Made by a program: the position numbers and the translations under genes
Notes under the pieces: model-generated
What the model saw: only the letters and a program-made list of their open reading frames with translations
What the model was told of the DNA's origin: nothing
Database searches by the model: none
Origin: an uncultured bacterium
GTDB lineage: Bacteria > Bacillota_I > Bacilli_A > RF39 > UBA660
Direction: 5' to 3'
Length of the DNA: 64,000 nucleotides
Assembly (NCBI GenBank): GCA_949285875.1
Contig: CASDZZ010000003.1
Coordinates: forward strand, 349-64,348
Shown here: positions 1 to 64,000 of the stretch, piece after piece
Layout of the letters: each line of letters begins with the position of its first letter
Numbering within the stretch: the first letter of the stretch is position 1

Positions 1-1635
1 ATTAAACTTAATGCGGTTGAACTTAATTATAAATATAATGGTGAAGATTATTTGTTTCATTTAATAGATACCCCAGGACACGTAGATTTTTCTTATGAAG
101 TATCAAGGTCACTAGCTGCTTGTGAAGGTGCTATATTAGTTGTTGATGCTGCTCAAGGTATAGAAGCACAAACACTAGCTAATCTTTATCTTGCTTTAGA
201 AAATAATTTAACTATTATTCCAATAATAAATAAAATAGATCTACCTAATGCTGATGTTGATAAAGTGAAAAAGGAAATAATAGATACTTTTGGATTTAAG
301 GAAGAAGATATTATTCTAACTAGTGCTAAAACAGGTGTAGGAATAAATGACTTATTAGAAGCTATAGTGAAAAGAATTCCAGCTCCTAAAGGAGATGAGA
401 ATAAAAATTTAAGAGCTTTAATATTTGATAGTGTCTATGAGTCTTATAGAGGGGCTATCATATTAACTAGAATAGTTGATGGAAAAGTTAAGATTGGTGA
501 CAAAATAAAGATGTTATCCACTGGTGCTACTTACGAAGTTGTAGAGCTAGGTAAACATAATCCTAAAGAATTCAAAAAAAATGAATTAGTTGCAGGTGAA
601 GTTGGTTATTTATGTGCTTCTATAAAAAGTGTAAGTGATATTAAAGTTGGTGATACAATTTGCTTATCTGGTAAGGAAGTTTTACCTCTTTCTGGATATA
701 AGCCAATGAAACCAATGGTTTTTTGCGGACTTTATCCAACTGTTTCTAATAGATATGGAGATTTAAGGGATGCTCTTGAAAAATTAAAACTAAATGATGC
801 TTCACTTTCTTTTGAGCCTGAAACTTCTACGGCATTAGGATTTGGGTATCGTTGTGGTTTTTTAGGAATGCTTCATATGGATGTTATAGAAGAGCGTATT
901 GAAAGAGAATTTGGTATAGATATTATTGCAACATCTCCTTCGGTTGTTTATGAACTTACTTTAACAAATGAAGAAGAAATAGAAGTTGATAATCCTAATA
1001 AAATGCCAGACAAAGCAAATATAAAAGAAATAAGAGAGCCTTATATCAGGACAAATATTTTTGTTCCTAGCGAGTACATAGGTAGTGTTATGGAACTTTG
1101 CCAAAATAAAAGAGGAAATTACATAAACATGGATTATATTAACCCAACTAGGGTAAACATTCATTATGAAATTCCTTTATCTGAAATAGTGTATGATTTC
1201 TTTGATAAGTTAAAATCTTATACTAAAGGGTATGCTTCTTTTGATTACGAAATAATTGGATATAAACCAAGTAATTTGGTTAAAATGGATATTTTAATTA
1301 ACGGAGAAGAAGTTGATGCATTATCTACAATAACTCATAAGGATTTTGCTTATAATAGGGGAAAAGCAGTAGTAGAAAATTTAAAAAAATTAATTCCTAG
1401 ACAACTTTTTGAAGTTCCGATTCAAGCTGTAATTGGTGGTAAAGTTATTGCAAGGACGGATATTAAATCAATGCGTAAGAATGTACTTGCTAAATGTTAT
1501 GGTGGAGACATATCAAGAAAAAGAAAACTTTTAGAAAAACAAAAGGAAGGTAAAAAAAGAATGAAGCGAGTAGGGAATGTTGAAATTCCTCAAGAAGCTT
1601 TCTTATCTGTTTTAAGTATGGATAATGATTCTTAA
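1..1635 (+). CDS. lepA: Elongation factor 4 (LepA), 5'-truncated by the window edge
   Basis: Frame 1 is open from nt 1 ([30 protein letters not shown]...), so the ORF-track Met at 52 is internal. It has the GTPase motifs DTPGH and NKIDL and a LepA-type C-terminus. hemW follows, as in Bacillota. Confidence 0.95.
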
Positions 1636-1647
1636 TTAAAGACATAT

Positions 1648-2766
1648 ATGAAAAAAGAAAGTAGTATTAAATCAGTTTATATACATATACCTTTTTGTAA
1701 AAAGTTATGTTCTTACTGCGATTTCTGTAAAAATTATTATGATCCTAAAATTGTTAAAAAATATTTGAGAAAACTAAAAGAAGAAGTTTCTTTAAAATAT
1801 AAGGGAGAAGCATTAAATACTATATACATAGGCGGAGGAACGCCTAGTTCTTTAAGTGAAGATGAGCTTTGTTTGCTTTTTGAAATTACTAATAGTTTTT
1901 CTTTAAATAAAACTTATGAATTTACCTTCGAATGTAATTATGAAGATTTAAATGAGAATATGTTAAAAAAGTTAATTAAAAACAAAGTTAATAGGTTAAG
2001 TATAGGAATGCAAACTTTTAATAGTAAGTTTTCAAAGGTGTTAAACCGAAAGGTTGATAAACAAGAAATGTCAGAAAAGATAAATTTAGCTAAGAAGTAT
2101 TTTTCTAATATAAATATAGATTTAATGTATGCTTTACCTAACGAAAGTATTTTTGAATTAGAAAAAGATTTGGAAGATCTCATTAAAATAAAAGTAACTC
2201 ATATTAGTATTTATGCGTTGATAATTGAAGAAAATACTGTACTTTCTATAAAAAAAGTAAGAGAAGTGGACGATGAAGTTCAGGAAAAAATGTATTTTAC
2301 AATACTAAAACTTTTAAAACAAAATGGGTATAATCATTATGAGATAAGTAATTTTTCTAAGCCTGGATTTGAATCTAAACATAATCTTAATTATTGGAAT
2401 AATGAAGAATACTATGGATTTGGGGCTGGCGCTTCTGGTTTTGTAAATAATGTAAGGTATGATAATACAAGAAGTATTAAAAAATATATTGATGGTAATT
2501 ATTTAAAATATAGTGAAACGCTTGATTTAAAAAAGAAGATTAGTGATGAAATCATGCTTAATTTAAGAAAAACAGAAGGTATTAACAAAGCAAATTTCTT
2601 TTTAAAGTATAATAAAAAACTAAATGATTTATTTGATATAGAAATGTTGAAAAAACAAGGATTTTTATTAGAAGATGAAAAGAAAATATGGATAGCAGAA
2701 AAATACTTATTTGTGTCTAATGAAATTATATTAAGATTTTTAGAAAACTCTATATTGAATAATTAA
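1648..2766 (+). CDS. hemW: Radical SAM heme chaperone HemW (HemN-like, oxygen-independent coproporphyrinogen oxidase family)
   Basis: N-terminal YIHIPFCKKLCSYCDF (CxxxCxxC radical SAM cluster), GGGTPS motif, 372 aa. It sits at the conserved position after lepA. Confidence 0.9.
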   Translation: MKKESSIKSVYIHIPFCKKLCSYCDFCKNYYDPKIVKKYLRKLKEEVSLKYKGEALNTIYIGGGTPSSLSEDELCLLFEITNSFSLNKTYEFTFECNYEDLNENMLKKLIKNKVNRLSIGMQTFNSKFSKVLNRKVDKQEMSEKINLAKKYFSNINIDLMYALPNESIFELEKDLEDLIKIKVTHISIYALIIEENTVLSIKKVREVDDEVQEKMYFTILKLLKQNGYNHYEISNFSKPGFESKHNLNYWNNEEYYGFGAGASGFVNNVRYDNTRSIKKYIDGNYLKYSETLDLKKKISDEIMLNLRKTEGINKANFFLKYNKKLNDLFDIEMLKKQGFLLEDEKKIWIAEKYLFVSNEIILRFLENSILNN

Positions 2767-2808
2767 AAAAATTAATGTATAATTATTTTAGAATATGGAG
2801 GTTTATTT

Positions 2809-3186
2809 ATGGAAACAGAAAATAAAGAAGAAATTATTGAAGAAATAAAAGATACAGAAGAAACTATAACTCCAGATACTAAAATAGACGAGGTTGCGAC
2901 AAATTCTTTAGAAAGCACTCCTAATAAGGAAAATGAAAATTCTTTAGAAAATGCGCCTGTTAAGGAAGAATCAGTTGTTTCTGAAAAGCAGCAAAGCCCT
3001 AATCAACCAGAGCAGAATGTTGGTGCAGAAACAAATGAAAAAAATGAAGATGTTATAGCTAAAAAAGAAAAGAATAAGAAAAAACTACCTTTAATTATTT
3101 TTCTTGTGATATTGCTAATAATTGATATTGCAGCCTTAGTTATTTATTTAATCGGTATAGATAAAGTTTTAGGCTTTATTAAATAA
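2809..3186 (+). CDS. Hypothetical acidic protein with a C-terminal transmembrane anchor
   Basis: RBS GGAGG lies 7 nt upstream of the ATG. The N-terminal ~95 aa are E/N/K-rich and low in complexity, followed by one hydrophobic helix (LPLIIFLVILLIIDIAALVIYLIGI). No recognisable family. Confidence 0.5.
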   Translation: METENKEEIIEEIKDTEETITPDTKIDEVATNSLESTPNKENENSLENAPVKEESVVSEKQQSPNQPEQNVGAETNEKNEDVIAKKEKNKKKLPLIIFLVILLIIDIAALVIYLIGIDKVLGFIK

Positions 3187-3262
3187 ATCAATATGAAAGT
3201 ATTGATTTTTTTATTGCACTAAATTAATTAAAATGATATTATTTAATTAGAAAGGATAGGTA

Positions 3263-4709
3263 GTGATGAAGGATAAGTTAAAACAAAGGAAAATATTAAT
3301 AATAGTACTAGCTGTAATACTTACGTTATCAGTGGGATATGCAATATTTAGTGAATCATTAAACATAAGTGGTTCAGCATCAACTGGAAGCACTAACTTT
3401 AATATCGTGTTTGATAGGGTTGGTAATATAAGAGAAGTAGAAGCAAGTAATACAACAGCAGAGATAAAAGAAAGTGGTAAAAAATTAGAGATAAATGTAC
3501 CCGGCCTTTCTATGCCAACAGCATATGCAATAATACCAGTTACAATAAAAAATAACGGAGATATAACAGCAAAGGTAAAAGAAATTAGAACAGAAGGACT
3601 TGATACTACTGATATAAAAGTAACTTGAAGTAAATATTAAAGTGATTTGGGATAGATCATCTACAAGTACAAGTGTAGAAGCTAGCTTTAGTATAGAAAT
3701 AGTATATGAACAAGTAGCAAGTGGTAGTGTTACAACAACTACACCAGTAGTTGATAACAGATTTATTTATGAAGGAACGAAATTAATGGGATTATCTGCT
3801 GAAGGAGAAGAATATTTTAAGCAATCAGAAAATAAAGAATTAATTATACCAGAAGGAACAACAGAAATAGCAGATGGAGCATTTTTTGTGCCTTATGGAT
3901 ATGAAGGGGAAAAACCAGATTTTTTGTTTTTTGAAAGTCTTTTAGCAGATTATATATTGAATAATTTAACTGATGAGGAAAAACTAAAATTTGAAAAAGA
4001 AAATGAACTTTTTTCAGCTATATCTGAGTATAATATTCAGAATTCTAGATTAAAAGATTATACTGTTAAATTTCCTAATTCTCTAATTTCTATCGGTAGA
4101 GGATCGTTTGCATCTCTAATGCTAACAGGAGATTTAATAATACCAAATAGTGTAAAAGAAATAGGTTCAATGGCTTTTACAGCAAATGGTTTTAATGGGA
4201 TTTTAAAATTATCAAACTCTTTAAGTAAAATAGATATTCAAGCTTTTGCCGGCAATCAATTTAGTGGAGGGTTAACTATTCCAGATAGTGTTGCAAGTAT
4301 AGAATTTAATGCTTTTTTTTCTTCTGGCTTTTCTAGTAACTTAGTATTATCAAAAAATTTAAAAAAAATTGATATGATGGCTTTTGCAGCTAACCAATTC
4401 ATTGGGGGTTTGGTAATACCAGATAGCGTAACGGAAATTGGAATGAGTGCTTTTGGAGAATCTGGTTTTACCGGTACATTAACATTACCAAATAGCATAA
4501 CAAAAATTGAGAATGGTACATTTTCTGGCACTGGTTTTACAGGAGAATTATACATACCAGATACTGTAACAGATATAGATTATAATGCTTTTTGGGATTG
4601 TAATAATTTAACATCAGTATCAATACCATCAAGCACAACATATAAAGAAGTTGCATCTGGTGGTGATGATCCATCCTTTCCAACAGGAATACCAATAAAT
4701 AAAAGATAA
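3263..4709 (+). pseudogene. Frameshifted paralog of the BspA-type LRR surface protein at 59571..60998
   Basis: ORFs 3263..3628 and 3642..4709 are colinear with the single 486-aa ORF at 59538..60998. The break is at GTAACT TGA (3626..3628). The second frame is +1 relative to the first and is open from 3624. Compared with the intact copy, the segment encoding YEGLLLEDVLNPNDER is missing. LRR_5-like repeats (IPxSVxxIGxxAF) follow. Confidence 0.75.
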
Positions 4710-4713
4710 TTCT

Positions 4714-4745
4714 TGAAACTTACTTATGTAGGTTTCTTTTTTTTG
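4714..4745 (+). terminator. Putative intrinsic terminator after the LRR pseudogene
   Basis: Short stem GAAAC/GTTTC (plus a U-G pair) followed by a T8 run. Weak stem. Confidence 0.45.
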
Positions 4746-4762
4746 TAAAATTTTATCTATTT

Positions 4763-4789
4763 TTAGCACTCATGTATTGACATTGCTAA
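4763..4789 (+). promoter_or_regulatory. CIRCE operator (HrcA binding site), imperfect right arm
   Basis: TTAGCACTC-N9-CATTGCTAA versus the consensus TTAGCACTC-N9-GAGTGCTAA. The left arm is perfect and the right arm matches 7 of 9. It lies directly upstream of hrcA. Confidence 0.8.
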
Positions 4790-4805
4790 AATTACATATT
4801 ATAAT
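4777..4805 (+). promoter_or_regulatory. SigA-type promoter of the hrcA-grpE-dnaK operon
   Basis: TTGACA (4777..4782), a 17-nt spacer, then TATAAT (4800..4805). The -35 box and spacer overlap the CIRCE element. Confidence 0.7.
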
Positions 4806-4835
4806 GTTGGTAGACTACAAAAAGAAGGTGGATAT

Positions 4836-5825
4836 GTGATAACAGAAAGACAAAGTAAGCTTCTTAAATTGATTGTAGAAGAATATATTAAAACAGCAAC
4901 TCCAGTGGGATCTGGAGCAATATGCAAAATATTAGATTGTTCTTCAGCTACGATTAGAAATGAGATGGCAGTATTAGAAGAACTTGGATATTTGGAAAAG
5001 ACTCATACTTCTTCTGGTAGGGTTCCAAGTGAGCTTGGTTATAGGTATTATGTAGATTATTTAATGAAACCTAAGGAAATGACAGGAGAAGATATGCTTA
5101 AACTTCAGACTATTTTTGATAATAAGCAACTAGCTTTATCAGATGTAATAACAAGAAGTTTAGAAATTATTTCTGAGATAACAAACTGTACATCAGTTGT
5201 TTTAGGGTCTGATAGTTCGAATAATAATCTTAAACAAGTAGAAGTTGTTCCTTTAAGTGAGAATAGTATAATTGCAATTGTTATCACTGATAAAGGACAT
5301 ATAGAACATAAACAATTAAATGTTGGAGAAAGAGTATCCACTTCTGAGATGAAAAAGGTAGTTGAATTAATTAATAAGTTATTAGTGGGAACTCCACTAG
5401 ATGAAGTAAGTTCTAAATTAGAATTTGAGATTAAACCAATTATAGGAAATTATGTTAAATCTCATGAAGCTTTGTATCAGGCTTTTTATAATGCATTTAA
5501 TGAATTTTCATTTAAGAGTCATATGCATATGGCTGGAAGAACAAAATTATTAGATTATAGAGAGTTTGATAACGTTAATAAAGTTAAAGAAATATTAGAT
5601 AAGTTTGATGATGATAATATGATTAAAAAAATTGAAGCTGATGATAATGATATAAACGTTTTTATAGGTCATGAAAATAATTTTGATGATGATGTATCTG
5701 TTATAAAAACTAAGTATAACATTAATGGGGATGAAGGCACTATTGCAATAGTTGGACCTAAAAGAATGGATTATGAAAAGGTTGTTTCCCTTCTTAACTT
5801 TATTAAACGTAACATAGAAAGGTAG
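4836..5825 (+). CDS. hrcA: Heat-inducible transcription repressor HrcA
   Basis: GTG start after RBS GAAGGTGG. The N-terminal winged helix reads ERQSKLLKLIVEEYIKTATPVGSGAI. 329 aa, CIRCE upstream, grpE downstream. Confidence 0.93.
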   Translation: MITERQSKLLKLIVEEYIKTATPVGSGAICKILDCSSATIRNEMAVLEELGYLEKTHTSSGRVPSELGYRYYVDYLMKPKEMTGEDMLKLQTIFDNKQLALSDVITRSLEIISEITNCTSVVLGSDSSNNNLKQVEVVPLSENSIIAIVITDKGHIEHKQLNVGERVSTSEMKKVVELINKLLVGTPLDEVSSKLEFEIKPIIGNYVKSHEALYQAFYNAFNEFSFKSHMHMAGRTKLLDYREFDNVNKVKEILDKFDDDNMIKKIEADDNDINVFIGHENNFDDDVSVIKTKYNINGDEGTIAIVGPKRMDYEKVVSLLNFIKRNIER

Positions 5826-5830
5826 GTACT

Positions 5831-6376
5831 ATGGAAAAAAAAGTAGATAAAAAACCAAAAAAAGAAGGAAAAAATATTGAAGATAATAAAGAAATTAAAC
5901 AAGAAAATATTGAACTTACAAAGCAAGAAGTAGAAGAGATGAATAAAAAAGTTACAGAAGCTGAAGAAAAAGCTTTAAGAGCTCAAGCTGAACTAATAAA
6001 TTATCGTAAAAGAAAAGATGAAGAAACTGAAAAAAGATTAAAATATGCTAATGAAGATTTAATTTTAGAAATTCTTCCTGTTCTTGATAATTTTGAGAGA
6101 GCTATTAAAATGGACGATGATAACTTAGAAGATGAAGTATCACAGTTTTTACAGGGAATAAAAATGGTTTATGCAGGCCTTACTAAAGCTTTAGAAAAAT
6201 ATGGCGTTAAGGAAATAGAAGCTTTAGGTAAAGAGTTTAATGCAAACTATCATCAAGCAGTTATGACTGAATCTATAGATGATAAAGAAAAAGATATTAT
6301 TTTAGAGGTATATCAAAAAGGATATATGCTTAAAGATAAATTACTTAGACCAGCGATGGTTAAGGTAAACAAATAA
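5831..6376 (+). CDS. grpE: Nucleotide exchange factor GrpE
   Basis: Coiled-coil N-terminus with RAQAELINYRKR, then LPVLDNFERA and the C-terminal LRPAMV motif. Confidence 0.95.
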   Translation: MEKKVDKKPKKEGKNIEDNKEIKQENIELTKQEVEEMNKKVTEAEEKALRAQAELINYRKRKDEETEKRLKYANEDLILEILPVLDNFERAIKMDDDNLEDEVSQFLQGIKMVYAGLTKALEKYGVKEIEALGKEFNANYHQAVMTESIDDKEKDIILEVYQKGYMLKDKLLRPAMVKVNK

Positions 6377-6390
6377 AGAAAGGATGATAA

Positions 6391-8223
<1,833 letters not shown>

Positions 8224-8287
8224 TAAAGCATTAAAGTTCTAGGAAACTAGAACTTTATGCGTAATTAAATAAAAAAAGGAGACTCTC

Positions 8288-10090
8288 ATGGCTAAAGAAG
8301 AAAAGAAAAGAAGTGAGATAGAAGAAAAATATAAATGGGATTTAACCAAGATGTATGAAAATGAAGTTGCCTTTAATGAAGATTTAGATAAAGCTTTGAA
8401 ATTAATTAACCAAATAAAAGATTTTAAAGGAATAATAACAAAAAATTCAGAAACTTTGTATAAATATATGAAACTTGATGACGAGATAAATATCTTGATT
8501 ACTAATTTATATGTTTATGCAAGTTGTAAAAATGATGAAAATATGGAAGACGATAATTCTCGAAAAATGTATTCTAAAGTATTAAATTTATTATCTAAAT
8601 ATGATGATTTGTCTAGTTTTGTCGGTCCAGAATTGTTAAATACAAATTATGCGGTTAAAAAAAAATACATAGAAGAAAATGATGATTTAAAAGAATATAA
8701 ATTTGATTTAGAACAAATTTATCGTTATCAACCTCATGTTTTAAGTGAAAATGAAGAAAAATTAATTTCTAATATAAGTGAATTGAGAAACAAATTTGAA
8801 AACAATTTTAATATTATAAATAATACATTAGTTGATTTGGGTTATATTAAGGATGAAAATGGTAATGAAGTTAAACTTACTAATGGTAATTATTCTAAAT
8901 ATATAAGGTCGTTTGACCGTAGGGTAAGACGTGATGCTTACATTGCTAGGGGTGAAGCTTATAAAAAGTTTGCAAACCTAATTTCTACTGATTACGAAGC
9001 TACTATTAAATCAAATAGCATGATTTCAAAAGCTAAAGGTTACAAATCTAACCTTGATATGTATTTATTTAGTGATGGGTTAACAACTGAGATATATGAT
9101 AATTTACTTAAGGTAGCAGATGAGAATTTAAATGTACTTCATAAGTTTTATAAATTAAAAAAAGATATTTTAAAACTTGAAGAGTTATGTGTTTATGATT
9201 TATCAGTACCTTTAGTTAAAAGTAATGATAAAAAATACACGCCTGAAGATGCTATAAACATCATATGTGATGCTGTAAGTATATATGGAGAGGAATACGC
9301 TTCAAAGGTAAGACAACTCTTTAATGAAAGATGCATAGATTTTTATCCAAATAAAGGAAAAAGAACGGGATATTATCAAAATAATTCTTTTCTTGGAATA
9401 GTTGTTCTTTGCAATTATAATGGCGATTATAGTTCTGTTTCATCTGTAGCACATGAATTAGGACATGCTATGCATTCTTATTATAGTATGAAAAATAATA
9501 AGGAGCATTTATCTGAATATGCTATTTTAGTGGCAGAAATAGCATCTTTAACCAATGAGTTGATTTTATCTAATTACATAATTAATAATACTTCTGATAA
9601 AAACTTGAAATTAGAATCAATAAATAACATTTTAGATGTTTTTGCGGATAATTTTTATGGAACACTATGTGAAGGCTCAGTATTTGAAAAAATAGTGCAT
9701 AGTAAAATAGAAAATGATGAAGTTTTATCAGAAAATGATTTTAATGAAATATTTGACAAGATAATAAAAAAACATCATGGAAAATTAGTAAAAGAATCAG
9801 ATTATACTAAATATAATTGGGCAAGAATTTCTCATTTTTACACTCCTTTTTACTATTATAAATATTCTATTGGGGTTTGTGGGGCTTGCTATGTTGCTAA
9901 AAAAATATTAAATGGAGATAAAGAATTTTTAAATAAATATTTAAATTTCTTAAAACTTGGTGGTAGCATGATGCCACTTGATGAGTTAAAAACAATTGGA
10001 CTAGATTTATCTAAAACGGAAGTAATTGAAGAAGGTATAAAATACTTTAATCAATTAATTGATGAGTTTGAAGAGTTATATAATAGTTAG
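8288..10090 (+). CDS. pepF: Oligoendopeptidase F (M3B metallopeptidase)
   Basis: 600 aa with the HELGHAMH zinc motif and an N-terminus typical of PepF (KYKWDLTKMY). Confidence 0.85.
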   Translation: MAKEEKKRSEIEEKYKWDLTKMYENEVAFNEDLDKALKLINQIKDFKGIITKNSETLYKYMKLDDEINILITNLYVYASCKNDENMEDDNSRKMYSKVLNLLSKYDDLSSFVGPELLNTNYAVKKKYIEENDDLKEYKFDLEQIYRYQPHVLSENEEKLISNISELRNKFENNFNIINNTLVDLGYIKDENGNEVKLTNGNYSKYIRSFDRRVRRDAYIARGEAYKKFANLISTDYEATIKSNSMISKAKGYKSNLDMYLFSDGLTTEIYDNLLKVADENLNVLHKFYKLKKDILKLEELCVYDLSVPLVKSNDKKYTPEDAINIICDAVSIYGEEYASKVRQLFNERCIDFYPNKGKRTGYYQNNSFLGIVVLCNYNGDYSSVSSVAHELGHAMHSYYSMKNNKEHLSEYAILVAEIASLTNELILSNYIINNTSDKNLKLESINNILDVFADNFYGTLCEGSVFEKIVHSKIENDEVLSENDFNEIFDKIIKKHHGKLVKESDYTKYNWARISHFYTPFYYYKYSIGVCGACYVAKKILNGDKEFLNKYLNFLKLGGSMMPLDELKTIGLDLSKTEVIEEGIKYFNQLIDEFEELYNS

Positions 10091-10102
10091 GAGGTACGAA
10101 CT

Positions 10103-11239
10103 ATGAATAAGAAAGATTATTATGAAGTGCTGGGAGTTTCTAAAAATGCTACAGAAGCTGAAATAAAAAGTGCTTTTAGAAAACTTGCTAAAAAATATCA
10201 CCCAGATGTTTCTAAAGAACCTAATGCTGCAGAGAAATTTAAAGAAGCTCAAGAAGCTTATGCGGTATTATCAGATAAAGAAAAAAGAAGTAGATATGAT
10301 CAGTTTGGACATGCAGCTTTTGATCAAAACGGAGGTTTTGGCGGAACTGGATTTTCTGGATTTGAAGATTTTGATATGTCAGATATATTAAAAGATATAT
10401 TTGGTGGTGGCTTTGGTTTTGGTGGTTCATCATTTTTTGGAGGATCAGGAAGAGGTAATGCTAGAAGAGCTACTAAGGGTGAAGATATAAGTGTCATTTT
10501 TGAAATGGATTTTGAGGAAGCTGCTTTTGGTACAGAAACCACGGTTTCACTTAATATTACTGATAACTGTGAAGAATGTGATGGCCATGGTGGAACGGGT
10601 ATAAAAACTTGTCCTGACTGCGGCGGAACTGGTTATGTAAAAGAACAACAACGCAGTATTTTAGGAGCTTTTATTACCCAAAGACCATGCTCTAGATGTG
10701 ACGGAACAGGGGAAACTTATACTAATAAATGTTCTTCATGTAAAGGTACGGGAAAGAAAAAAGTAAAGAAAAATATAATTGTAAAGGTACCTGCTGGAGT
10801 AGATACTGGAGATCATTTAAGAGTTCCTGGAAAAGGTCCTGCTGGTGAAAATGGGGGCCCTAATGGAGACGTTTATATTGAAATTAGGGTAAAAGATCAT
10901 CCTTTATTTGATAGGAAAGGTAGCGATTTATATGTTACTTTACCTCTTACTTTTACGGAAGCTACATTAGGATGTAAAAAAGAAGTTCCAACCCTTGATG
11001 GTAATGTAATTTTAAGTGTTCCTGCAGGAAGTCAAACCGGACAGAAACACCGCATTAAAGGTAAAGGTTTAAAAAGCCCTTCAAGAAAAACTGTTGGTGA
11101 TATGTATGTCATATTAAAAGTGGTTACTCCAACAAAAATAGATAGAAAACAGAAAAAATTATTGGAAGAATTAGATAAAACTAACTTAAAAAACTCAGAC
11201 TTTGATGTTTATGAAAAGTATTTGAAGAAAAATAAGTAA
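10103..11239 (+). CDS. dnaJ: Co-chaperone DnaJ
   Basis: J domain with HPD ([10 protein letters not shown]), a G/F-rich linker, and four CxxCxGxG zinc-finger repeats. Confidence 0.97.
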
Positions 11240-11319
11240 ATCTTTAAATACTTTTTATTTGTAATATTTTTTATGATAAAAAAATGGTATAATAATTATT
11301 ATAGAAAGAAGCGATTAAT

Positions 11320-13653
11320 ATGAATAATATAAATGGTTTAAATAGTTTAGAGGTAAAAGAAAGAATTAGCAAAGGTTTAGTTAATTATGATACTACTACA
11401 CCTAGCAAAAGTATAAAAGAAATAATTATGGAAAATACTTTTACTTTGTTTAATTTTATAAATATTCTATTAGCGGTTGCTGTTATTTTGGTAGGCTCTT
11501 ATAAAAATGTATTTTTTATAGGAGTTGCAATTTGTAATACTCTAATCAGTACTTTGCAAGAAATAAGAGCTAAAAAAATTGTAGATAAATTATCTGTAAT
11601 TTCAAGTACTAAGGCTAAGGTAATAAGAGAAGGCAAGGAAAATATTATTCACATTAATAAAATAGTTTTAAATGATGTAATAAAGTATGAATTAGGTAAT
11701 CAAGTAATAACGGACTCTAAAATTTTAAAAGGAGAATGTGAGGTTGATGAATCCTTTATTACCGGGGAAGCTAAAACTAGATTTAAGAAAAAAGGTGATG
11801 TTATTTTATCAGGTAGTTTTATCGTTAGTGGTAAGGTTACTTGTGAAGTGATACACGTTGGTTTAGATAATTATACTTCTTTAATTTCTAAAGACGCCAA
11901 AAAGATGAATAAGGAAATAAATTCCCAGATAATGAGGTCTTTAAATAAAATTGTTAAATATGTTTCTATCACTTTAATTCCTATTGGTTTGCTTCTTTTG
12001 TTAAGGCAATTTTCTATTGAGGGTAATACCACCCAAAATGCAGTAGTTTCTGTTGTTGCAGCAGTAATAGGAATGATTCCAGAAGGACTTATTTTATTAG
12101 TTAGCACCGTACTAGCTATTAGCGTAATAAGGCTTTCAAAATATGAGGTATTAGTACAAGATTTATATTGTATAGAAACTTTAGCAAGAGTTGATACTTT
12201 ATGTTTAGATAAAACGGGTACTATTACGGAAGGAAAAATGGAAGTTTCAGATATAATACCTCTTAATAATCATAAAGTTAATGATATTGATTATGCTTTA
12301 GAAGCAATATCTACTAATTTGGATGATAATAATCCAACATTTAAGGCTTTAAATGAAAAATATGGTAATGAATCTAAACTAAAAGCTAAAAAGATAGTTT
12401 CTTTTTCTTCAGAAAGAAAATATTCTGGTATATCTTTAGAAAATTCTTCTTATGTTATAGGAGCTCCTGAATTTGTTTTAAAGGAAGAATATAAAAGATA
12501 TTCAAAAAAAGCAGAAGAATTATCTAAAGAAAGTAGGGTATTAGTTCTAGTTAAGTTTAATGAACATATTAAAGAAAATGAACTGCCAAAAAATCCTGAA
12601 GTTATGGCTTTGGTTTTAATTAATGATAGAATAAGAAAAGAAGCTATTGGAACACTAAGATATTTTATGGATAATGATGTTGAATTAAAGGTAATATCAG
12701 GAGATAGTGTATCTACTGTTACCGCTGTTTCTAAATCTGTTGGGATTGATATTAAAGGAATTTATGATGCTAGAAACTTAACTAGCGAAACAGATATAAA
12801 TGAAGTTGTTGAAAATAATACGATTTTTGCACGTGTTAAACCAGAGCAAAAAAGAATGCTTATAAAAGCAATGAAACAAAATGGTCATACGGTTGCTATG
12901 ACAGGAGATGGAGTTAATGATGTATTAGCTTTAAAGGAGTCAGATTGTGGTATAGCAATGAACTCAGGCTCTGATGCGGCTAGAAATGTTGCGGAATTAG
13001 TATTATTAGATTCAAACTTTGATTCAATACCTTATATAGTAAAAGAAGGAAGAAGAACTATTAATAATGTTGAAAGGTCAGCAACCCTTTTTCTATCAAA
13101 AACTATATATGCATCTTTACTTGCTTTAATATTTTTATTTATTAGTTATGCTTATCCATTTATTCCAGTACAAATGTCCCTAATAAATGGACTAACGATA
13201 GGAATGCCAGCATTTATATTGGCTTTAGAGCCTAATCATGATAGAGTAAAAGGTAAATTTTTAATTAATGTTGTTAGCAGGGCAATTCCTAGTGGGTTAA
13301 CTACTGTAGCTAATATTGTACTTTTAGTTTTTCTAGCTGGATTAATATCGCTTAAACCTGAATTAACATCAACGTTAGCAGTTGCTATAACTAGTTATAC
13401 AGCAGTATTACTAATTTATAGAATAAGTAAACCACTTAATTTATTAAGAAGAAGTTTATTAGGAATCATAATATTTTTATTTGTTTTAAGTTATATTATT
13501 CCTTTCGCTAGATCATTTTATTCTCTTAGTATATTAAATCCTAATGCTTTATTAATTTTACTTCCACTTATGTATATAAGTACAAGGATGTTTAATGTAT
13601 TAAGTAAATTAGTAAATAAATTAATAGAAAGAAAACGTAGTTGGTTTATATAG
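11320..13653 (+). CDS. Cation-translocating P-type ATPase (HAD-IC superfamily; substrate not assignable)
   Basis: Phosphorylation motif DKTGTIT, hinge TGDGVNDVLAL, multiple TM helices, 777 aa. Confidence 0.88.
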   Translation: MNNINGLNSLEVKERISKGLVNYDTTTPSKSIKEIIMENTFTLFNFINILLAVAVILVGSYKNVFFIGVAICNTLISTLQEIRAKKIVDKLSVISSTKAKVIREGKENIIHINKIVLNDVIKYELGNQVITDSKILKGECEVDESFITGEAKTRFKKKGDVILSGSFIVSGKVTCEVIHVGLDNYTSLISKDAKKMNKEINSQIMRSLNKIVKYVSITLIPIGLLLLLRQFSIEGNTTQNAVVSVVAAVIGMIPEGLILLVSTVLAISVIRLSKYEVLVQDLYCIETLARVDTLCLDKTGTITEGKMEVSDIIPLNNHKVNDIDYALEAISTNLDDNNPTFKALNEKYGNESKLKAKKIVSFSSERKYSGISLENSSYVIGAPEFVLKEEYKRYSKKAEELSKESRVLVLVKFNEHIKENELPKNPEVMALVLINDRIRKEAIGTLRYFMDNDVELKVISGDSVSTVTAVSKSVGIDIKGIYDARNLTSETDINEVVENNTIFARVKPEQKRMLIKAMKQNGHTVAMTGDGVNDVLALKESDCGIAMNSGSDAARNVAELVLLDSNFDSIPYIVKEGRRTINNVERSATLFLSKTIYASLLALIFLFISYAYPFIPVQMSLINGLTIGMPAFILALEPNHDRVKGKFLINVVSRAIPSGLTTVANIVLLVFLAGLISLKPELTSTLAVAITSYTAVLLIYRISKPLNLLRRSLLGIIIFLFVLSYIIPFARSFYSLSILNPNALLILLPLMYISTRMFNVLSKLVNKLIERKRSWFI

Positions 13654-13663
13654 AGGTGAAATA

Positions 13664-13849
13664 ATGAAAAATTTAATTAATAATTATTTATTGTGTGAAG
13701 TAGAGTCTTTATTAAATTTTAATCCTTTAACAAGAGGACAGATTCTTAATTCTTCAGATCCCTTTGGATTAATGCACTATATTGATAGTTCTACAAACGT
13801 TTATGTTTTTAAAGATTCACAAAATAAAAATAGTTGTATAAAAAAATAA
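13664..13849 (+). CDS. Small hypothetical protein (61 aa)
   Basis: Strong RBS AGAGGTGA 4 nt before the ATG, immediately after the ATPase stop. No recognisable family. Confidence 0.35.
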   Translation: MKNLINNYLLCEVESLLNFNPLTRGQILNSSDPFGLMHYIDSSTNVYVFKDSQNKNSCIKK

Positions 13850-13862
13850 TGTATGTTATAAT
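13834..13862 (+). promoter_or_regulatory. SigA-type promoter of the Met T-box leader
   Basis: TTGTAT, a 17-nt spacer, then TATAAT with an upstream TGt (extended -10). Confidence 0.55.
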
Positions 13863-13868
13863 CTAGTT

Positions 13869-14093
13869 GTTTTAAGCGATGAAAGAAAGAGTAAAGCAAT
13901 ACTTATTTAAGAGAGCATGGTAAGGTGAAAGCATGTATAAGTAGACCTTTATAAATGGTTCTGGAGCTTAACTTATCGATATGTAGGTAAGTTCGTTGCT
14001 ATGCGTTAAATAGATTGAGTGCGTATTTATTAAATACGAATTAAGGTGGTACCGTGGACTAAAGTTCATCCTTTAATTAGGATGAGTTTTTTT
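13869..14093 (+). promoter_or_regulatory. T-box riboswitch leader (candidate Met specifier AUG) controlling nudix-metG
   Basis: Stem I elements AGAGAG and GGTGAAA. The candidate specifier is ATG at 13955..13957, followed by G. The T-box sequence AATTAAGGTGGTACCGTGG is at 14039..14057. The terminator hairpin TCATCC/GGATGA with a T-run is at 14065..14093. Confidence 0.88.
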
Positions 14094-14119
14094 ATTTTAT
14101 ATAGAAAGGGTGATATTAA

Positions 14120-14569
14120 ATGAATGAAAAGATTCCTAAAGTAGGATTAGGAGTTATAGTTCTTGATAAAACTGGAAAAGTTTTATTAATTTTAAGAAAT
14201 AGTGATGCTAAGAAGGCTGATAGTGAAATGAGGCTTGAAGGGACTTGGACTCTTCCAGCCGGAAAAATGAAATATGGTGAAACATTATTTGTAGCTGCTA
14301 AAAGAAAAGTTAAAGAGGAGACTAATCTTGACGTAAGTAATTTAGAGGTTATTTCAGTAGCAGATGATATAAATAACTTTGCACATTATGTTACTATTGG
14401 TTTAGTAGCGGATAGTTATGAAGGAGAAGTATCTTTAGGAGATACCGAAGAGCACGTAGACTATAGATTCTTTGATATGGATAAGATGCCTCCTAACTTA
14501 TGTGAACCCTCTATGAAAATAATTAGAAATTACAGACAAAATAAAATATATAACGGGAAGGAAAATTAA
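14120..14569 (+). CDS. NUDIX hydrolase
   Basis: Nudix box GKMKYGETLFVAAKRKVKEETNL (GX5EX7REUXEEXGU pattern); 149 aa. Its stop lies 1 nt before the metG start. Confidence 0.85.
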   Translation: MNEKIPKVGLGVIVLDKTGKVLLILRNSDAKKADSEMRLEGTWTLPAGKMKYGETLFVAAKRKVKEETNLDVSNLEVISVADDINNFAHYVTIGLVADSYEGEVSLGDTEEHVDYRFFDMDKMPPNLCEPSMKIIRNYRQNKIYNGKEN

Positions 14570-14570
14570 T

Positions 14571-16130
14571 ATGGATAAGAAAAAATATTATATAACAACA
14601 GCAATAGCATATACTTCTGGTAAACCTCACATAGGAAATACTTATGAAATAGTACTTGCAGATTCTATTGCAAGATATAAAAGACAAAAAGGTTATGACG
14701 TTTATTTTCAAACGGGAACTGATGAACATGGTGAAAAAATAGAATTAAAAGCTAAGGAAAAAGGAGTAACTCCTAAAGCGTTTGTTGATGATATTGCAGG
14801 TGAAATAAAAAGAATATGGGATGTTATGAATACTTCCTATGATAAGTTTGTTAGAACAACTGATCCACATCATGAAAAAATAGTACAAAAGATATTTGAT
14901 AAAATGTATGAAAAAGGAGATATTTATAAAGGAGAATATTCGGGTTTATACTGCACTCCTTGTGAAAGCTTTTGGACTGAATCACAACTAGTAGATGGTA
15001 AATGTCCAGACTGCGGAAGAGATGTAGAAACAAAAAAAGAAGAAGCTTACTTTTTTAAACTTTCTAAATACCAAGATAAGTTAGTAGAATATATAGAATC
15101 GCATCCTGATTTTATTGCTCCTGAATCAAGAAAAAATGAAATGTTAAACAACTTTATCAAACCAGGATTACAAGATTTATGTGTATCTAGAACATCATTT
15201 GATTGGGGAATTAAAGTAAATATAGACCCAAAACATATTGTTTACGTTTGGCTTGATGCATTAACTAATTATATCACTAACATAGGATATGACCCAGAAG
15301 GGTCTAGTGTGGAATTTAATAAATGGTGGCCAGCAGATCTTCACTTAGTTGGTAAAGATATAATTAGATTCCATACTATTTACTGGCCTTGCTTCTTATG
15401 GAGTTTGGATTTAGAGCTTCCAAAGAAAGTATTTGGACATCCTTGGCTTCTAACAAATAATGATAAAATAGGAAAGTCTAGAGGTAACGCAATATATGCT
15501 GATGACTTAGTAGATTTGTTTGGTGTTGATGCAGTAAGATATTATGTTCTTCATGAAATTCCATACGCAAATGATGGAAATTTAACCTATGATTTATTAA
15601 TCGAAAGAACTAATACTGATTTAGCTAATACGTTAGGTAACTTAGTTAATAGAACAATATCAATGGCTAATAAATATTTTGATGGTAACGTTACAAATAA
15701 GAAAGTAACTGAAAAGTTAGATACTGATTTAATTAACATGGTTAACTTGTTGGACGATAATGTAGAAGAAAAAATGGATAGGTTAGAAATAGGATTTGCT
15801 TTAGATCAAATATTTGACGTATTAAGACGTTTAAATAAATATATTGATGAAACAACTCCATGGGCTTTAGCTAAAGAAGAAGGTAAAAAAGATAGACTAG
15901 AAACGGTTTTATATAATTTGTTAGATTCTATTAGGGTATGTGCATATTTTCTAAGACCATTTTTAACTGAGACTTCTGATGAAATATTTAAACAATTAAA
16001 TATAAATGACGAAACGGATAAGTTTAATCCTAATAATACTTATAAAGATATGAAGCCAGAAGTATTATTTGCTAGAATAGATAAAGAAAAGAAAATGGAA
16101 GAGATAAAAAATTCAAATAGAAACAAGTGA
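14571..16130 (+). CDS. metG: Methionine--tRNA ligase (short form, no C-terminal tRNA-binding domain)
   Basis: HIGN (HIGH) motif, Zn knuckles CTPCESF...CPDCG, and KIGKSRGN in place of KMSKS; 519 aa. Confidence 0.95.
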   Translation: MDKKKYYITTAIAYTSGKPHIGNTYEIVLADSIARYKRQKGYDVYFQTGTDEHGEKIELKAKEKGVTPKAFVDDIAGEIKRIWDVMNTSYDKFVRTTDPHHEKIVQKIFDKMYEKGDIYKGEYSGLYCTPCESFWTESQLVDGKCPDCGRDVETKKEEAYFFKLSKYQDKLVEYIESHPDFIAPESRKNEMLNNFIKPGLQDLCVSRTSFDWGIKVNIDPKHIVYVWLDALTNYITNIGYDPEGSSVEFNKWWPADLHLVGKDIIRFHTIYWPCFLWSLDLELPKKVFGHPWLLTNNDKIGKSRGNAIYADDLVDLFGVDAVRYYVLHEIPYANDGNLTYDLLIERTNTDLANTLGNLVNRTISMANKYFDGNVTNKKVTEKLDTDLINMVNLLDDNVEEKMDRLEIGFALDQIFDVLRRLNKYIDETTPWALAKEEGKKDRLETVLYNLLDSIRVCAYFLRPFLTETSDEIFKQLNINDETDKFNPNNTYKDMKPEVLFARIDKEKKMEEIKNSNRNK

Positions 16131-16150
16131 TTTTGGTTCTCTTGTTTTTT
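16121..16150 (+). terminator. Putative intrinsic terminator after metG
   Basis: AAACAAG ... CTTGTTT stem (7 bp, 13-nt loop) followed by a T-run. Confidence 0.55.
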
Positions 16151-16249
16151 ACTTTAATAGTTATAAACAAATAATTGCTTTTTTAATCATCATAAAATAT
16201 TTTGAGGGGTGATTAAATGGTTAATTATGAAAATATGAATATCTGTTAA

Positions 16250-16570
16250 ATGATTAGAATTCTAAAAAAAGAAAAATGTTGTACTTTAGCTATGTCAGAA
16301 AATAATATACCATACTTGGTTCCTATGTTTTATGAACTATGCAATGATTTAAATGGTAATACTATTAAATTAGTAAGCTTTAATAATGGTAAAAAGATGA
16401 GATGTATTAGTAGTAATAGTAATGTTAGATTATTAGTAGAACATAGAGGATTTAACTATCTTGACACTATCATAATAAGTGGTTTTGCAAAAATTGAACA
16501 AAATTGTGATAATAGCTCTAATATATATATTTGTGTTAAGGATATTACGGGAAGAAGATATTGTTATTAA
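16250..16570 (+). CDS. Pyridoxamine 5'-phosphate oxidase-like (FMN-binding split-barrel) family protein, possibly N-terminally disrupted
   Basis: ILKKEKCCTLAMSENNIPYLVPMFY ... GKKMRCISSNSNVRLLVE ... ITGRRY resembles the Pyridox_ox_2-type family. An in-frame ATG with a GAGGGGTG RBS lies at 16217, followed by TAA at 16247. Confidence 0.5.
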   Translation: MIRILKKEKCCTLAMSENNIPYLVPMFYELCNDLNGNTIKLVSFNNGKKMRCISSNSNVRLLVEHRGFNYLDTIIISGFAKIEQNCDNSSNIYICVKDITGRRYCY

Positions 16571-16655
16571 TTAATAAAAAGGATAAACAAATTGATTTAT
16601 TCTTTTTTGTTGCTTTTTTTTACTAATTTCATAAAAAACTATAGAAGGTGATTTT

Positions 16656-17978
16656 ATGAAGTTGTGGTTAAATAGTAAAAAAGTAAAGGAGGGAGATTAC
16701 TTTTTAGTTAATCTAGAAAACGAAAAATTTGTGAACGATGCGATAAAAAATGGTGCAAAAAAAATAATAACAGAGCTTGATAAAAACTATGAAATAGAAA
16801 CCATAAAAGTTTCTGATGTAAGAAAATATCTTTATCAATTTTATTATGACAAAATAAAAGATTTGATACTTATTGGTATAACTGGAACAAATGGAAAAAC
16901 AACTACTTGCTATCTTATTTATCAAATGCTTAATATGCTTGGCGTTAAAACAGCCTATTTAGGAACAATAGGATTTTATTTAGATGATGAGATAATAAAG
17001 TTAGAAAATACTACGCCTTCTTTAGATATTTTGTACAATTTGCTATTAGATTCTAAGACAAAAAATTGCGAAGTAGTTGTTATGGAAGTTTCTTCTCATG
17101 CCTTAAAACAAGATAGGGTATATGGGCTTTTGTTTGATGCGATTGGTGTAACTAATATAACTAGGGATCATCTTGATTATCATAAAACTAAAAAAGATTA
17201 TATAGAAAGCAAAAAGAAAATTATAAGTAAAACAAGAAATAAAAAAATATGTTTACTAAATAAAAAGAGTAAATATTATAAAAAGTTTATTTCAAACAAA
17301 AATAATAATTATATTATAGGAAAAGATATAAAGGTTAATTTAATAGCAAATAAGTTTGATAAAACAATAGTTATTGTTAAGGATAAAATAAAAAGAGGAT
17401 TTGCTTTGTCTTTAGTAGGAAATTTTAATGTATATAATTTCTTATTTTGTTATTACATAGTAAAAAACCTAGGATTTGACGTAAATGAGCTAAGAGATAA
17501 ATTTTATTTACTTAAAGAACCACCTGGAAGAATGCAAAAAATAATTTATAAAACTAACATGATTTTTATAGATTATGCACACACACCTGATGCCATTTTA
17601 AATGTATTAAAAACAGTATCAAAATTAAAAAATAAAGGTATTATAACTATCTTTGGTTGTGGTGGTAATAGGGATAAAGAAAAAAGAACAATCATGGGTA
17701 AAATTGCTTGTAAGTATTCTTTTTTAGTTATATTTACTAATGATAATCCAAGAAACGAGGATGAAAAAGAAATTATGAACGATATTTTAAGAGGCGCTAA
17801 GGGAAAACATGAAGTTATTTATGATAGAAAAGAAGCTATTAAAAGAGGCGTTCAGTTATTAAAAAATAATATGATTTTGATGATTTTGGGAAAGGGACAT
17901 GAAGATTATCAGATTATTGGTGATACTAAGTATCATTTTTCAGATTTAGAAGTAGTTAATGACATTATAAAAGAATAA
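16656..17978 (+). CDS. murE: UDP-N-acetylmuramoyl-tripeptide synthetase MurE (DNPR motif, meso-DAP-adding type)
   Basis: GITGTNGKTTT P-loop and TNDNPRNED (the DNPR motif of DAP-adding MurE); 440 aa. Confidence 0.88.
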   Translation: MKLWLNSKKVKEGDYFLVNLENEKFVNDAIKNGAKKIITELDKNYEIETIKVSDVRKYLYQFYYDKIKDLILIGITGTNGKTTTCYLIYQMLNMLGVKTAYLGTIGFYLDDEIIKLENTTPSLDILYNLLLDSKTKNCEVVVMEVSSHALKQDRVYGLLFDAIGVTNITRDHLDYHKTKKDYIESKKKIISKTRNKKICLLNKKSKYYKKFISNKNNNYIIGKDIKVNLIANKFDKTIVIVKDKIKRGFALSLVGNFNVYNFLFCYYIVKNLGFDVNELRDKFYLLKEPPGRMQKIIYKTNMIFIDYAHTPDAILNVLKTVSKLKNKGIITIFGCGGNRDKEKRTIMGKIACKYSFLVIFTNDNPRNEDEKEIMNDILRGAKGKHEVIYDRKEAIKRGVQLLKNNMILMILGKGHEDYQIIGDTKYHFSDLEVVNDIIKE

Positions 17979-18101
17979 TAAAAGTTAGTTGAATTATTTA
18001 TTTTTTTTAGTATAATAAAATTGATATTATTAAAAGGTCTATAAGGTGGGTTTTGAAATTTTATTAATGATGTTAAAAAATATTAGATTTGTTAAGAGGT
18101 A

Positions 18102-19196
18102 ATGATGAAAGTAGTAAACTTTTATAAAATAATTAAGCTATTAGAAAAATATCAATTATTAAAACAAATTGAGAATCCAAAAAAGTGGGCTGAGAATTTA
18201 AATCAAAATCAAAATAATAATTTAAATTTACTAGGTGATTTAACTTTAAGAAATTTAGGTGAATATAATTATTTAATTATTGATTTAAATTTATTAGATA
18301 GTCCTCATTATGTTTTTGATTTACAACTAATTAATGAAGAAGAAAATAACGAGAAGAAAGCTTGCTTAGCTAAAGTTGCGGGAAATAATCCTTCTTTAAA
18401 GAATCCTTATCATAAAGAAGATATGAAATTAATTTCGGAAGCTCTTAGTTTTGAAGTTGCAGTTTGTTTATCTATTTTAGCTACTAATGAAAATTCTATT
18501 AATAATAAATGTCATAAAGAAGATATGTTATTAATAAAGAATGCTAAATCAGAGAGAATAGCTAAAAAATTGTTAGAGGTTGCAAAATGTAGAGAATCTA
18601 CACAAAGCAGTTTTCATTTAAAAGATATGAATTTGATTTCTAAAACTGAAAATAACTTTATTGCAAAGCATTTAGCAAATATTGCAAAAAATGAAATTTC
18701 TTTAAATAGTGAATATCATGATTTTCATATGGATGTAATTTCAAATATTGATAATAAAAATATTTTACATTATTTAACCGTTGTTATGAAAAATGAAGCT
18801 TCGGTAAAAAGTATTCATCATCTTTATGATATTAAACTTATTTTGGAAACTAAAAATGAAAAAATAATTTCTTATTTAGTTTACTTAGCAATTTTTAATT
18901 TTTCCTTAGAAAGTATGTATCATAGAAAAGACATGGAACTAATAGCAAGTGCAAAAACTGAAAAAATAGCAAAGTATTTATTAGACTTAGCAAGAAATAG
19001 GAAGTCTTTAGAAGGTAATACGCATGATGAAGATATGAAGAGTATTTATAATGCTGAAGATGATTTAGAAGCTTTGGAAATAAAAGAGAAAGTAGAAAGT
19101 ACTTATCAAAATCAGATAAATCCGAAATTTGTAGATGATAGTGAGAAAAAAACTAAGGCAGTACCAATTTTTACTAAAAGAAAAAGACCTATTTAA
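18102..19196 (+). CDS. Hypothetical protein made of eight tandem 34-aa helical-type repeats
   Basis: Repeat unit H-x-x-D-M-x-L-I-x-x-A-x-x-E-x-I-A-K-x-L-x-x-x-A-x-N-x-x-S-L-x-x-x-x. The conserved His falls at residues 69, 104, 138, 172, 206, 240, 274 and 308. The exact 102-nt period is visible at 18411 and 18513 (CATAAAGAAGATATG). Confidence 0.7.
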   Translation: MMKVVNFYKIIKLLEKYQLLKQIENPKKWAENLNQNQNNNLNLLGDLTLRNLGEYNYLIIDLNLLDSPHYVFDLQLINEEENNEKKACLAKVAGNNPSLKNPYHKEDMKLISEALSFEVAVCLSILATNENSINNKCHKEDMLLIKNAKSERIAKKLLEVAKCRESTQSSFHLKDMNLISKTENNFIAKHLANIAKNEISLNSEYHDFHMDVISNIDNKNILHYLTVVMKNEASVKSIHHLYDIKLILETKNEKIISYLVYLAIFNFSLESMYHRKDMELIASAKTEKIAKYLLDLARNRKSLEGNTHDEDMKSIYNAEDDLEALEIKEKVESTYQNQINPKFVDDSEKKTKAVPIFTKRKRPI

Positions 19197-19207
19197 GGTC
19201 TTTTTTT
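19181..19207. terminator. Bidirectional intrinsic terminator shared by convergent genes
   Basis: AAAAAGACCT-attta-AGGTCTTTTTTT, with an A-run and a T-run flanking a 6-bp GC-containing stem. The stop codons of both convergent genes lie within or next to it. Confidence 0.7.
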
Positions 19208-20207
19208 AATAATCGTTTAAATCTACATTTTCTTTTTCTAAAAAGTCTTTAAATTGCTTTTTAAATTCTTCGGCTTCCTTTTTTACAACATCAGAATAAA
19301 CACTTTGACAATTCATAATAGCTTTATAAATATGTTTAAAAGTTACAAATTCACTATTATCAAACTTTGCGTAAGAAAATGCCTTTGAAAGAAGAGCTAG
19401 TGCATTATCAGGATATCTTGAACCTAATTCATAAACTCTTTTATATTCAGAAGTCATATTAACAATAAATTTCATTATGTTTTCAATTACAAAACTTGAA
19501 TATGCTAATTTTACCCCGGTTTGCTTTTCTATTTTTGGATATGAACCCATAAGTATTTTTACGGTTGTTTCGGCGCTAGGTTCAGCAACATCTATTTTTT
19601 CAAATCTCCTTAAAAAAGCTTTATCCCTTATTAAATACTGATTATATTCATCTAAAGTAGTAGCTCCTATTACCTTAATATCTCCTCTTGATAATGCTGG
19701 TTTAAGAACATTTATAAAATCAATACCACTATTTCTAGACTCTATTACTAGAGAATGTATTTCATCTATAAATAAGATTGTATTAGAAGCTTTTTCAAGT
19801 TCTTTTAACAAAACATTTATTCGAAGTTCTTCAGTACCATTTTCACTCATGTATTTTCCAAGTAAAGAAGAAGTGTTAACTTTTATAATATCATAATTCT
19901 TTATTGCGTTAGGGACATCTCCTTTTTGTATTTTATAAGCAATTCCTTCTACAATAGCAGTTTTACCAATACCAGCTTTTCCAACCAAAATTGCAGACTT
20001 ATCAGGCGTTAGCAAAGTAAGTATTGTCTTTTCTATTTCTTCTTCTCTTGCAATAGCTGGATTTGTAATATAAGTTTTTGTTGATAGATTTTCACCATAA
20101 GTTTCTAACACGCTTTTTTTCTTAATTTCTTTTACTTTTTTCTTTTTAGGCTCTTCATCTGTTAAGGTAAGAGTTTCTTCTTCTATCATATCGAACATAT
20201 CTTCCAT
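19206..20207 (-). CDS. Stand-alone AAA+ ATPase resembling the D1 module of ClpA/ClpB/ClpC
   Basis: Walker A GKAGIGKTAIVEGIA, Walker B ILFIDEIHSL, LKPALSRGDIKVIGATTLDEY and FLRRFEKIDVAEP all match Clp/Hsp100 D1 signatures. At 333 aa it has no N-domain, no D2 and no ClpP loop. Confidence 0.8.
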   Translation of the reverse strand: MEDMFDMIEEETLTLTDEEPKKKKVKEIKKKSVLETYGENLSTKTYITNPAIAREEEIEKTILTLLTPDKSAILVGKAGIGKTAIVEGIAYKIQKGDVPNAIKNYDIIKVNTSSLLGKYMSENGTEELRINVLLKELEKASNTILFIDEIHSLVIESRNSGIDFINVLKPALSRGDIKVIGATTLDEYNQYLIRDKAFLRRFEKIDVAEPSAETTVKILMGSYPKIEKQTGVKLAYSSFVIENIMKFIVNMTSEYKRVYELGSRYPDNALALLSKAFSYAKFDNSEFVTFKHIYKAIMNCQSVYSDVVKKEAEEFKKQFKDFLEKENVDLNDY

Positions 20208-20280
20208 GTTATCACGTCCTTACATTTTCTAATGATATTATACAACAAAAAGGCTAATTTAAAAATATTTATAATATAAA

Positions 20281-20309
20281 TTTACAAAGATTTGCTAATT
20301 TGTTATAAT
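20281..20309 (+). promoter_or_regulatory. SigA-type promoter of rsmE
   Basis: TTTACA, a 17-nt spacer, then TATAAT preceded by TGt (extended -10). Confidence 0.55.
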
Positions 20310-20335
20310 TTTAGTACGTATTTTAGGAGGGTTTT

Positions 20336-21037
20336 ATGCAACAATATTTTGCTAAAAATAATTCTTTAGAATTAGAAGAAGGAGATTATCATCATATAAA
20401 AAACGTTATGCGTATGAAAAAGGGTGACTTAATAAAAATTGTATATGATAAAACCTATTATTTGTGCAGGATAAAAAGTATAGATAATTTTGCTTTTGAA
20501 GTTATAGAACAAGGTTCTTGTTCTGATAAACAAATTGAAATAACAGTTGCTTTTTCTTTAATTAAGGAACAAAAACTTGATTATCTTCTCCAAAAAGGAA
20601 CGGAAGTAGGTATAGATAAATTTATTCCTATAGTAACTAAACGTTCGGTTGTAAGGTTAGATTCCAAAAAAGAAGCCTCAAAAATAAGTAGGTGGAATAA
20701 GATTTGCAAGGAGGCGGCTGAGCAATCTTTTTCTTCTAAAATACCTTCTTTAACTAACGTTTCTAATATTGATGAAATTATAAAACTTGACTATGATTTA
20801 AAATTATTATGTTCTTTAAACGAAAAAACAGAAAATATAAAAAAAGTACTTCAAAAAAATAATAAGTGTGTTAAAATATTAATAGTGGTTGGTCCTGAAG
20901 GCGGTTTTGATAAGGAAGAAGAAAAAAAGCTTGTTTTAAATGGCTTTTTTAGTGTGTCTTTAGGAAAAAGTGTATTAAGAGCTGAAACAGCACCTGTTGT
21001 TGCAGCTAGTATGATTAATTATGAATTTATGAGGTGA
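20336..21037 (+). CDS. rsmE: 16S rRNA (uracil1498-N3)-methyltransferase RsmE
   Basis: 233 aa with the SPOUT C-terminal motif VGPEGGF and LGKSVLRAETA. mtaB follows, as in the B. subtilis yqeU-yqeV pair. Confidence 0.9.
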   Translation: MQQYFAKNNSLELEEGDYHHIKNVMRMKKGDLIKIVYDKTYYLCRIKSIDNFAFEVIEQGSCSDKQIEITVAFSLIKEQKLDYLLQKGTEVGIDKFIPIVTKRSVVRLDSKKEASKISRWNKICKEAAEQSFSSKIPSLTNVSNIDEIIKLDYDLKLLCSLNEKTENIKKVLQKNNKCVKILIVVGPEGGFDKEEEKKLVLNGFFSVSLGKSVLRAETAPVVAASMINYEFMR

Positions 21038-21042
21038 GTAGT

Positions 21043-21696
21043 ATGAAAAAATTGTTTGCGTCTGTATCCTATTCTTTTAATAACTTTTATGATAGTTTAA
21101 ATACGCAAGGACAAATGATTTTTTCAGTGATTGTTTTTTTAATTATTTTATTGTGTGTTCTTTTGTTAGTTACATATATTGTGCAGCTTTTACAAGATAG
21201 AAAAAAAATTAATAAAATAGCTAGAAAGAAAGTTAAAACGGTTGATATTAGTATTAAAAATAATGATGATAATCATGAGATTAAGAATGAAGAAAAAGCT
21301 AAAGAAGTCGTAAATCAAATTGCAGAAGAAGAAAGAGAACCTTTATACACTAAAGAGACAACTGAAGTTGAAGATATAGCTAAAAGGGTTGAAGAAGCAT
21401 TAAGGGAAGAAGCTCCAATTAACTTAACTGATTTCGAAGAAGATCAAGAAAGAACCGCAATTATTTCTATAGATGAATTGATAGCTCGCGCTAAGGAATT
21501 AGAAATAGTAGAGGATGAAGAAAGAGGAGTAAATTATTTAGAAAAATATAATTTAGAGCCAGCAGAAGTTGAAAATGTAGTTAATAGTACGATGAAAAGT
21601 GAGCCACCAAAAGAAGTTAAAGCTTTTAAGGTATCGCAGGTTATTTCACCTATTTATGGAATAAAAAAAGATATAGTAGAAAATAAGAATAACTAA
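21043..21696 (+). CDS. Hypothetical membrane-anchored acidic protein
   Basis: I prefer the ATG at 21043 (RBS GAGGTGA 5 nt upstream) to the track's GTG at 21034. It has one N-terminal TM helix and then an E/K-rich region. Confidence 0.55.
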   Translation: MKKLFASVSYSFNNFYDSLNTQGQMIFSVIVFLIILLCVLLLVTYIVQLLQDRKKINKIARKKVKTVDISIKNNDDNHEIKNEEKAKEVVNQIAEEEREPLYTKETTEVEDIAKRVEEALREEAPINLTDFEEDQERTAIISIDELIARAKELEIVEDEERGVNYLEKYNLEPAEVENVVNSTMKSEPPKEVKAFKVSQVISPIYGIKKDIVENKNN

Positions 21697-21736
21697 GAAG
21701 TAAACCTTCTTAGTTTTTAAAAAGGAGTTTATTTAT

Positions 21737-23026
21737 ATGAAGCTAGCAGTATGTACTTTAGGGTGCAAAGTAAATGCTTACGAAAGCGAGTTTGCTATTA
21801 AAGAATTTAAAAAATTAGGTTATGAAATAGTTGATTTTGATAGTTATGCAGATGTTTATTTAATAAATACTTGTACGGTTACTAATACCAGTGATCAAAA
21901 ATCTAGGAAGATGATCAGACAAGCTAGAAAAAAAAATAAGGATGCTGTAGTAGCAGTTATGGGATGTTACACACAAATAAGAAAAAATAATGATCATATT
22001 TTAGATGTTGCTGATATTATTATTGGTAATACTAATAAAAGTAACATAGCTAAACTTGTTACTGATTACATAAAAAATAAAAATAAAATTTTAAAGGTAG
22101 AAAATATTTCAGAAGCCAAGTTTGAAGATATGAACTTAGAAGATTTTTTAACTAAAACTAGAGCTTTTGTTAAGATTGAAGATGGGTGTGAAAATTTTTG
22201 TACATATTGTATTATTCCGTATGCTAGAGGTAAGGTAAGGAGTAAAAAAAGGAAAAATATATTAGAAGAAGTAAAATCTTTAGTAGCTAAAGGACATAAA
22301 GAAATTGTTTTAACAGGTATTCATACGGGACATTATGGTGCTGATTTAGAAGATTACGATTTTAGTGATTTACTTTTGGATTTAGAAAAAATAGAAGGTT
22401 TAGATAGAATAAGAATTTCTTCAATTGAAATTACTGAACTAAATGATAAGTTTTTAGATGTTTTAAAAAAGTCGAAGAAGATAGTTAATCATTTACATAT
22501 TCCTTTGCAAGCTGGAAGTGACCATATTTTAAAATTAATGAACAGAAAATATGATCTTTCTTACTTTACTAATAAGATTAACAAAATAAGAGAAATAAGA
22601 CCTTTGATAGCTATTACAACGGATGTTATTGTTGGTTTTCCTAAAGAAACTAGTGAAGACTTTTGTGCAACCATAGAATATGTAAATAAAATAAAATTTG
22701 CTGGAGGTCACGTTTTTCCTTATTCTATTAGGGAAGGAACTCCTGCTGCTAAAATGAATGGTCAATTAACCAAAGAACAAAAGCACGAAAGAAGCAAGAA
22801 ACTTATAAAGGAATTTGAAAAGTTAGAAGAAGAATATTATAAAAAATTTATTAATAATAAAATGATTATTATTCCAGAGAAAAAAGAAGAAGGTTATTTA
22901 ACGGGTCATACGGATAATTATTTAAAAGTTAAAATAGAAGGCTGTGAAAATTTAATAGGTAAAGAGATACTAGTTAAAATACTTAAGTATGAAGATAAGG
23001 TTTTAATAGGAAAGATAGTTAGCTAG
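21737..23026 (+). CDS. mtaB: tRNA (t6A37) methylthiotransferase MtaB (radical SAM MiaB-like)
   Basis: N-terminal UPF0004 domain (CTLGCKVNAYES), radical SAM CENFCTYC, C-terminal TRAM-like region. It sits at the conserved position after rsmE. Confidence 0.85.
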   Translation: MKLAVCTLGCKVNAYESEFAIKEFKKLGYEIVDFDSYADVYLINTCTVTNTSDQKSRKMIRQARKKNKDAVVAVMGCYTQIRKNNDHILDVADIIIGNTNKSNIAKLVTDYIKNKNKILKVENISEAKFEDMNLEDFLTKTRAFVKIEDGCENFCTYCIIPYARGKVRSKKRKNILEEVKSLVAKGHKEIVLTGIHTGHYGADLEDYDFSDLLLDLEKIEGLDRIRISSIEITELNDKFLDVLKKSKKIVNHLHIPLQAGSDHILKLMNRKYDLSYFTNKINKIREIRPLIAITTDVIVGFPKETSEDFCATIEYVNKIKFAGGHVFPYSIREGTPAAKMNGQLTKEQKHERSKKLIKEFEKLEEEYYKKFINNKMIIIPEKKEEGYLTGHTDNYLKVKIEGCENLIGKEILVKILKYEDKVLIGKIVS

Positions 23027-23053
23027 TTATTATAAACGTTAGGAGGGATTGAA

Positions 23054-24119
23054 ATGGAAACTTTTATTAAAGGGACTTATAAAAAAAATATTTTTTCTTC
23101 TAACGATGGTTTTACGGTCGGTTTAATTAAAATAAAGGATACTAATGATCAAGATTTAACAGATTATAATGATAAGTTGTTTACCTTTACCGGATTATTT
23201 GCGGAACTAAAACTTGAGGAAGATTACATTTTTTATGGAGAAGTAATTGATAATTTAAAATATGGATTACAGTATAAGGTTACTAAATACGAAAAGATTA
23301 TGCCTCAAGATAAAGATGGTTTAATAACATTTTTATCAAGTGATATATTTCCTAAAGTGGGTGAAAAAACCGCAAAAAATATTGTTGAATGTTTAGGAGA
23401 AAATTGCTTGGATAAAATTTCTAGTGATTATGAGTGCCTTCTTAAAGTGCCTAAAATGACAGAAAAAAAAGCTATGGAAATACACTCAAGATTAGTTAAG
23501 TATAACGAAAGTTACCAAACTGTTATTTATTTGGTTAATTTTGGTTTTAGCATGAAAGATGCTCTTAAAATTTATAACCATTATTATGAAGATACAATAA
23601 GAGTAGTAGAAAATAATCCATATGAGTTAATTGATACAATAGATGGTATTTCATTTAATAAAATAGATGAGCTAAGGGAAAAAACAAATGTTTCAGTTGA
23701 TGATGAAAGAAGAATTGAAGCTTTAATAATAAGTATAATGAAAAATATATGTTTTCAAAAAGGAGATACTTATTTAGACTTTAATACTATTTATAGTGCT
23801 GTTACGTCGGTTTATGAACTGGATATTAATGAAGAAAAGGTAAAATATTATTTAATAATGCTTTGCCAGTTGGGTAAAATAATAATAGAAGATGATAAAT
23901 ATATATTATATAGCTATTATAAAGCAGAAAATTATATAAGTACTTCAGTTTATAATATAACAAATAAAGAAGATGTTAAAATTAAAGATATAGATTTAAA
24001 AATAGAAAGGCTAGAACTTTTTTTTGATATAAAATATAATGAGGAACAAATAAAAGCTATAAAACAAGCATTGGTTAAGAATTTTTCTATTATAACGGGA
24101 GGCCCAGGTACGGGAAAAA
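23054..24119 (+). CDS. recD2: RecD2-type ATP-dependent DNA helicase, exon 1 (ends after the first base of the Walker A Thr codon)
   Basis: RecD2-like N-terminus ending ...FSIITGGPGTGK. The intron 5' end GTGCG starts at 24120. The track ORF's tail (SATSLVVK stop) is intron sequence. Confidence 0.88.
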
Positions 24120-24904
24120 GTGCGACAAGTTTAGTAGTCAAATAAACAAAGCTACTACATTATCTAAGATAATGAACTGATAGTCTGAGATGAGAATTGA
24201 TAGGGTAACGCCTTGAAGCTCACTGCTAATACTTCGACATGCAGGAGTTGGTAACAAACCTGTGTGAAGCTCGAGGAAGTCGGCTGAAGAACACCCTAGA
24301 ACAGAAAATTATTAAGTAATGTTGGTACAAAAGTGTCTAGAGACCGCCCGCAGGAAAGATAATAGAGTATGTTCAAGGAAAAATGAGTCAATAACTCATG
24401 TGTTTGATAGGTCGGGCATCTATAAAATAACTATGGTTAGAATGTATTCAAAATACTGACGAACCTCCGAATGTAAGTCTCGTAAAAGTGGAAAGAGTCG
24501 AAAGGGCTCGGGATAGTTATATGCCAGAGGGCAGACTGAATTTTTTCTAAGTTCGACCTTAATCGTTACAGGCGATTGCGGTATATCGGGATAGAGGAGT
24601 GAACCTAAGGTTATATGGTAAAAGATAAGGCTATCGGAACTTGGAATTATCCAACCTTAAGCTTTAAGGTTTAAGGTAGCAGAATCGAAAACATTTAATA
24701 ATGTATAAGTTATGCGTAATGGATAATAAGCGGTGGTATTACTTACGATGTTTCTTGTAATGAGAAACGGAGGGATGACCACTAGTCATAATATAAGATT
24801 AACGTAAACTTACATCAAAATTTTATATAGCAAATTGCGAGTAAGAATAATAAACTTCGTAAGTTGGGAAGTTAACTCTTCGCAGAAATCGAGGTGAATA
24901 CGTT

Positions 24905-26845
24905 ATGAAAGATAAAAACTTTACACGAAAAGAAAAATCTGCATATTATTCACAATGTTTGCAGATGTACCAAGGTTTATATGAGTTAACAAAAGAACAA
25001 ATTAAAGATAAAGGTTATGCTTCGCATAAAAGCTTAATGTATAAAATAGCTTCTACAAAGAATATAGTGAATGCAATAAGAAGTATTTCAAAAAACACAG
25101 GCGGAAGAACCGCTGGTGTGGATGGAACTACCATTAGGGATGTTAAGAAATATAATAACTCAGAAATGGTAAGAAGAATACAAAATAAACTTCTAGGTAA
25201 CAACTATCAACCTAAAAGAATTAAAAGAGTATATATTCCTAAAAATAATGGGGATTTAAGACCTCTTGGAATTCCAACAATAGAAGATAGAATTATACAG
25301 CAAGCAATAAAGCAAGTACTTGAACCAATAGCAGAAGCTCAATTTTCAAGAGTAAGCTCAGGATTTAGACCAGGAAGGTCTGCTCATAATGCAATGGCAC
25401 AAGTAGACAATATGATACAAATGTCTAAAATGAGTTGGTGTGTCAAATGTGACATAAAAGGATTCTTTGACAATGTTGACCATAATAGATTAATTAAAGC
25501 ATTGTGGAGTTTTGGTATAAGAGACAAAAAAGTTCTTAGTATTATCAAAACAATATTAAAAACAGAAATAGTAGATATGGATGGCACAGTAACAAAACCT
25601 GAAAAAGGAACGCCACAAGGCGGAGTTATAAGCCCGCTACTAGCAAATATTTACTTAGATGCTTTAGACAAATGGATAGAATCTCAATGGACACATTTTA
25701 AAACAAGGCACACATATTACTCAGATATAAGAGATAAGAGCTATCAAAGACCAAATCAAAATAAGAAATATAGAGCACTTCGAAGTAACTCAAAAATGAA
25801 AGAAATGTATATTATTCGATATGTAGATGATTTTTTGATTTTTACAAACAGTAAAGAAAATGCAGAGAAAATAAAACATGCTACTATATTATGGTTAAAA
25901 CAAAATTTAAAACTTGAGTGTAGTCTTGAAAAAACAAAGCTCATAGACCTTAAAAATGAATTTGCAGAATTTCTGGGATTCAAATTTAAAATATCCAATA
26001 GAGTAAAAGTAACATCTAAAGGAAATAAAAAATATATTATAGATTCACATATTGCAGATAAGTCGCTTAAAAATATAAAAGAAAAGTTGAACAAACAAAT
26101 CGATTATATAGCTACTGCAAATGATAATATAACATTTCATAAAGCCATACAAATTTACAATAGCATGGTAATGGGCATTCATAATTATTTCTGTGTTGCT
26201 CATGGAGTTAATAATGATTTAAGCCGAATTGGCTGGGATATTCAAAGGAAACTCTATAACAAAGTTCTCAAAGATTATCCAGACAGAAACTCTACACCAG
26301 AAAATTATCTTCCGTGTTACCAGATAATAGTAAATAAATATGGTACTTCCAAAGAGCTAAAATGGTGCAAAGGAATTCCGATAATTCCAATCAGGTATGT
26401 ACAATTTAAAGCTCCAATAAGCTTTAATGAAGGTTATAATCTATATGATATAGAAAATAATCTAAATACAATAAACCTTGAAGATATGGCAAAAATAATT
26501 GCATATTTTTCAAGTGATGTGCATAATGAACGAGACACAACGGAATTATACGAAAACAAAATCAGTAGATTAGTTAGCCAAAAAGCTCTCTGTTATATTA
26601 CGAAAACACCGTTGATATATGGAGAAATAGCTACACATCATATACTTCCTGTACATCTTGGTGGAACTGATAAATATGAAAATATTATCATAATACAAGA
26701 AAGAGTTCATGAACTAATACATAATTCAGAATCACTACAAGAAGCATTAGAGAAGCTCAAATCGGAATATTCAACGGGAAAAAGAATCGAAAAGATGTTT
26801 ACTGAAATCTATATTAAAGCGAACCCTGAGAAATCTAAAATTTAA
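24905..26845 (+). CDS. Group II intron-encoded protein: reverse transcriptase, maturase (X) and HNH endonuclease domains
   Basis: RT blocks RPLGIPTIEDRIIQQA, DIKGFFDNVDH, GTPQGGVISPLLANIYL and RYVDDFLIF (YxDD). The C-terminal HNH reads HHILPVHLGGTDKYENIIIIQERVHELIH. RBS GAGGTGA. Confidence 0.95.
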   Translation: MKDKNFTRKEKSAYYSQCLQMYQGLYELTKEQIKDKGYASHKSLMYKIASTKNIVNAIRSISKNTGGRTAGVDGTTIRDVKKYNNSEMVRRIQNKLLGNNYQPKRIKRVYIPKNNGDLRPLGIPTIEDRIIQQAIKQVLEPIAEAQFSRVSSGFRPGRSAHNAMAQVDNMIQMSKMSWCVKCDIKGFFDNVDHNRLIKALWSFGIRDKKVLSIIKTILKTEIVDMDGTVTKPEKGTPQGGVISPLLANIYLDALDKWIESQWTHFKTRHTYYSDIRDKSYQRPNQNKKYRALRSNSKMKEMYIIRYVDDFLIFTNSKENAEKIKHATILWLKQNLKLECSLEKTKLIDLKNEFAEFLGFKFKISNRVKVTSKGNKKYIIDSHIADKSLKNIKEKLNKQIDYIATANDNITFHKAIQIYNSMVMGIHNYFCVAHGVNNDLSRIGWDIQRKLYNKVLKDYPDRNSTPENYLPCYQIIVNKYGTSKELKWCKGIPIIPIRYVQFKAPISFNEGYNLYDIENNLNTINLEDMAKIIAYFSSDVHNERDTTELYENKISRLVSQKALCYITKTPLIYGEIATHHILPVHLGGTDKYENIIIIQERVHELIHNSESLQEALEKLKSEYSTGKRIEKMFTEIYIKANPEKSKI

Positions 26846-26880
26846 ACAGTAAGTGAAAAGTTAACTTATATTATGATGGC

Positions 26881-26914
26881 ACGCCGTGTGCGGTGAAAGT
26901 CGCATGCACGGTGT
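26881..26914 (+). ncRNA. Group II intron domain V (catalytic hairpin)
   Basis: ACGCCGTGTGCGGTGAAAGTCGCATGCACGGTGT matches the 34-nt DV consensus (GAGCCGUAUGCGAUGAAAGUCGCACGUACGGUUC) at most positions. The triad reads CGC rather than AGC. Confidence 0.85.
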
Positions 26915-26963
26915 AGAGCGGGGGAAAAGCTGGAGATAATATCAAAGGCTTACCTATCGCTAT

Positions 26964-28087
26964 CTACAATAATAAAAGGTATTGTTCAACTTTATAAGAT
27001 GGTTTATGGTTATTCTCCAGATAAGTTAAAAGAAAAAATGGTTCTTTTGGCACCTACGGGAAGAGCGGCCAAAAGAATGAGTGAAGCTTGTAATTATCCT
27101 GCGTGCACGATTCATAGATATTTAAAATGGAATAAAGAAACTGGAAAATTTGGTTTTGATGAACGAAATAAAGTTTCGGCAGAATTTATTATAGTAGATG
27201 AAACCAGTATGATAGATACAGAACTACTATATAACTTTCTAAAAGCACTACCTAGTAATATTAAGCTTGTGTTTATAGGAGATTATAATCAGCTTGAAAG
27301 CGTTGCTCCAGGGAAAATTTTAAAAGATTTAATTGAATCTGAAATAGTAAATACGATATTTTTAAAAGAAATATACCGTCAAGAGCAAAACTCTTATATT
27401 ACTGAACTTGCTTATGAAGTTAATAAGAGTGAGCTAGCCGAAACTTTTTTAGATAAAAAAGATGATTATAATTTTATAAGTTGCACGGATGATGAAATTT
27501 TAAAAATAACTTGTTTGTTAGCTAAAAAGGCAATGGATAAAGGTTATGATTTGCAAAACATTCAGGTTCTAGCTCCTATGTATAAAGGTATTAACGGTAT
27601 AGATAATTTAAATAAAATTTTGCAAAATATATTCAATCCGAGAGATAATTTAAAAAATGAAACTTATGATGCTGATATAATATATAGAGAAGGAGATAAA
27701 ATTCTTCAGTTAGAAAATATGCCAGATGATAATGTTTTTAATGGAGATATTGGTTTTATTGAAAAAATAGATGGTAAAGATATTTTGGTGGATTTTGATG
27801 GAAATAAAGTTATTTATAAACCAAAAGATTATAGAATGATTAAACATGGATATGCCATAAGTATTCATAAGGCTCAAGGAAGTGAATTTGAAATCGTTAT
27901 AATGCCGGTTACTAATGCTTATAAAATGATGCTTTATAAAAAAATCGTTTACACTGGTATAACAAGAGCTAAAAAATCTTTGATGTTAGTAGGCGATCCA
28001 AAGGCTTTTTGCAAGGCTGTATATAATACTCAAAACAAAGAAAGGAATACTTTATTGAAAACTTTATTAATTAGTAATATTTTATAG
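26964..28087 (+). CDS. recD2: RecD2-type helicase, exon 2
   Basis: Continues in frame as (T)TIIKGIVQLYKMVYGY...LLAPTGRAAKRM, IIVDETSMID (Walker B), and a SH3-like/2B region up to VYTGITRAKKSLMLVG. Confidence 0.88.
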
Positions 28088-28168
28088 TATATAAAAAATA
28101 ATAAAGTACATATTAATAATGGCATGATTATTATGCCACATTCATATTTTTGTTGCGAGGTGATTTGA

Positions 28169-28333
28169 ATGAAAGCTCTAAATAATCTTGGTTGGATGCT
28201 TTTAGGTGTTGCGGTTGGTTCGGGAGCTTTATATTGCTATAACGAATACTCGTGCACTGGAAGTATAAAGCAAACTATGGATAAGGTTAAAAAAACAGCA
28301 AGTAATAAGCTTGAAAATATGATGGAAAAATAG
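28169..28333 (+). CDS. Small membrane protein (54 aa), not in the ORF track
   Basis: ATG at 28169 with RBS GAGGTGA 6 nt upstream. Sequence MKALNNLGWMLLGVAVGSGALYCY... has one TM helix and a charged tail. A strong terminator follows. Confidence 0.5.
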   Translation: MKALNNLGWMLLGVAVGSGALYCYNEYSCTGSIKQTMDKVKKTASNKLENMMEK

Positions 28334-28350
28334 TTTCTTATAAAGAAACA

Positions 28351-28385
28351 AAAAATAGCAAACTAAGCTTTGCTATTTTTTATTT
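28351..28385 (+). terminator. Intrinsic terminator
   Basis: 12-bp stem AAAAATAGCAAA / TTTGCTATTTTT with a 6-nt loop and a T-run. A second 7-bp hairpin (GTTTCTT/AAGAAAC) precedes it at 28333..28349. Confidence 0.75.
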
Positions 28386-28430
28386 TTGTATTATAATTAA
28401 ATTGTAGAATATAGTACTGGAGGAGTTTAT

Positions 28431-28991
28431 ATGGAAAAGAAAATTAACAGAATGTGTAACGTATCTTTAATAATGTCTATAATTTTTATAGTAATAGGTT
28501 TATTTTTATTTATTAAACCAGATACTACAATATCTATTATATCTTTTGTAATAGGAGGTGCATTATTACTTAGTGGAATTTTTTCTACTTATAGATATTT
28601 TTCTTCTGATGAAATTATAAATGCTTTTAATTTTGATCTTATTTATGGGGTATTACTTTTTATAGCAGGTGTTTTTATGATTTTTAATCCTACTGCATTA
28701 GCTACCTTATTTCCAATAATTTTAGGTATTTGGATTATTATTAACAGCGTAACAAAATTTCAATATGCTAGAGTTTTAAAAAAAGCTAAAAATGAAGATT
28801 GGGTATATACTACTTTTATATCAATTTTAACGTTAATTTGGGGGATAGTGCTTTTATATAATCCTTTAAAATCTATTTTAGCAATAACACAAATTATAGG
28901 AGTATTTATAATTGTATATGCTGTTTTAGATATATTTGATAATATGCTTATAAAGAAAAATATAAAAAATATTTTAGATATGTTTAAATAG
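28431..28991 (+). CDS. HdeD/DUF308-like polytopic membrane protein
   Basis: 186 aa with ~6 TM helices in the paired pattern typical of the DUF308 (HdeD) family. Confidence 0.6.
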   Translation: MEKKINRMCNVSLIMSIIFIVIGLFLFIKPDTTISIISFVIGGALLLSGIFSTYRYFSSDEIINAFNFDLIYGVLLFIAGVFMIFNPTALATLFPIILGIWIIINSVTKFQYARVLKKAKNEDWVYTTFISILTLIWGIVLLYNPLKSILAITQIIGVFIIVYAVLDIFDNMLIKKNIKNILDMFK

Positions 28992-29078
28992 GTAAATTAT
29001 TTACATATGAAAAACTTTAACGTGTAAGTACACTTAAAAATATGTTACAATTTATGTGATGAAAAGGAGGTTAGAGTA

Positions 29079-30944
29079 GTGAAGAAGGTAAATGATAAGG
29101 GGTTTACACTAGTAGAATTATTAGTAACAATAGCAATTATGCTTACTATATTAGGTATTGCTATTGTAAGTTATGTAAATATTAGTAGTAGGAAGAAAAC
29201 AGAGGCTTATGAGTCAATCAAAACACAAATAGAAGCTGCAGCAGAACAGTATTTTCAGTCAAATAGTTATTTATTAAATGAATTAAACAGTAATGGGTCA
29301 ACGGCGATTGTAAGTATTGGAGAGCTTGTTAAAGCGGATTATTTAAATAAAGTAACTGACCCAAGGGATGGTACAACATTAAATGAGTGTAATTATGTTG
29401 AAGTTAGTAAAAATAATAATGGTTATAATTATGATTTCGTTGATGACATAGCTAGTGGTGAAGAATGTTCTAATAAAATTTTTACGGTTGTAACAGAAGC
29501 AGGCGCTCCCTCAGCTAAAATTAAATTTTATAATGAAAGTTGGCAAGAAGTAGCACCTGCATCTTCTGGTTGGTTTAATTCGTCTGTTCTTGGAGGAGAA
29601 AATAAACCTTTATTAGTAGGTATCGAAGTAGATACTAAAGGTAATGGAACGATAGATAAAGTTGAAGTTAATAACCAAGTAGTAAGTGAAAACAATAATG
29701 TTTATAGTTATAAGGTACAAGAGGATGGCATTAAAAACAATGTTCAAATAGTGGTTGCAAATAAAGCTGGGAAAACTGTTACATATAGAACAAGTTGGAA
29801 AAAAGATACGACGGTACCTAATGGAAATACATCTATAGCAAGTACAAAAAGTTATAATTCAAACATTGTTAATTTATCTATAACTAATTTTACAGATGCT
29901 ACTTCAGGAATTGCTAAGGCTGTAATACCTAGCTCTGAAATAGATGCTAATTTATTCAGTAATGGAAGTTATACAAAGAAAAATTATAGTTTAAGTTCAT
30001 CTTTAGATGGTAAAAGTTATTCTGTATTAGTAAAATTATATGATAAAGCTGGAAATGAAAGAAAATTGAGTACATTAAATTATTTAGTATATAAGGAATG
30101 TTCAGTAACTTCTTCTAAAGTAAGTACTGGAAATTGGTCTAAATGTTCTAAAGCTTGTGGTGGAGGTACTCAATCTAGAACTAACGTAACAATGGTTGTA
30201 GATAATAATACAAGTAAGACTTGCTCATCAAAAAATAATATAGAAACACAAAAATGTAACGTAGCTGCGTGTGATACAACTCCACCAAATTGTCCACAAA
30301 TTTGGGTTTCTTATAAAGGTGGAGGATGGCAAACTTTAAATACAAGTCGTTCATGGCAAAATCAAAATATCAAATTTAAAGTAAGACCTACGCAAGATAC
30401 TGCTAAATGGGTTTGGAGTACGAATAACTCTGCTGAAGAAGGTAAAACTATTTCTGGAAATGCTGAAAGAAGTGATATCGTATTATCTTTAGAAGGTTCT
30501 AATAGGGCATTATATTTAACGGTATATGATGCAGCGGGAAATAAACGAAACTGTAATTACACAGGATTTAAAATAGATAAAACGACACCTAATGTTGATT
30601 ACCATAGAAATCCTGTTCCAAAATCATGTGGAGGAAAATCAGGTATAAATTCTGGCTATAAGGTTAGTGATAGCTTATCTGGATTAGCATCGGTTAAAGA
30701 TTATTTTAGTTTGACTACTTTATCTTGGAGTGATGGATATGCTATAAATAGATCTATAACTGCTGGTCAAAAAACATTTGAAAAACAAAATACTACATGG
30801 TCTGGCGCTGCTGGTTCTTGCGGAGGAGATTATAATAAACCTGTAAGTGGAAAGGAATACTATCATTATTTAAAAGCTTGTGATGTTGCTGGTAATTGTA
30901 CAGGAGTTAATAAAACTCAAAAAACTTCAAAAATTGGCGGATAG
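29079..30944 (+). CDS. Giant modular type IV pilin 1 (621 aa): prepilin leader, pilin head, Ig-like modules and a TSP1-like Cys module
   Basis: GTG start after AAAGGAGG. The leader is MKKVNDKG|FTLVELLVTIAIMLTILGIAIV (Gly-1, Phe+1, Glu+5). Downstream motifs DTTVP, DTTPP and DKTTP, with SGI/SGL...YDxAGN, are typical of bacterial Ig-like modules. Confidence 0.85.
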   Translation: MKKVNDKGFTLVELLVTIAIMLTILGIAIVSYVNISSRKKTEAYESIKTQIEAAAEQYFQSNSYLLNELNSNGSTAIVSIGELVKADYLNKVTDPRDGTTLNECNYVEVSKNNNGYNYDFVDDIASGEECSNKIFTVVTEAGAPSAKIKFYNESWQEVAPASSGWFNSSVLGGENKPLLVGIEVDTKGNGTIDKVEVNNQVVSENNNVYSYKVQEDGIKNNVQIVVANKAGKTVTYRTSWKKDTTVPNGNTSIASTKSYNSNIVNLSITNFTDATSGIAKAVIPSSEIDANLFSNGSYTKKNYSLSSSLDGKSYSVLVKLYDKAGNERKLSTLNYLVYKECSVTSSKVSTGNWSKCSKACGGGTQSRTNVTMVVDNNTSKTCSSKNNIETQKCNVAACDTTPPNCPQIWVSYKGGGWQTLNTSRSWQNQNIKFKVRPTQDTAKWVWSTNNSAEEGKTISGNAERSDIVLSLEGSNRALYLTVYDAAGNKRNCNYTGFKIDKTTPNVDYHRNPVPKSCGGKSGINSGYKVSDSLSGLASVKDYFSLTTLSWSDGYAINRSITAGQKTFEKQNTTWSGAAGSCGGDYNKPVSGKEYYHYLKACDVAGNCTGVNKTQKTSKIGG

Positions 30945-30964
30945 TTTGACTTTGAGTTTATTTT

Positions 30965-31002
30965 AAGATTACATCAATAGTTAGTTGATGTAATCTTTTT
31001 TT
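30965..31002 (+). terminator. Intrinsic terminator after pilin 1
   Basis: 13-bp perfect stem AAGATTACATCAA / TTGATGTAATCTT, 7-nt loop, T-run. Confidence 0.85.
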
Positions 31003-31075
31003 AAGAAAATTATAAGTATTAATTGATAAAATTTATAAAATGTGTTATCTTATTAATATATGATAGAGGTGTATT

Positions 31076-32965
31076 ATGTTAAATAAAAAAGGATTTACTT
31101 TAGTAGAACTATTAGTAACAATAGTAATTATGCTTACTATATTAGCTCTTGCAATTGTAAGTTATGTAAATATTAGTGATAGAAAAAAAACTGAAGCCTT
31201 CGAATCAATAAAAACTCAGGCAGAGGCTGCAGCGGAACAATATTTTCAGTCAAATAGTTATTTTCTAAAAGAATTGGATGATGATAATGTTGCCTATGTT
31301 AGCATAGGTAGACTTGTTAAAATGGATTATTTAAACAAAGTTGTAAATCCTTTGACAGGAAAAGTTTTAGATGAATGCAGTTATGTTAAAGTAGAGAAAA
31401 AAAATTATGGTTATGTATATACATTTGTAGAAGAACCTAGAGACAAAGAAGAAGATGGAACTTGCGATAATAATAATTTTACTGTTGTTCAAGATAAATC
31501 GCCTAGTGCTCCAACAGCTAAAATTGAATTTTATTCTTTGAAAAATGGGTTGGAAAAAAAGATAGAGGATTATTCTAATTATTGGTTAAATATTGAGCAT
31601 TTAGGAGAAAATGGTATACTCAGAGTAAAAGTTATCCCTACTTCGGAATCTCCAATAACTTCTGTAACTTATAAAACAACAAATGGTACAACCACAGAAG
31701 CTGAAAAAAATAATAATTATTATCAATTTGATGTTGATGATGATGGTGTGGAAAGCAACGTGCCTATTACGGTTACTAATAGTTCTGGAAAAGTATATAA
31801 AGAAGAAATCGCTTGGAAAAAGGATACTGTGGCTCCTACGGGAACAATTAGTTTAAAAAGCACTGCTTCTAATTATTCATCCAATGTGGTAAATATTTCT
31901 TTTAATTTAAAGGATGGCGACGGCGGTTCGGGTATTGAAAAACTTGATTTTAATGCAAAAGATGATTGGGAACTCCAAAATGGAACTACTGACTCAGTAA
32001 AAACTTTAAGTATATCAAATTATAGTTTAAATGATGAGATGGATGGCTCTTCATATGCCGTAAGTGCTGAAATATATGATGTTGCTGGAAATAAGGGAGT
32101 TACTAATTCACAGTCTTATGTTTTATATGAAGATTGTACAACAAACGTAAAAGTTACCAACGTAATAGGGCCTAAATGGTCAAGTTGCGTTGATGGATTA
32201 AAAATTTATCTTGATGTTAAAGTGACAGATGATACTGTAACTGGAAATCGTTGTGAAACTTATGCGGATGGATTAACTGCTACTTGTGAAACAACACCAC
32301 CTGATTGTCCTTCTCTTACTACTTCTAGATTACCTGGTGATACTGGTAAGAATGGGTGGTATAATAAAGGAATAAGATTTAACATAACGCCTGCTAAAAA
32401 TACTTCAAAATGGGTATTTAAAACTGATAATGGTAGTGGTGGTTATACAACATGGAAGACTCATACAGGTACGGCTTCAAATAGTGACCATACCTTGACA
32501 GGAAATGGTGCTGAAAGAATGGTTCAAATAGAAGTTTATAATTCTAGTGGAGCTAAAAGAACTTGTAATTATGGACCGTATAAAATAGATACTACTCCTC
32601 CAACAATAAAATATAATTATTATACAGCTTCAGCTTGTCCAGGAGATCCTTCGCCAAGTTCTAGACCAGGAGTGCAAGCTAGTTTTGTTGTAACTGATAA
32701 TTTATCAGGATTAAATTCAAACTCTGTAAAATATTATTATGATGGTAAATCTAGTTGGACTAACCAAAGTATTTATATTTCAGGAAAAATCAGCGGTACT
32801 CAGATGTCTTTTTCGAAGACTAGTACATATTCTAATTATGGTAATTGTAAAGTAGGAAGTTCCGTTAGTAAGAACATATGTTATTATAATCATATAAGAG
32901 CAACTGATGTAGCAGGAAATGTTACAACTGTTAACTCTAGTAGTTGTAAATATCCTGGCCCATAA
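31076..32965 (+). CDS. Giant modular type IV pilin 2 (629 aa), paralog of pilin 1
   Basis: Leader MLNKKG|FTLVELLVTIVIMLTILALAIV. It has the same module order as pilin 1 (CETTPPDCP, YKIDTTPPTI, ATDVAGN). RBS AGAGGTG; putative promoter TTGATA...TGtTATCTT. Confidence 0.85.
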   Translation: MLNKKGFTLVELLVTIVIMLTILALAIVSYVNISDRKKTEAFESIKTQAEAAAEQYFQSNSYFLKELDDDNVAYVSIGRLVKMDYLNKVVNPLTGKVLDECSYVKVEKKNYGYVYTFVEEPRDKEEDGTCDNNNFTVVQDKSPSAPTAKIEFYSLKNGLEKKIEDYSNYWLNIEHLGENGILRVKVIPTSESPITSVTYKTTNGTTTEAEKNNNYYQFDVDDDGVESNVPITVTNSSGKVYKEEIAWKKDTVAPTGTISLKSTASNYSSNVVNISFNLKDGDGGSGIEKLDFNAKDDWELQNGTTDSVKTLSISNYSLNDEMDGSSYAVSAEIYDVAGNKGVTNSQSYVLYEDCTTNVKVTNVIGPKWSSCVDGLKIYLDVKVTDDTVTGNRCETYADGLTATCETTPPDCPSLTTSRLPGDTGKNGWYNKGIRFNITPAKNTSKWVFKTDNGSGGYTTWKTHTGTASNSDHTLTGNGAERMVQIEVYNSSGAKRTCNYGPYKIDTTPPTIKYNYYTASACPGDPSPSSRPGVQASFVVTDNLSGLNSNSVKYYYDGKSSWTNQSIYISGKISGTQMSFSKTSTYSNYGNCKVGSSVSKNICYYNHIRATDVAGNVTTVNSSSCKYPGP

Positions 32966-32988
32966 AAATTGTTTATTGATGAAAAAAG

Positions 32989-33023
32989 CAAAGATAATTT
33001 AAACATAACTTCTTTGTTTTTTT
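32989..33023 (+). terminator. Possible weak terminator after pilin 2
   Basis: CAAAGA/TCTTTG stem with a 16-nt loop and a T7 run. Confidence 0.4.
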
Positions 33024-33086
33024 AATTTTTTTATTGAAAACTATTAATGGTTATGGTATCATATCTATGAAGAATAGAGGTGTTTT

Positions 33087-34982
33087 ATGTTAAACAAAAA
33101 AGGTTTTACGTTAGTAGAATTATTGGTTACAATAGCTATTATGTTAACAATTTTGGGCATTGCAATTATAAGTTTTGTTAGTTTGAGCAATAAAAAGAAG
33201 CAAGAATCATATGAACTCGTAAAAGATCAAATTGAAGAAGCTGCAAAACAATATTTTGAAACTAACGAATATTTGTTTGGTGGTGTTATTGATGGTTCTA
33301 CAGGTGAAATTTCTCTTGGAAAACTAGTAGGGGAAGACTACTTAAACAAAGTAACTGACCCTAGAACAGGAAAGCCATTTTCTTATTGTACAGTTGTTAG
33401 AGTGACAAAAAATGGAAATTCATATGATCTAAAACTTGATGAAAGTACTGTAGATACTTCTGAAACAAGTTGCGATTCGGATAGCTCTGTTGTTATAACA
33501 GAACCTGGAGCGCCAAAAATTGATTTGTCGGTAACTGGAATCAAGGGAAAAAATGATTGGTATGTAAAACAGGATGTAAAAGTAACTGCAAATATAGACG
33601 CGGATGCTGCTCCCATATCTAATATTGGTATATGTGAAGGTGTAGACCACTGTGAGAATTTTTCTAATGTGGGTAATTTGAATTTGAAACAAGAAAAATC
33701 TTTTGGAGAAACTTCAAAAAAAACTGTTGGATACGTGGTAACTAATTTGGCAGGTAAGAGTGCTAAAGCATGGGTAGATTTCAAATTAGATAAAACTGCT
33801 CCTACTTTAGTTACTAAAACTGAGAAATCTGACTGGACGAATAGTGATACTGTAAGCTATAGCTCAAGTATTAATGACAATCTTTCTAAAATTTCTTCTG
33901 TAGTTCAATATTGGAATAAAACAGATTTAAATGAGTCTCAAGCCAATAGTAGTAATTATAATTGGAATGGTAGCTATTATAATAATAAAAAAGATGGGAC
34001 AAAAACTGAAGATGAAAATTTAGTAAAAGGAAAAGAAAGCTACACAGCAACTGGTAAATTTAGTGGTGAAGGGGTTAGAAAGATTATTTATAAAGCTTGC
34101 GATATGGCTGGCAACTGTGCTTATAGTAATGAAGCTGTAGCTCGTATAGATAGGACAGCACCTACTTGTACTATTAATTTAAATTATGGTACTAAGGGAA
34201 ATAAAATTAATGGCATTCAGTGGTATTTGCCTAAACAATATGTTGGTGTAAATTTGAAAAATATGAATGATGACATGAGTGGTTTAAAAGAAAACACATA
34301 TGGTTTATCAACAAAAGCAGAAGATTTTAATAAAAATATTTGGGCTGCTCAGTATGAAACTAGTAAAGTTACTTGGTATGGTAATGTTATGGATAATGCT
34401 GGTAACGTTGGAAAATGTTCATCAACTTTTGCAGTTGAAACTTCAGTATCATTTGCATTCAACGATACTAAATCTGCAGGAGCTACTGCGGTAAAAGGAA
34501 CTGGAAAAGGAAAACCAATTTTCGGCACTAGAACTGATGGTGATGGTTTTACAACAGAAAATACTTGTTCTTATGGTAAGTGTAGTACTTCAAGATGTAC
34601 GGTAGATGGAAAAGCTTGCCCAAATGAGTATTTTGCAAAGTCTTGCATGTTTGTAGGTGATCATTTATCTTATTTTGATATTAAAGCAATATCAGCTGGT
34701 GGTAGTAAAACGTATGGGGTTCATACTACTCCTGGTATAACTGAAAATGGTCTTCATGTTGAAGTTGTAAAACATAATGGTATTGCAGGTGAAAGACAAA
34801 AATGTCCAAACGGGGCTAGTCAAGGCACGTATGATGCTTTTAAGTGCGGTATTGCAAGTGGCGGTGGCACTGTTAATATGACAGTATATAATTTTACTTA
34901 TACAACACCTGCAGGATTAAAAGCTAGCAATTCAATAACTTTATACACTCAATACATGACTAATTGTGGTTATAGTTATTAA
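33087..34982 (+). CDS. Giant modular type IV pilin 3 (631 aa), with divergent C-terminal modules
   Basis: Leader MLNKKG|FTLVELLVTIAIMLTILGIAII. The pilin head is conserved up to about residue 135. Distinct modules follow (KLDKTAPTL, RIDRTAPTC) and then a Cys-rich C-terminus. Promoter TTGAAA-17-TATCAT; RBS AGAGGTG. Confidence 0.85.
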   Translation: MLNKKGFTLVELLVTIAIMLTILGIAIISFVSLSNKKKQESYELVKDQIEEAAKQYFETNEYLFGGVIDGSTGEISLGKLVGEDYLNKVTDPRTGKPFSYCTVVRVTKNGNSYDLKLDESTVDTSETSCDSDSSVVITEPGAPKIDLSVTGIKGKNDWYVKQDVKVTANIDADAAPISNIGICEGVDHCENFSNVGNLNLKQEKSFGETSKKTVGYVVTNLAGKSAKAWVDFKLDKTAPTLVTKTEKSDWTNSDTVSYSSSINDNLSKISSVVQYWNKTDLNESQANSSNYNWNGSYYNNKKDGTKTEDENLVKGKESYTATGKFSGEGVRKIIYKACDMAGNCAYSNEAVARIDRTAPTCTINLNYGTKGNKINGIQWYLPKQYVGVNLKNMNDDMSGLKENTYGLSTKAEDFNKNIWAAQYETSKVTWYGNVMDNAGNVGKCSSTFAVETSVSFAFNDTKSAGATAVKGTGKGKPIFGTRTDGDGFTTENTCSYGKCSTSRCTVDGKACPNEYFAKSCMFVGDHLSYFDIKAISAGGSKTYGVHTTPGITENGLHVEVVKHNGIAGERQKCPNGASQGTYDAFKCGIASGGGTVNMTVYNFTYTTPAGLKASNSITLYTQYMTNCGYSY

Positions 34983-34987
34983 AATTA

Positions 34988-35015
34988 AAAGAGGAATTTT
35001 TAATCCTCTTTTTTG
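34988..35015 (+). terminator. Intrinsic terminator after pilin 3
   Basis: AGAGGA / TCCTCT stem with flanking A-run and T-run. Confidence 0.65.
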
Positions 35016-35016
35016 T

Positions 35017-35045
35017 TGCTAAAATATAGTAATTTTGTTATAATA
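35017..35045 (+). promoter_or_regulatory. SigA-type promoter of the Ala T-box leader
   Basis: TTGCTA, a 17-nt spacer, then TATAAT with TGt (extended -10). Confidence 0.55.
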
Positions 35046-35051
35046 TTTCTG

Positions 35052-35258
35052 TATTAAATTGATGATGAAAAATGAGTAGGTAATGTTTCTTTTAATAGAG
35101 AGTTAGTGATTGGTGAAAACTAACAAAGAATATTACTCGAAGCTATTTTCTAGAGTGATTAATAATCACCGGTTTTAAAAACCGTTATCTAAATTAAGAA
35201 AAAATTAGGATGGTACCACGGCCTTTCGTTCCTAAGCGATGGGCTTGGTACCTTTTTT
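35052..35258 (+). promoter_or_regulatory. T-box riboswitch leader (Ala specifier GCU) controlling P-loop kinase-alaS
   Basis: AGAGAG and GGTGAAAA stem I elements. The specifier context is GAA-GCT-A at 35139..35145. The T-box AAATTAGGATGGTACCACGG is at 35202..35221. A long terminator stem (GGTACCA.../...TGGTACC) is followed by T6, ending at 35258. Confidence 0.9.
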
Positions 35259-35272
35259 ATAGGAGGAAAAAT

Positions 35273-35827
35273 ATGGAATTTATAAAAAGAAATCCAGTAA
35301 TATTTATAGTTTCTGGTAAGGCAAATGCAGGGAAAGATACTGCTTGTGAACTTATTGATAATTATGTTAAATTAAAAGGGTTAAAAGCAGTTAACCTACA
35401 ATTTTCTTCGTACATAAAGATGTATGCAAAAGTAATATCAGGTTGGGATGGACAAGAAGATACTAAACCTAGAAGCTTACTACAACAACTAGGAACAGAT
35501 ATTATTAGGGATAAAATTGATAATGAGTTTTTTATAAAAAGAATAATTGGTGATATAAAAGTATATTCTTATTATTTTGATTTTGTTACTATAAGTGATG
35601 CAAGACTTCCTGAAGAAATTAATTCTATAACAAAGAATTTTGATAATGTTGTAAGAGTAAGAATAGAAAGACCTAATTTTGAAAATAATTTGAATAATAA
35701 AGAAAGAAAGCATCGTACTGAAACCGCTTTGGATGATTTCGATAACTATGATTATACAATCATTAATGATGGGACAATCGAAGAATTGAATGATAAACTA
35801 AAGAAAATTGTAGATGAGGTGTTATAA
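35273..35827 (+). CDS. P-loop kinase resembling the deoxynucleoside monophosphate (dNMP) kinase family
   Basis: The true start is ATG 35273 (RBS AGGAGG 6 nt upstream). The track's start at 35210 lies inside the T-box terminator. Walker A is VSGKANAGKDT, and the LLQQLGTDIIRD motif is typical of dNMP-kinase-like proteins. Confidence 0.65.
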   Translation: MEFIKRNPVIFIVSGKANAGKDTACELIDNYVKLKGLKAVNLQFSSYIKMYAKVISGWDGQEDTKPRSLLQQLGTDIIRDKIDNEFFIKRIIGDIKVYSYYFDFVTISDARLPEEINSITKNFDNVVRVRIERPNFENNLNNKERKHRTETALDDFDNYDYTIINDGTIEELNDKLKKIVDEVL

Positions 35828-38551
35828 ATGAAAAAATTAAATAGTAAAGAACTAAGAGATGAGTGGATAAAATTTTATGAAGAACGCGGACACAAAAATA
35901 TTGGTGCAGTATCTTTAATTGGAGACGGAACAACAGGTGTATTATTTAATGTAGCAGGGATGCAGTCTTTAATGCCTTATCTTTTAGGAAAACCTCATCC
36001 AGCTGGAAAAAGATTATGTAATGTTCAAGGATGTGTTAGAACAAATGACATAGATTCTGTTGGGGACTCTTCACACGGAACATTCTTTGAGATGATGGGT
36101 AGCTGGAGTTTAGGTGATTACTTTAAAGAAGAAAGAATTAAGTGGAGTTATGATTTATTTACAAATATTCTCGAAATACCAAGAGAAAGACTTGCTACTA
36201 CTTGTTTTGAAGGAGATGAAAATGCTCCAAGGGACATTGATGCTGCAATTATTAAAGAAAAAGTTGGATTTAAAAAAGAAAATATTTATTTCTTACCAAA
36301 AAGTGATAACTGGTGGGAGATAGAATCTGGTCCATGTGGCCCTGATAGTGAATATTTTTATATAACAGATAAACCAGCATGCTCAGAAAAATGTAATCCT
36401 TCTTGTGATTGTGGGCACTTTATTGAAATTGGTAATGATGTATTTATGCAATATGAAAAAATTGATAAAGATAAATACATTCCATTAAAAAATAAAAATG
36501 TAGATACTGGTTGGGGATTTGAAAGAATTCTTGCATTTTTAAATACAGAAGACGGAGATATTTATAAAACAGATCTATATACTGGTGTAATGAACATTTT
36601 AGAAGAAAAACTTGGTGTTAAATATAATACTAATGATGATATTGATAGATCAATTAGAATTATTCTTGATCATACTAGAACTGCTACAATGCTTTTAGGC
36701 GATGAAAAACATTTGACACCATCTAATGTTGGTGCAGGTTATATCCTAAGAAGGCTTATTAGAAGAGCTATTAGACATACTAAAAAGCTTAACTTAGAAC
36801 CAACTGTAATGCTTGATATAGCTAAATGTTTTATTGAAAAAGTTTATGATAAAAGTTATCCCAATTTATTAGAATCTAAAGATTTTATACTAAATGAGCT
36901 TCAAAAAGAAACAAATAATTTTTTAAAAACATTATCAAATGGGCTAAAAGAATTAGAAAAAATGATTGATAAAAATATAACAGAAGATAATAGAAAGTTA
37001 GATTCGTCTTTATGTTTTAAGTTATATGATACATATGGTTTTCCTTTTGAACTTACAAGTGAGATATTAAAAGAAAAAAACATAACTGTTTCTAAAGAAG
37101 AATTTGACTTATACATGCAAAAACAAAAAGAACTTGCTAGACAAAACGTAAAAAAGATAGATGAATTAAAAGTTCTTGGAGATATCAAAAACTTTAAAGA
37201 AGAAAGTGTATTTACTGGTTATGATGAATTAGAAACAAAAGCTAAAGTAATATTTGTTGGAGACTTAGAAGGTAATGTTGCAGATATTTATTCTGAAGGT
37301 ATGGTTATTTTGGATAATACACCTTTTTATGGAACAATGGGCGGACAAGAAGGAGATATTGGTTATCTTACTAATGATAATTTAAAAGCTGAAGTTTTAG
37401 CTACTAAAAAAGCCCCTAATGGACAAAATGTTTGTTATATAAGACTAATTAATGGCACTATCAAAGTAGGTGATGATGTAGTAGCTACCGTAGATAAAGA
37501 ACATAGATTTACTACCTGTCAAAATCATACTGCAACACACTTATTACAAAAGGCTTTACAAGAAGTATTAGGCAGTGAGGTTAAACAAGCTGGAAGTTTT
37601 GTTGATGCTGAAACTTTAAGATTTGATTTTAACTTTACTGGAGATATAAAAGATGAAGATGTTATTAAAGTAGAAGAAATTGTTAATAATAAAATTAAGG
37701 CTTGTATCCCAAGGGAAGTTAAAGAAATGGATTTAGATGAAGCAAAAAAGCTTGGTGCTATGGCTTTATTTGATGAAAAGTATGGAGAAAAGGTTCGTGT
37801 TGTTAAGTTTGGCGATTCTATAGAACTTTGTGGAGGAACTCACGTTACCAATACAGGAAATATTAGGAGTTTTGCTATAAAAAGTATAGAGTCAAAGGGA
37901 CTTAATGTATATAGAATAGAGGCAGTTTGTGATACTAATTTAGAAACAGAAGTTTTTAAAATGATAAAACCATACAACGATGAGATGATACTTTTGTTAA
38001 AGAAAGCTAAAAAGATAACTTCTGAAGCTGAAGAAAAAGGAATTAAGCTAGAATTGAAAATAAATATTTCAAACGAAAGACCAACTTGCTATAAAGATAT
38101 TTTGGAAAATAAAAGAGAAGTTATTACTTTAAGAAAACAAATTGCTGATTTAGAAAAAGATTATAAAGAGGCTTTAATAAGCAAAATGTTAGAAAAAACA
38201 GATTATTACGTAGAAAAGAAAGTTAAAGGAAAATTTGGAGAAGTTGTAATAATTAGTTTTGAAAATGAGGATATGGAATGTTTAAAAGCTCTTTCTTCAT
38301 CTATTCTTTTAAAACTTAATGATGGTATTGTGTTTATATTCAACAAAAAAGAAGATTCGATTAATTTTATAGCTCGTTCTTGCAATAATTTGAAAGATAA
38401 AATAAATATGGGAAATCTTATTAAAGATGTTTCTAAAATTTGTGGTGGAAATGGTGGAGGAAGTGCTATTTTTGCTCAAGGAGGCGGAACTAATTTAATA
38501 GATTTAGATATTGCTGAAAATTATGTTAAATCAGTTATAATTAAAGGATAA
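35828..38551 (+). CDS. alaS: Alanine--tRNA ligase
   Basis: 907 aa. N-terminus ELRDEWIKFYEERGH, editing-domain HxxxH (TCQNHTATHLLQ) and CGGTH, and a C-terminal DHHA1-like GGGGG region. Confidence 0.96.
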   Translation: MKKLNSKELRDEWIKFYEERGHKNIGAVSLIGDGTTGVLFNVAGMQSLMPYLLGKPHPAGKRLCNVQGCVRTNDIDSVGDSSHGTFFEMMGSWSLGDYFKEERIKWSYDLFTNILEIPRERLATTCFEGDENAPRDIDAAIIKEKVGFKKENIYFLPKSDNWWEIESGPCGPDSEYFYITDKPACSEKCNPSCDCGHFIEIGNDVFMQYEKIDKDKYIPLKNKNVDTGWGFERILAFLNTEDGDIYKTDLYTGVMNILEEKLGVKYNTNDDIDRSIRIILDHTRTATMLLGDEKHLTPSNVGAGYILRRLIRRAIRHTKKLNLEPTVMLDIAKCFIEKVYDKSYPNLLESKDFILNELQKETNNFLKTLSNGLKELEKMIDKNITEDNRKLDSSLCFKLYDTYGFPFELTSEILKEKNITVSKEEFDLYMQKQKELARQNVKKIDELKVLGDIKNFKEESVFTGYDELETKAKVIFVGDLEGNVADIYSEGMVILDNTPFYGTMGGQEGDIGYLTNDNLKAEVLATKKAPNGQNVCYIRLINGTIKVGDDVVATVDKEHRFTTCQNHTATHLLQKALQEVLGSEVKQAGSFVDAETLRFDFNFTGDIKDEDVIKVEEIVNNKIKACIPREVKEMDLDEAKKLGAMALFDEKYGEKVRVVKFGDSIELCGGTHVTNTGNIRSFAIKSIESKGLNVYRIEAVCDTNLETEVFKMIKPYNDEMILLLKKAKKITSEAEEKGIKLELKINISNERPTCYKDILENKREVITLRKQIADLEKDYKEALISKMLEKTDYYVEKKVKGKFGEVVIISFENEDMECLKALSSSILLKLNDGIVFIFNKKEDSINFIARSCNNLKDKINMGNLIKDVSKICGGNGGGSAIFAQGGGTNLIDLDIAENYVKSVIIKG

Positions 38552-38561
38552 AGAGGTAAAT

Positions 38562-39686
38562 ATGGAAAAAGAAGAAGTTTTAGATTTTGAAGAAAAACCT
38601 AAAAAAAAGAAAAAATTAAAACCATGGTTAAAGGTTTTAATTATGATTTTAACTTTTTTGATAATAATTATAGTTTTGATGTTTGCTTTATATGACTATA
38701 TGCTTCAACCAGTTTCTACTAAAAGTGAAAAAGTAGAATTTACTATAGAAGAAGGAGATAGCGTGTATGGAGTAGGATCTAAATTAGAAAGTGAAGGACT
38801 TATCAGAAGTTATTTTGCGTATAAAATATATGTTAAATTAAATAAAGTTACTGGCTATAAAGCTGGAATTTATGAGATAGATAAAAAATCTTCTACCAAA
38901 GAAATAGTTGCTGAACTAATGGGAAGATCCTATAAAAATGGTGGGAATCTGATTACTTTTAAAGAAGGAAAAAATATAAGAAACGTAGCTGAAACTATTG
39001 CTAAAAATACAAAGGTAACACAAGAAGAATTTTACGATAAATTAAATGATCAAGTTTATATTGAAAAACTAATTAATAAATACTGGTTTTTAACTGAAGA
39101 TATAACTAATAGTGATATTTATTATCCTTTAGAGGGTTATTTATTTCCAGAAACTTATTCTTTCGGAAAAGACGATACAGTAGAAAAAATAATAGAAAAG
39201 ATGTTAGATCAAACGGATAAAGTTTTTTCTAAATATAAAGATTTATTTGAGTCTAGTAAATATTCTATTCATGAAATTGCGACTCTATCTTCTTTAATAG
39301 AAAATGAAGGGGTTTATAGTGAAGATAGAAAACTAATTTCAAGTGTATTTTATAACAGACTAAATTCTAACATGTCTTTAGGAAGTGATGTTACAACTTA
39401 CTATGCTTTTAAAATAGATATGGGTGAGCGAGATTTAACTAGGGCTGAAATAAATACCTATAATCCTTATAATACTAGGGGACCTAAAATGTCAGGCAAA
39501 TTTCCTGTTGGACCTATTTCAAACTTTAGTGAAGATTCTTTGAAAGCTGCACTTATACCAAGTTCCAGTGATTATTATTATTTTGTTGCAGATAAAAGTG
39601 GGAAAACACATTTTTCTAAAACCTATGATGAACATCAAGAAATAATAAAAGAATTAAAAGAGTCTGGAAATTGGTTTGAATGGTAA
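38562..39686 (+). CDS. mltG: Endolytic murein transglycosylase MltG (YceG-like)
   Basis: N-terminal TM anchor, a YceG domain with ASLIENEG, and YNPYNTRGP...GPISNFS. Confidence 0.88.
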   Translation: MEKEEVLDFEEKPKKKKKLKPWLKVLIMILTFLIIIIVLMFALYDYMLQPVSTKSEKVEFTIEEGDSVYGVGSKLESEGLIRSYFAYKIYVKLNKVTGYKAGIYEIDKKSSTKEIVAELMGRSYKNGGNLITFKEGKNIRNVAETIAKNTKVTQEEFYDKLNDQVYIEKLINKYWFLTEDITNSDIYYPLEGYLFPETYSFGKDDTVEKIIEKMLDQTDKVFSKYKDLFESSKYSIHEIATLSSLIENEGVYSEDRKLISSVFYNRLNSNMSLGSDVTTYYAFKIDMGERDLTRAEINTYNPYNTRGPKMSGKFPVGPISNFSEDSLKAALIPSSSDYYYFVADKSGKTHFSKTYDEHQEIIKELKESGNWFEW

Positions 39687-39765
39687 GATAAAATAAAATG
39701 ATGATTGAATTTTATTTTATTTAATGTTAAAATAAAAATATCTTATGAAAGATAGGAGTGATATT

Positions 39766-40011
39766 ATGTCTTCGACTACTTATTTATTTAATATTGAAAA
39801 TATTAATGAAGCTTTAGTAAAAGAAACTATTAAAGAAGTTTGTGAAGCTTTGGAAGAAAGGGGTTATAATCCAGTAAATCAATTGGTAGGTTATTTGATG
39901 AGCGGGGACCCTGGTTATATTTCTAATCATAAAGAAGCTAGAAATAAAATTTTAAAAATTGATCGTAGTAAAATTTTGGAAATTCTTATAAAGGAATATT
40001 TAGCTGAATGA
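39766..40011 (+). CDS. ireB: IreB/UPF0297 (YrzL) family regulatory protein
   Basis: I prefer the ATG at 39766 (RBS TAGGAGTG). Motifs ALEERGYNPVNQLVGYLMSGDPGYIS and EARNKILKIDR. The alaS...yrzL-ruvX-yrzB synteny supports the call. Confidence 0.85.
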   Translation: MSSTTYLFNIENINEALVKETIKEVCEALEERGYNPVNQLVGYLMSGDPGYISNHKEARNKILKIDRSKILEILIKEYLAE

Positions 40012-40442
40012 GAATTTTAGGTCTTGATTTAGGAACTAAAACTTTAGGAATAGCAATAAGTGATAAAACAGAAACGATAGCAAGTTCACTTAATACAATA
40101 CGTTTTGGTGAAAATAATTATGAAGAAGCTTTTTTATCACTAGATAAAGTTATAGATGAATATGGTGTTAACCTAATTGTTTTGGGGCTTCCTAAAAATA
40201 TGAATAATACTTGTGGTGATGCGGTATCAAGAAGTGAGAATTTTAAGACAAAATTGGAAGAAAAATATAATATTCCTGTTTTATTTGAAGACGAGAGACT
40301 AACTTCAGTAATTGCAAATAGTGTGCTACTGAAGGCAGATTTATCTCGTAAAAAAAGAAAAGAAAAAGTGGATGGTTTAGCGGCTACAATAATTTTGCAA
40401 AATTATTTAGATAAAAGAAAGGAAGAAAAAAATGGAAAATAA
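40008..40442 (+). CDS. ruvX: Pre-16S rRNA nuclease / Holliday junction resolvase-like RuvX (YqgF)
   Basis: MRILGLDLGTKTLGIAISD and FEDERLTS motifs; 144 aa. Overlaps the ireB stop by 4 nt. Confidence 0.93.
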   Translation: MRILGLDLGTKTLGIAISDKTETIASSLNTIRFGENNYEEAFLSLDKVIDEYGVNLIVLGLPKNMNNTCGDAVSRSENFKTKLEEKYNIPVLFEDERLTSVIANSVLLKADLSRKKRKEKVDGLAATIILQNYLDKRKEEKNGK

Positions 40443-40719
40443 TGAAAATAAAAAAGATACAACATTTACAATTGTAACTGATGAAGGAAAAGAAGTGAAA
40501 TGTGAAATACTTTTTACTTATGAAGATGAAAGAACAAAAAAGAATTATATGGCATATACAGATAATACTTTAGATGAAGAAGGTAATACTAAGGTTTTTG
40601 CTTCAATATATAATCCAGAAGAAGAAAACCCTGTACTTCTTCCTATCGAGACTGATGAAGAATGGAAAATGATAGAAAGTATATTAAATTCTTTATCAAA
40701 TCAAGAAAACGAAGAATAA
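40432..40719 (+). CDS. DUF1292 (YrzB) family protein
   Basis: 95 aa with the FTYEDE...NYMAYTD...VFASIY...LLPIETDEEWKMIE pattern. Conserved position after ruvX. Confidence 0.8.
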   Translation: MENNENKKDTTFTIVTDEGKEVKCEILFTYEDERTKKNYMAYTDNTLDEEGNTKVFASIYNPEEENPVLLPIETDEEWKMIESILNSLSNQENEE

Positions 40720-40812
40720 TTTAAAAGATTAAAAAGTTTAAAAGTTATAGTGATAAAAACTATTTTTATCACTATATTTATTATAATTTAAAAGAAGTAT
40801 GGTGGTGCTGAT

Positions 40813-41433
40813 ATGGATAATGAATATTATATTAAACAAATGGAAAAATATGCAGATGAAAAAGGTGTTCCTATTATGGAAAAAGATGGAATAGTTTTTT
40901 TATCTGAATTTGTTAAATTAAATAAGATTAAAAATATTTTAGAAATTGGTACGGCAATTGGTTATTCTGCTATTAATATGGCTTTAGCTGATGAGGATGT
41001 TAACGTCACTACTATAGAAAGAGATAAAACAAGATATATAGAAGCTGTTAAAAACGTTAAGAAGTTGAAACTTGATGATAGGATAACCCTTATATTAGCT
41101 GATGCCTTGGATTTTAATACAAGCGAAATGTATGACTTAATTTTTATAGATGCAGCCAAAAGCCAGTACATGAAATTTTTTACAAAATTTTCTAAGAATC
41201 TAAAGCCACGGGGCTATATAGTTACTGATAATATCAAGTTTCATGGTTTAGTATCTTCAGATAAAACTAAAATGTCAAAAAATTTAAGGCAATTAGTTTC
41301 AAAGCTAGAAAGGTATATTGTGTTCTTAAAAGATAATAAAGAATACAAGACTAGATTTTTTGATATAGGTGATGGGGTTGCTATTTCTAGGAGAAAGAAA
41401 AATGAACAAGAAGAAAATACTTACGAAAATTAA
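40813..41433 (+). CDS. trmR: SAM-dependent O-methyltransferase, YrrM/TrmR-like (tRNA mo5U34)
   Basis: Class I MTase motif ILEIGTAIGYS and DLIFIDAAK. Conserved position before the two U32 genes. Confidence 0.75.
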   Translation: MDNEYYIKQMEKYADEKGVPIMEKDGIVFLSEFVKLNKIKNILEIGTAIGYSAINMALADEDVNVTTIERDKTRYIEAVKNVKKLKLDDRITLILADALDFNTSEMYDLIFIDAAKSQYMKFFTKFSKNLKPRGYIVTDNIKFHGLVSSDKTKMSKNLRQLVSKLERYIVFLKDNKEYKTRFFDIGDGVAISRRKKNEQEENTYEN

Positions 41434-42238
41434 TAATGAAATAGATTTTAATCCAGAATGTGATGGTTATATTCTTGGTTTTGAAAACTTTTCAGTTTGT
41501 TTTGAAAAAAAATTTTCATTATCCGAAATTAGGTTAGCTATAAAAAAATATATTGACAAAGAAATCTTTGTTGCGTTAAATAGACCTATATTTAATAAAG
41601 AAATAAATGATTACAAAGAAGCTTTGCTAAAGCTTGATAAATTAGGGCTTAAGGGAATTATTGTAGGTGATATAGCTGCCCTTACTTATGGCTTAAAAAC
41701 TAATTTAATTTTAGACCAGATGCATTTAAATAATAGTTATTTTACGATAAATCATTATTACAATAATAATGTAAATGGAGTTATTCTAACTAATGATATT
41801 ACTTTGGACGAGATAAATACTATTAAAGAAAATAGTAACGCTTTACTTTTTAAACAAGGGTTTGGGTTATCTCATCTATCTACCTCAGTAAGGAAACTAA
41901 CAACTAATTATCTAAAATTTTCAAAAATTAAAAATGCTGATAAATATTATTTTATAAAAGAACCAAATAAAAATGATTATTATTATATTATAGAAGATGA
42001 TTTTGGCACTCATATATTTGATTCTAAAGTACTTAATTTAAGTTTATACTTAGATGATTTAAATGTAGATTACATTATAGTTGATAGTTTTTTAATTGAT
42101 AAAAATAAAATGGAAACTGTTTATAAAGCTTTTTCTTCTTTTGATAAAAAATTTCTTGTAAAATTAGAGAACGAACCTAATTATACTGAAGGCTTTATTA
42201 ATAAAAAAACAATATATAAGGTGAAAAATAATGAATAA
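41402..42238 (+). CDS. Peptidase U32 family protein, YrrN-like (tRNA hydroxylation partner)
   Basis: I prefer the ATG at 41402 (RBS GGAGAAAG). The call rests on synteny with yrrM-yrrN-yrrO; the sequence itself is only weakly diagnostic. Confidence 0.6.
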   Translation: MNKKKILTKINNEIDFNPECDGYILGFENFSVCFEKKFSLSEIRLAIKKYIDKEIFVALNRPIFNKEINDYKEALLKLDKLGLKGIIVGDIAALTYGLKTNLILDQMHLNNSYFTINHYYNNNVNGVILTNDITLDEINTIKENSNALLFKQGFGLSHLSTSVRKLTTNYLKFSKIKNADKYYFIKEPNKNDYYYIIEDDFGTHIFDSKVLNLSLYLDDLNVDYIIVDSFLIDKNKMETVYKAFSSFDKKFLVKLENEPNYTEGFINKKTIYKVKNNE

Positions 42239-43439
42239 GAAAGTCGAACTTTTAGCTCCTGCTGGTAGTTTAGAAAAATTAAAGTGGGCTATTTTGTATG
42301 GAGCGGATGCCGTTTATATAGGCGGTACTAATTATAGTTTAAGAGCTAATGCTAAAAATTTTAATATTGAAGAGATAAATGAAGCCGTTTTATTTGCTCA
42401 TAAACATAATGCTAAAGTTTATGTTGCGGTAAATATAGTTTTCCATAATGAAGATGTTAAGGGGTTAGAAGAATATTTGGTTACTTTAGAAAAAGTAGGA
42501 GTAGATGCAATTATTTTAAGTGATCCTTTGGTTATTGATTGTGCTAAAAAGTGTACTAAAAAATTAGAACTACATTTAAGTACTCAAGCTTCTGTTTTAA
42601 ATAAAGATGCATGTTTGTATTTTAAAAAACAAGGTATATCAAGAGTAGTTCTTGCAAGGGAATGTAGTAAAGAGGATATTTTAGATATAATAAATTCTGT
42701 TGATATAGAAATTGAGTGCTTTATTCATGGGGCTATGTGTACCAATTTGTCAGGAAGATGCGTTCTTTCAAATTATTTTACCAATAGAGATGCTAACAGA
42801 GGAGGGTGCTGTCAAGTTTGTAGATTTAATTTTGATTTATATGATAGTAGTAAAGTTAAATTATCTAATGAACCAAACTTTTCGATGGCTCCTAAAGATT
42901 TATCTTTAGTAAATTATATTAAAGAGATGATTGATTTAGGAATCTCCTCTTTTAAATTAGAAGGAAGAATGAGATCAGTTTATTATATTGCAACACTTGT
43001 TTCTGTTTATAGGAAATTAATAGATATGTATTGTAATAATTCTTATGATGAAGCATATATTAAAAAAGCTACAAAAATTTTATATAGGTGTGCTAATCGT
43101 GATGTAGCACCTCAATTTTTTAATAAATTTCCTGGCGAGAAAGAACAATATTATAGTGGTAGACAAGAAGATTCTAATCAAGATTTTTTAGGAATTATAA
43201 TAGGTTATGATGAAGCTAATAAAAAAGCTATAATAGAGCAAAGAAACTTTTTTAAACCAGGTGATAAAGTTACTATTTTTGGCCCTGGTATCGAAGATTA
43301 TTCCTTTGTAGTTGAATCCATTATAGATGAAGAAGGTAATAACTTAGATGCAGCAAGACATCCTAGGGAAATTATTAAAATAAGTTGTGACCAAAAGGTT
43401 CCTATTAATTCAATATTACGTGTCAACTTTTTAGATTGA
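42231..43439 (+). CDS. Peptidase U32 family protein, YrrO/TrhP-like
   Basis: N-terminus ELLAPAGSLEKLKWAILYGADAVYIGG. The U32 signature region is ECFIHGAMCTNLSGRCVLSNYFTNRDANRGGCCQVCR; 402 aa. Confidence 0.85.
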   Translation: MNKKVELLAPAGSLEKLKWAILYGADAVYIGGTNYSLRANAKNFNIEEINEAVLFAHKHNAKVYVAVNIVFHNEDVKGLEEYLVTLEKVGVDAIILSDPLVIDCAKKCTKKLELHLSTQASVLNKDACLYFKKQGISRVVLARECSKEDILDIINSVDIEIECFIHGAMCTNLSGRCVLSNYFTNRDANRGGCCQVCRFNFDLYDSSKVKLSNEPNFSMAPKDLSLVNYIKEMIDLGISSFKLEGRMRSVYYIATLVSVYRKLIDMYCNNSYDEAYIKKATKILYRCANRDVAPQFFNKFPGEKEQYYSGRQEDSNQDFLGIIIGYDEANKKAIIEQRNFFKPGDKVTIFGPGIEDYSFVVESIIDEEGNNLDAARHPREIIKISCDQKVPINSILRVNFLD

Positions 43440-43497
43440 CAAATATATGTTTTTGTAGTATCATTATACGAGTGTTTTATATAGAAGAGGTGAACGT

Positions 43498-43971
43498 ATG
43501 AAAAAAGGCGAGAAAGAAATATATTTAACAAGTGAAGGTTTTTTAAAGTTAGAAGAAGAGTTAGATGATTTAAAAAAGGTAAAAAGGCCTGAAATTGTAA
43601 ATGCAATAAAAGAAGCAAGAGCTTTGGGAGATTTATCTGAAAATGCTGAATATCATTCTGCAAGAGATAATCAGGCTAAATTAGAAGCTAGAATAAAAGA
43701 AATTGAATATACTTTAGAGCATGCAACAATTATCGAAAATAATAACGATGGTAAGGTTCGTGTAGGTTCAGTTGTAACAATTAAATATGCTGATGATGAC
43801 GAAGAAGAAGAATATACTATCGTTGGTACTAATGAGGCTGACCCATTTGCTAATAAGATTTCTAATGAATCTCCAATTGCAATAGCTATCATGGGTAAAA
43901 ATGCCGGAGATAAAGTTTCGGTTGAATCTCCTAACGGAAGTTTTGATCTAGAAATTTTAAAAGTAGCTTAA
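43498..43971 (+). CDS. greA: Transcription elongation factor GreA
   Basis: LTSEGFLKLEEELDDLK and GDLSENAEYHSARD motifs; 157 aa. Promoter TTGACA-17-TATCAT at 43435..43463. Confidence 0.96.
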   Translation: MKKGEKEIYLTSEGFLKLEEELDDLKKVKRPEIVNAIKEARALGDLSENAEYHSARDNQAKLEARIKEIEYTLEHATIIENNNDGKVRVGSVVTIKYADDDEEEEYTIVGTNEADPFANKISNESPIAIAIMGKNAGDKVSVESPNGSFDLEILKVA

Positions 43972-44030
43972 TAATTTGTTGTAATATAAAAGTGTACATG
44001 AAAAAGGGTATGCTTTTATTTTTTTATAAT

Positions 44031-44059
44031 TTGACAATGCGGTGTGATTTTGTTATAAT
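44031..44059 (+). promoter_or_regulatory. Consensus SigA promoter
   Basis: TTGACA, a 17-nt spacer, then TATAAT preceded by TGt (extended -10). Confidence 0.65.
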
Positions 44060-44092
44060 ACGCAGACAAATCAAATGGATGGGGGTTATTTT

Positions 44093-44461
44093 ATGAAATT
44101 TGATAAAAAATTAGAAGCATACAAATTAGCAATTGAAAATATGTCTAAAGAAGAACGTTTAAAAGAGTTAGTTAAAATTTCTAAAAAAAATTACAATTTA
44201 TCGAGTGGCGCAAGCTTATTTTTTGGGTATGGAAATGGTCTTGTATTGACTGTTTGTATACATGACCTAATGGAGGAGTTTGGGGTAGATTTTCCTTTTG
44301 CTATAGTTCCCTGTACAGCTGCTTTGTTTAGCACGCTAGTAAGTCTTCACTATTCTTTAAGAGAGTCTTCTTTAGCTAAAAAAGAAGAAATTATATATAG
44401 GTACATAGATAGTGATAAAAAAGAATTAGAAGAAGATAATAAAAATAAGTTAATTAAATAG
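44093..44461 (+). CDS. Hypothetical membrane protein
   Basis: I prefer the ATG at 44093 (GGGGG-rich RBS). Two hydrophobic segments; no recognisable family. Confidence 0.5.
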   Translation: MKFDKKLEAYKLAIENMSKEERLKELVKISKKNYNLSSGASLFFGYGNGLVLTVCIHDLMEEFGVDFPFAIVPCTAALFSTLVSLHYSLRESSLAKKEEIIYRYIDSDKKELEEDNKNKLIK

Positions 44462-44482
44462 CTATTTATTAGCTATTTTTTT
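44456..44482 (+). terminator. Intrinsic terminator
   Basis: 9-bp stem AAATAGCTA / TAGCTATTT, 5-nt loop, T-run. Confidence 0.75.
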
Positions 44483-44502
44483 ACATGTTTAAAACATAAT
44501 AC

Positions 44503-44531
44503 TTGATAAAGAAATTTAAATAAGTTATAAT
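44503..44531 (+). promoter_or_regulatory. SigA-type promoter of tig
   Basis: TTGATA, a 17-nt spacer, then TATAAT. Confidence 0.6.
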
Positions 44532-44559
44532 ACTTATTGTTTTAGGAGGAATTTAATTT

Positions 44560-45825
44560 ATGGCAGAAAAGAAAGAAAAAAAAGCTAATAATGTTCACGA
44601 AGTAACGGTTACAATAGACGGGGAAAAGTGGAATAAAATTTTAGATGATACTTTTAAGAAAGTTGTTAAAACTGTTAAGATAGATGGTTTTAGACCTGGT
44701 AAGGTTCCAAGAGAAATTTTTGAAAAAAAATATGGAAAACAAGCATTAGTTGTTGATGCAGTAGATGTTGCTGTTAAAGATGCTTATGATGAAGCTTTAA
44801 AAGAGTTTAAAGGAGAACCTATTGTTAGACCTGGTGTTGCAGTTGAAAAAGCTGATGAAAATGGCGTAACATTTAAGTTTATTTTTACAACTAAACCAGA
44901 AGTTAAGATAAATAAATATACTAACTTAGGTGTTAAGGAACCAAAGGTTAAAGTAACTGATAAGGATGTTGAAGAAGAAATCGAAAATGCTAAAAAACAA
45001 TATGCTGATCTTCAAATAAAAGAAGGAAAAGCTGAAAATGGAGATACAGTAGTAATTGATTTTGAGGGATTTGATGGTGATAAGGCCTTTGAAGGTGGTA
45101 AGGCTGAAAATTATGCTTTAGAGTTAGGAAGTAATTCTTTTATTCCTGGTTTTGAAGAGGCTTTAGTAGGTCTTAAGGCTGGTGATAAAAAGGATGTACA
45201 TGTTACTTTCCCAGAGGATTATCATGCTGAAGAATTAAAGGGAAAACCAGTTGTATTTAAGGTTTTGGTTCACGAAGTTAAAACTAAGGTATATCCAGAG
45301 TTAAATGAAGAATTTTTCTTGGATTTAGGATTAGATGACGTAAAAACAGAAGAAGATTTTAAGAAAACAATAAAAGAAAATTTAAAAGTTCAAAGGGAAT
45401 ATGAAGCTGAAAATAAATATATTGATGAATTATTTGATGCTCTTCTTAAAGAAACTTCAGTATCTATACCACATGAATTAATTCATGAGGAAGTAGATAG
45501 AATGGTTAAAGACTATGAAGAAAGATTAAAAATGCAAGGAATTACATTAGAGCAGTTCTACAAGTTTACTAATTCAAGTGAAGAAGCCTTAAAATCTCAA
45601 ATGCATGAAGAAGCTGAAAAGAGAGTTAAACTTCGTTTTGCAATCGATGAAATAATTGAATTAGAAAATATTGATGCTACTGATGAAGAAGTAGAAAAAG
45701 ATGCCGAAGAAAAAGCAAAAAAACATAATATGGATAAAGATGAATATGTAAAAGCTTTTGGTGGCACTGAAATGTTAAAATATGATATAAAAGTTCAAAA
45801 AGTAATTGATATATTAAAAAAATAA
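44560..45825 (+). CDS. tig: Trigger factor
   Basis: Ribosome-binding motif GFRPGKVP, a central FKBP-type PPIase (GDTVVIDFEGF), 421 aa. Confidence 0.96.
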   Translation: MAEKKEKKANNVHEVTVTIDGEKWNKILDDTFKKVVKTVKIDGFRPGKVPREIFEKKYGKQALVVDAVDVAVKDAYDEALKEFKGEPIVRPGVAVEKADENGVTFKFIFTTKPEVKINKYTNLGVKEPKVKVTDKDVEEEIENAKKQYADLQIKEGKAENGDTVVIDFEGFDGDKAFEGGKAENYALELGSNSFIPGFEEALVGLKAGDKKDVHVTFPEDYHAEELKGKPVVFKVLVHEVKTKVYPELNEEFFLDLGLDDVKTEEDFKKTIKENLKVQREYEAENKYIDELFDALLKETSVSIPHELIHEEVDRMVKDYEERLKMQGITLEQFYKFTNSSEEALKSQMHEEAEKRVKLRFAIDEIIELENIDATDEEVEKDAEEKAKKHNMDKDEYVKAFGGTEMLKYDIKVQKVIDILKK

Positions 45826-45846
45826 AACACCAAATGGTGTTTTTTA
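45824..45846 (+). terminator. Intrinsic terminator after tig
   Basis: AAACACC-aaat-GGTGTTT followed by a T-run. Confidence 0.75.
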
Positions 45847-45961
45847 ATGCCAAATTTTACAGGTAAAAATTGGATGAAAAAAATACGACAATTTTCTTGA
45901 CTTTTAAAGTTCTTAGTTTATAATAAAATGTAAAATTTGTAATTATTAAAGGGAGGATTTT

Positions 45962-48304
45962 ATGGCTGAAACAAATTTACCAGTGATACTTTTAAGAGGA
46001 ATAATTGTTCTTCCTTATTCAGAACTTAAAATAGATTTAGTAGATGAATTAGATACTAAAATAATAGAACTTGCTAACAAAAATCATAACGGATATGTAC
46101 TTTTAATTTCCCCAAATAACTTTAAAAATGAAAAAGTTGAAATAAGTAAATTACCAGATTTTGGGATAATTGGTAAGATAGTTAAGAAAACAACATTACC
46201 TAATGGTTGTATAAGAGTTACTATAGAAGGTAAAAAAAGGGTAAAAGTAAAGGAAATTTTATCATATAATGAAGAAAATGATGTTTTCATAGGAAAAATA
46301 GGTACTCCTACTAGATATGCTTTGGAAGCGACTGATGAAGAAGCTTTACTAAGAAAATTAAAATTAGAATTAGAAAATTATATAACTATTGTACCTTATT
46401 CTTCTAATAGCATAATAGGTAAAGTAGGAAGTATAAAAAGTATTGATAAATTAGCAGATGTAGTAGCTAACTACATGCCAATTTCTTTTGAAAGAAAGTT
46501 TGAATATTTAAAAACTGTTAATCCTTATACCAGGGTTATGATGAACTTAGAAGATATACAAAAAGAACTTGACATTTATGAAATAGAAAAGAAGTTAGAT
46601 ATAGAGTTAAAAAAGGGTTTAGATAAGTCTCAAAAAGAGTATATCCTAAGAGAAAAAATAAAATTAATAAAAGAAGAGCTTGGTGATATATCTTCTAAGG
46701 ATGATGATATCGAGGAACTAAAAAGTAAGATAAAAAAACTAAAAGCTCCTAAAAATATTATTAAAAAATTGGACCGAGAAATAAAAAAATATGAGTCAAC
46801 TCCTTCAGCTTCTCCAGAAGTTGGTATCATAAGAAATTATATTGATATTATGGTAAATTTACCTTGGAATAATTACACAAAGGATAATACCAATCTTAAG
46901 AAAGTAAGAGAAACTTTAGATAAAAATCATTATGGTCTTAATGATATAAAAGAAAGAATTATTGAATACTTAGCGGTTAAATCTAGAAGTGTTTCAAATA
47001 AGGCACCAATAATTTGTTTGGTTGGGACCCCAGGTGTTGGTAAAACTACGTTAGCAAGGTCTATAGCAGAAGCTATGGAACGTAAGTTTGTTAAAATTTC
47101 TGTTGGAGGGGTAAATGATCCTGCTGAAATTATAGGTCATAGAAGAACTTATATGGGGGCTAATCCTGGTAGAATAATTAATGCACTAAAAAAATGTGGT
47201 TCAAGTAATCCTGTATTTTTAATCGATGAAGTTGATAAAATGACTAAAGATATAAAAGGGGATCCTGCTAGTAGTTTATTAGAAGTATTAGACCCAGAAC
47301 AAAACGATAAGTTTTATGATAATTATATAGAAGAATCGTATGATTTATCTAAGATTATGTTTATTTTAACTGCTAATTATATAGAGCAAATTCCTGACGA
47401 GTTAAAAGATAGATTAGAGATTATTAAAGTATCTAGTTACACTGAATATGAGAAACTTTTTATAGCTAAAGAACATTTAATTAAGCTTGCTTGTTTAGAA
47501 TATAATTTAACTGAAAATGATATTACGTTAGATGATGATATAATTTTACAGATGATTAGAAATTATACTAAAGAAGCAGGAGTTAGAGAATTAGAAAGGG
47601 TTATAAATAAAGTTATAAGAAAACATATAATTTCTTTGTTTGAATCTCCTGAAGAAGAAAAGATAAATGTTATTACAAAACAAAAACTTGAATTATTTTT
47701 AGGGAAAGCTAAATATGAAAATAATATGGTTTTAGAAGAAAATGTAGCTGGAATTGTTAATGGTCTTGCTTATACCGCTTTTGGCGGTGATATTCTTCCT
47801 TTAGAAGTTGTTACTTATCCTTGTAAAGAATTAAATACAAAAATTACAGGTAACTTAGGTAATGTTATGAAAGAAAGCGTGTCTATAGCTTTAGGTCATA
47901 TAAAAAGTCATAGCAAGGAGTATAAGATAGATATTTCTAAATTAGATTCTTTATGTATTCATATTAATGCAATAGAGGGTGCGGTACCGAAAGAAGGTCC
48001 TTCAGCAGGTACAGCTTTAACAACTGCAATTATTAGTGCTTTAACTAATAAAAGTGTTTCTGGAACTTATGCTATGACGGGAGAAATGACTCTAACAGGA
48101 AACATTCTTCCTATTGGCGGAGTAAAGGAAAAAGTAATTGGAGCTTATAGAGCTGGTATTAAAATAGTTATAATTCCTAAAAGAAATGAGCATGATATAG
48201 ATGAAATACCTAATGAGGTAAGAAGTAATATAAAAATAATATTAGCTAGCAAATATCAAGAAATTTATGAAGAACTCTTTAGTAGTAAGAAGAAGAAAAT
48301 TTAG
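45962..48304 (+). CDS. lon: ATP-dependent Lon protease (LonA)
   Basis: Lon N-domain, Walker A GTPGVGKTT, catalytic PKEGPSAGTA and GGVKEK motifs; 780 aa. Confidence 0.96.
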   Translation: MAETNLPVILLRGIIVLPYSELKIDLVDELDTKIIELANKNHNGYVLLISPNNFKNEKVEISKLPDFGIIGKIVKKTTLPNGCIRVTIEGKKRVKVKEILSYNEENDVFIGKIGTPTRYALEATDEEALLRKLKLELENYITIVPYSSNSIIGKVGSIKSIDKLADVVANYMPISFERKFEYLKTVNPYTRVMMNLEDIQKELDIYEIEKKLDIELKKGLDKSQKEYILREKIKLIKEELGDISSKDDDIEELKSKIKKLKAPKNIIKKLDREIKKYESTPSASPEVGIIRNYIDIMVNLPWNNYTKDNTNLKKVRETLDKNHYGLNDIKERIIEYLAVKSRSVSNKAPIICLVGTPGVGKTTLARSIAEAMERKFVKISVGGVNDPAEIIGHRRTYMGANPGRIINALKKCGSSNPVFLIDEVDKMTKDIKGDPASSLLEVLDPEQNDKFYDNYIEESYDLSKIMFILTANYIEQIPDELKDRLEIIKVSSYTEYEKLFIAKEHLIKLACLEYNLTENDITLDDDIILQMIRNYTKEAGVRELERVINKVIRKHIISLFESPEEEKINVITKQKLELFLGKAKYENNMVLEENVAGIVNGLAYTAFGGDILPLEVVTYPCKELNTKITGNLGNVMKESVSIALGHIKSHSKEYKIDISKLDSLCIHINAIEGAVPKEGPSAGTALTTAIISALTNKSVSGTYAMTGEMTLTGNILPIGGVKEKVIGAYRAGIKIVIIPKRNEHDIDEIPNEVRSNIKIILASKYQEIYEELFSSKKKKI

Positions 48305-48318
48305 TTCTTCTTTTTTTT
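48290..48318 (+). terminator. Intrinsic terminator overlapping the lon stop
   Basis: AAGAAGAA / TTCTTCTT stem, 7-nt loop, T-run. Confidence 0.6.
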
Positions 48319-48559
48319 GTGATAAATTATTAAAAGATTTCTCGTTTAATTGAGGCTTAAAAAATAAAACAAAAATTTATAACAGAGTTTGTTAGTGTCA
48401 AAAATTTAAAAGTTAGAATTAAATAGCGCCATTTAAATTTATAGTAAAGTTTATTTATGCTTAATAGCGCTTTTTTTAGAGATATTTCAGTAATAGGGAA
48501 AGAAATTATCATTTCTTATTTTTTTTTACATATTATTTATTGAATGGAGATGAATATGT

Positions 48560-49300
48560 ATGAAACAAATAATTCCTTTTGTAAAAGATATTGATTTTAA
48601 TACTAAAATATCTGAAATAACCAGTATAGCTTTGGAACATAATCTTAAACTAGAAAATAATGATTCTATTGTAGGAACTTTTGATATAAGTGGTAAATAT
48701 AAAATTAATGATGTTAGTGTAAATGAGGAATCTTTTGAAAAAGAATTAAATTTTGATATAACATTAGATGATAAGTATGATAAATCTAAAGTTATTTTTG
48801 ATATTGATAATTTCTATTATGAGATAATAAATGATAATATTTTAAGGGTACACATTGATGTTTTAGCTAATAATCTTGTTTATTACAGGGAAGAGAAAAA
48901 AGAAGAAATAAAGCAAGAAGAAACAAAAGAACCTTACTTTGAGGATATTTCTAATGATATTAAAGAAGAAGACTTAAGAGAAGATAAAAAGGAGGATGAA
49001 AATATGATTATGGAAGAAAGTGTTTTAGAAAGTAGAACTGAGGAAAATAAAGAGGCACCTGAAAAAGAAGTAAGGGAAGAAGAAAACGTAAAAGAAGAAA
49101 GAAAAGGTGATTTTACAGCAAGTTTTATTAAAACAGAAGAAAAATATAGTACATATAAAATTCATATTATAAGAGAAAATGAAAATATAGATACAATAAA
49201 AGAAAAATATGGTACTACAGAAGAAGAATTATCTAAGTATAATAACTTAGATAGTGTAATACTAGGAACAAAACTAATTATTCCTATTAGTAATGAATAG
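48560..49300 (+). CDS. SpoVID-like spore coat morphogenetic protein (N-terminal SpoVID/SafA-type domain, acidic linker, C-terminal LysM)
   Basis: The N-terminus IPFVKDIDFNTKISEITSIALEH...GTFDISGKY resembles SpoVID. The middle is highly E/K-rich. The C-terminal LysM reads YKIHIIRENENIDTIKEKYGTTEEELSKYNNL...GTKLIIP. It lies upstream of ysxE-like and valS, as in B. subtilis. Confidence 0.6.
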   Translation: MKQIIPFVKDIDFNTKISEITSIALEHNLKLENNDSIVGTFDISGKYKINDVSVNEESFEKELNFDITLDDKYDKSKVIFDIDNFYYEIINDNILRVHIDVLANNLVYYREEKKEEIKQEETKEPYFEDISNDIKEEDLREDKKEDENMIMEESVLESRTEENKEAPEKEVREEENVKEERKGDFTASFIKTEEKYSTYKIHIIRENENIDTIKEKYGTTEEELSKYNNLDSVILGTKLIIPISNE

Positions 49301-50216
49301 TAATTTATTAAGAAATACCATTAGAAAGTACTCTCCTGGAATAAAAAAAGTAGAATATAGAAACAATGCTATTATTTATTCCGATAATGAACAAAACAAA
49401 TTTGTAGCTAAAAAAAATAAGAATAATATATTAGATCTTTATAGGTATTTAAATTCTAGAGGTTTTGATTATTTAGCTGAATTAGAATTTTGTAATGATG
49501 AAGGTTATATTTATAGATATCAAAAAGATATTTTGACTCCTAATGAACAAAAAATGTCTGATTTAGTTAAGATTGCTGCTTTACTTCATAATAAGACTGT
49601 ATACTATGTTGATGTTACTTTAGATGAAATTAAAGAAACTTTTGAAAAATTAAATAATAAAATTGATAATACGTTTAATTATTATGATGACGTAATTACA
49701 ATGATAGAATCTAACGTTTACATGAGTCCAAGTGAGTATATGCTAGCTAGAAATTGTAATTCTATTTTTTCTTGTTTGAATTTTTGCAAAGAAAAACTTA
49801 ATGAGTGGTATGAAATAATGGAGAAAAAGAGCAAGAAAAGAATAGTTTTATTACATAATAAACTTGATCCGAATCACTTAATTAAAAATAAAAATAATAT
49901 TCTTATAAGTTGGGATAATGCGTCAAGAGATATCCCAATATATGATTTTATTAATTTATATAAAAAAAATTATAGTTCTTATGATTTTAATGAATTATAT
50001 AGAGAGTATAAAAACAAGTTTCCTTTTTTAAAAGAGGAAACTATATTAATGTATATAATTCTTTTTATTCCAGATAAAATAAAGTTAGATTCATCTGAAT
50101 TAAAAAATACAATAGAGGTAAGTAAGTTGTGTAACTATTTATATACAACAGATAAGTTATTTATGGAAAATGAGACAAAAAATAGCAAAATACAAGATAA
50201 TAATATCAATGAATAA
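49293..50216 (+). CDS. YsxE/CotS-family kinase-like spore coat protein
   Basis: 307 aa with a phosphotransferase-like HNKLDPNHLI...ISWDNASRDIPIYDF region. Overlaps the spoVID-like stop and matches the synteny. Confidence 0.55.
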   Translation: MNSNLLRNTIRKYSPGIKKVEYRNNAIIYSDNEQNKFVAKKNKNNILDLYRYLNSRGFDYLAELEFCNDEGYIYRYQKDILTPNEQKMSDLVKIAALLHNKTVYYVDVTLDEIKETFEKLNNKIDNTFNYYDDVITMIESNVYMSPSEYMLARNCNSIFSCLNFCKEKLNEWYEIMEKKSKKRIVLLHNKLDPNHLIKNKNNILISWDNASRDIPIYDFINLYKKNYSSYDFNELYREYKNKFPFLKEETILMYIILFIPDKIKLDSSELKNTIEVSKLCNYLYTTDKLFMENETKNSKIQDNNINE

Positions 50217-50345
50217 TAAAAACACTTGAAATCTAGCGCATAATATAATGGTAACAATAGCTTGATAAAAAGTTATTATAGAAAAAACTATCATTAAAAT
50301 TACAAATTTAGTTAATTTACCACCAAACAAGTTATTAGGACGCAT
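50157..50345 (-). CDS. Small hydrophobic protein (62 aa), uncertain
   Basis: RBS AAAGGTGAT lies 5 nt upstream of the ATG (reverse strand). Two predicted TM segments. Its 3' end overlaps the ysxE-like 3' end by 60 nt in convergent orientation. Confidence 0.35.
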   Translation of the reverse strand: MRPNNLFGGKLTKFVILMIVFSIITFYQAIVTIILCARFQVFLLFIDIIILYFAIFCLIFHK

Positions 50346-50465
50346 GTAATCACCTTTTTGTATATTATATGTATTATAAAACTAATTTGCTAACCATATT
50401 TTCTTAAAAATATGGTTTTTTTTTGTAAAACATGTTATTATATATAAAGAGTAGGAGAGATTTTT

Positions 50466-50876
50466 ATGTTAAATAATAAGGGCTTTGCAGTATCTGCAGT
50501 TTTATATACTTTGCTTATTGCGTTTTTGTTGTTTTTAGGGGTAGCACTAGCTTCTTTGGCTTCCTCTTCGGGACTAGTTGGTAATTCAAATAATGATATA
50601 ATAGATGGCACTAATTTTGAGGTGATGCAAGTAAAATTAAATGGTTGTACGGAGGAATCTTGGAACCGTTCTAATGTTATTTTAAGAATTAAAAGTAGGT
50701 ATGGTACTAAATATTGGCCTAAAGATTTTTCTGACAATAAAACAAGTGGCAATATTGAAGTTACATGTAATGGAGGTGTTTGTACTGTCCCTGTTTCTGA
50801 AGGTATGAATGTTACTGTTAAAGATAAAGTTAACGGTTCAGAACAAACTGTTATTTTATTTAATATTTGTAAATAG
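50466..50876 (+). CDS. Pilin-like / minor pseudopilin-like protein lacking Glu5 (136 aa)
   Basis: The leader MLNNKG|FAVSAVLYTLLIAFLLFLGVAL resembles a prepilin site, but position +5 is Ala. A small globular domain with 4 Cys follows. RBS AGGAGAG. Confidence 0.5.
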   Translation: MLNNKGFAVSAVLYTLLIAFLLFLGVALASLASSSGLVGNSNNDIIDGTNFEVMQVKLNGCTEESWNRSNVILRIKSRYGTKYWPKDFSDNKTSGNIEVTCNGGVCTVPVSEGMNVTVKDKVNGSEQTVILFNICK

Positions 50877-50879
50877 GAC

Positions 50880-50908
50880 TTGTTAAAAAAGTTAAAATTT
50901 GTTATACT
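50880..50908 (+). promoter_or_regulatory. SigA-type promoter of the Val T-box leader
   Basis: TTGTTA, a 17-nt spacer, then TATACT preceded by TGt. Confidence 0.5.
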
Positions 50909-50914
50909 ACATAC

Positions 50915-51147
50915 ATGTCATTTGCTTTGAACAAGAGGAGTAAACTAATTTAATATTATAGAGAGCTAACGATAGGTGGAAGTTAGTATATTATTTTGTT
51001 GAAGGTAGCTTGGGAGCTTAATTTTTGAAAGTAAGTAGAAAATTACGTGTGCCGCGTTAAGGCTATTAAGTGTATATCTTTAAGATATAAATTAAGGTGG
51101 TACCATGGGCTTAAAGTCCATCCTTTAGATAGGATGGATTTTTTTAA
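50915..51147 (+). promoter_or_regulatory. T-box riboswitch leader (probable Val specifier GUA) controlling valS
   Basis: AGAGAG and GGTGGAA stem I elements. The specifier region is GAAGGTAGC at 51001..51009, with GTA at 51005..51007. The T-box AAATTAAGGTGGTACCATGGG is at 51089..51109. The terminator TCCATCCT/AGGATGGA with T7 is at 51117..51145. Confidence 0.88.
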
Positions 51148-51171
51148 TTTTATTGAGAAAGGAAGATTTAT

Positions 51172-53730
51172 ATGTTAGAAAAAAAATATAATCATAAGAG
51201 TGTTGAAAATGGTAAATATGATAAATGGTTAAAACATAATTATTTTAAAGCAGGAGATATAACTAAGGAAGCTTTTTCTATAGTTATTCCACCTCCTAAT
51301 GTAACCGGTAAATTACATATAGGTCATGCTTGGGATACAACTTTGCAAGATATTATGATTCGTTATAAAAAAATGTGTGGATATGATGTTTTGTGGCTTC
51401 CAGGAATGGATCATGCTGCTATTGCAACTGAAGTTAAAGTTGTAGAAAAATTAAAAAAACAAGGAATTAATAAGAGAGATTTAGGAAGAGAAGGGTTCTT
51501 AAAGAAAGCTTGGGAATGGAAGGAAGAATATGCATCTAACATAAGAAAGCAGTGGGCTAAATTAGGTCTTAGCTTAGATTATTCTAGGGAAAGATTTACT
51601 TTAGATGAAGGTCTTAATAAAGCTGTTACTAAGGTGTTTGTTGATCTTTATAATAAAGGAATGATTTATAGAGGAGAAAGAATAATAAACTGGGATCCCG
51701 TTCAAAAGACGGCTCTTTCAAATGAAGAAGTAATTTATAAAGATGTTGAAGGTGCTTTTTACCATATTAAATATTTTATCGAAGGTACTGATGAGTATTT
51801 AGAAGTAGCTACTACAAGACCTGAAACCTTATTTGGAGATACTGCTGTTGCTGTTAATCCTAGTGACCAAAGGTATAAACACTTGATAGGTAAAAATGTA
51901 ATTCTTCCAATAGTTAATAAATTAATACCAATAATTGGAGATGAACATGCAGATCCTTCTTTCGGAACTGGTGTTGTTAAGATAACTCCTGCTCATGATC
52001 CTAATGATTTTGAAGTAGGAAATAGACATAACTTACCAAGGGTTAAAGTTATGAACGAAGATGCGACGATGAATGCAAATGCTGGAAAATACGAAGGTAT
52101 GGAACGTTTTTTATGTCGTGAAAAGTTAGTAGAAGATTTAAAAACACAGAATTTATTAATTAAAATAGAAAAAATAACACACAATGTTGGTCATTCTGAA
52201 AGAACTGGTGCTATGGTAGAACCTTATTTATCTAAGCAATGGTTTGTTGACATGGATGAATTATCAAAGAATGTATTAAAAAATCAACTTAATCCTAATA
52301 CAAAAGTAAATTTTGTTCCCGAAAGATTTGAAAAAATTCTAACAAATTGGATGAGTGATTGTCATGATTGGTGTATTTCAAGACAATTATGGTGGGGGCA
52401 TAGAATACCTGCTTGGTACAAAGATAATGATATTTATGTGGGCCTTAACGCTCCAGAAGGAGAAGGTTGGAAACAAGATGAAGACGTATTAGATACATGG
52501 TTTTCTTCTGCACTTTGGCCATTTAGTACGATGGGATGGCCAGATAATACTTCTGATTTTAAAAGATATTTTCCTAATGATGTGCTTGTAGCAGGTTATG
52601 ATATTATTTTCTTCTGGGTATGTAGAATGGTTTTTCAATCTCTAGAATTTACTGGTCAAAGACCATTTAAACATTGTTTAATTCACGGACTTATTCGTGA
52701 TAAGGAAGGAAGAAAAATGTCTAAATCTTTAGGTAATGGTGTAGATCCTATGGAAGTTATAGAAGAGTATGGAGCTGATAGTTTACGTTACTTTTTAACT
52801 ACTAATTCATCACCAGGGCAAGATTTAAGATATGACGAGGAAAAAGTAAAATCTACATGGAACTTTATAAATAAAATTTGGAATGCTTCTAGATATGTCT
52901 TGATGTATGTAGATGATTTGCAAGTTATAAAGCTAGAAGGTTTAACAAATAGTGATAAATGGATTTTATCTAAATTAAATAAAGTAATTAAAAATGTTAG
53001 AGTTAATATGGATAAATTTGATTTTAACTTAGTAGGAAATGAGTTATATAAATTTATATGGGAAGATTTTTGTGATGTATATATAGAACATAGTAAATCT
53101 AGCACCCAAAATATAGGAACTAAATCAACTTTATTAACTGTATTAACAAGTATTTTAAAAATGTTACATCCTTTTATGCCTTATGTAACTGATGAATTCT
53201 ATGAAGCTTTACCAATAAAAGATGCAGAGTCAATTATAATTAGTGAATATCCTAAATATAGTGAAGCATATAATTTTAGTAAAGAAGAAAAGGAAATTGA
53301 TATATTAGTAGAAATAATTTCTAGCATAAGAAATATAAAATCAGAAAAAAATATCCCTAAGAATTTCGGAATCATCAATGAATTTAGTGAAAAATATAAG
53401 TATTTAATAGAAAATAATAAAAATATATTGACTAGCATACTTAAATGTGATATTATATTATCTTCTCCTGAAAAAAATATGATGTTGAATGTTTCATTTA
53501 TATATGGTGATTTAATTTTATGCTATGAAGGTGAAACTTTAAAACAAGAAGATTTGGAGTTAATAAGAAAAGAAATCGATACTTTGGAAAAAAGTATCGA
53601 ACGTAGAAATAAACTGCTTTCTAACGAAAATTATCTAGCTAAAGCTCCAAATAGTATTGTTAATCAGGAAAAGCAAAAATTGCTAGAAGAACAAGAGAAA
53701 AAAGAAATATTATTAAAAAAATTAAGTTAA
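51172..53730 (+). CDS. valS: Valine--tRNA ligase
   Basis: [14 protein letters not shown] (HIGH) and KMSKSLGN motifs, with a C-terminal coiled coil; 852 aa. Confidence 0.97.
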
Positions 53731-53750
53731 AGAAAGTTTGGTGGTTTTGG

Positions 53751-54134
53751 ATGATGTATTGTATGGAAAATATTGGAAGAACCTATGTAGATGAATCAAA
53801 TGAAAAATATGATTATGATTTTTATGCTAGGTATTTGACACCATATGAACGTTATATTGGAATTGGTGATAAGGTATATTGTGACGAAGATACTAATAAA
53901 GCTTTTTTAGAAATTAAAAATTTGTATGAAGTTAGTAAATCTAGATTGGCAGAAGAATGGCAAGAAGAGGAAAAAGCTGCTGATGGGTTAATGTTTTTTA
54001 TTTCATGTAATGTAGTAGGTCTTGAAAACAATAAATTTTATATAAACGTAGCTAATTTAAAGAAAAAAGCTGAAGAATATAGTGAATTAAAAAACAAGAA
54101 AGTAAATTGTCTTAAGAAAGGTGCTTTAAAGTAG
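53751..54134 (+). CDS. Hypothetical protein (127 aa)
   Basis: ORF with RBS GGTGG and a strong terminator downstream. No recognisable family. The start could be 53751, 53754 or 53763. Confidence 0.5.
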   Translation: MMYCMENIGRTYVDESNEKYDYDFYARYLTPYERYIGIGDKVYCDEDTNKAFLEIKNLYEVSKSRLAEEWQEEEKAADGLMFFISCNVVGLENNKFYINVANLKKKAEEYSELKNKKVNCLKKGALK

Positions 54135-54144
54135 CACCTTTTTT
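54117..54144 (+). terminator. Intrinsic terminator
   Basis: 9-bp stem AAAGGTGCT / AGCACCTTT, 7-nt loop, T-run. Overlaps the stop codon. Confidence 0.8.
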
Positions 54145-54196
54145 ATTGCATAAATATTTTAATTAAGTTATACTTAAATATGTTAAGAGGTGTTTT

Positions 54197-55894
54197 ATGA
54201 GACTTAAACATAGCTATTTTTACACGTTAAGAGAAGATGCTAAAGATGAAGAATCTGTTTCTGGAAATTTGCTTACCAGAAGTGGAATGATAAAGAAAAG
54301 TTCTAGTGGTGTTTATATGTATTTACCTTTAGGCTATAAGGTTATTAAAAACATTAATAAGATAATTAGAGAAGAAATGGAGAATATTGATGCTGGAGAA
54401 CTATTAATGCCTTCGTTAGTGTCTGAAGATGTTTATGTAACTTCTGGAAGAAGAAAAATATTTGATGATGATATGTTTTCTTTGAAAGATAGGTTTGATA
54501 AATCTTATGTACTTGCTCCTACCCATGAGGAATTATTCACTATGGTTGCTCAAGCAAGAATAAATTCTTATAAAGATTTACCTTTTAGTATTTATCAAAT
54601 ACAAGATAAGTTTAGGGATGAGGCAAGGTGTAGATATGGTCTTATAAGAGTAAGAGAATTTTTGATGAAAGATGCTTATTCTTTTGATTTGGATGAAAAA
54701 GGACTTAATGATTCTTATAATGAAATGTATAATGCTTATAAAAAGATTTTTGCTAGATTAGGCATTAATTATAAAATTGTCAAATCAGATACTGGTTTTA
54801 CTGGCGGGCTTTTATCAGAAGAGTTTCAAGCTTTAGCTGATATAGGAGAAGATAAATTAGTCATTTGTGAAGAATGTGGTTATGCAGCTAATGCTGAGGT
54901 CGCAAAATGTAGTACTTTAACAGTAAAGTCTGATGAAGAAATAAAAATTAGGGAGTTAGTTAAAACTCCAGACAAAAAATCTATTGATGAAGTATCTAGT
55001 TATTTAATGGAAGATAAAGAAAAATTTGTAAAAACTTTAATATATAATATTGATGGAAAATTACATGCTGTTTTGGTTAAGGGTACACATGAAGTTAATG
55101 AGGCTAAATTAAAAAAATTATTAAATGCTAATACTGTAGAATTAGCAAATATTGAACAAGTAGAAGAAGTAACAAATGCCAAATTAGGATTTGCAGGTCC
55201 TGTTGGACTTGAAATTCCAGTAGTGGTAGATAATGAAATTCTTAATATGAAAAATTTTATTGTAGGTGCTAATAAAACTGATTACCATTATAAAAATGTT
55301 AACTTAGAAGATTTTAATTATTTATATACAGGAGATATAAGGAATATTACTGAAAAAGATTTGTGCCCTAAATGTGGGAAAACTATAAATTTTAAATCTG
55401 GAATAGAAATTGCTAACACTTTTAAATTAGGAACAAAGTATTCTGAAGTTTTAAATCTTTCTTATTTAAACAGGGAAAATGAGTCTAAAAACGTATGGAT
55501 GGGATGTTATGGCATTGGAATTGGTAGGTGCTTAGCAGCGATTGTTGAACAGAATAATGATAGTAAAGGTATTATCTGGCCTCTTGAGGTAGCTCCTTTT
55601 AAGGTTGCAATAGTTGTTGTTAATATGGAAGATGAGACTCAAATTGATGCAGCTAATTACCTTTATGGTGAATTTAAAAAGCAAAAAATATCTACAATAT
55701 TAGATGACCGTGATGAAAGAGCTGGAGTTAAATTTAATGATATGGATTTAATAGGTATTCCAATAAGAATAACAATAGGAAATAAAATTAAAGAACAAAT
55801 GGTAGAAATAAAGCAAAGAAAAAAGGATGATTTTGAAGAAATTTCATTATATGATGCATTAACTAGGGTTGAAGATATATTAGATGGTGAATAA
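54197..55894 (+). CDS. proS: Proline--tRNA ligase (bacterial type with INS editing domain)
   Basis: Class II motifs (LAPTHEE, FRDEARCRYGLIRVREFLMKDAYSF, GCYGIGIGR) and a central insertion; 565 aa. Confidence 0.95.
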   Translation: MRLKHSYFYTLREDAKDEESVSGNLLTRSGMIKKSSSGVYMYLPLGYKVIKNINKIIREEMENIDAGELLMPSLVSEDVYVTSGRRKIFDDDMFSLKDRFDKSYVLAPTHEELFTMVAQARINSYKDLPFSIYQIQDKFRDEARCRYGLIRVREFLMKDAYSFDLDEKGLNDSYNEMYNAYKKIFARLGINYKIVKSDTGFTGGLLSEEFQALADIGEDKLVICEECGYAANAEVAKCSTLTVKSDEEIKIRELVKTPDKKSIDEVSSYLMEDKEKFVKTLIYNIDGKLHAVLVKGTHEVNEAKLKKLLNANTVELANIEQVEEVTNAKLGFAGPVGLEIPVVVDNEILNMKNFIVGANKTDYHYKNVNLEDFNYLYTGDIRNITEKDLCPKCGKTINFKSGIEIANTFKLGTKYSEVLNLSYLNRENESKNVWMGCYGIGIGRCLAAIVEQNNDSKGIIWPLEVAPFKVAIVVVNMEDETQIDAANYLYGEFKKQKISTILDDRDERAGVKFNDMDLIGIPIRITIGNKIKEQMVEIKQRKKDDFEEISLYDALTRVEDILDGE

Positions 55895-55919
55895 AATAGC
55901 TAAAAAAGCTATTTTTTTT
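55894..55919 (+). terminator. Intrinsic terminator after proS
   Basis: AAATAGCT-aaaaa-AGCTATTT followed by a T-run. Confidence 0.75.
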
Positions 55920-55987
55920 ATTTTTTTTGTAAAAAAAACGAGGGTTTTTGAACTTTTTGTAGAATAATTGTTATGGAGGCATATTTT

Positions 55988-57727
55988 ATGGAGAAAATTC
56001 CTTATGATATAATTCTAAATATTCAAAGAAAAGTAAACATTGTTGATGTTATAGCAGAATATCTACCTTTAGAACAAAAAGGAAAAAATTACTTTGCTAT
56101 TTGTCCTTTTCATGATGATCACAATCCTAGTATGAGTATTTCTCCTGAAAAACAAATATATACATGTTTTGTTTGCGGAGCTTCAGGAAATGTATTCAAT
56201 TTTGTTATGAATTATGAAAAGGTAAGTTTTACTAAAGCCGTTTTAATGGTTGCGGAAAAAGCTGGAGTTAACTTAAATTTAAAAGCAGAAAATAGTGAGA
56301 AAAAAATTGACAGCTCACTAGAAAAATATTATAAAATTTTTGAAATTGTAAATAAGTTTTATCAAAATAATATAAAAACTACTTATGGTAAAAAAGCAGT
56401 AGAGTATTTAAATAGAAGAAACTTAGATGATGCAGTTATAAAAGAGTTCCAAATAGGTTTATCTTTTGATGATAATTCTGCAAGCAAACTTTTAACTAGC
56501 AAAGGCTATAGTAATGAAGATTTGGAAAAAATAGGATTATGCGGAGTTAAAGATAATTTTTGCTATGATATATTTAGAAATAGAATAATGTTTCCTTTAT
56601 CTGATTTAGAAGGCCATGTTATAGGATACTCAGGAAGAATTTATAATGGAGAAAATGATAATAAGTATGTTAATTCTAAAGAATCAATAATTTTTAAAAA
56701 AGGATTATTACTATATAATTATCATCGGGCTTTAAAATATGCTAGGGAAAAACATCAAATAATAGTTGTAGAAGGCTTTATGGATGTTATAAGATTATAC
56801 ACTATAGGAATTAAAAACGTAGTAGCTACCATGGGAACCGCAATAACTAAGGAACATGCTGACCTTATAAAAAAGTTATCTAAAAACGTTGTTTTATGTT
56901 TCGATGGTGATAATGCCGGACAGAAAGCTACTATATCAGCATTAGAGGCTTTAAATAAAATAGGATTAGATCCCAAAATAATAAGGTTAGAGGAAAATTA
57001 TGATCCGGATGACTACGTTATAAATAAAGGGGAAAATAATTTTCTTGGACATTTAAATAATCCTTTATCTAGTCTAGAATTTAAAATGGATGTTAATAAA
57101 AAAAATATTAATTTTAACGACTTTGTAGAAATATCTAAATATGTTAATGAAATGTCGAAAGAACTTGAAAAAATTACGGATAAAGTAGTGTACGAATTAA
57201 CGATAAAAAAGATTTCTAAAGAAACTAATGTTGATGTTGATACTATTAAAGCTTTAATTAATACGAATATTAAAGAAAAAAAAATAGTATATGAAAAACC
57301 TAAAGTAGCTATAGGAAATAAATATCAAAAGGCTGAAGAATTTTTGGTTTATTATATGCTTAGAAGTTCAGAAGCTATAAAATTATATCAAGATAATATT
57401 TCTTATTTTTCAAATAGATTATTAGCTAAAATAGCTATTCAAATACTTGAATTTTATAACAAAAATAATTATATTAATGTTACTGATTTTACTATTTTTT
57501 TAGAGGATAAAACTGATTTAATTAACGAGGTGTTAAGAATAGATAAGTTAAATCTTCCGGAAGAATTAAAAATAGAACAAATAAATGATTATATTAAGAC
57601 AATTGAAGAAGGAATTGTTAAGGAAGAAATACGTAATTTAAAATTAAAAATAAAAACTGAAAGTGATATTACAAAAAAAATAAGTTATTTAGAAAAATTG
57701 GCTAAATTGAAGAAGGAGTGTAAGTAA
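55988..57727 (+). CDS. dnaG: DNA primase DnaG
   Basis: I prefer the ATG at 55988 (RBS GGAGG 8 nt upstream). Zinc finger [30 protein letters not shown] and a TOPRIM domain ([18 protein letters not shown]). Confidence 0.95.
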
Positions 57728-58815
57728 TGAACGAGATTAAAACTTTTGAACAAAGAAAAAAAGAATTATTAGAAAAGGGTAAAGAAAAAGGCTTTTTAAC
57801 TTATGAGGAGTTAGCAGAGGCTTTAAAAGGGTTGGAATTAGATAGTGATTCTTTAGATGATTTATACAATACTTTTCATGATAATAATATAGAAATTATT
57901 TCTGAAAATTTTGAGGATGAAGGAGACGTAGAAGATGAAGGTGATGCCTTGGTCTTAGAAGATGTAGCTCTTCCTAAAAATGCAAATATAAATGATCCTG
58001 TAAGGATGTATTTAAAAGAAATTGGTAAAATAAGTCTATTAAGTTTAGAAGAAGAACTTAAATTATCAAAAAGAGTAGAAGAAGGGGATGAAGAAGCTAA
58101 AAGAACTTTGGCTGAATCAAACTTAAGACTTGTTGTATCTATTGCTAAGCGTTATGTAGGTAGAAATTTATCATTTCTTGATTTAATTCAGGAAGGTAAT
58201 ATTGGACTTATGAAAGCAGTAGATAAGTTTGATGCATCAAAGGGTTATAAATTTTCTACTTATGCTACTTGGTGGATAAGACAAGCTATTACAAGGGCTA
58301 TTGCAGACCAGGCTAAAACAATTCGTGTTCCAGTACATATGGTAGAAACTATAAATAAATTAAAAAGAGTACAAAGACAATTAACACTTGAACTTAACAG
58401 AGAACCTAGTGAAGCTGAAATAGCTAAAAAGATGGGTACAACAGAAGATAAAGTAAGAGAAATATTTAAGATTTCTCAAGATCCTCTATCTTTAGAAACT
58501 CCTATCGGAGAAGAAGATGATTCGCATTTAGGTGATTTTCTTAAAGATGAAAGTAGTATGAGCCCAGAAGAATATGCTATTAACGAAGTATTAAAAGATG
58601 AGATAGAAGAAGTTTTATGTACGCTTACGCCAAGAGAAGAAGAAGTTTTAAAATTGAGATTTGGTCTTCATGGCGGAACTTGTCATACACTAGAGGAAGT
58701 AGGTAATATGTTTGGTGTCACAAGAGAAAGAATAAGACAAATAGAGGCTAAAGCTTTAAGAAAATTAAGACATCCTTCTAGATCAAGAAAGTTAAAGGAT
58801 TATTTAAGTGATTAA
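57727..58815 (+). CDS. sigA: Primary sigma factor SigA/RpoD
   Basis: Region 2 [18 protein letters not shown] and region 4 [20 protein letters not shown]. Its ATG overlaps the dnaG TAA (TAATG). Confidence 0.97.
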
Positions 58816-59494
58816 CGGGATAAAATTATCTAAAAGATTGCAAGCTATTGCTAACATGGTTAGTAAAGGAAGTATAATAGCAGATATAGGCTGTGACCAT
58901 GCTTTTTTAGATATATATTTAATTCAAAACAAAGTAATAAAAAAATCTTATGCTTGTGATGTAACGGAAGGGGCTTTAAATCAAGCTAAAAAAAATATAT
59001 CTATATCAAATGTTAATAATATTGAATTAAGATTGGGCGATGGTTTAAGTGTTATCTCTAAGGAAGATAATGTAGATACCATTGTTATGGCAGGATTAGG
59101 TAGTTCCAAAATAGTTGAAATTTTAACTAGTGGTATTAGTATTTTAAATGGAATTAGTAACTTAATAATTCAGTCTAATAATAAAGTTCCAGATATAAGA
59201 AGAAAAATTACTAAATTAGGATATTTTATAGAAGATGAAAAGCTGGTTGAAGAAAGAAATAAAATTTATACTGTTATAAAATTTACTAAGGGAAAAAGGA
59301 AATATAATAGTAAAGAGTTCCTTTTTGGACCTATTTTACTTTCTAATAAAGATAAGATATTTAATAAATGGCTTAATAGTGAGATTATTAAGTATAAATC
59401 AATATTAAAAAAATTACCAAAGAAAAATATTTTAAAAAGACTAAAGGTTTTAATCTTAATAATAGAAATTAATAAACAAAGAAAATGTCATTAA
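58808..59494 (+). CDS. trmK: tRNA (adenine22-N1)-methyltransferase TrmK (YqfN-like)
   Basis: GTG start overlapping the sigA stop. Motifs [12 protein letters not shown]...[15 protein letters not shown]. Position after sigA as in B. subtilis. Confidence 0.8.
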
Positions 59495-59570
59495 AATGAT
59501 GTTTTTTTTATTGTATTCTTGACCATAATTATTAAAAATGTTAGTATTTAATTATAAGGAAGGTATTGAT

Positions 59571-60998
59571 ATGAATAGAGATAAATTTAGATTTATAAAA
59601 ACTCATAAAATTATGACTTTTGTAGTAGCAGCTATTTTAACTTTAACTATAGGCTATGCTATATTTAGTGAATCTATAGACATATTAGGACTTGCTTCTA
59701 CGGGAAGTAGCAATTTTAATATAGTGTTTGATAGAGTAGGACAAATAGAAGAACATGAAGCTACTGGTACCTCGGCAAATATCGTTGATGCTGGAAAGAA
59801 ACTTGAAATAAGAGTAGAACATTTAAAAATGCCATCATCTTATGTAGAAATACCTGTTGTAGTTAAAAATAAAGGTGATATAACAGCAAAGGTAAAAGAA
59901 ATTAAAACAAGTGGCCTTGATACAACAGATATTAAGGTAACTTATGAAGGATTGCTTTTGGAAGATGTCTTAAATCCAAACGATGAAAGAAGTTTAAAAA
60001 TTACTGTTACTTGGGATATGTCTTCAGTAAATCCTAACGTGGTTGCAGATTTTACGATTGAAATAGTATATGAGCAAGTGGTAGGAGAAACAACTACTTC
60101 TGCCCCAACTGAGATAGTTGATAACAGATTTATTTATGAAGGAACGAAATTAATGGGATTATCAGCTGAAGGAGAAGAATACTTCAAAACCAATAAAGAA
60201 TTAATTATTCCAGAGGGAACAACAGAAATAGCAGATGGTGCATTTTTAGTGCCTTATGGGTATACTGGTACTATACCGAATTTTGAAACATATGAGTCAG
60301 CAACAGATGAATTAATAGAATATAATAGAAAAAATAGTAGATTAAGTGGAGCAACTATTTCTTTTCCTAACTCTCTTAGAAAAATTGGGAATTCTGCATT
60401 TACTGGCTTATCGCTTACCGGAGATTTAACAATACCAAATAATGTTGAAGAGATTGGAGTATATGCTTTTTATTTAAATAATTTTAACGGAAATTTGAAA
60501 TTACCAGAAAAACTAGAAATTATTAAAGACTATTATTTTGCAGCAAATCAATTTACAGGAGATCTTTTAATGCCAAGAAGTATTGAAGAAATAGGAATTT
60601 CAGCATTTCAAATGGCAGGATTTAACGGAAGATTAATTTTGTCTGAAGGATTAAAAAAAGTTGGTCACTATGCTTTTTACACGTGTAATTTCATTGGTGA
60701 TTTAGTGATACCAGATAGTGTTACAGAAATAGGTGGAGTTGCTTTTGGAAGTGGTTATACAGGCAGTTTAACTATATCAAAAAATTTAACAGAAATACCT
60801 AAAATGGCTTTTATTGGAACTGGTTTTACTGGAGAATTATATATACCGGATAACATAGCTAACATTGATTATGGAGCTTTTTGGGAATGTAATAATATCA
60901 CATCCATATCTATATCGTCAGGTACAACATATAAAGAAGTTGCATCTGGTGGTGATAGACCATCCTTTCCAACAGGAATACCGATAAATGTAAGATAA
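59571..60998 (+). CDS. Surface protein: SipW-type signal / TasA-camelysin-like N-terminal domain fused to BspA-type leucine-rich repeats (LRR_5)
   Basis: I prefer the ATG at 59571 (RBS AAGGAAGG). The N-terminus TLTIGYAIFSESIDILG resembles the SipW-cognate signal (..A.FSD/E..). Six or more repeats of IP(D/N)xVxEIGxxAF follow, then a C-terminal FWECNNITSISI. Confidence 0.75.
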   Translation: MNRDKFRFIKTHKIMTFVVAAILTLTIGYAIFSESIDILGLASTGSSNFNIVFDRVGQIEEHEATGTSANIVDAGKKLEIRVEHLKMPSSYVEIPVVVKNKGDITAKVKEIKTSGLDTTDIKVTYEGLLLEDVLNPNDERSLKITVTWDMSSVNPNVVADFTIEIVYEQVVGETTTSAPTEIVDNRFIYEGTKLMGLSAEGEEYFKTNKELIIPEGTTEIADGAFLVPYGYTGTIPNFETYESATDELIEYNRKNSRLSGATISFPNSLRKIGNSAFTGLSLTGDLTIPNNVEEIGVYAFYLNNFNGNLKLPEKLEIIKDYYFAANQFTGDLLMPRSIEEIGISAFQMAGFNGRLILSEGLKKVGHYAFYTCNFIGDLVIPDSVTEIGGVAFGSGYTGSLTISKNLTEIPKMAFIGTGFTGELYIPDNIANIDYGAFWECNNITSISISSGTTYKEVASGGDRPSFPTGIPINVR

Positions 60999-61000
60999 AT

Positions 61001-61033
61001 AAAGACTTAGCTAATTTTTAAGCTAAGTCTTTT
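61001..61033. terminator. Bidirectional intrinsic terminator
   Basis: 12-bp perfect stem AAAGACTTAGCT / AGCTAAGTCTTT with an 8-nt loop, flanked by an A-run and a T-run between convergent genes. Confidence 0.85.
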
Positions 61034-61457
61034 ATAAAAAGAAAGTAGGTTCAGGATAGGTGTTTCTTTCTTGTGCACTTGAAATTTCATCTATATTTGT
61101 ATTAGTTTCTTGACTTGTGGTGTTAATGTTGTTATTATTTGAATTACTATTTATGTTTCTATTTGAATTATCACTCTTAATATTTGAATTCATAAATTCT
61201 TTACCTATTTTACCAAGTGTTCTTATGTTTTGAAACACAGGTTTTACTTGGTAATATAAAGGAATCGCCTGGTTAACTACATTTAGGGTTTTTTGAGCGT
61301 TTGTAAGCAGGGAAGACCAATTTATTTTTCCAAGCGCTGAAGCTGCAGAGCTAGCTTTGGAAAGATTAGCTGCCGTCCCTAAATTTGACAAGCCATTTGC
61401 TAGTGGTGCCGCTTGACTAAAAGATCCTGGCATCATATATGGAAACTGATTATACAT
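61032..61457 (-). CDS. YqfQ/VrrA-like protein
   Basis: NWSSLLTNAQKTLNVVNQAIPLYYQVKPVFQNIRTLGKI resembles the conserved core of YqfQ-family proteins. An N/S-rich tail follows. Its position near sigA-trmK matches the B. subtilis yqf region. Confidence 0.5.
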   Translation of the reverse strand: MYNQFPYMMPGSFSQAAPLANGLSNLGTAANLSKASSAASALGKINWSSLLTNAQKTLNVVNQAIPLYYQVKPVFQNIRTLGKIGKEFMNSNIKSDNSNRNINSNSNNNNINTTSQETNTNIDEISSAQERNTYPEPTFFL

Positions 61458-61587
61458 TATTATTTCACCTCTAATATATTATATGTATCTAAGTGTCATG
61501 GTTAATAACTTTGTAAAATTTGTTAATAATTATTTTATTATTTTTAATTGTGTGTTATAATAATTTAGAAGATAGGAAGGTGTTTTT

Positions 61588-63570
61588 ATGTCTGTAGTAG
61601 ATATATTGTTATTACCTTTTGTATTTATATATAAGGGTTTCGTAACAGTATTATTATTACCATATTATTTGGTCAAGGGAGTTATGGGTGTAGGAGGTTC
61701 TTCTAGTGCTCAAAAAGAAGCAAAATTTAAAATTGATACAAAAACAGAAATTAAAGATGGAAAGTTAGTTAAGACTGTAAAGCAGGTTCATAACCCAGAA
61801 AATGCTGCTCTTTTAACTGCTAAGAAACAAGAAACTGTATCGAGTGCTAAAGAATTTAATGGTGTTGAACAGCAAATAAAACCTGTTGTTATGCCAGAAA
61901 TTAAACAAGGTGAGGAAATTAAAGTAATTAATCAAGTTCGTTCTGCTTATAGTAAGCCAGTTACTCCTCCAAAAGAAACTGATCCTGTTAAAATTGCTGC
62001 GGTAAAAAAAGAAAAAACTTTAAAGCAGCAAAAGGAATTTGAAAGATTAGTAGCTAAGGCAAGAGAAGAAGAAGCTAAACGAGCTAGAGAAATGGAAGCT
62101 ATCAGAGCAGAAAGAGAAAAGAAAGAACAGGAAAGAAAAGCTAAAGAGTTAGAAAAAGCCAAACGTGAACAAATAGAAGAAGAGGAATATGAAAAAAGAA
62201 TTCAAGAAAGAATTAAAAATGGTGAACCAGTAACTTTTGGTGATAAAATAACAGCATTTTTTAAAAAATTGAATCATAATCCTAAGGAAGAGTTAGAGTT
62301 AGAAGCTAAGAAAACTGTTTTGGATGAGCAATTTAAAGACAAGAAAAATGCGGCTAATAGAATGGATAAAGCTTTAGTTTTTGACTATATAGCAAGAAAT
62401 CCTAAAGGACAATTAGAAAAAAGTAGTATAGAAGCATTATCAAGGGTTGATGTGCATTCATTTTTAGAGGCTGAAGGCTATGAAGTTTATGATATTACGA
62501 TAGCTAAATCTTCTAATGTTAATTTAATAGCTTTTAAAATGAAAAAGAGTAAGTTGATATTTTATTTATCACAACTTTCAGCTTATTTGAAGTCTGGTAT
62601 TGCTCTTGCTGAAGCGGTTAAAATTATAGAGAACCAAGCTAAAAATACTAACGAAAAAAAGGCCTGGAGAGCGGTGTACTATGATTTGTCAATGGGAGAT
62701 GTATTAAGTTCGGCACTAGAAAAAAGAAAAGAAGTGTTTCCTAAACTACTTATTAACATGATTAAAACGGCAGAGATGACTGGTAATTTAACTGAAACTT
62801 TAGATGATATGGTTGAATATTATACAGAATCTGAGCAAACAAAGAAACAAATGAAATCTGCTATGATGTATCCTACGGTAGTAACGCTTTTTGCTGTTGC
62901 GGTTGTTACGTTTATACTTATGTGGGTAGTTCCACAGTTTGTTGCAATATATGCAGATATGGATAGTGAATTACCAACAATTACTAAAATTGTCATTGCA
63001 ATTAGTGATTTTATTAAATCTTATTTAATAATAATTATAGTTATATTTATTGTATTAGTTTTAATATTGTCTTATATGTATAAAAATGTTAAATCATTTA
63101 GAAGATCACTTCAACAATTTGCTATGAACTTACCTGTATTTGGAAATATTATTATATATAATGAGGTAACCGTATTTACAAAAACATTTGCTAATTTAAT
63201 TAACCATAATGTTTTCATAACTGACACAATAGATGTTTTAAGTAAAATTACTGATAACGAAATTTATAAAAGGTTAATTTTTGAAACATCAAGAAATCTA
63301 ACTAAGGGTGAATCTATTTCTAAAGCTTTTGAGGGACATTGGGCTTTTCCTGATATTGCTTATCAAATGCTTATTACTGGAGAGAAGACTGGTAGATTAG
63401 GACCTATGATGGAAAAAGTTTCTGATTATTATCAGGAACAGCATAGAAATATTATAAATCAGATGAAAAGTCTTATAGAACCAGCTTTGATTGTATCTTT
63501 AGCTTTGATTGTTGGTGGAATATTGTTATCTGTTATAATTCCAATGTTTGCTATGTATGATAATTTATAG
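61588..63570 (+). CDS. pilC: Type IV pilus / T2SS platform protein PilC (GspF family) with a ~260-aa N-terminal extension
   Basis: Residues ~262-660 have the typical PilC layout: two T2SSF repeats, FPKLLINMIKTAEMTGNLTETL and AFPDIAYQMLITGEKTGRLGPMM, and 3 TM helices. Residues 1-261 add a TM hairpin and a K/E-rich coiled coil. Confidence 0.88.
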   Translation: MSVVDILLLPFVFIYKGFVTVLLLPYYLVKGVMGVGGSSSAQKEAKFKIDTKTEIKDGKLVKTVKQVHNPENAALLTAKKQETVSSAKEFNGVEQQIKPVVMPEIKQGEEIKVINQVRSAYSKPVTPPKETDPVKIAAVKKEKTLKQQKEFERLVAKAREEEAKRAREMEAIRAEREKKEQERKAKELEKAKREQIEEEEYEKRIQERIKNGEPVTFGDKITAFFKKLNHNPKEELELEAKKTVLDEQFKDKKNAANRMDKALVFDYIARNPKGQLEKSSIEALSRVDVHSFLEAEGYEVYDITIAKSSNVNLIAFKMKKSKLIFYLSQLSAYLKSGIALAEAVKIIENQAKNTNEKKAWRAVYYDLSMGDVLSSALEKRKEVFPKLLINMIKTAEMTGNLTETLDDMVEYYTESEQTKKQMKSAMMYPTVVTLFAVAVVTFILMWVVPQFVAIYADMDSELPTITKIVIAISDFIKSYLIIIIVIFIVLVLILSYMYKNVKSFRRSLQQFAMNLPVFGNIIIYNEVTVFTKTFANLINHNVFITDTIDVLSKITDNEIYKRLIFETSRNLTKGESISKAFEGHWAFPDIAYQMLITGEKTGRLGPMMEKVSDYYQEQHRNIINQMKSLIEPALIVSLALIVGGILLSVIIPMFAMYDNL

Positions 63571-63578
63571 GAGGAACT

Positions 63579-64000
63579 ATGAGTTTGCAACTAATTAATG
63601 GAATATTTGTGTTTATAATAGGAACTGTTTTTGGTTCCTTTTATAACGTAGTAGGTTATAGAGTACCTAATAATATGTCGATATCGTTTCCAGCTTCACA
63701 TTGCCCTAATTGCAATCATAAATTAAAATTTTATGAGCTTATTCCTATTTTTTCTTATATATTCCTAAGAGGAAAATGTTTTAAGTGTAAGGAAAAGATT
63801 TCTTTATTTTATCCTTTTTTTGAATTTTTGACAGGGATATCATTTTTACTTTCTTATATTGTTTTTGGCTTTAGTTTTGAATTTCTTATCGCTATAACAT
63901 TCCTTTCTATTTTAATCATAATTACGATAAGTGATTTAAAATATTATATTATTCCTGATGAAGTTTTAATTGTAGGGATAATTTTGATTATAGTTGAAAA
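63579..64000 (+). CDS. pilD: Prepilin peptidase (A24 family, PilD/ComC), 3'-truncated by the window edge
   Basis: My own translation gives MSLQLINGIFVFIIGTVFGSFYNVVGYRVP...HCPNCNHKL...LRGKCFKCKEKIS...ITISDLKYYIIPDE. It has the zinc-binding CxxC...CxxC pair and the first catalytic Asp region. RBS AGGAGG. Confidence 0.9.
   Translation, partial: MSLQLINGIFVFIIGTVFGSFYNVVGYRVPNNMSISFPASHCPNCNHKLKFYELIPIFSYIFLRGKCFKCKEKISLFYPFFEFLTGISFLLSYIVFGFSFEFLIAITFLSILIIITISDLKYYIIPDEVLIVGIILIIVE

Follow-up and report, generated by a model that had tools for sequence, protein, structure and literature searches.

The window analysed here is a 64,000-nucleotide stretch of DNA from an uncultured gut bacterium (contig CASDZZ010000003.1 of assembly GCA_949285875.1, positions 349 to 64,348, forward strand; genome G000). 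Two helicase open reading frames (ORFs; 23054-24145 and 26999-28087) flank a reverse transcriptase (RT) ORF (24905-26845), as listed in the initial annotation, in which the arrangement had been read as recD2 interrupted in its Walker A codons by a group II intron. This reading was supported by Rfam matches, by the restored ORF and by uninterrupted orthologues, and what is annotated in these genomes as two recD2 'fragments' and an 'RT' is one gene with an intron. The gene and its insertion are composed as follows:

23054-24119, + strand: recD2 exon 1, with OB_YrrC, HHH_RecD2 and the start of the ATPase up to G-K and the first base of the Thr codon (Pfam)
24120-26963, + strand: group II intron of 2,844 nt, probably bacterial class B (IIB) (RF02004, RF00029, exact exon restoration)
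24120-24124, + strand: 5' splice-site consensus GUGCG (sequence)
24905-26845, + strand: intron-encoded protein (IEP) of 646 aa, with RT, X/maturase and putative C-terminal HNH-type endonuclease (TIGR04416, RVT_1, motifs)
26964-28087, + strand: recD2 exon 2, with the rest of the Thr codon, AAA_30/AAA_19, SH3_13 and UvrD_C_2 (Pfam; in frame with exon 1)

The proposed 5' end, GTGCG at 24120, was confirmed in the sequence and is unchanged across all members of the intron family, and the proposed 3' end at 26963 is exactly where the Rfam RF00029 alignment stops. In the covariance-model check that had been suggested, RF00029 matched 26879-26963 with 57.1 bits (threshold 40); RF02004 (group-II-D1D4-5) matched 24172-24426 with 125.7 bits (threshold 34.5). 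The termini fit the GUGYG/AY rule (GUGCG at 24120, ...CUAU ending at 26963). recD2 is split after GGA AAA A, which is after the first base of the Walker A Thr codon (GPGTGK/T), and joining of 24119 to 26964 gave an ORF of 729 aa without internal stop (about 730 had been expected), reading ...GGPGTGK/TTIIKG... across the junction. Exon 1 (OB_YrrC, 2.3e-16; HHH_RecD2, 1.2e-25) was colinear with residues 1-356 of uninterrupted orthologues, and the joined halves carry the RecD2/YrrC architecture of OB_YrrC, HHH_RecD2, SF1 ATPase core, SH3_13 and UvrD_C_2. Uninterrupted orthologues were 69-77% identical to the spliced product in alignments that span residues 1-729, and dozens of RecD2 homologues are exactly 729 aa long.

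Relatives were inspected for intron-less alleles, as had been advised: recD2 was uninterrupted and colinear with the predicted junction in the 21 same-genus genomes that gave a full-length match, and for 12 of these the unoccupied site was inspected down to the nucleotide. A search of 37 further genomes of the genus did not turn up the intron. A near-identical intron-less allele of the host species was likewise not found, the best uninterrupted RecD2 being 80% identical in the junction region. G000 itself holds a single intron copy (one IEP, one domain V) and no second recD2 was found in it, so that the host can obtain full-length RecD2 only through splicing; judging from Ll.LtrB, EcI5 and B.h.I1 (PMC6003770), the supply may be reduced even when splicing works. 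Six other P-loop sites of G000 that look like the target carry no intron.

All hosts of the intron are metagenome assemblies, and some contigs break in the intron or at its end (L026, L018, L019 and the ERZ17292904 pair), which would suit an assembly or binning artefact, a repeat placed by mistake within recD2 in several metagenome-assembled genomes (MAGs). However, the junction is nucleotide-exact with the frame restored in every host, the same joins were obtained from different assemblers, samples and projects, and the exons in the window match same-genus orthologues at an equal level along the whole protein. Independent assemblies of two further samples also contain this species with its intron present, and an artefact is regarded as extremely improbable.

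The IEP scored 339.6 bits against the group II RT/maturase model TIGR04416 (cut-off 300) and 4.7e-41 against Pfam RVT_1, and keeps the RT motifs RPLG, GFRP, TPQGG and YVDD. Its HNH region reached 18.3 bits, below the Pfam gathering cut-off of 21.4, with the core HH..N..H conserved between the IEP and relatives that pass PF01844. The ORF is open in every copy, and with a dN/dS of about 0.03-0.10 the protein is, by its codon changes, under purifying selection. Nearest named homologues were 'ltrA' proteins of Bacillus cereus-group plasmids (38-41% identity). Solved IEPs (classes ML and C, and the T. elongatus intron) gave similar scores of 144-166 bits, with LtrA as the second-best solved-structure match (1.4e-45).

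The ribozyme was folded with RNAalifold on 8 divergent family members, in which 85 of 192 pairs were compensatory, compared to 7-14 in slid controls, and 97.9% of cells were paired, compared to 35-41% with partners slid. The following elements were assigned:

24126-24643, + strand: domain I, closed by the I(i) stem 24126-24131 / 24638-24643 (RNAalifold covariation)
24132-24174, + strand: double stem insertion in I(i,ii), hairpins 24132-24157 and 24158-24174 (compensatory changes in both stems)
24646-24727, + strand: domain II (covariation-supported helices)
24732-24783, + strand: domain III (covariation-supported helices)
24835-24862, + strand: domain IV hairpin 5' of the IEP ORF (conserved in 8/8 aligned sequences)
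26881-26914, + strand: domain V, with CGC catalytic triad 26882-26884, GAAA tetraloop and 2-nt bulge (covariation)
26917-26961, + strand: domain VI, with bulged branch-point A26956, 7 nt 5' of the 3' splice site (alignment)

Domain V, placed at 26881-26914 already in the initial annotation and borne out by the covariation-supported fold, is a 34-nt hairpin with 98.9% of cells paired and 6 of 14 pairs compensatory; the middle G of the triad C26882-G26883-C26884 lies in a G-U pair. A26956 was unpaired in 13/13 aligned sequences, and the 11 compensatory pairs among the 30 of domains V and VI were equalled in 0 of 500 shuffles. The domain IV hairpin is possibly DIVa, the IEP binding site, by comparison with Ll.LtrB, and is followed on its 3' side by the Shine-Dalgarno sequence GAGGUG (24891-24896). 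RNAalifold also paired intron positions 2-5 with alignment columns 775-778; this pairing shows no variation and was hence not interpreted. With its catalytic elements intact and heavy compensatory covariation, the ribozyme looks functional.

Judged from RNA marks and host range rather than from IEP phylogeny, the intron is probably of IIB type and bacterial class B. Class B is marked by CGC instead of the AGC triad in domain V and by a double stem insertion in I(i,ii) (PMC4024640); the intron has both, the CGC triad and two hairpins within the I(i) stem. Class B hosts are restricted to Firmicutes (PMC4424553). The host range of the lineage fits this restriction. Class C (IIC), as an assignment from the CGC triad, was rejected in view of the 646-aa IEP with HNH region, the EBS2 covariation in relatives and the insertion within a coding sequence. 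Class C introns have a short IEP without endonuclease (En), no EBS2, and insert after terminator hairpins. The lack of En in class C IEPs is documented (PMC4424553).

Pairing between intron and exon was tabulated for the hosts, with the following elements in the window:

24113-24119, + strand: IBS1 GGAAAAA, positions -7 to -1 (7/7 pairs with EBS1, one of them G-U)
24542-24548, + strand: EBS1 UUUUUCU, in loop 24538-24549 of hairpin 24532-24555 (pairing, covariation)
24107-24111, + strand: IBS2 position GGUAC, -13 to -9 (pairing table)
24488-24492, + strand: candidate EBS2 position, GUGGA in the window and GUNCC in relatives (covariation in relatives)
26964, + strand: IBS3, C

TTTTTC at 24542-24547, put forward in the initial annotation as an EBS1 candidate, is found in the terminal loop of a hairpin that covariation supports, and the element was extended by one base to 24548. 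EBS1 and IBS1 form 6 or 7 of 7 pairs in 11/11 hosts, with covariation at position -5 in the window, L025, L029 and L042. At the candidate EBS2, the GUGGA of the window pairs with only 2-3 of the 5 IBS2 bases, whereas all 5 of these exon positions pair with GUNCC in L043, L022, L041 and L042, where changes at the middle base track the wobble base of the exon Gly codon (C:G in L043, A:U in L022, U:A in L041/L042). By this comparison the window variant has lost EBS2-IBS2 complementarity. Since all hosts have C at +1, covariation cannot locate the EBS3 partner. The target would be contacted by EBS1 at GGNAARA, in most relatives by EBS2 at GGNAC, and by the protein at the upstream GGNGGNCC; the whole target shared between hosts consists of the invariant non-wobble bases of I/L-T-G-G-P-G-T-G-K-T.

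All relatives of the intron down to 68% protein identity were inserted at the same recD2 nucleotide (12 loci in at least 9 distinct hosts), and across the loci compared this nucleotide is the only one that the lineage occupies. A 67% DNA match in G101 was set aside as a different intron, with an IEP 44% identical and a position outside recD2. Named hosts were 'uncultured Bacilli bacterium' MAGs and one Faecalimonas MAG (Clostridia). Intron copies were 98.9-99.4% identical in nucleotides where the RecD2 of their hosts was only 39-48% identical in protein, and dS among copies was 0.013-0.021. The flanking exons diverge from -5/-8 upstream and from +8 downstream, and this divergence right beside the intron shows that no flanking DNA moved along with it. 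Distribution and identity together indicate that the intron has recently retrohomed into the Walker A site across genera.

Spread of recD2 DNA by homologous recombination or gene conversion, instead of RNA-mediated retrohoming, would be conceivable in a host with genes for competence-type pilins a short way downstream (ORFs from 29079), which make DNA uptake plausible. It is nevertheless considered very unlikely: the exon DNA is host-specific up to the pairing core (differences at -5, -8, -11, -14 and from +8 onward), RecD2 proteins of 39-48% identity are too diverged, and there is no co-conversion tract. As to a vector, the phage collection contained IEPs of at most 41% identity and no direct phage vector for the lineage was found in it; L041 and L042 have as neighbours only matches to a dUTPase and a RecE-like exonuclease, which hint at a mobile element.

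A dead, non-splicing insertion was also considered, which would leave recD2 a fresh pseudogene and the cell without RecD2. The weak EBS2-IBS2 pairing of the window variant would fit such a state, the arrival is so recent (by the dS given above) that intact exons say little on later selection, and RecD2, not found in 4 of the 41 relatives searched, may be dispensable. On the other hand, no catalytic element is damaged, the IEP frame has been kept in each copy, and older, diverged members (68-84% IEP identity) also lie inside fully open recD2 frames. The near-identical copies in several genera weigh further against it, since spread to several genera calls for a spliced lariat ribonucleoprotein and hence for an element able to splice. 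A dead insertion is accordingly held to be improbable, if somewhat less so than the two alternatives treated above.

Very likely, then, the window holds an intact, mobile IIB-type (probably class B) intron in the chromosomal single-copy recD2, belonging to a site-specific lineage and acquired recently by horizontal arrival from another genus of the same family. For this element we infer splicing in vivo by a lariat pathway, mobility by target-primed reverse transcription, and the route by which it was transferred. The intron would be transcribed within the recD2 pre-mRNA, and the 646-aa RT/maturase/HNH protein, translated from domain IV, would aid folding of the ribozyme. The bulged A26956 would then attack the 5' splice site, and the ligated exons would yield the mRNA for the 729-aa RecD2, while the protein-bound lariat could reverse-splice into intron-less recD2 DNA.

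Beyond this, a wider picture is offered tentatively, as one possibility that we would not rate as the likelier outcome: an intein-like lineage, locked on the Walker A codons of recD2, may be sweeping between genera of a family of gut Bacilli with reduced genomes. The sweeping variant would have given up the pairing of EBS2 with IBS2, in which two codon wobble positions take part, and may tolerate synonymous differences between hosts by means of EBS1 and protein contacts to the invariant GGNGGNCC; possible vehicles are the recD2-like genes linked to recombination genes in which this intron is also present (L041, L042). The lineage is a natural system for how a retrohoming element crosses species boundaries; with it, the target positions recognised by RNA could be told apart from those recognised by protein, and it could show whether a variant that loses EBS2 pairing gains a wider host range.

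Among known systems, the class B introns of Firmicutes (such as B.h.I1 of Bacillus halodurans, B.a.I2, the B.c.I4 group, and the ORF-less derivative C.te.I1) are alike in their Firmicutes hosts (PMC4424553) and probably in an IEP with an HNH-type domain. The recD2 intron differs from them in an IEP only about 40% identical to that of any named intron, in having no 3' extension or shifted splice site, and in its location in a conserved chromosomal gene instead of a plasmid or mobile element. Insertions into conserved genes of DNA metabolism are on record, in passages of the sources cited, for recA of Geobacillus kaustophilus (Chee & Takami 2005, via PMC7306698 and PMC2504315) and for polC, radC, mutS and a uvrD/rep helicase in the Bacillus cereus group (PMC2504315); as described there, these introns likewise contain ORFs and make the host protein dependent on splicing. 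Host gene and site are others in the present case, and the recD2 lineage occupies the same site across genera and in a Clostridia MAG with copies 99% identical, a pattern not described for those introns in the same passages. Ll.LtrB with its protein LtrA (Lactococcus lactis, relaxase gene ltrB) has an En-plus IEP and site-specific retrohoming guided by EBS1/EBS2 together with contacts of the protein to the distal 5' exon, features predicted for the recD2 intron as well; it is, however, a class ML/IIA intron in a gene of a conjugative element, whereas the recD2 intron is IIB/class B-like and lies in a chromosomal helicase gene. A literature search returned no paper that connects recD2 with group II introns, and a search on RecD nothing relevant among the matches listed, by title and abstract.

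Inteins and group I introns with homing endonucleases resemble the lineage as parasites that settle in the codons most conserved within a gene of DNA metabolism, with reuse of the site in distant hosts, patchy distribution and signs of horizontal transfer (framework in PMC2814812). They differ in that they move by protein endonuclease cleavage and recombination, instead of the RNA-guided retrohoming that we infer here, for which no exon co-conversion was seen. In the usual description, group II introns of bacteria stay out of housekeeping genes (PMC4424553, PMC6003770), and in a survey group II introns as a whole showed no preference for conserved sites, unlike inteins and group I introns (PMC2814812). 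The recD2 lineage runs opposite to this, with one P-loop nucleotide occupied in at least 9 hosts and near-identical copies in different genera. The new observation here, on an intron of known type, is a lineage specific for the recD2 Walker A site, with near-identical copies across genera.

The initial annotation had placed a group II intron within the Walker A codons of recD2, and this reading was supported by the boundaries, two Rfam models and the restored frame. The helicase ORFs lay as described (23054-24145 and 26999-28087) around a 646-aa ORF (24905-26845) for the intron-encoded protein (IEP). The proposed 5' end was recovered as GTGCG from 24120, exon 1 terminating in ...GGT ACG GGA AAA A, and the covariance search that had been suggested gave 57.1 bits to RF00029 (threshold 40) at 26879-26963, stopping exactly at the predicted 3' boundary, 26963. 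The Rfam model group-II-D1D4-5 scored 125.7 bits at 24172-24426 (threshold 34.5). Joining of 24119 to 26964 yielded, as anticipated, one uninterrupted frame (729 codons) that includes ...ITGGPGTGK/TTIIKGIVQLYKM... (here and below, a slash marks the insertion point). OB_YrrC and HHH_RecD2 domains in the N-terminal half and AAA_30/AAA_19, SH3_13 and UvrD_C_2 in the C-terminal half make up the RecD2/YrrC architecture.

Predicted intron elements (window positions; EBS1 and EBS2 are the intron bases pairing with exon IBS1 and IBS2)
24126-24643, domain I, from the covariation alignment
24132-24157 and 24158-24174, two inserted hairpins
24488-24492, EBS2 position, GUGGA
24542-24548, EBS1, UUUUUCU, in a hairpin loop
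24646-24727, domain II
24732-24783, domain III
26881-26914, domain V as first proposed, with CGC triad and GAAA loop
26917-26961, domain VI, bulged A at 26956

An alignment of the non-coding regions from eight members of the family (IEPs 68-84% identical to that of the window) covered D1 to D4a: the 192 predicted pairs were 97.9% paired, with compensatory changes in 85, against 35-41% paired and 7-14 compensatory in a control with the partners slid. Among 13 sequences of DV/DVI, 11 of 30 pairs were compensatory, a count reached in 0 of 500 shuffles. The IEP passed the NCBI equivalog model for group II RT/maturases, TIGR04416 (339.6 bits, cut-off 300), and contains the RT motifs RPLG, GFRP, TPQGG and YVDD. 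Its C-terminal HH...N...H core is common to relatives that exceed the Pfam HNH cut-off, the IEP itself scoring 18.3 bits, under the cut-off of 21.4. A dN/dS of 0.03-0.10, where dS was measurable, corresponds to strong purifying selection, and the IEP looks functional.

Class B introns are marked by a CGC triad in D5 and a double-stem insertion (PMC4024640), both present here, and are confined to Firmicutes; the En domain is missing from classes C, D, E and F (PMC4424553). Class C, suggested by the CGC triad, was ruled out on IEP size, HNH region, EBS2 and insertion context. The nearest named IEPs were Bacillus cereus-group plasmid proteins (38-41% identity), and the intron is probably class B.

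In the comparison with intron-less relatives that had been called for, recD2 was unbroken in 21 genomes of the same genus (69-77% identity, colinear across residues 1-729), and the empty sites of 12 of these matched the predicted exon junction base for base at the DNA level. Dozens of public homologues are exactly 729 aa long, and exon 1, intron and exon 2 of the same species were present in independent assemblies from two further samples, one of them broken within the intron. The insertion is therefore real. In sample ERZ17292904 (L051 and L052) this species' assembly is interrupted within the intron, as expected if several co-resident species have a near-identical intron in common; breaks of this kind could conceal further carriers among short-read MAGs.

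A search of the window's own genome (1.10 Mb, 46 contigs, completeness 90.65%) for a second recD2 returned only weak matches to another helicase, so that full-length RecD2 would depend on the predicted splicing, as had been proposed. Elsewhere in the window, two T-box leaders, scoring 112 bits (13870-14076) and 146 bits (50918-51128), precede ORFs of the + strand. Three large ORFs at 29079-34982 (621, 629 and 631 aa) carry N-terminal prepilin-type methylation motifs, the first also having weak thrombospondin type 1 repeat matches; for pilin-like proteins in a 1.1-Mb genome, their size is unusually large.

The closest public IEPs were followed to their contigs and the insertion junctions mapped. 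All of these IEPs down to 68% identity sat between two recD2 halves, with an identical junction in 12/12 loci, GG(N) AA(R) A/C(N), past base 1 of the Thr codon. Removal of the intron restored a 726-753-aa frame in all complete loci except L022, a JGI metagenome contig in which a second group II intron (L022:6946-9832) interrupts the same recD2 further along, in helicase motif V (...HKSQGS/E, Glu codon G/AG). The 3' end of a third intron (L022:<=1036) was located in the upstream gene, making three related introns in 10 kb. Relatives at about 40% identity split a membrane protein gene, a gene for a small conserved protein and phage-like genes, all unrelated, and one split recD2 at another site; specificity for the recD2 site thus belongs to the subclade of at least 68% identity. 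In a Clostridia MAG, a distant relative (IEP 41% identical; L036:~3660-6424) occupied a third recD2 site, the Lys codon (A/AA) of HKSQGSE; its 5' end, GUAUG, is unusual compared with GUGYG.

The EBS1 candidate of the initial annotation was upheld: in every host, at least six of its seven bases paired with GGNAARA. The base facing the Gly wobble covaried in some hosts (A:U, U:A, C:G, U:G) and was mismatched in others. On the 5' side of a conserved hairpin is a further element, 5'-GUNCC, for which four lineages showed 5/5 pairing with exon GGNAC; the middle pair took three forms among them, and on this basis the element was assigned as the putative EBS2. GUNCC is carried by older relatives; the 99%-identical, currently spreading variant carries GUGGA, with 2-3 pairs only, and the position is likewise unmatched in the Faecalimonas variant. 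The spreading variant may no longer rely on EBS2.

Invariant bases of occupied sites were exactly the non-wobble positions, T..T.A..GG.GG.CC.GG.AC.GG.AA.A/C. All were present in 12/12 same-genus empty sites, which therefore look susceptible. Six other P-loop genes of the window's genome (contigs C5, C8, C10, C17, C25 and C37) matched the 14-nt intron-pairing core GGNACNGGNAARAC; none of these sites was occupied, and all lacked, unlike recD2, the upstream GGNGGNCC. As known from LtrA, an En-plus IEP contacts the distal 5' exon, and by analogy the GGNGGNCC region is where such contact would be made.

Identity between introns or IEPs and between their host RecD2 proteins
Window and L014/L028 (a single host): intron 99.2% nt over 2,844 nt; RecD2 39-40%
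Window and L026: intron 99.4% nt; RecD2 about 46% (exon 1 only, the contig stopping at the intron)
Window and L027: intron 98.9% nt; RecD2 48%
L041 and L042: IEP 92%; RecD2 33%
L025 and L045: IEP 86%; RecD2 41.5%

Exon DNA of hosts with near-identical introns was barely alignable (about 67% identity), and dS among the 99% copies was 0.013-0.021. Two of these hosts (G134 and G225) belong to other genera of the same family as the window's genome. No copy of the intron was found in 37 further genomes from the genus of the window; it was present in 3 of about 400 sampled from the order, and not found outside the family in a class-wide sample of 399 genomes. A 76%-identical copy occurred in a Faecalimonas MAG, with 0/300 in the sampled genomes of that MAG's family. 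These comparisons point to very recent spread between genera. On the upstream side from -5/-8, and on the downstream side from +8, exon bases were host-specific; the intron had thus moved without flanking DNA, a pattern consistent with RNA-mediated retrohoming and evidence against recombination. The most divergent recD2 hosts, L041 and L042, gave no OB_YrrC match and have a phage-type dUTPase and a RecE/YqaJ-like exonuclease as neighbours (L041:7333-7824 and L042:1050-2306); these recD2-like genes may lie on mobile elements and hence be possible intron vehicles.

Given the purifying selection on the IEP, catalytic RNA elements that are all intact, and recent spread requiring a spliced RNP, the intron is very probably active. 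Ll.LtrB, EcI5 and B.h.I1, the last a class B intron, depress host mRNA levels in their spliced form (PMC6003770); by analogy, RecD2 output may be reduced even with efficient splicing.

The element is a mobile, class-B-like group II intron of a kind already known. In the literature searched, no paper combined group II introns with recD2, and among the matches listed for 'RecD' none looked relevant. Known cases include introns in Geobacillus recA (PMC7306698, PMC2504315) and, in the B. cereus group, in polC, radC, mutS and a uvrD/rep helicase (PMC2504315). Its added feature is that it homes strictly to the P-loop codons of recD2, together with very recent spread between genera. One study found group II introns overall to have no preference for conserved sites, whereas the recD2 lineage resembles in its behaviour the inteins and group I introns examined there (PMC2814812).

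Follow-up and report, generated by a model that had tools for sequence, protein, structure and literature searches.

Three large prepilin genes, here called G1, G2 and G3, lie in tandem on the forward strand of the window, the whole 64 kb stretch of DNA that was analysed, which comes from an uncultured gut bacterium (Table 1). Their open reading frames of 621-631 aa had been delimited in a preliminary description, and the coordinates given there are exact. As read from the sequence, all three N-termini comprise a short basic leader (MKKVNDKG/F in G1), KG/FTLVE with Gly-1, Phe+1 and Glu+5, and a hydrophobic helix. The canonical prepilin leader proposed from this reading was confirmed with profile models: each protein scores above the curated cut-offs of PF07963 (26.4-29.0 bits, cut-off 21.2) and TIGR02532 (23.9-25.4, cut-off 16.3), which establishes the pilin signature. 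A scan of the window for prepilin motifs returned these three genes only and no small pilin.

The pilin head said to be common to the three proteins is equally real, with Q57, Y58, F59, N62, Y64, S79, G81, L83, V84, D87-V92, P95, G98 and C104 invariant. Pairwise identities amount to 51-69% in the heads, and in the tails to 33% or an undetectable level. G1 and G2 are co-linear paralogues (40% identity overall, 69% in the head), and the head of G3 is 51-61% identical to those of the other two. In G1 the alpha-1 helix and a small beta head occupy approximately aa 1-130, the beta head containing a conserved Cys pair (C104-C130). A profile of the head matches the whole alpha-1 of filament pilins with solved structures, namely Geobacter PilA-N, M. 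xanthus PilA, MshA and S. sanguinis PilE1 (E 2.5e-7 to 4e-4). Taken together, this supports the view that G1-G3 are true type IV pilin-like proteins onto which a tail of several modules has been grafted.

G1 is preceded by the ribosome binding site AAGGAGG, G2 and G3 by AGAGGTG, and a terminator follows each gene, that of G2 being weak. Promoter-like hexamers are not enriched over shuffled sequences (42 observed, 43.6 expected), so that of the promoter, ribosome binding site and terminator previously assigned to each gene the latter two stand and the promoter is only plausible. The three genes look like separate transcription units rather than an operon, in keeping with the earlier proposal.

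Table 1. Features of the pilin locus and the machinery genes (nucleotide positions in the window).
Feature	Position	Strand	Evidence or remark
DUF308/HdeD-like membrane protein	28431..28991	+	conserved left neighbour (context); kept in L002, L003, L063
G1, modular prepilin, 621 aa	29079..30944	+	ORF with GTG start; N_methyl and TIGR02532 above cut-off
Ig-like modules of G1	aa: A 131-243, B 244-340, C 401-500, D 501-621
Thrombospondin type 1 repeat (TSR) of G1, aa 344-400	30108..30278	+	PF19030, PF00090
Intrinsic terminator 3' of G1	30965..31004	+	14-bp stem and U run; MFE -16.3 kcal/mol, z -5.07
G2, modular prepilin, 629 aa	31076..32965	+	ORF; N_methyl and TIGR02532 above cut-off
Weak A/U-rich hairpin and U run 3' of G2	32982..33030	+	z -1.89; 12/200 shuffles fold equally well
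G3, modular prepilin, 631 aa	33087..34982	+	ORF; N_methyl and TIGR02532 above cut-off
Cys-rich beta domain at the C-terminus of G3, aa 445-631	34419..34979	+	AF2 pLDDT 80.8, pTM 0.79
Terminator 3' of G3	34987..35018	+	9-bp stem and U run, bidirectional; z -3.27
T-box leader of DNMK-like kinase/alaS operon	35053..35236	+	RF00230; conserved right border (context)
PilC/GspF-type platform protein, 660 aa	61588..63570	+	PF00482, two stretches; NCBIfam GspF/PilC-like at aa 265-657
5' part of pilD, prepilin peptidase	63579..64000 (runs off window)	+	CPNC...CFKC zinc motif

Tail modules and predicted structures

The AlphaFold (AF2) model of G1 (pLDDT 80.7) comprises a helix at residues 11-61, an alpha-1 of approximately 50 residues, followed by the small beta head and a series of all-beta modules, with a tail made up of four Ig-like modules and one TSR. 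The D(K/T)TxP and SG(I/L)...D.AGN repeat blocks are present in the tails, and their interpretation as repeated Ig-like modules is borne out both by the all-beta modules of the model and by profile-profile comparison, in which module B matches C with 97% probability (E 1e-11) and A matches C with 78%. Foldseek searches with the G1 model returned multi-Ig matches of a generic kind, among them the wall-spanning adhesins SiiE and ice-binding adhesin.

The Ig-like reading of the tails thus holds, and two elements that it had omitted are the TSR of G1 and an orphan C-terminal domain in G3. The TSR, sited between modules B and C, consists of WSKCSKACGGGTQSR and further Cys residues and scores 27.6 bits with PF19030 (cut-off 23.8) and 24.9 with PF00090 (cut-off 21.6). 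In phmmer searches its residues weakly match the TSRs of ADAMTS-5, C6, semaphorin-5A, BAI1 and CSP. The core motif also occurs in 14 other family members, and the corresponding position of G2 is degenerate, with WSSC retained and CGxG absent. G3 carries Ig-like modules up to approximately aa 444 and then a different, Cys-rich domain, for which neither Pfam nor Foldseek searches of PDB and BFVD gave a match (best Foldseek E 0.035-0.055, TM <=0.27). In 28 representatives of the family, which measure 414-998 aa, a domain of this type stands at the very C-terminus, and it is a candidate distal binding module. Pfam detects no vWA or lectin domain in G1-G3, and their C-termini show neither an LPXTG motif nor any other wall anchor.

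Locus, pilus machinery and protein family

The neighbours named before, recD2 upstream and the alaS leader downstream, are confirmed, the latter being a T-box leader ahead of a kinase-alaS operon; it scores 86.4 bits with RF00230 (E 2.9e-18), just under the Rfam gathering score of 93. A group II intron lies inside recD2, 2 kb upstream of the pilin locus. The order DUF308, one to three giant pilins, DNMK kinase and alaS is syntenic in four other MAGs or assemblies (L002, L003, L004 and L063) from gut Bacilli that probably belong to the order RF39, and this comparison contradicts the idea that the pilin genes form an island of their own. Copy number and tails vary freely among close relatives, and in other genomes giant pilin genes sit at unrelated housekeeping junctions, unlinked to the machinery.

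The genes pilC and pilD, 26.6 kb downstream of the trio, are the sole machinery genes in the window, as had been noted. PilC has an unusual N-terminal extension of approximately 260 aa, made up of a TM segment and a K/E-rich region, and the full PilD (262 aa), found on Logan contig L057, contains A24_N_bact and Peptidase_A24. No pilus ATPase was found in the 64 kb, which had been counted as a weakness of a functional pilus system. However, the source contig stops approximately 0.8 kb past the window, just beyond pilC-pilD, and syntenic relatives, whose PilC is 63-65% identical, carry, directly after pilD, genes for a T2SSE ATPase that belongs to the GspE/PilB clade and for two prepilins of 157-171 aa. 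The missing ATPase is therefore probably an assembly artefact.

A search at E<=1e-30 yields 148 cluster representatives of the giant pilins, with members exceeding 1,200 aa. The family combines a conserved head with shuffled tails: a head can be detected in 178 of 190 sequences and each tail module in only 8-28, and within a genome the heads are 51-86% identical and the tails at most 38% or undetectably so. Approximately 180 members strictly keep Glu5 and an alpha-1 of full length, and terminal domains remain terminal on stalks that differ in length.

Possible functions of the giant pilins

With a probability of approximately 0.6, we read G1-G3 as modular type IV pilins that are substrates of PilD and serve as rare, tip-displayed adhesive subunits. 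Judging from the motif, PilD would cut after Gly-1 and probably N-methylate Phe+1, and the hydrophobic alpha-1 would hold the protein in the membrane. The head would then enter a type IV filament that PilC, as the platform, and an ATPase of the PilB/GspE type would assemble mostly from small pilins such as those which relatives encode beside the ATPase. Since the tail of approximately 490 aa would not pack within the filament body, the giant pilins would most likely be rare and tip-located, a placement argued from sterics and analogy. A flexible Ig-like stalk, roughly 15-20 nm long by typical domain sizes, would end in a binding module; G1 would present its TSR and terminal Ig-like module, G3 its orphan Cys-rich domain. 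The string of Ig-like modules, the TSR above two Pfam cut-offs and the terminally kept domains suggest an adhesin-like tail, and the proteins probably work as pilus-displayed adhesins. The conserved head would be a carrier common to all, the tails shuffled, fast-diverging effectors, so that a genome would hold one to three or more alternative adhesive specificities, each with its own expression signals. Because the genes are unlinked to the machinery, both here and elsewhere, the signal motif is the one tie that suggests a joint function with pilC and pilD.

Alternatively, G1-G3 could be pilin-anchored surface proteins outside long filaments. The class III signal would then serve only for PilD-dependent membrane insertion or for a short pseudopilus stub, and the distal domain would be carried through the cell wall on the Ig-like stalk. 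Archaeal bindosome proteins, which carry class III signals, provide an analogue. The scattering of the genes among housekeeping genes, distant from the machinery, fits this alternative, as does the stalk with its terminal domain, a layout shared with the wall-spanning adhesins among the structural matches. A stalk of four or five domains could alone span a monoderm wall, and with no C-terminal anchor visible the N-terminal helix would be the sole anchor. Nevertheless, we consider it unlikely, since the strict conservation of Glu5 and the full alpha-1 is what subunit packing in a filament leads one to expect and a simple anchor does not need it, the head matches polymerising major pilins over the entire alpha-1, and in the lineage the machinery for extension is kept whole, together with small pilins.

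It is distinctly improbable that the giant pilins are major subunits homopolymerising into thick "bottle-brush" fibres with a dense layer of Ig-like stalks, although the resemblance of the heads to major pilins along alpha-1, Glu5 in all three, the strong ribosome binding site and own terminator of each gene and the window devoid of a small pilin would agree with it. Type IV filaments have an axial rise of approximately 1 nm, at which a tail of approximately 55 kDa per subunit is sterically hard to accommodate. The steric argument against a large tail on every subunit has also been made for the pilins PilB and PilC (PMC8179133; PMC9934059). In addition, relatives encode conventional prepilins beside the ATPase, and the variation of copy number and tails between close relatives would be unusual in a structural major subunit.

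Even less credit is given to minor pilins of a Com-type competence pseudopilus, acting in DNA uptake rather than adhesion. Consistent with this are the monoderm Bacilli host, the presence of ComGC, ComGD, ComGE and ComGF among the weak N-terminal matches, the score of the relatives' ATPase with the ComGA model (278.7 bits, just under the cut-off of 300) and a compact machinery, no PilT-type retraction ATPase being seen near pilC-pilD in relatives. Yet no pilin reaches a ComG equivalog cut-off, the matches being limited to the generic N-terminus, the ATPase and PilC score better with the GspE/PilB and GspF/PilC models than with ComGA and ComGB, and we know of no DNA-binding role for Ig-like, TSP1 or Cys-rich extracellular modules. 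Finally, it is hardly credible that the stretch between recD2 and alaS holds an inserted island of horizontal origin or receptor-binding proteins derived from phage: a GC content of 0.29-0.34, slightly above many neighbouring kilobases, the nearby intron and the variable copy number could be read in this sense, but homologous pilins fill the same position in all four assemblies, a search of the locus found no tRNA, integrase or att-like or flanking repeats, GC-skew and strand bias run through without a strong compositional break, and the viral structure library (BFVD) yields no match.

Comparison with known systems

Tip-located adhesive modular pilins are known from S. sanguinis, where PilB (pilin and vWA) and PilC (pilin, Ig-like and ConA-type lectin) both keep Glu5 and measure 50.5 and 52.8 kDa after processing (PMC8179133; Shahin 2023, PMC9934059). 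They share with G1-G3 a monoderm host, several large pilins per genome, a class III signal with Glu5 and a small pilin module to which modules of other kinds are joined, in PilC an Ig-like spacer; tip display and adhesion are proposed in both cases. In contrast, the tails show no sequence homology, G1-G3 are larger, have four or five extra modules rather than one or two and are without vWA or lectin domains, and their genes are separate units outside the pilus locus, whereas the S. sanguinis minor pilin genes sit in the pil locus. The type IVb minor pilins CofB of ETEC and TcpB of V. cholerae sit at the tip, initiate assembly and bind to a partner (summarised in PMC8179133). They likewise consist of a pilin module, a linker and all-beta domains (beta-repeat, beta-sandwich). 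Unlike G1-G3, they are trimer-forming components of diderm systems with signal peptides of the type IVb kind, and their genes are part of the pilus operon; neither phmmer nor Foldseek gives a sequence or specific structural match between them and G1-G3.

The G1 repeat resembles eukaryotic TSRs (TSP-1, ADAMTS, properdin, apicomplexan TRAP/CSP) in passing both Pfam models and in its CSxxCGxGxxxR core, six flanking Cys and modelled three-stranded element, and differs in its single Trp of the WxxWxxW ladder, its bacterial host and its embedding between Ig-like modules.

A survey lists >1,200 modular pilins, which fall into 264 architectures; those with several domains reach 860 aa (Raynaud et al., 2021; PMC8179133). 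The 860-aa protein, from Falkowbacteria, has 12 repeats, and one entry is IPR012902-TSP1-TSP1 (IPR012902-IPR000884-IPR000884; PMC8179133, Dataset S1). Given such lengths, and those in their own family, G1-G3 are not far beyond what is described, contrary to the earlier claim. The surveyed multi-domain pilins similarly have an N-terminal IPR012902 followed by several domains that are not pilus-specific, and the pilin-TSP1-TSP1 architecture is matched by P0050 or a relative, a pilin with two TSRs; unlike G1-G3, the entries are database architectures without analysis. The survey would miss G2, G3 and most of the family because their modules score below Pfam thresholds. G1-G3 belong to a large unstudied family inside an already recognised class, the modular pilins.

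The giant prepilin genes and their common head

The three tandem genes for giant modular prepilins (G1, G2 and G3) that the preliminary description had placed between recD2 and alaS have exactly the coordinates and sizes it gave, and all lie on the same strand. In each product the N-terminal leader is short and basic and runs into G|FTLVELLVTI(A/V)IMLTIL, the signal reading MKKVNDKG|FTLVELLVTIAIMLTILGIAIV and MLNKKG|FTLVELLV..., with glycine at -1, a hydrophobic residue at +1, glutamate at +5 and about 20 hydrophobic residues. Both prepilin profiles bear out the assignment above their curated cut-offs, PF07963 (N_methyl) scoring 29.0, 26.4 and 27.6 bits for G1, G2 and G3 (cut-off 21.2) and TIGR02532 25.4, 23.9 and 24.9 bits (cut-off 16.3), and G8, F9, E13 and L14 are invariant across 28 family members. 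Across all six frames of the 64 kb, a regular-expression scan picked up prepilin motifs nowhere else.

An AlphaFold2 model of G1, built on the 28-sequence family alignment (mean pLDDT 80.7), contains a continuous helix at residues 11-61, and the predicted alpha-1 of about 50 residues packs on an antiparallel beta-sheet head of three to four strands reaching to about residue 121 (strands at 75-79, 106-112 and 115-121, pLDDT 73-90). That the three proteins have a head in common, as had been proposed, is evident from about 50 invariant positions in residues 1-130; Cys104 is invariant and Cys130 nearly so. Head identity among G1-G3 is 51-69%, while tail identity is 33% between G1 and G2 and undetectable by BLASTP for G3. 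The sole long DNA repeat of the region is made up of the opening 196 nt of G1, G2 and G3 (84% and 68% identity).

Each gene had also been credited with its own expression signals. The ribosome-binding sites are as described, and a hairpin with a U-run indeed lies 3' of each gene, but these terminators are uneven in strength: that of G1 is strong (-16.3 kcal/mol, z -5.1), that of G3 moderate (z -3.3) and that of G2 weak (z -1.9). An extended -10-like element occurs in every upstream gap; however, promoter-like matches are not enriched over shuffled sequence (42 in the region versus 43.6 expected) and were not used as evidence. Given these terminator strengths and promoter-like matches at shuffle level, a division into separate transcription units is likely between G1 and G2 and at the 3' end; between G2 and G3 it is no more than plausible. 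An Rfam 'mir-451' match at 32903-32968 (E 0.085, 24 bits versus a gathering score of 66.5) is noise.

Ig-like stalks, a thrombospondin repeat and a terminal domain

Behind the head, the G1 model shows four all-beta modules (A-D) and one three-stranded element. The repeated blocks noted earlier in the tails hold up in profile-profile comparison, which pairs B with C at 97% probability (E 1e-11), A with C at 78% and A with B at 37%; module D has in common with the others only the D.AGN end. Pfam and NCBIfam see the Ig-like modules below threshold only (Big_13, Big_3_2 and OmpL47-type barrel), and the homologous modules of G2 and G3 give only sub-threshold Big_3_2 and OmpL47-barrel matches. Foldseek with the full-length G1 model returned generic multi-Ig/FN3 ectodomains (TEP1, RPTPs, a GhpA fragment, SiiE and an ice-binding adhesin), the last three being bacterial stalk adhesins, and nothing specific that would give a functional lead.

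By profile score, the three-stranded element is a repeat of the thrombospondin type 1 kind (TSR, TSP1), which went unnoticed in the preliminary description. It matches PF19030 with 27.6 bits (cut-off 23.8) and PF00090 with 24.9 bits (cut-off 21.6), and PF19028 with 32.4 bits, under the cut-off of 41. Its core reads WSKCSKACGGGTQSR; cysteines 356, 360, 382, 393, 398 and 405 are present, together with only one tryptophan of the Trp/Arg ladder. In a phmmer search of PDB sequences with G1 and G3, pilin matches were confined to the N-terminal alpha-1 region and were joined by weak TSR matches, those of the G1 repeat being to TSRs of ADAMTS-5, C6, semaphorin-5A, BAI1 and circumsporozoite protein. 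Thrombospondin repeats are familiar chiefly from matrix proteins of animals and adhesins of apicomplexans. In G2, which is co-linear with G1, the CGxG core of the repeat has been lost, and neither G2 nor G3 gives a TSP1 profile match (PF00090/PF19030). TSR cores recur in 15 of 190 retrieved family sequences at positions 345 to 666, in one to three copies each. With a TSP1 repeat above Pfam cut-offs and four Ig-like modules in the model, G1 combines a pilin with at least one non-filament domain and is thus a modular pilin in the sense of Raynaud et al. 2021. G2 and G3 also qualify, through their homologous Ig-like modules and, for G3, a C-terminal domain that folds separately.

G3 has the head in common with the other two, and the Ig-like modules as far as about residue 444; what comes next is a Cys-rich domain of another kind. 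Modelled by itself with 10 homologues, this domain reaches a pLDDT of 80.8 and a pTM of 0.79, with no Pfam match and no significant Foldseek neighbour in PDB or BFVD (best E 0.035-0.055, TM <=0.27). It is found in 28 of the 190 sequences, always at the extreme C-terminus, in proteins of 414-998 aa. A word-indexed homolog search with the C-terminal fragment gave nothing, and such a search missed G3 as well, because the 90%-identity cluster of G3 is represented in the protein collection by a 35-aa JGI fragment; relatives were later found by exhaustive HMMER. G1, G2 and G3 contain 12-16 cysteines each, many in conserved pairs (C104/C130 of the head, the TSR, the G3 C-terminal domain), which would call for disulfides to be formed outside the cytoplasm of an anaerobic gut monoderm.

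Locus, family and filament machinery

The housekeeping genes of the window follow a Bacillus-like order (lepA-hemN...hrcA-grpE-dnaK-dnaJ; recD2; alaS-mltG-ruvX-...-greA; dnaG-sigA), in which G1-G3 are flanked by a gene for a DUF308/HdeD-like membrane protein and by a T-box leader followed by a DNMK-like kinase gene and alaS. The leader (E 3e-18, 86.4 bits) scores just below the Rfam gathering score of 93 and overlaps the 5' end of a listed 205-aa ORF; the true kinase start is probably the ATG at 35274, which gives 184 aa as called in relatives, and the T-box would thus control the kinase-alaS operon. The recD2 gene is split by a group II intron whose intact reverse transcriptase ORF lies between its two Rfam parts, and is a single uninterrupted gene of 728-729 aa in three relatives (L002, L003, L063). 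Two BspA-type leucine-rich-repeat proteins (PF13306, E 1e-33) in the window may be further surface or adhesion proteins of the organism.

Coordinates of features (positions in the window unless another contig or residues are named)
Feature	Position	Strand	Remark
G1	29079-30944	+	GTG start, 621 aa
G2	31076-32965	+	629 aa
G3	33087-34982	+	631 aa
G1 module A	residues ~131-243		all-beta, AF2 model
G1 module B	residues 244-340		all-beta, AF2 model
G1 TSR	residues 344-400		three-stranded, AF2 model
G1 module C	residues 401-500		all-beta, AF2 model
G1 module D	residues 501-621		all-beta, AF2 model
recD2 halves	23054-24145; 26999-28087		
Group II intron	24172-26963		
group-II-D1D4-5	24172-24426		Rfam, 125.7 bits
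Intron reverse transcriptase ORF	24905-26845		646 aa
Intron_gpII domain V/VI	26879-26963		Rfam, 57.1 bits
T-box leader, kinase-alaS	35053-35236		
205-aa ORF	35210-35827		
T-box	13870-14076		before NUDIX-metG
T-box	50918-51128		before valS
BspA-type proteins	3642-4709; 59538-60998		
pilC	61588-63570		two T2SSF stretches
PilC N-terminal extension	61588-62380		aa 1-~260
pilD	63579 to window end		full length 262 aa on Logan contig L057, A24_N_bact + Peptidase_A24
Prepilin pair beside ATPase	L058 14632-15622		
Prepilin pair beside ATPase	L060 14052-15690		
155-aa ORF	L002 14378-14845		between second and third giant pilin genes
TSP1 tandem pair	L061 7533-12265		~750 aa each

In relatives the interval between recD2 and alaS keeps the order DUF308, one to three giant pilins, DNMK and alaS, with three giant N_methyl proteins (692, 730 and 694 aa) in an ENA assembly (L002), two copies (582 and 672 aa) in GCA_910580185.1 and GCA_949956995.1 (L003/L004) and one copy (622 aa) in another ENA scaffold (L063). 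The 155-aa ORF of L002 has no Pfam match. Further members of the family occur, alone or two together, at junctions of other housekeeping genes (tsf-frr and polA-dnaJ, for example). In a word-indexed search 56 relatives came up; none has a name, and PF07963 is present in nearly every one. With exhaustive HMMER there are 148 cluster representatives (clustering at 50% identity) under E<=1e-30 and 350 under E<=1e-10; none of eight members examined bears a public name. Among the matches listed, the related loci come from 'uncultured Bacilli' MAGs (L005-L007 included) of water-deer colon and Hadza gut samples. The ORFs upstream of the L005 member encode glycosyltransferases and a deacetylase instead of pilus machinery.

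The 190 retrieved sequences have a median length of 611 aa (longest 1,839) and carry the prepilin motif in 176 cases. BLASTP detects the head in 178 of them and modules A, B, C and D in 26, 19, 8 and 12, respectively, D standing at the C-terminus in 8 of its 12. Heads are 51-86% identical within one genome and 30-60% between genomes, which suggests recent duplication or gene conversion. Judged from sequence, the giant pilins form a gene family that spans the lineage and varies in copy number, and are no insertion peculiar to one strain; their pattern appears to be one in which the head is a conserved carrier, the stalk is shuffled and the terminal domains can be exchanged.

The genome of G1-G3 also encodes the cognate peptidase and platform (pilD and pilC). 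The PilC-like protein is 64% identical to one from Candidatus Aphodocola excrementigallinarum, Candidatus Aphodocola being GTDB CAG-594 of family CAG-433 in RF39 (PMC8035907), an order of uncultured gut Bacilli with reduced genomes and many auxotrophies (PMC12306168; PMC8035907). By this similarity the window probably belongs to RF39. In the PilC-like protein the two T2SSF domains are preceded by an unusual extension, a hydrophobic segment and about 200 K/E-rich residues, the latter probably coiled or disordered; homologues of the extended length (603-611 aa) number in the hundreds among gut MAGs, and for some of them a PF28597 match is precomputed. No extension ATPase (PilB/GspE/ComGA) lies within the window, as the preliminary description had noted of pilB/pilT; however, the source contig (64,831 bp) and the Logan contig both stop just after pilD, so that this absence is uninformative. 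In two relatives that keep the order dnaG-sigA-trmK-yqfQ-pilC-pilD (L058 and L060; PilC 63-65% identical), a T2SSE ATPase of 428-435 aa with a Cys4 zinc motif follows immediately 3' of pilD, along with two conventional prepilins, KG|FFLAE (170-171 aa) and KG|LTLVE or KG|VTLVE (157 or 377 aa). The second prepilin of L060 is the one enlarged to 377 aa by a non-pilin tail, and tail grafting therefore occurs within the machinery locus as well. The ATPase scores best against the GspE and PilB models (488 bits) and reaches 279 bits for ComGA (cut-off 300); since neither it nor PilC attains any equivalog threshold, the system counts as a type IV filament machine without a defined subtype and is not demonstrably of the Com, T4aP or T2SS kind.

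Proposed display on filaments and relation to known modular pilins

The feature is real, correctly located and correctly classified, and G1-G3 belong to a new, large and unstudied family inside the known class of modular type IV pilins. With a probability of roughly 0.6, they are adhesive pilins displayed at the tip of filaments of small pilins into which they are docked, a reading that builds on what sequences and models show: the proteins have the signature and fold of pilins, their genome also encodes a peptidase and a platform, relatives possess an ATPase and small pilins, and the tails are modular and resemble adhesins. PilD would cleave the three proteins after Gly-1, and alpha-1, with its strictly conserved Glu5, would dock the giant pilin into a filament consisting mainly of small pilins. 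Its bulky tail may limit a giant pilin to the tip or to scattered sites, the Ig-like stalk would display a distal binding module, and the paralogues could supply alternative specificities.

It is unlikely that the proteins are anchors that do not polymerise. Over the entire alpha-1, solved filament pilins such as S. sanguinis PilE1 and M. xanthus PilA can be aligned to the head profile (E 2.5e-7 to 4e-4), which favours real polymerisation over mere anchoring. The beta head itself has no sequence match, as is usual among pilins. Rather speculative is a reading in which the head is not a pilus subunit but the universal anchor of PilD-dependent surface display in RF39: dozens of shuffled Ig-stalk proteins, some bearing TSP1 repeats like those of eukaryotes or the terminal domain of unknown fold, would be seated in the membrane or on pseudopilus stubs of very small length as the main, rapidly diversifying adhesin repertoire toward host or partner cell, a bacterial counterpart of the archaeal bindosome. 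A homopolymeric bottle-brush fibre made of the giant pilins is improbable, and a role as Com-type DNA-uptake pilins slightly more so, since G1-G3 meet no ComG equivalog cut-off (15-22 bits against 49-80 for ComGC-ComGG, NF040999, NF040982, NF041013 and NF041002, through the generic N-terminus only). Identity with the T2SS pseudopilins GspG-K was likewise rejected (11-22 bits against 44-89; TIGR01708, TIGR01710, TIGR01707, TIGR01711). The 'island' of the preliminary description, taken as a mobile element, finds hardly any credence, as the site is occupied in L002, L003, L004 and L063, no tRNA or flanking repeat was found at the locus, and its GC content of 0.29-0.34 makes no strong break within the window range of 0.22-0.35; a phage origin was also considered and rejected.

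RF39-type Bacilli invest about 6 kb at this locus, and more elsewhere in the genome, in a large giant pilin family that diversifies fast. The tails are predicted to resemble adhesin stalks, and two of them are noteworthy, one displaying a bacterial TSP1 repeat on a pilin and another ending in a confidently folded domain without known structural relative. The G1 TSR region and the G3 C-terminal domain are recombinant targets for glycan- and matrix-binding screens.

The closest characterised proteins are PilB (pilin and vWA) and PilC (pilin, Ig-like and lectin) of S. sanguinis (PMC8179133; PMC9934059), for which glycan and matrix-protein binding was shown and a tip complex with PilA was modelled (PMC9934059; PMC8179133). 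G1-G3 are alike in design but differ in lacking a vWA or lectin module, and their tails are not homologous to those of PilB and PilC; orthology was rejected on finding no vWA (MIDAS) or ConA-like lectin match in Pfam or NCBIfam at E<=1. The earlier statement that such pilins are far beyond what is described does not stand against the catalogue of Raynaud et al., which counts over 1,200 modular pilins with 264 architectures, among them multi-domain proteins as long as 860 aa and a single IPR012902-IPR000884-IPR000884 entry that includes TSP1 (PMC8179133). This pilin-TSP1-TSP1 architecture, one entry in their Dataset S1, is also that of two tandem proteins with two TSP1 repeats each in a more distant Bacilli MAG (GCA_032085635.1, L061), encoded between polA and a DnaJ-domain gene, one of them with a faint N_methyl match only. 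The concept of how type IV filaments diversify function is unchanged by the finding. Raynaud et al. predicted many more modular pilins whose modules are invisible to signature databases (PMC8179133); from their sequences, G2, G3 and most family members are such cases, and the family thereby backs the prediction that modular pilins are under-counted.
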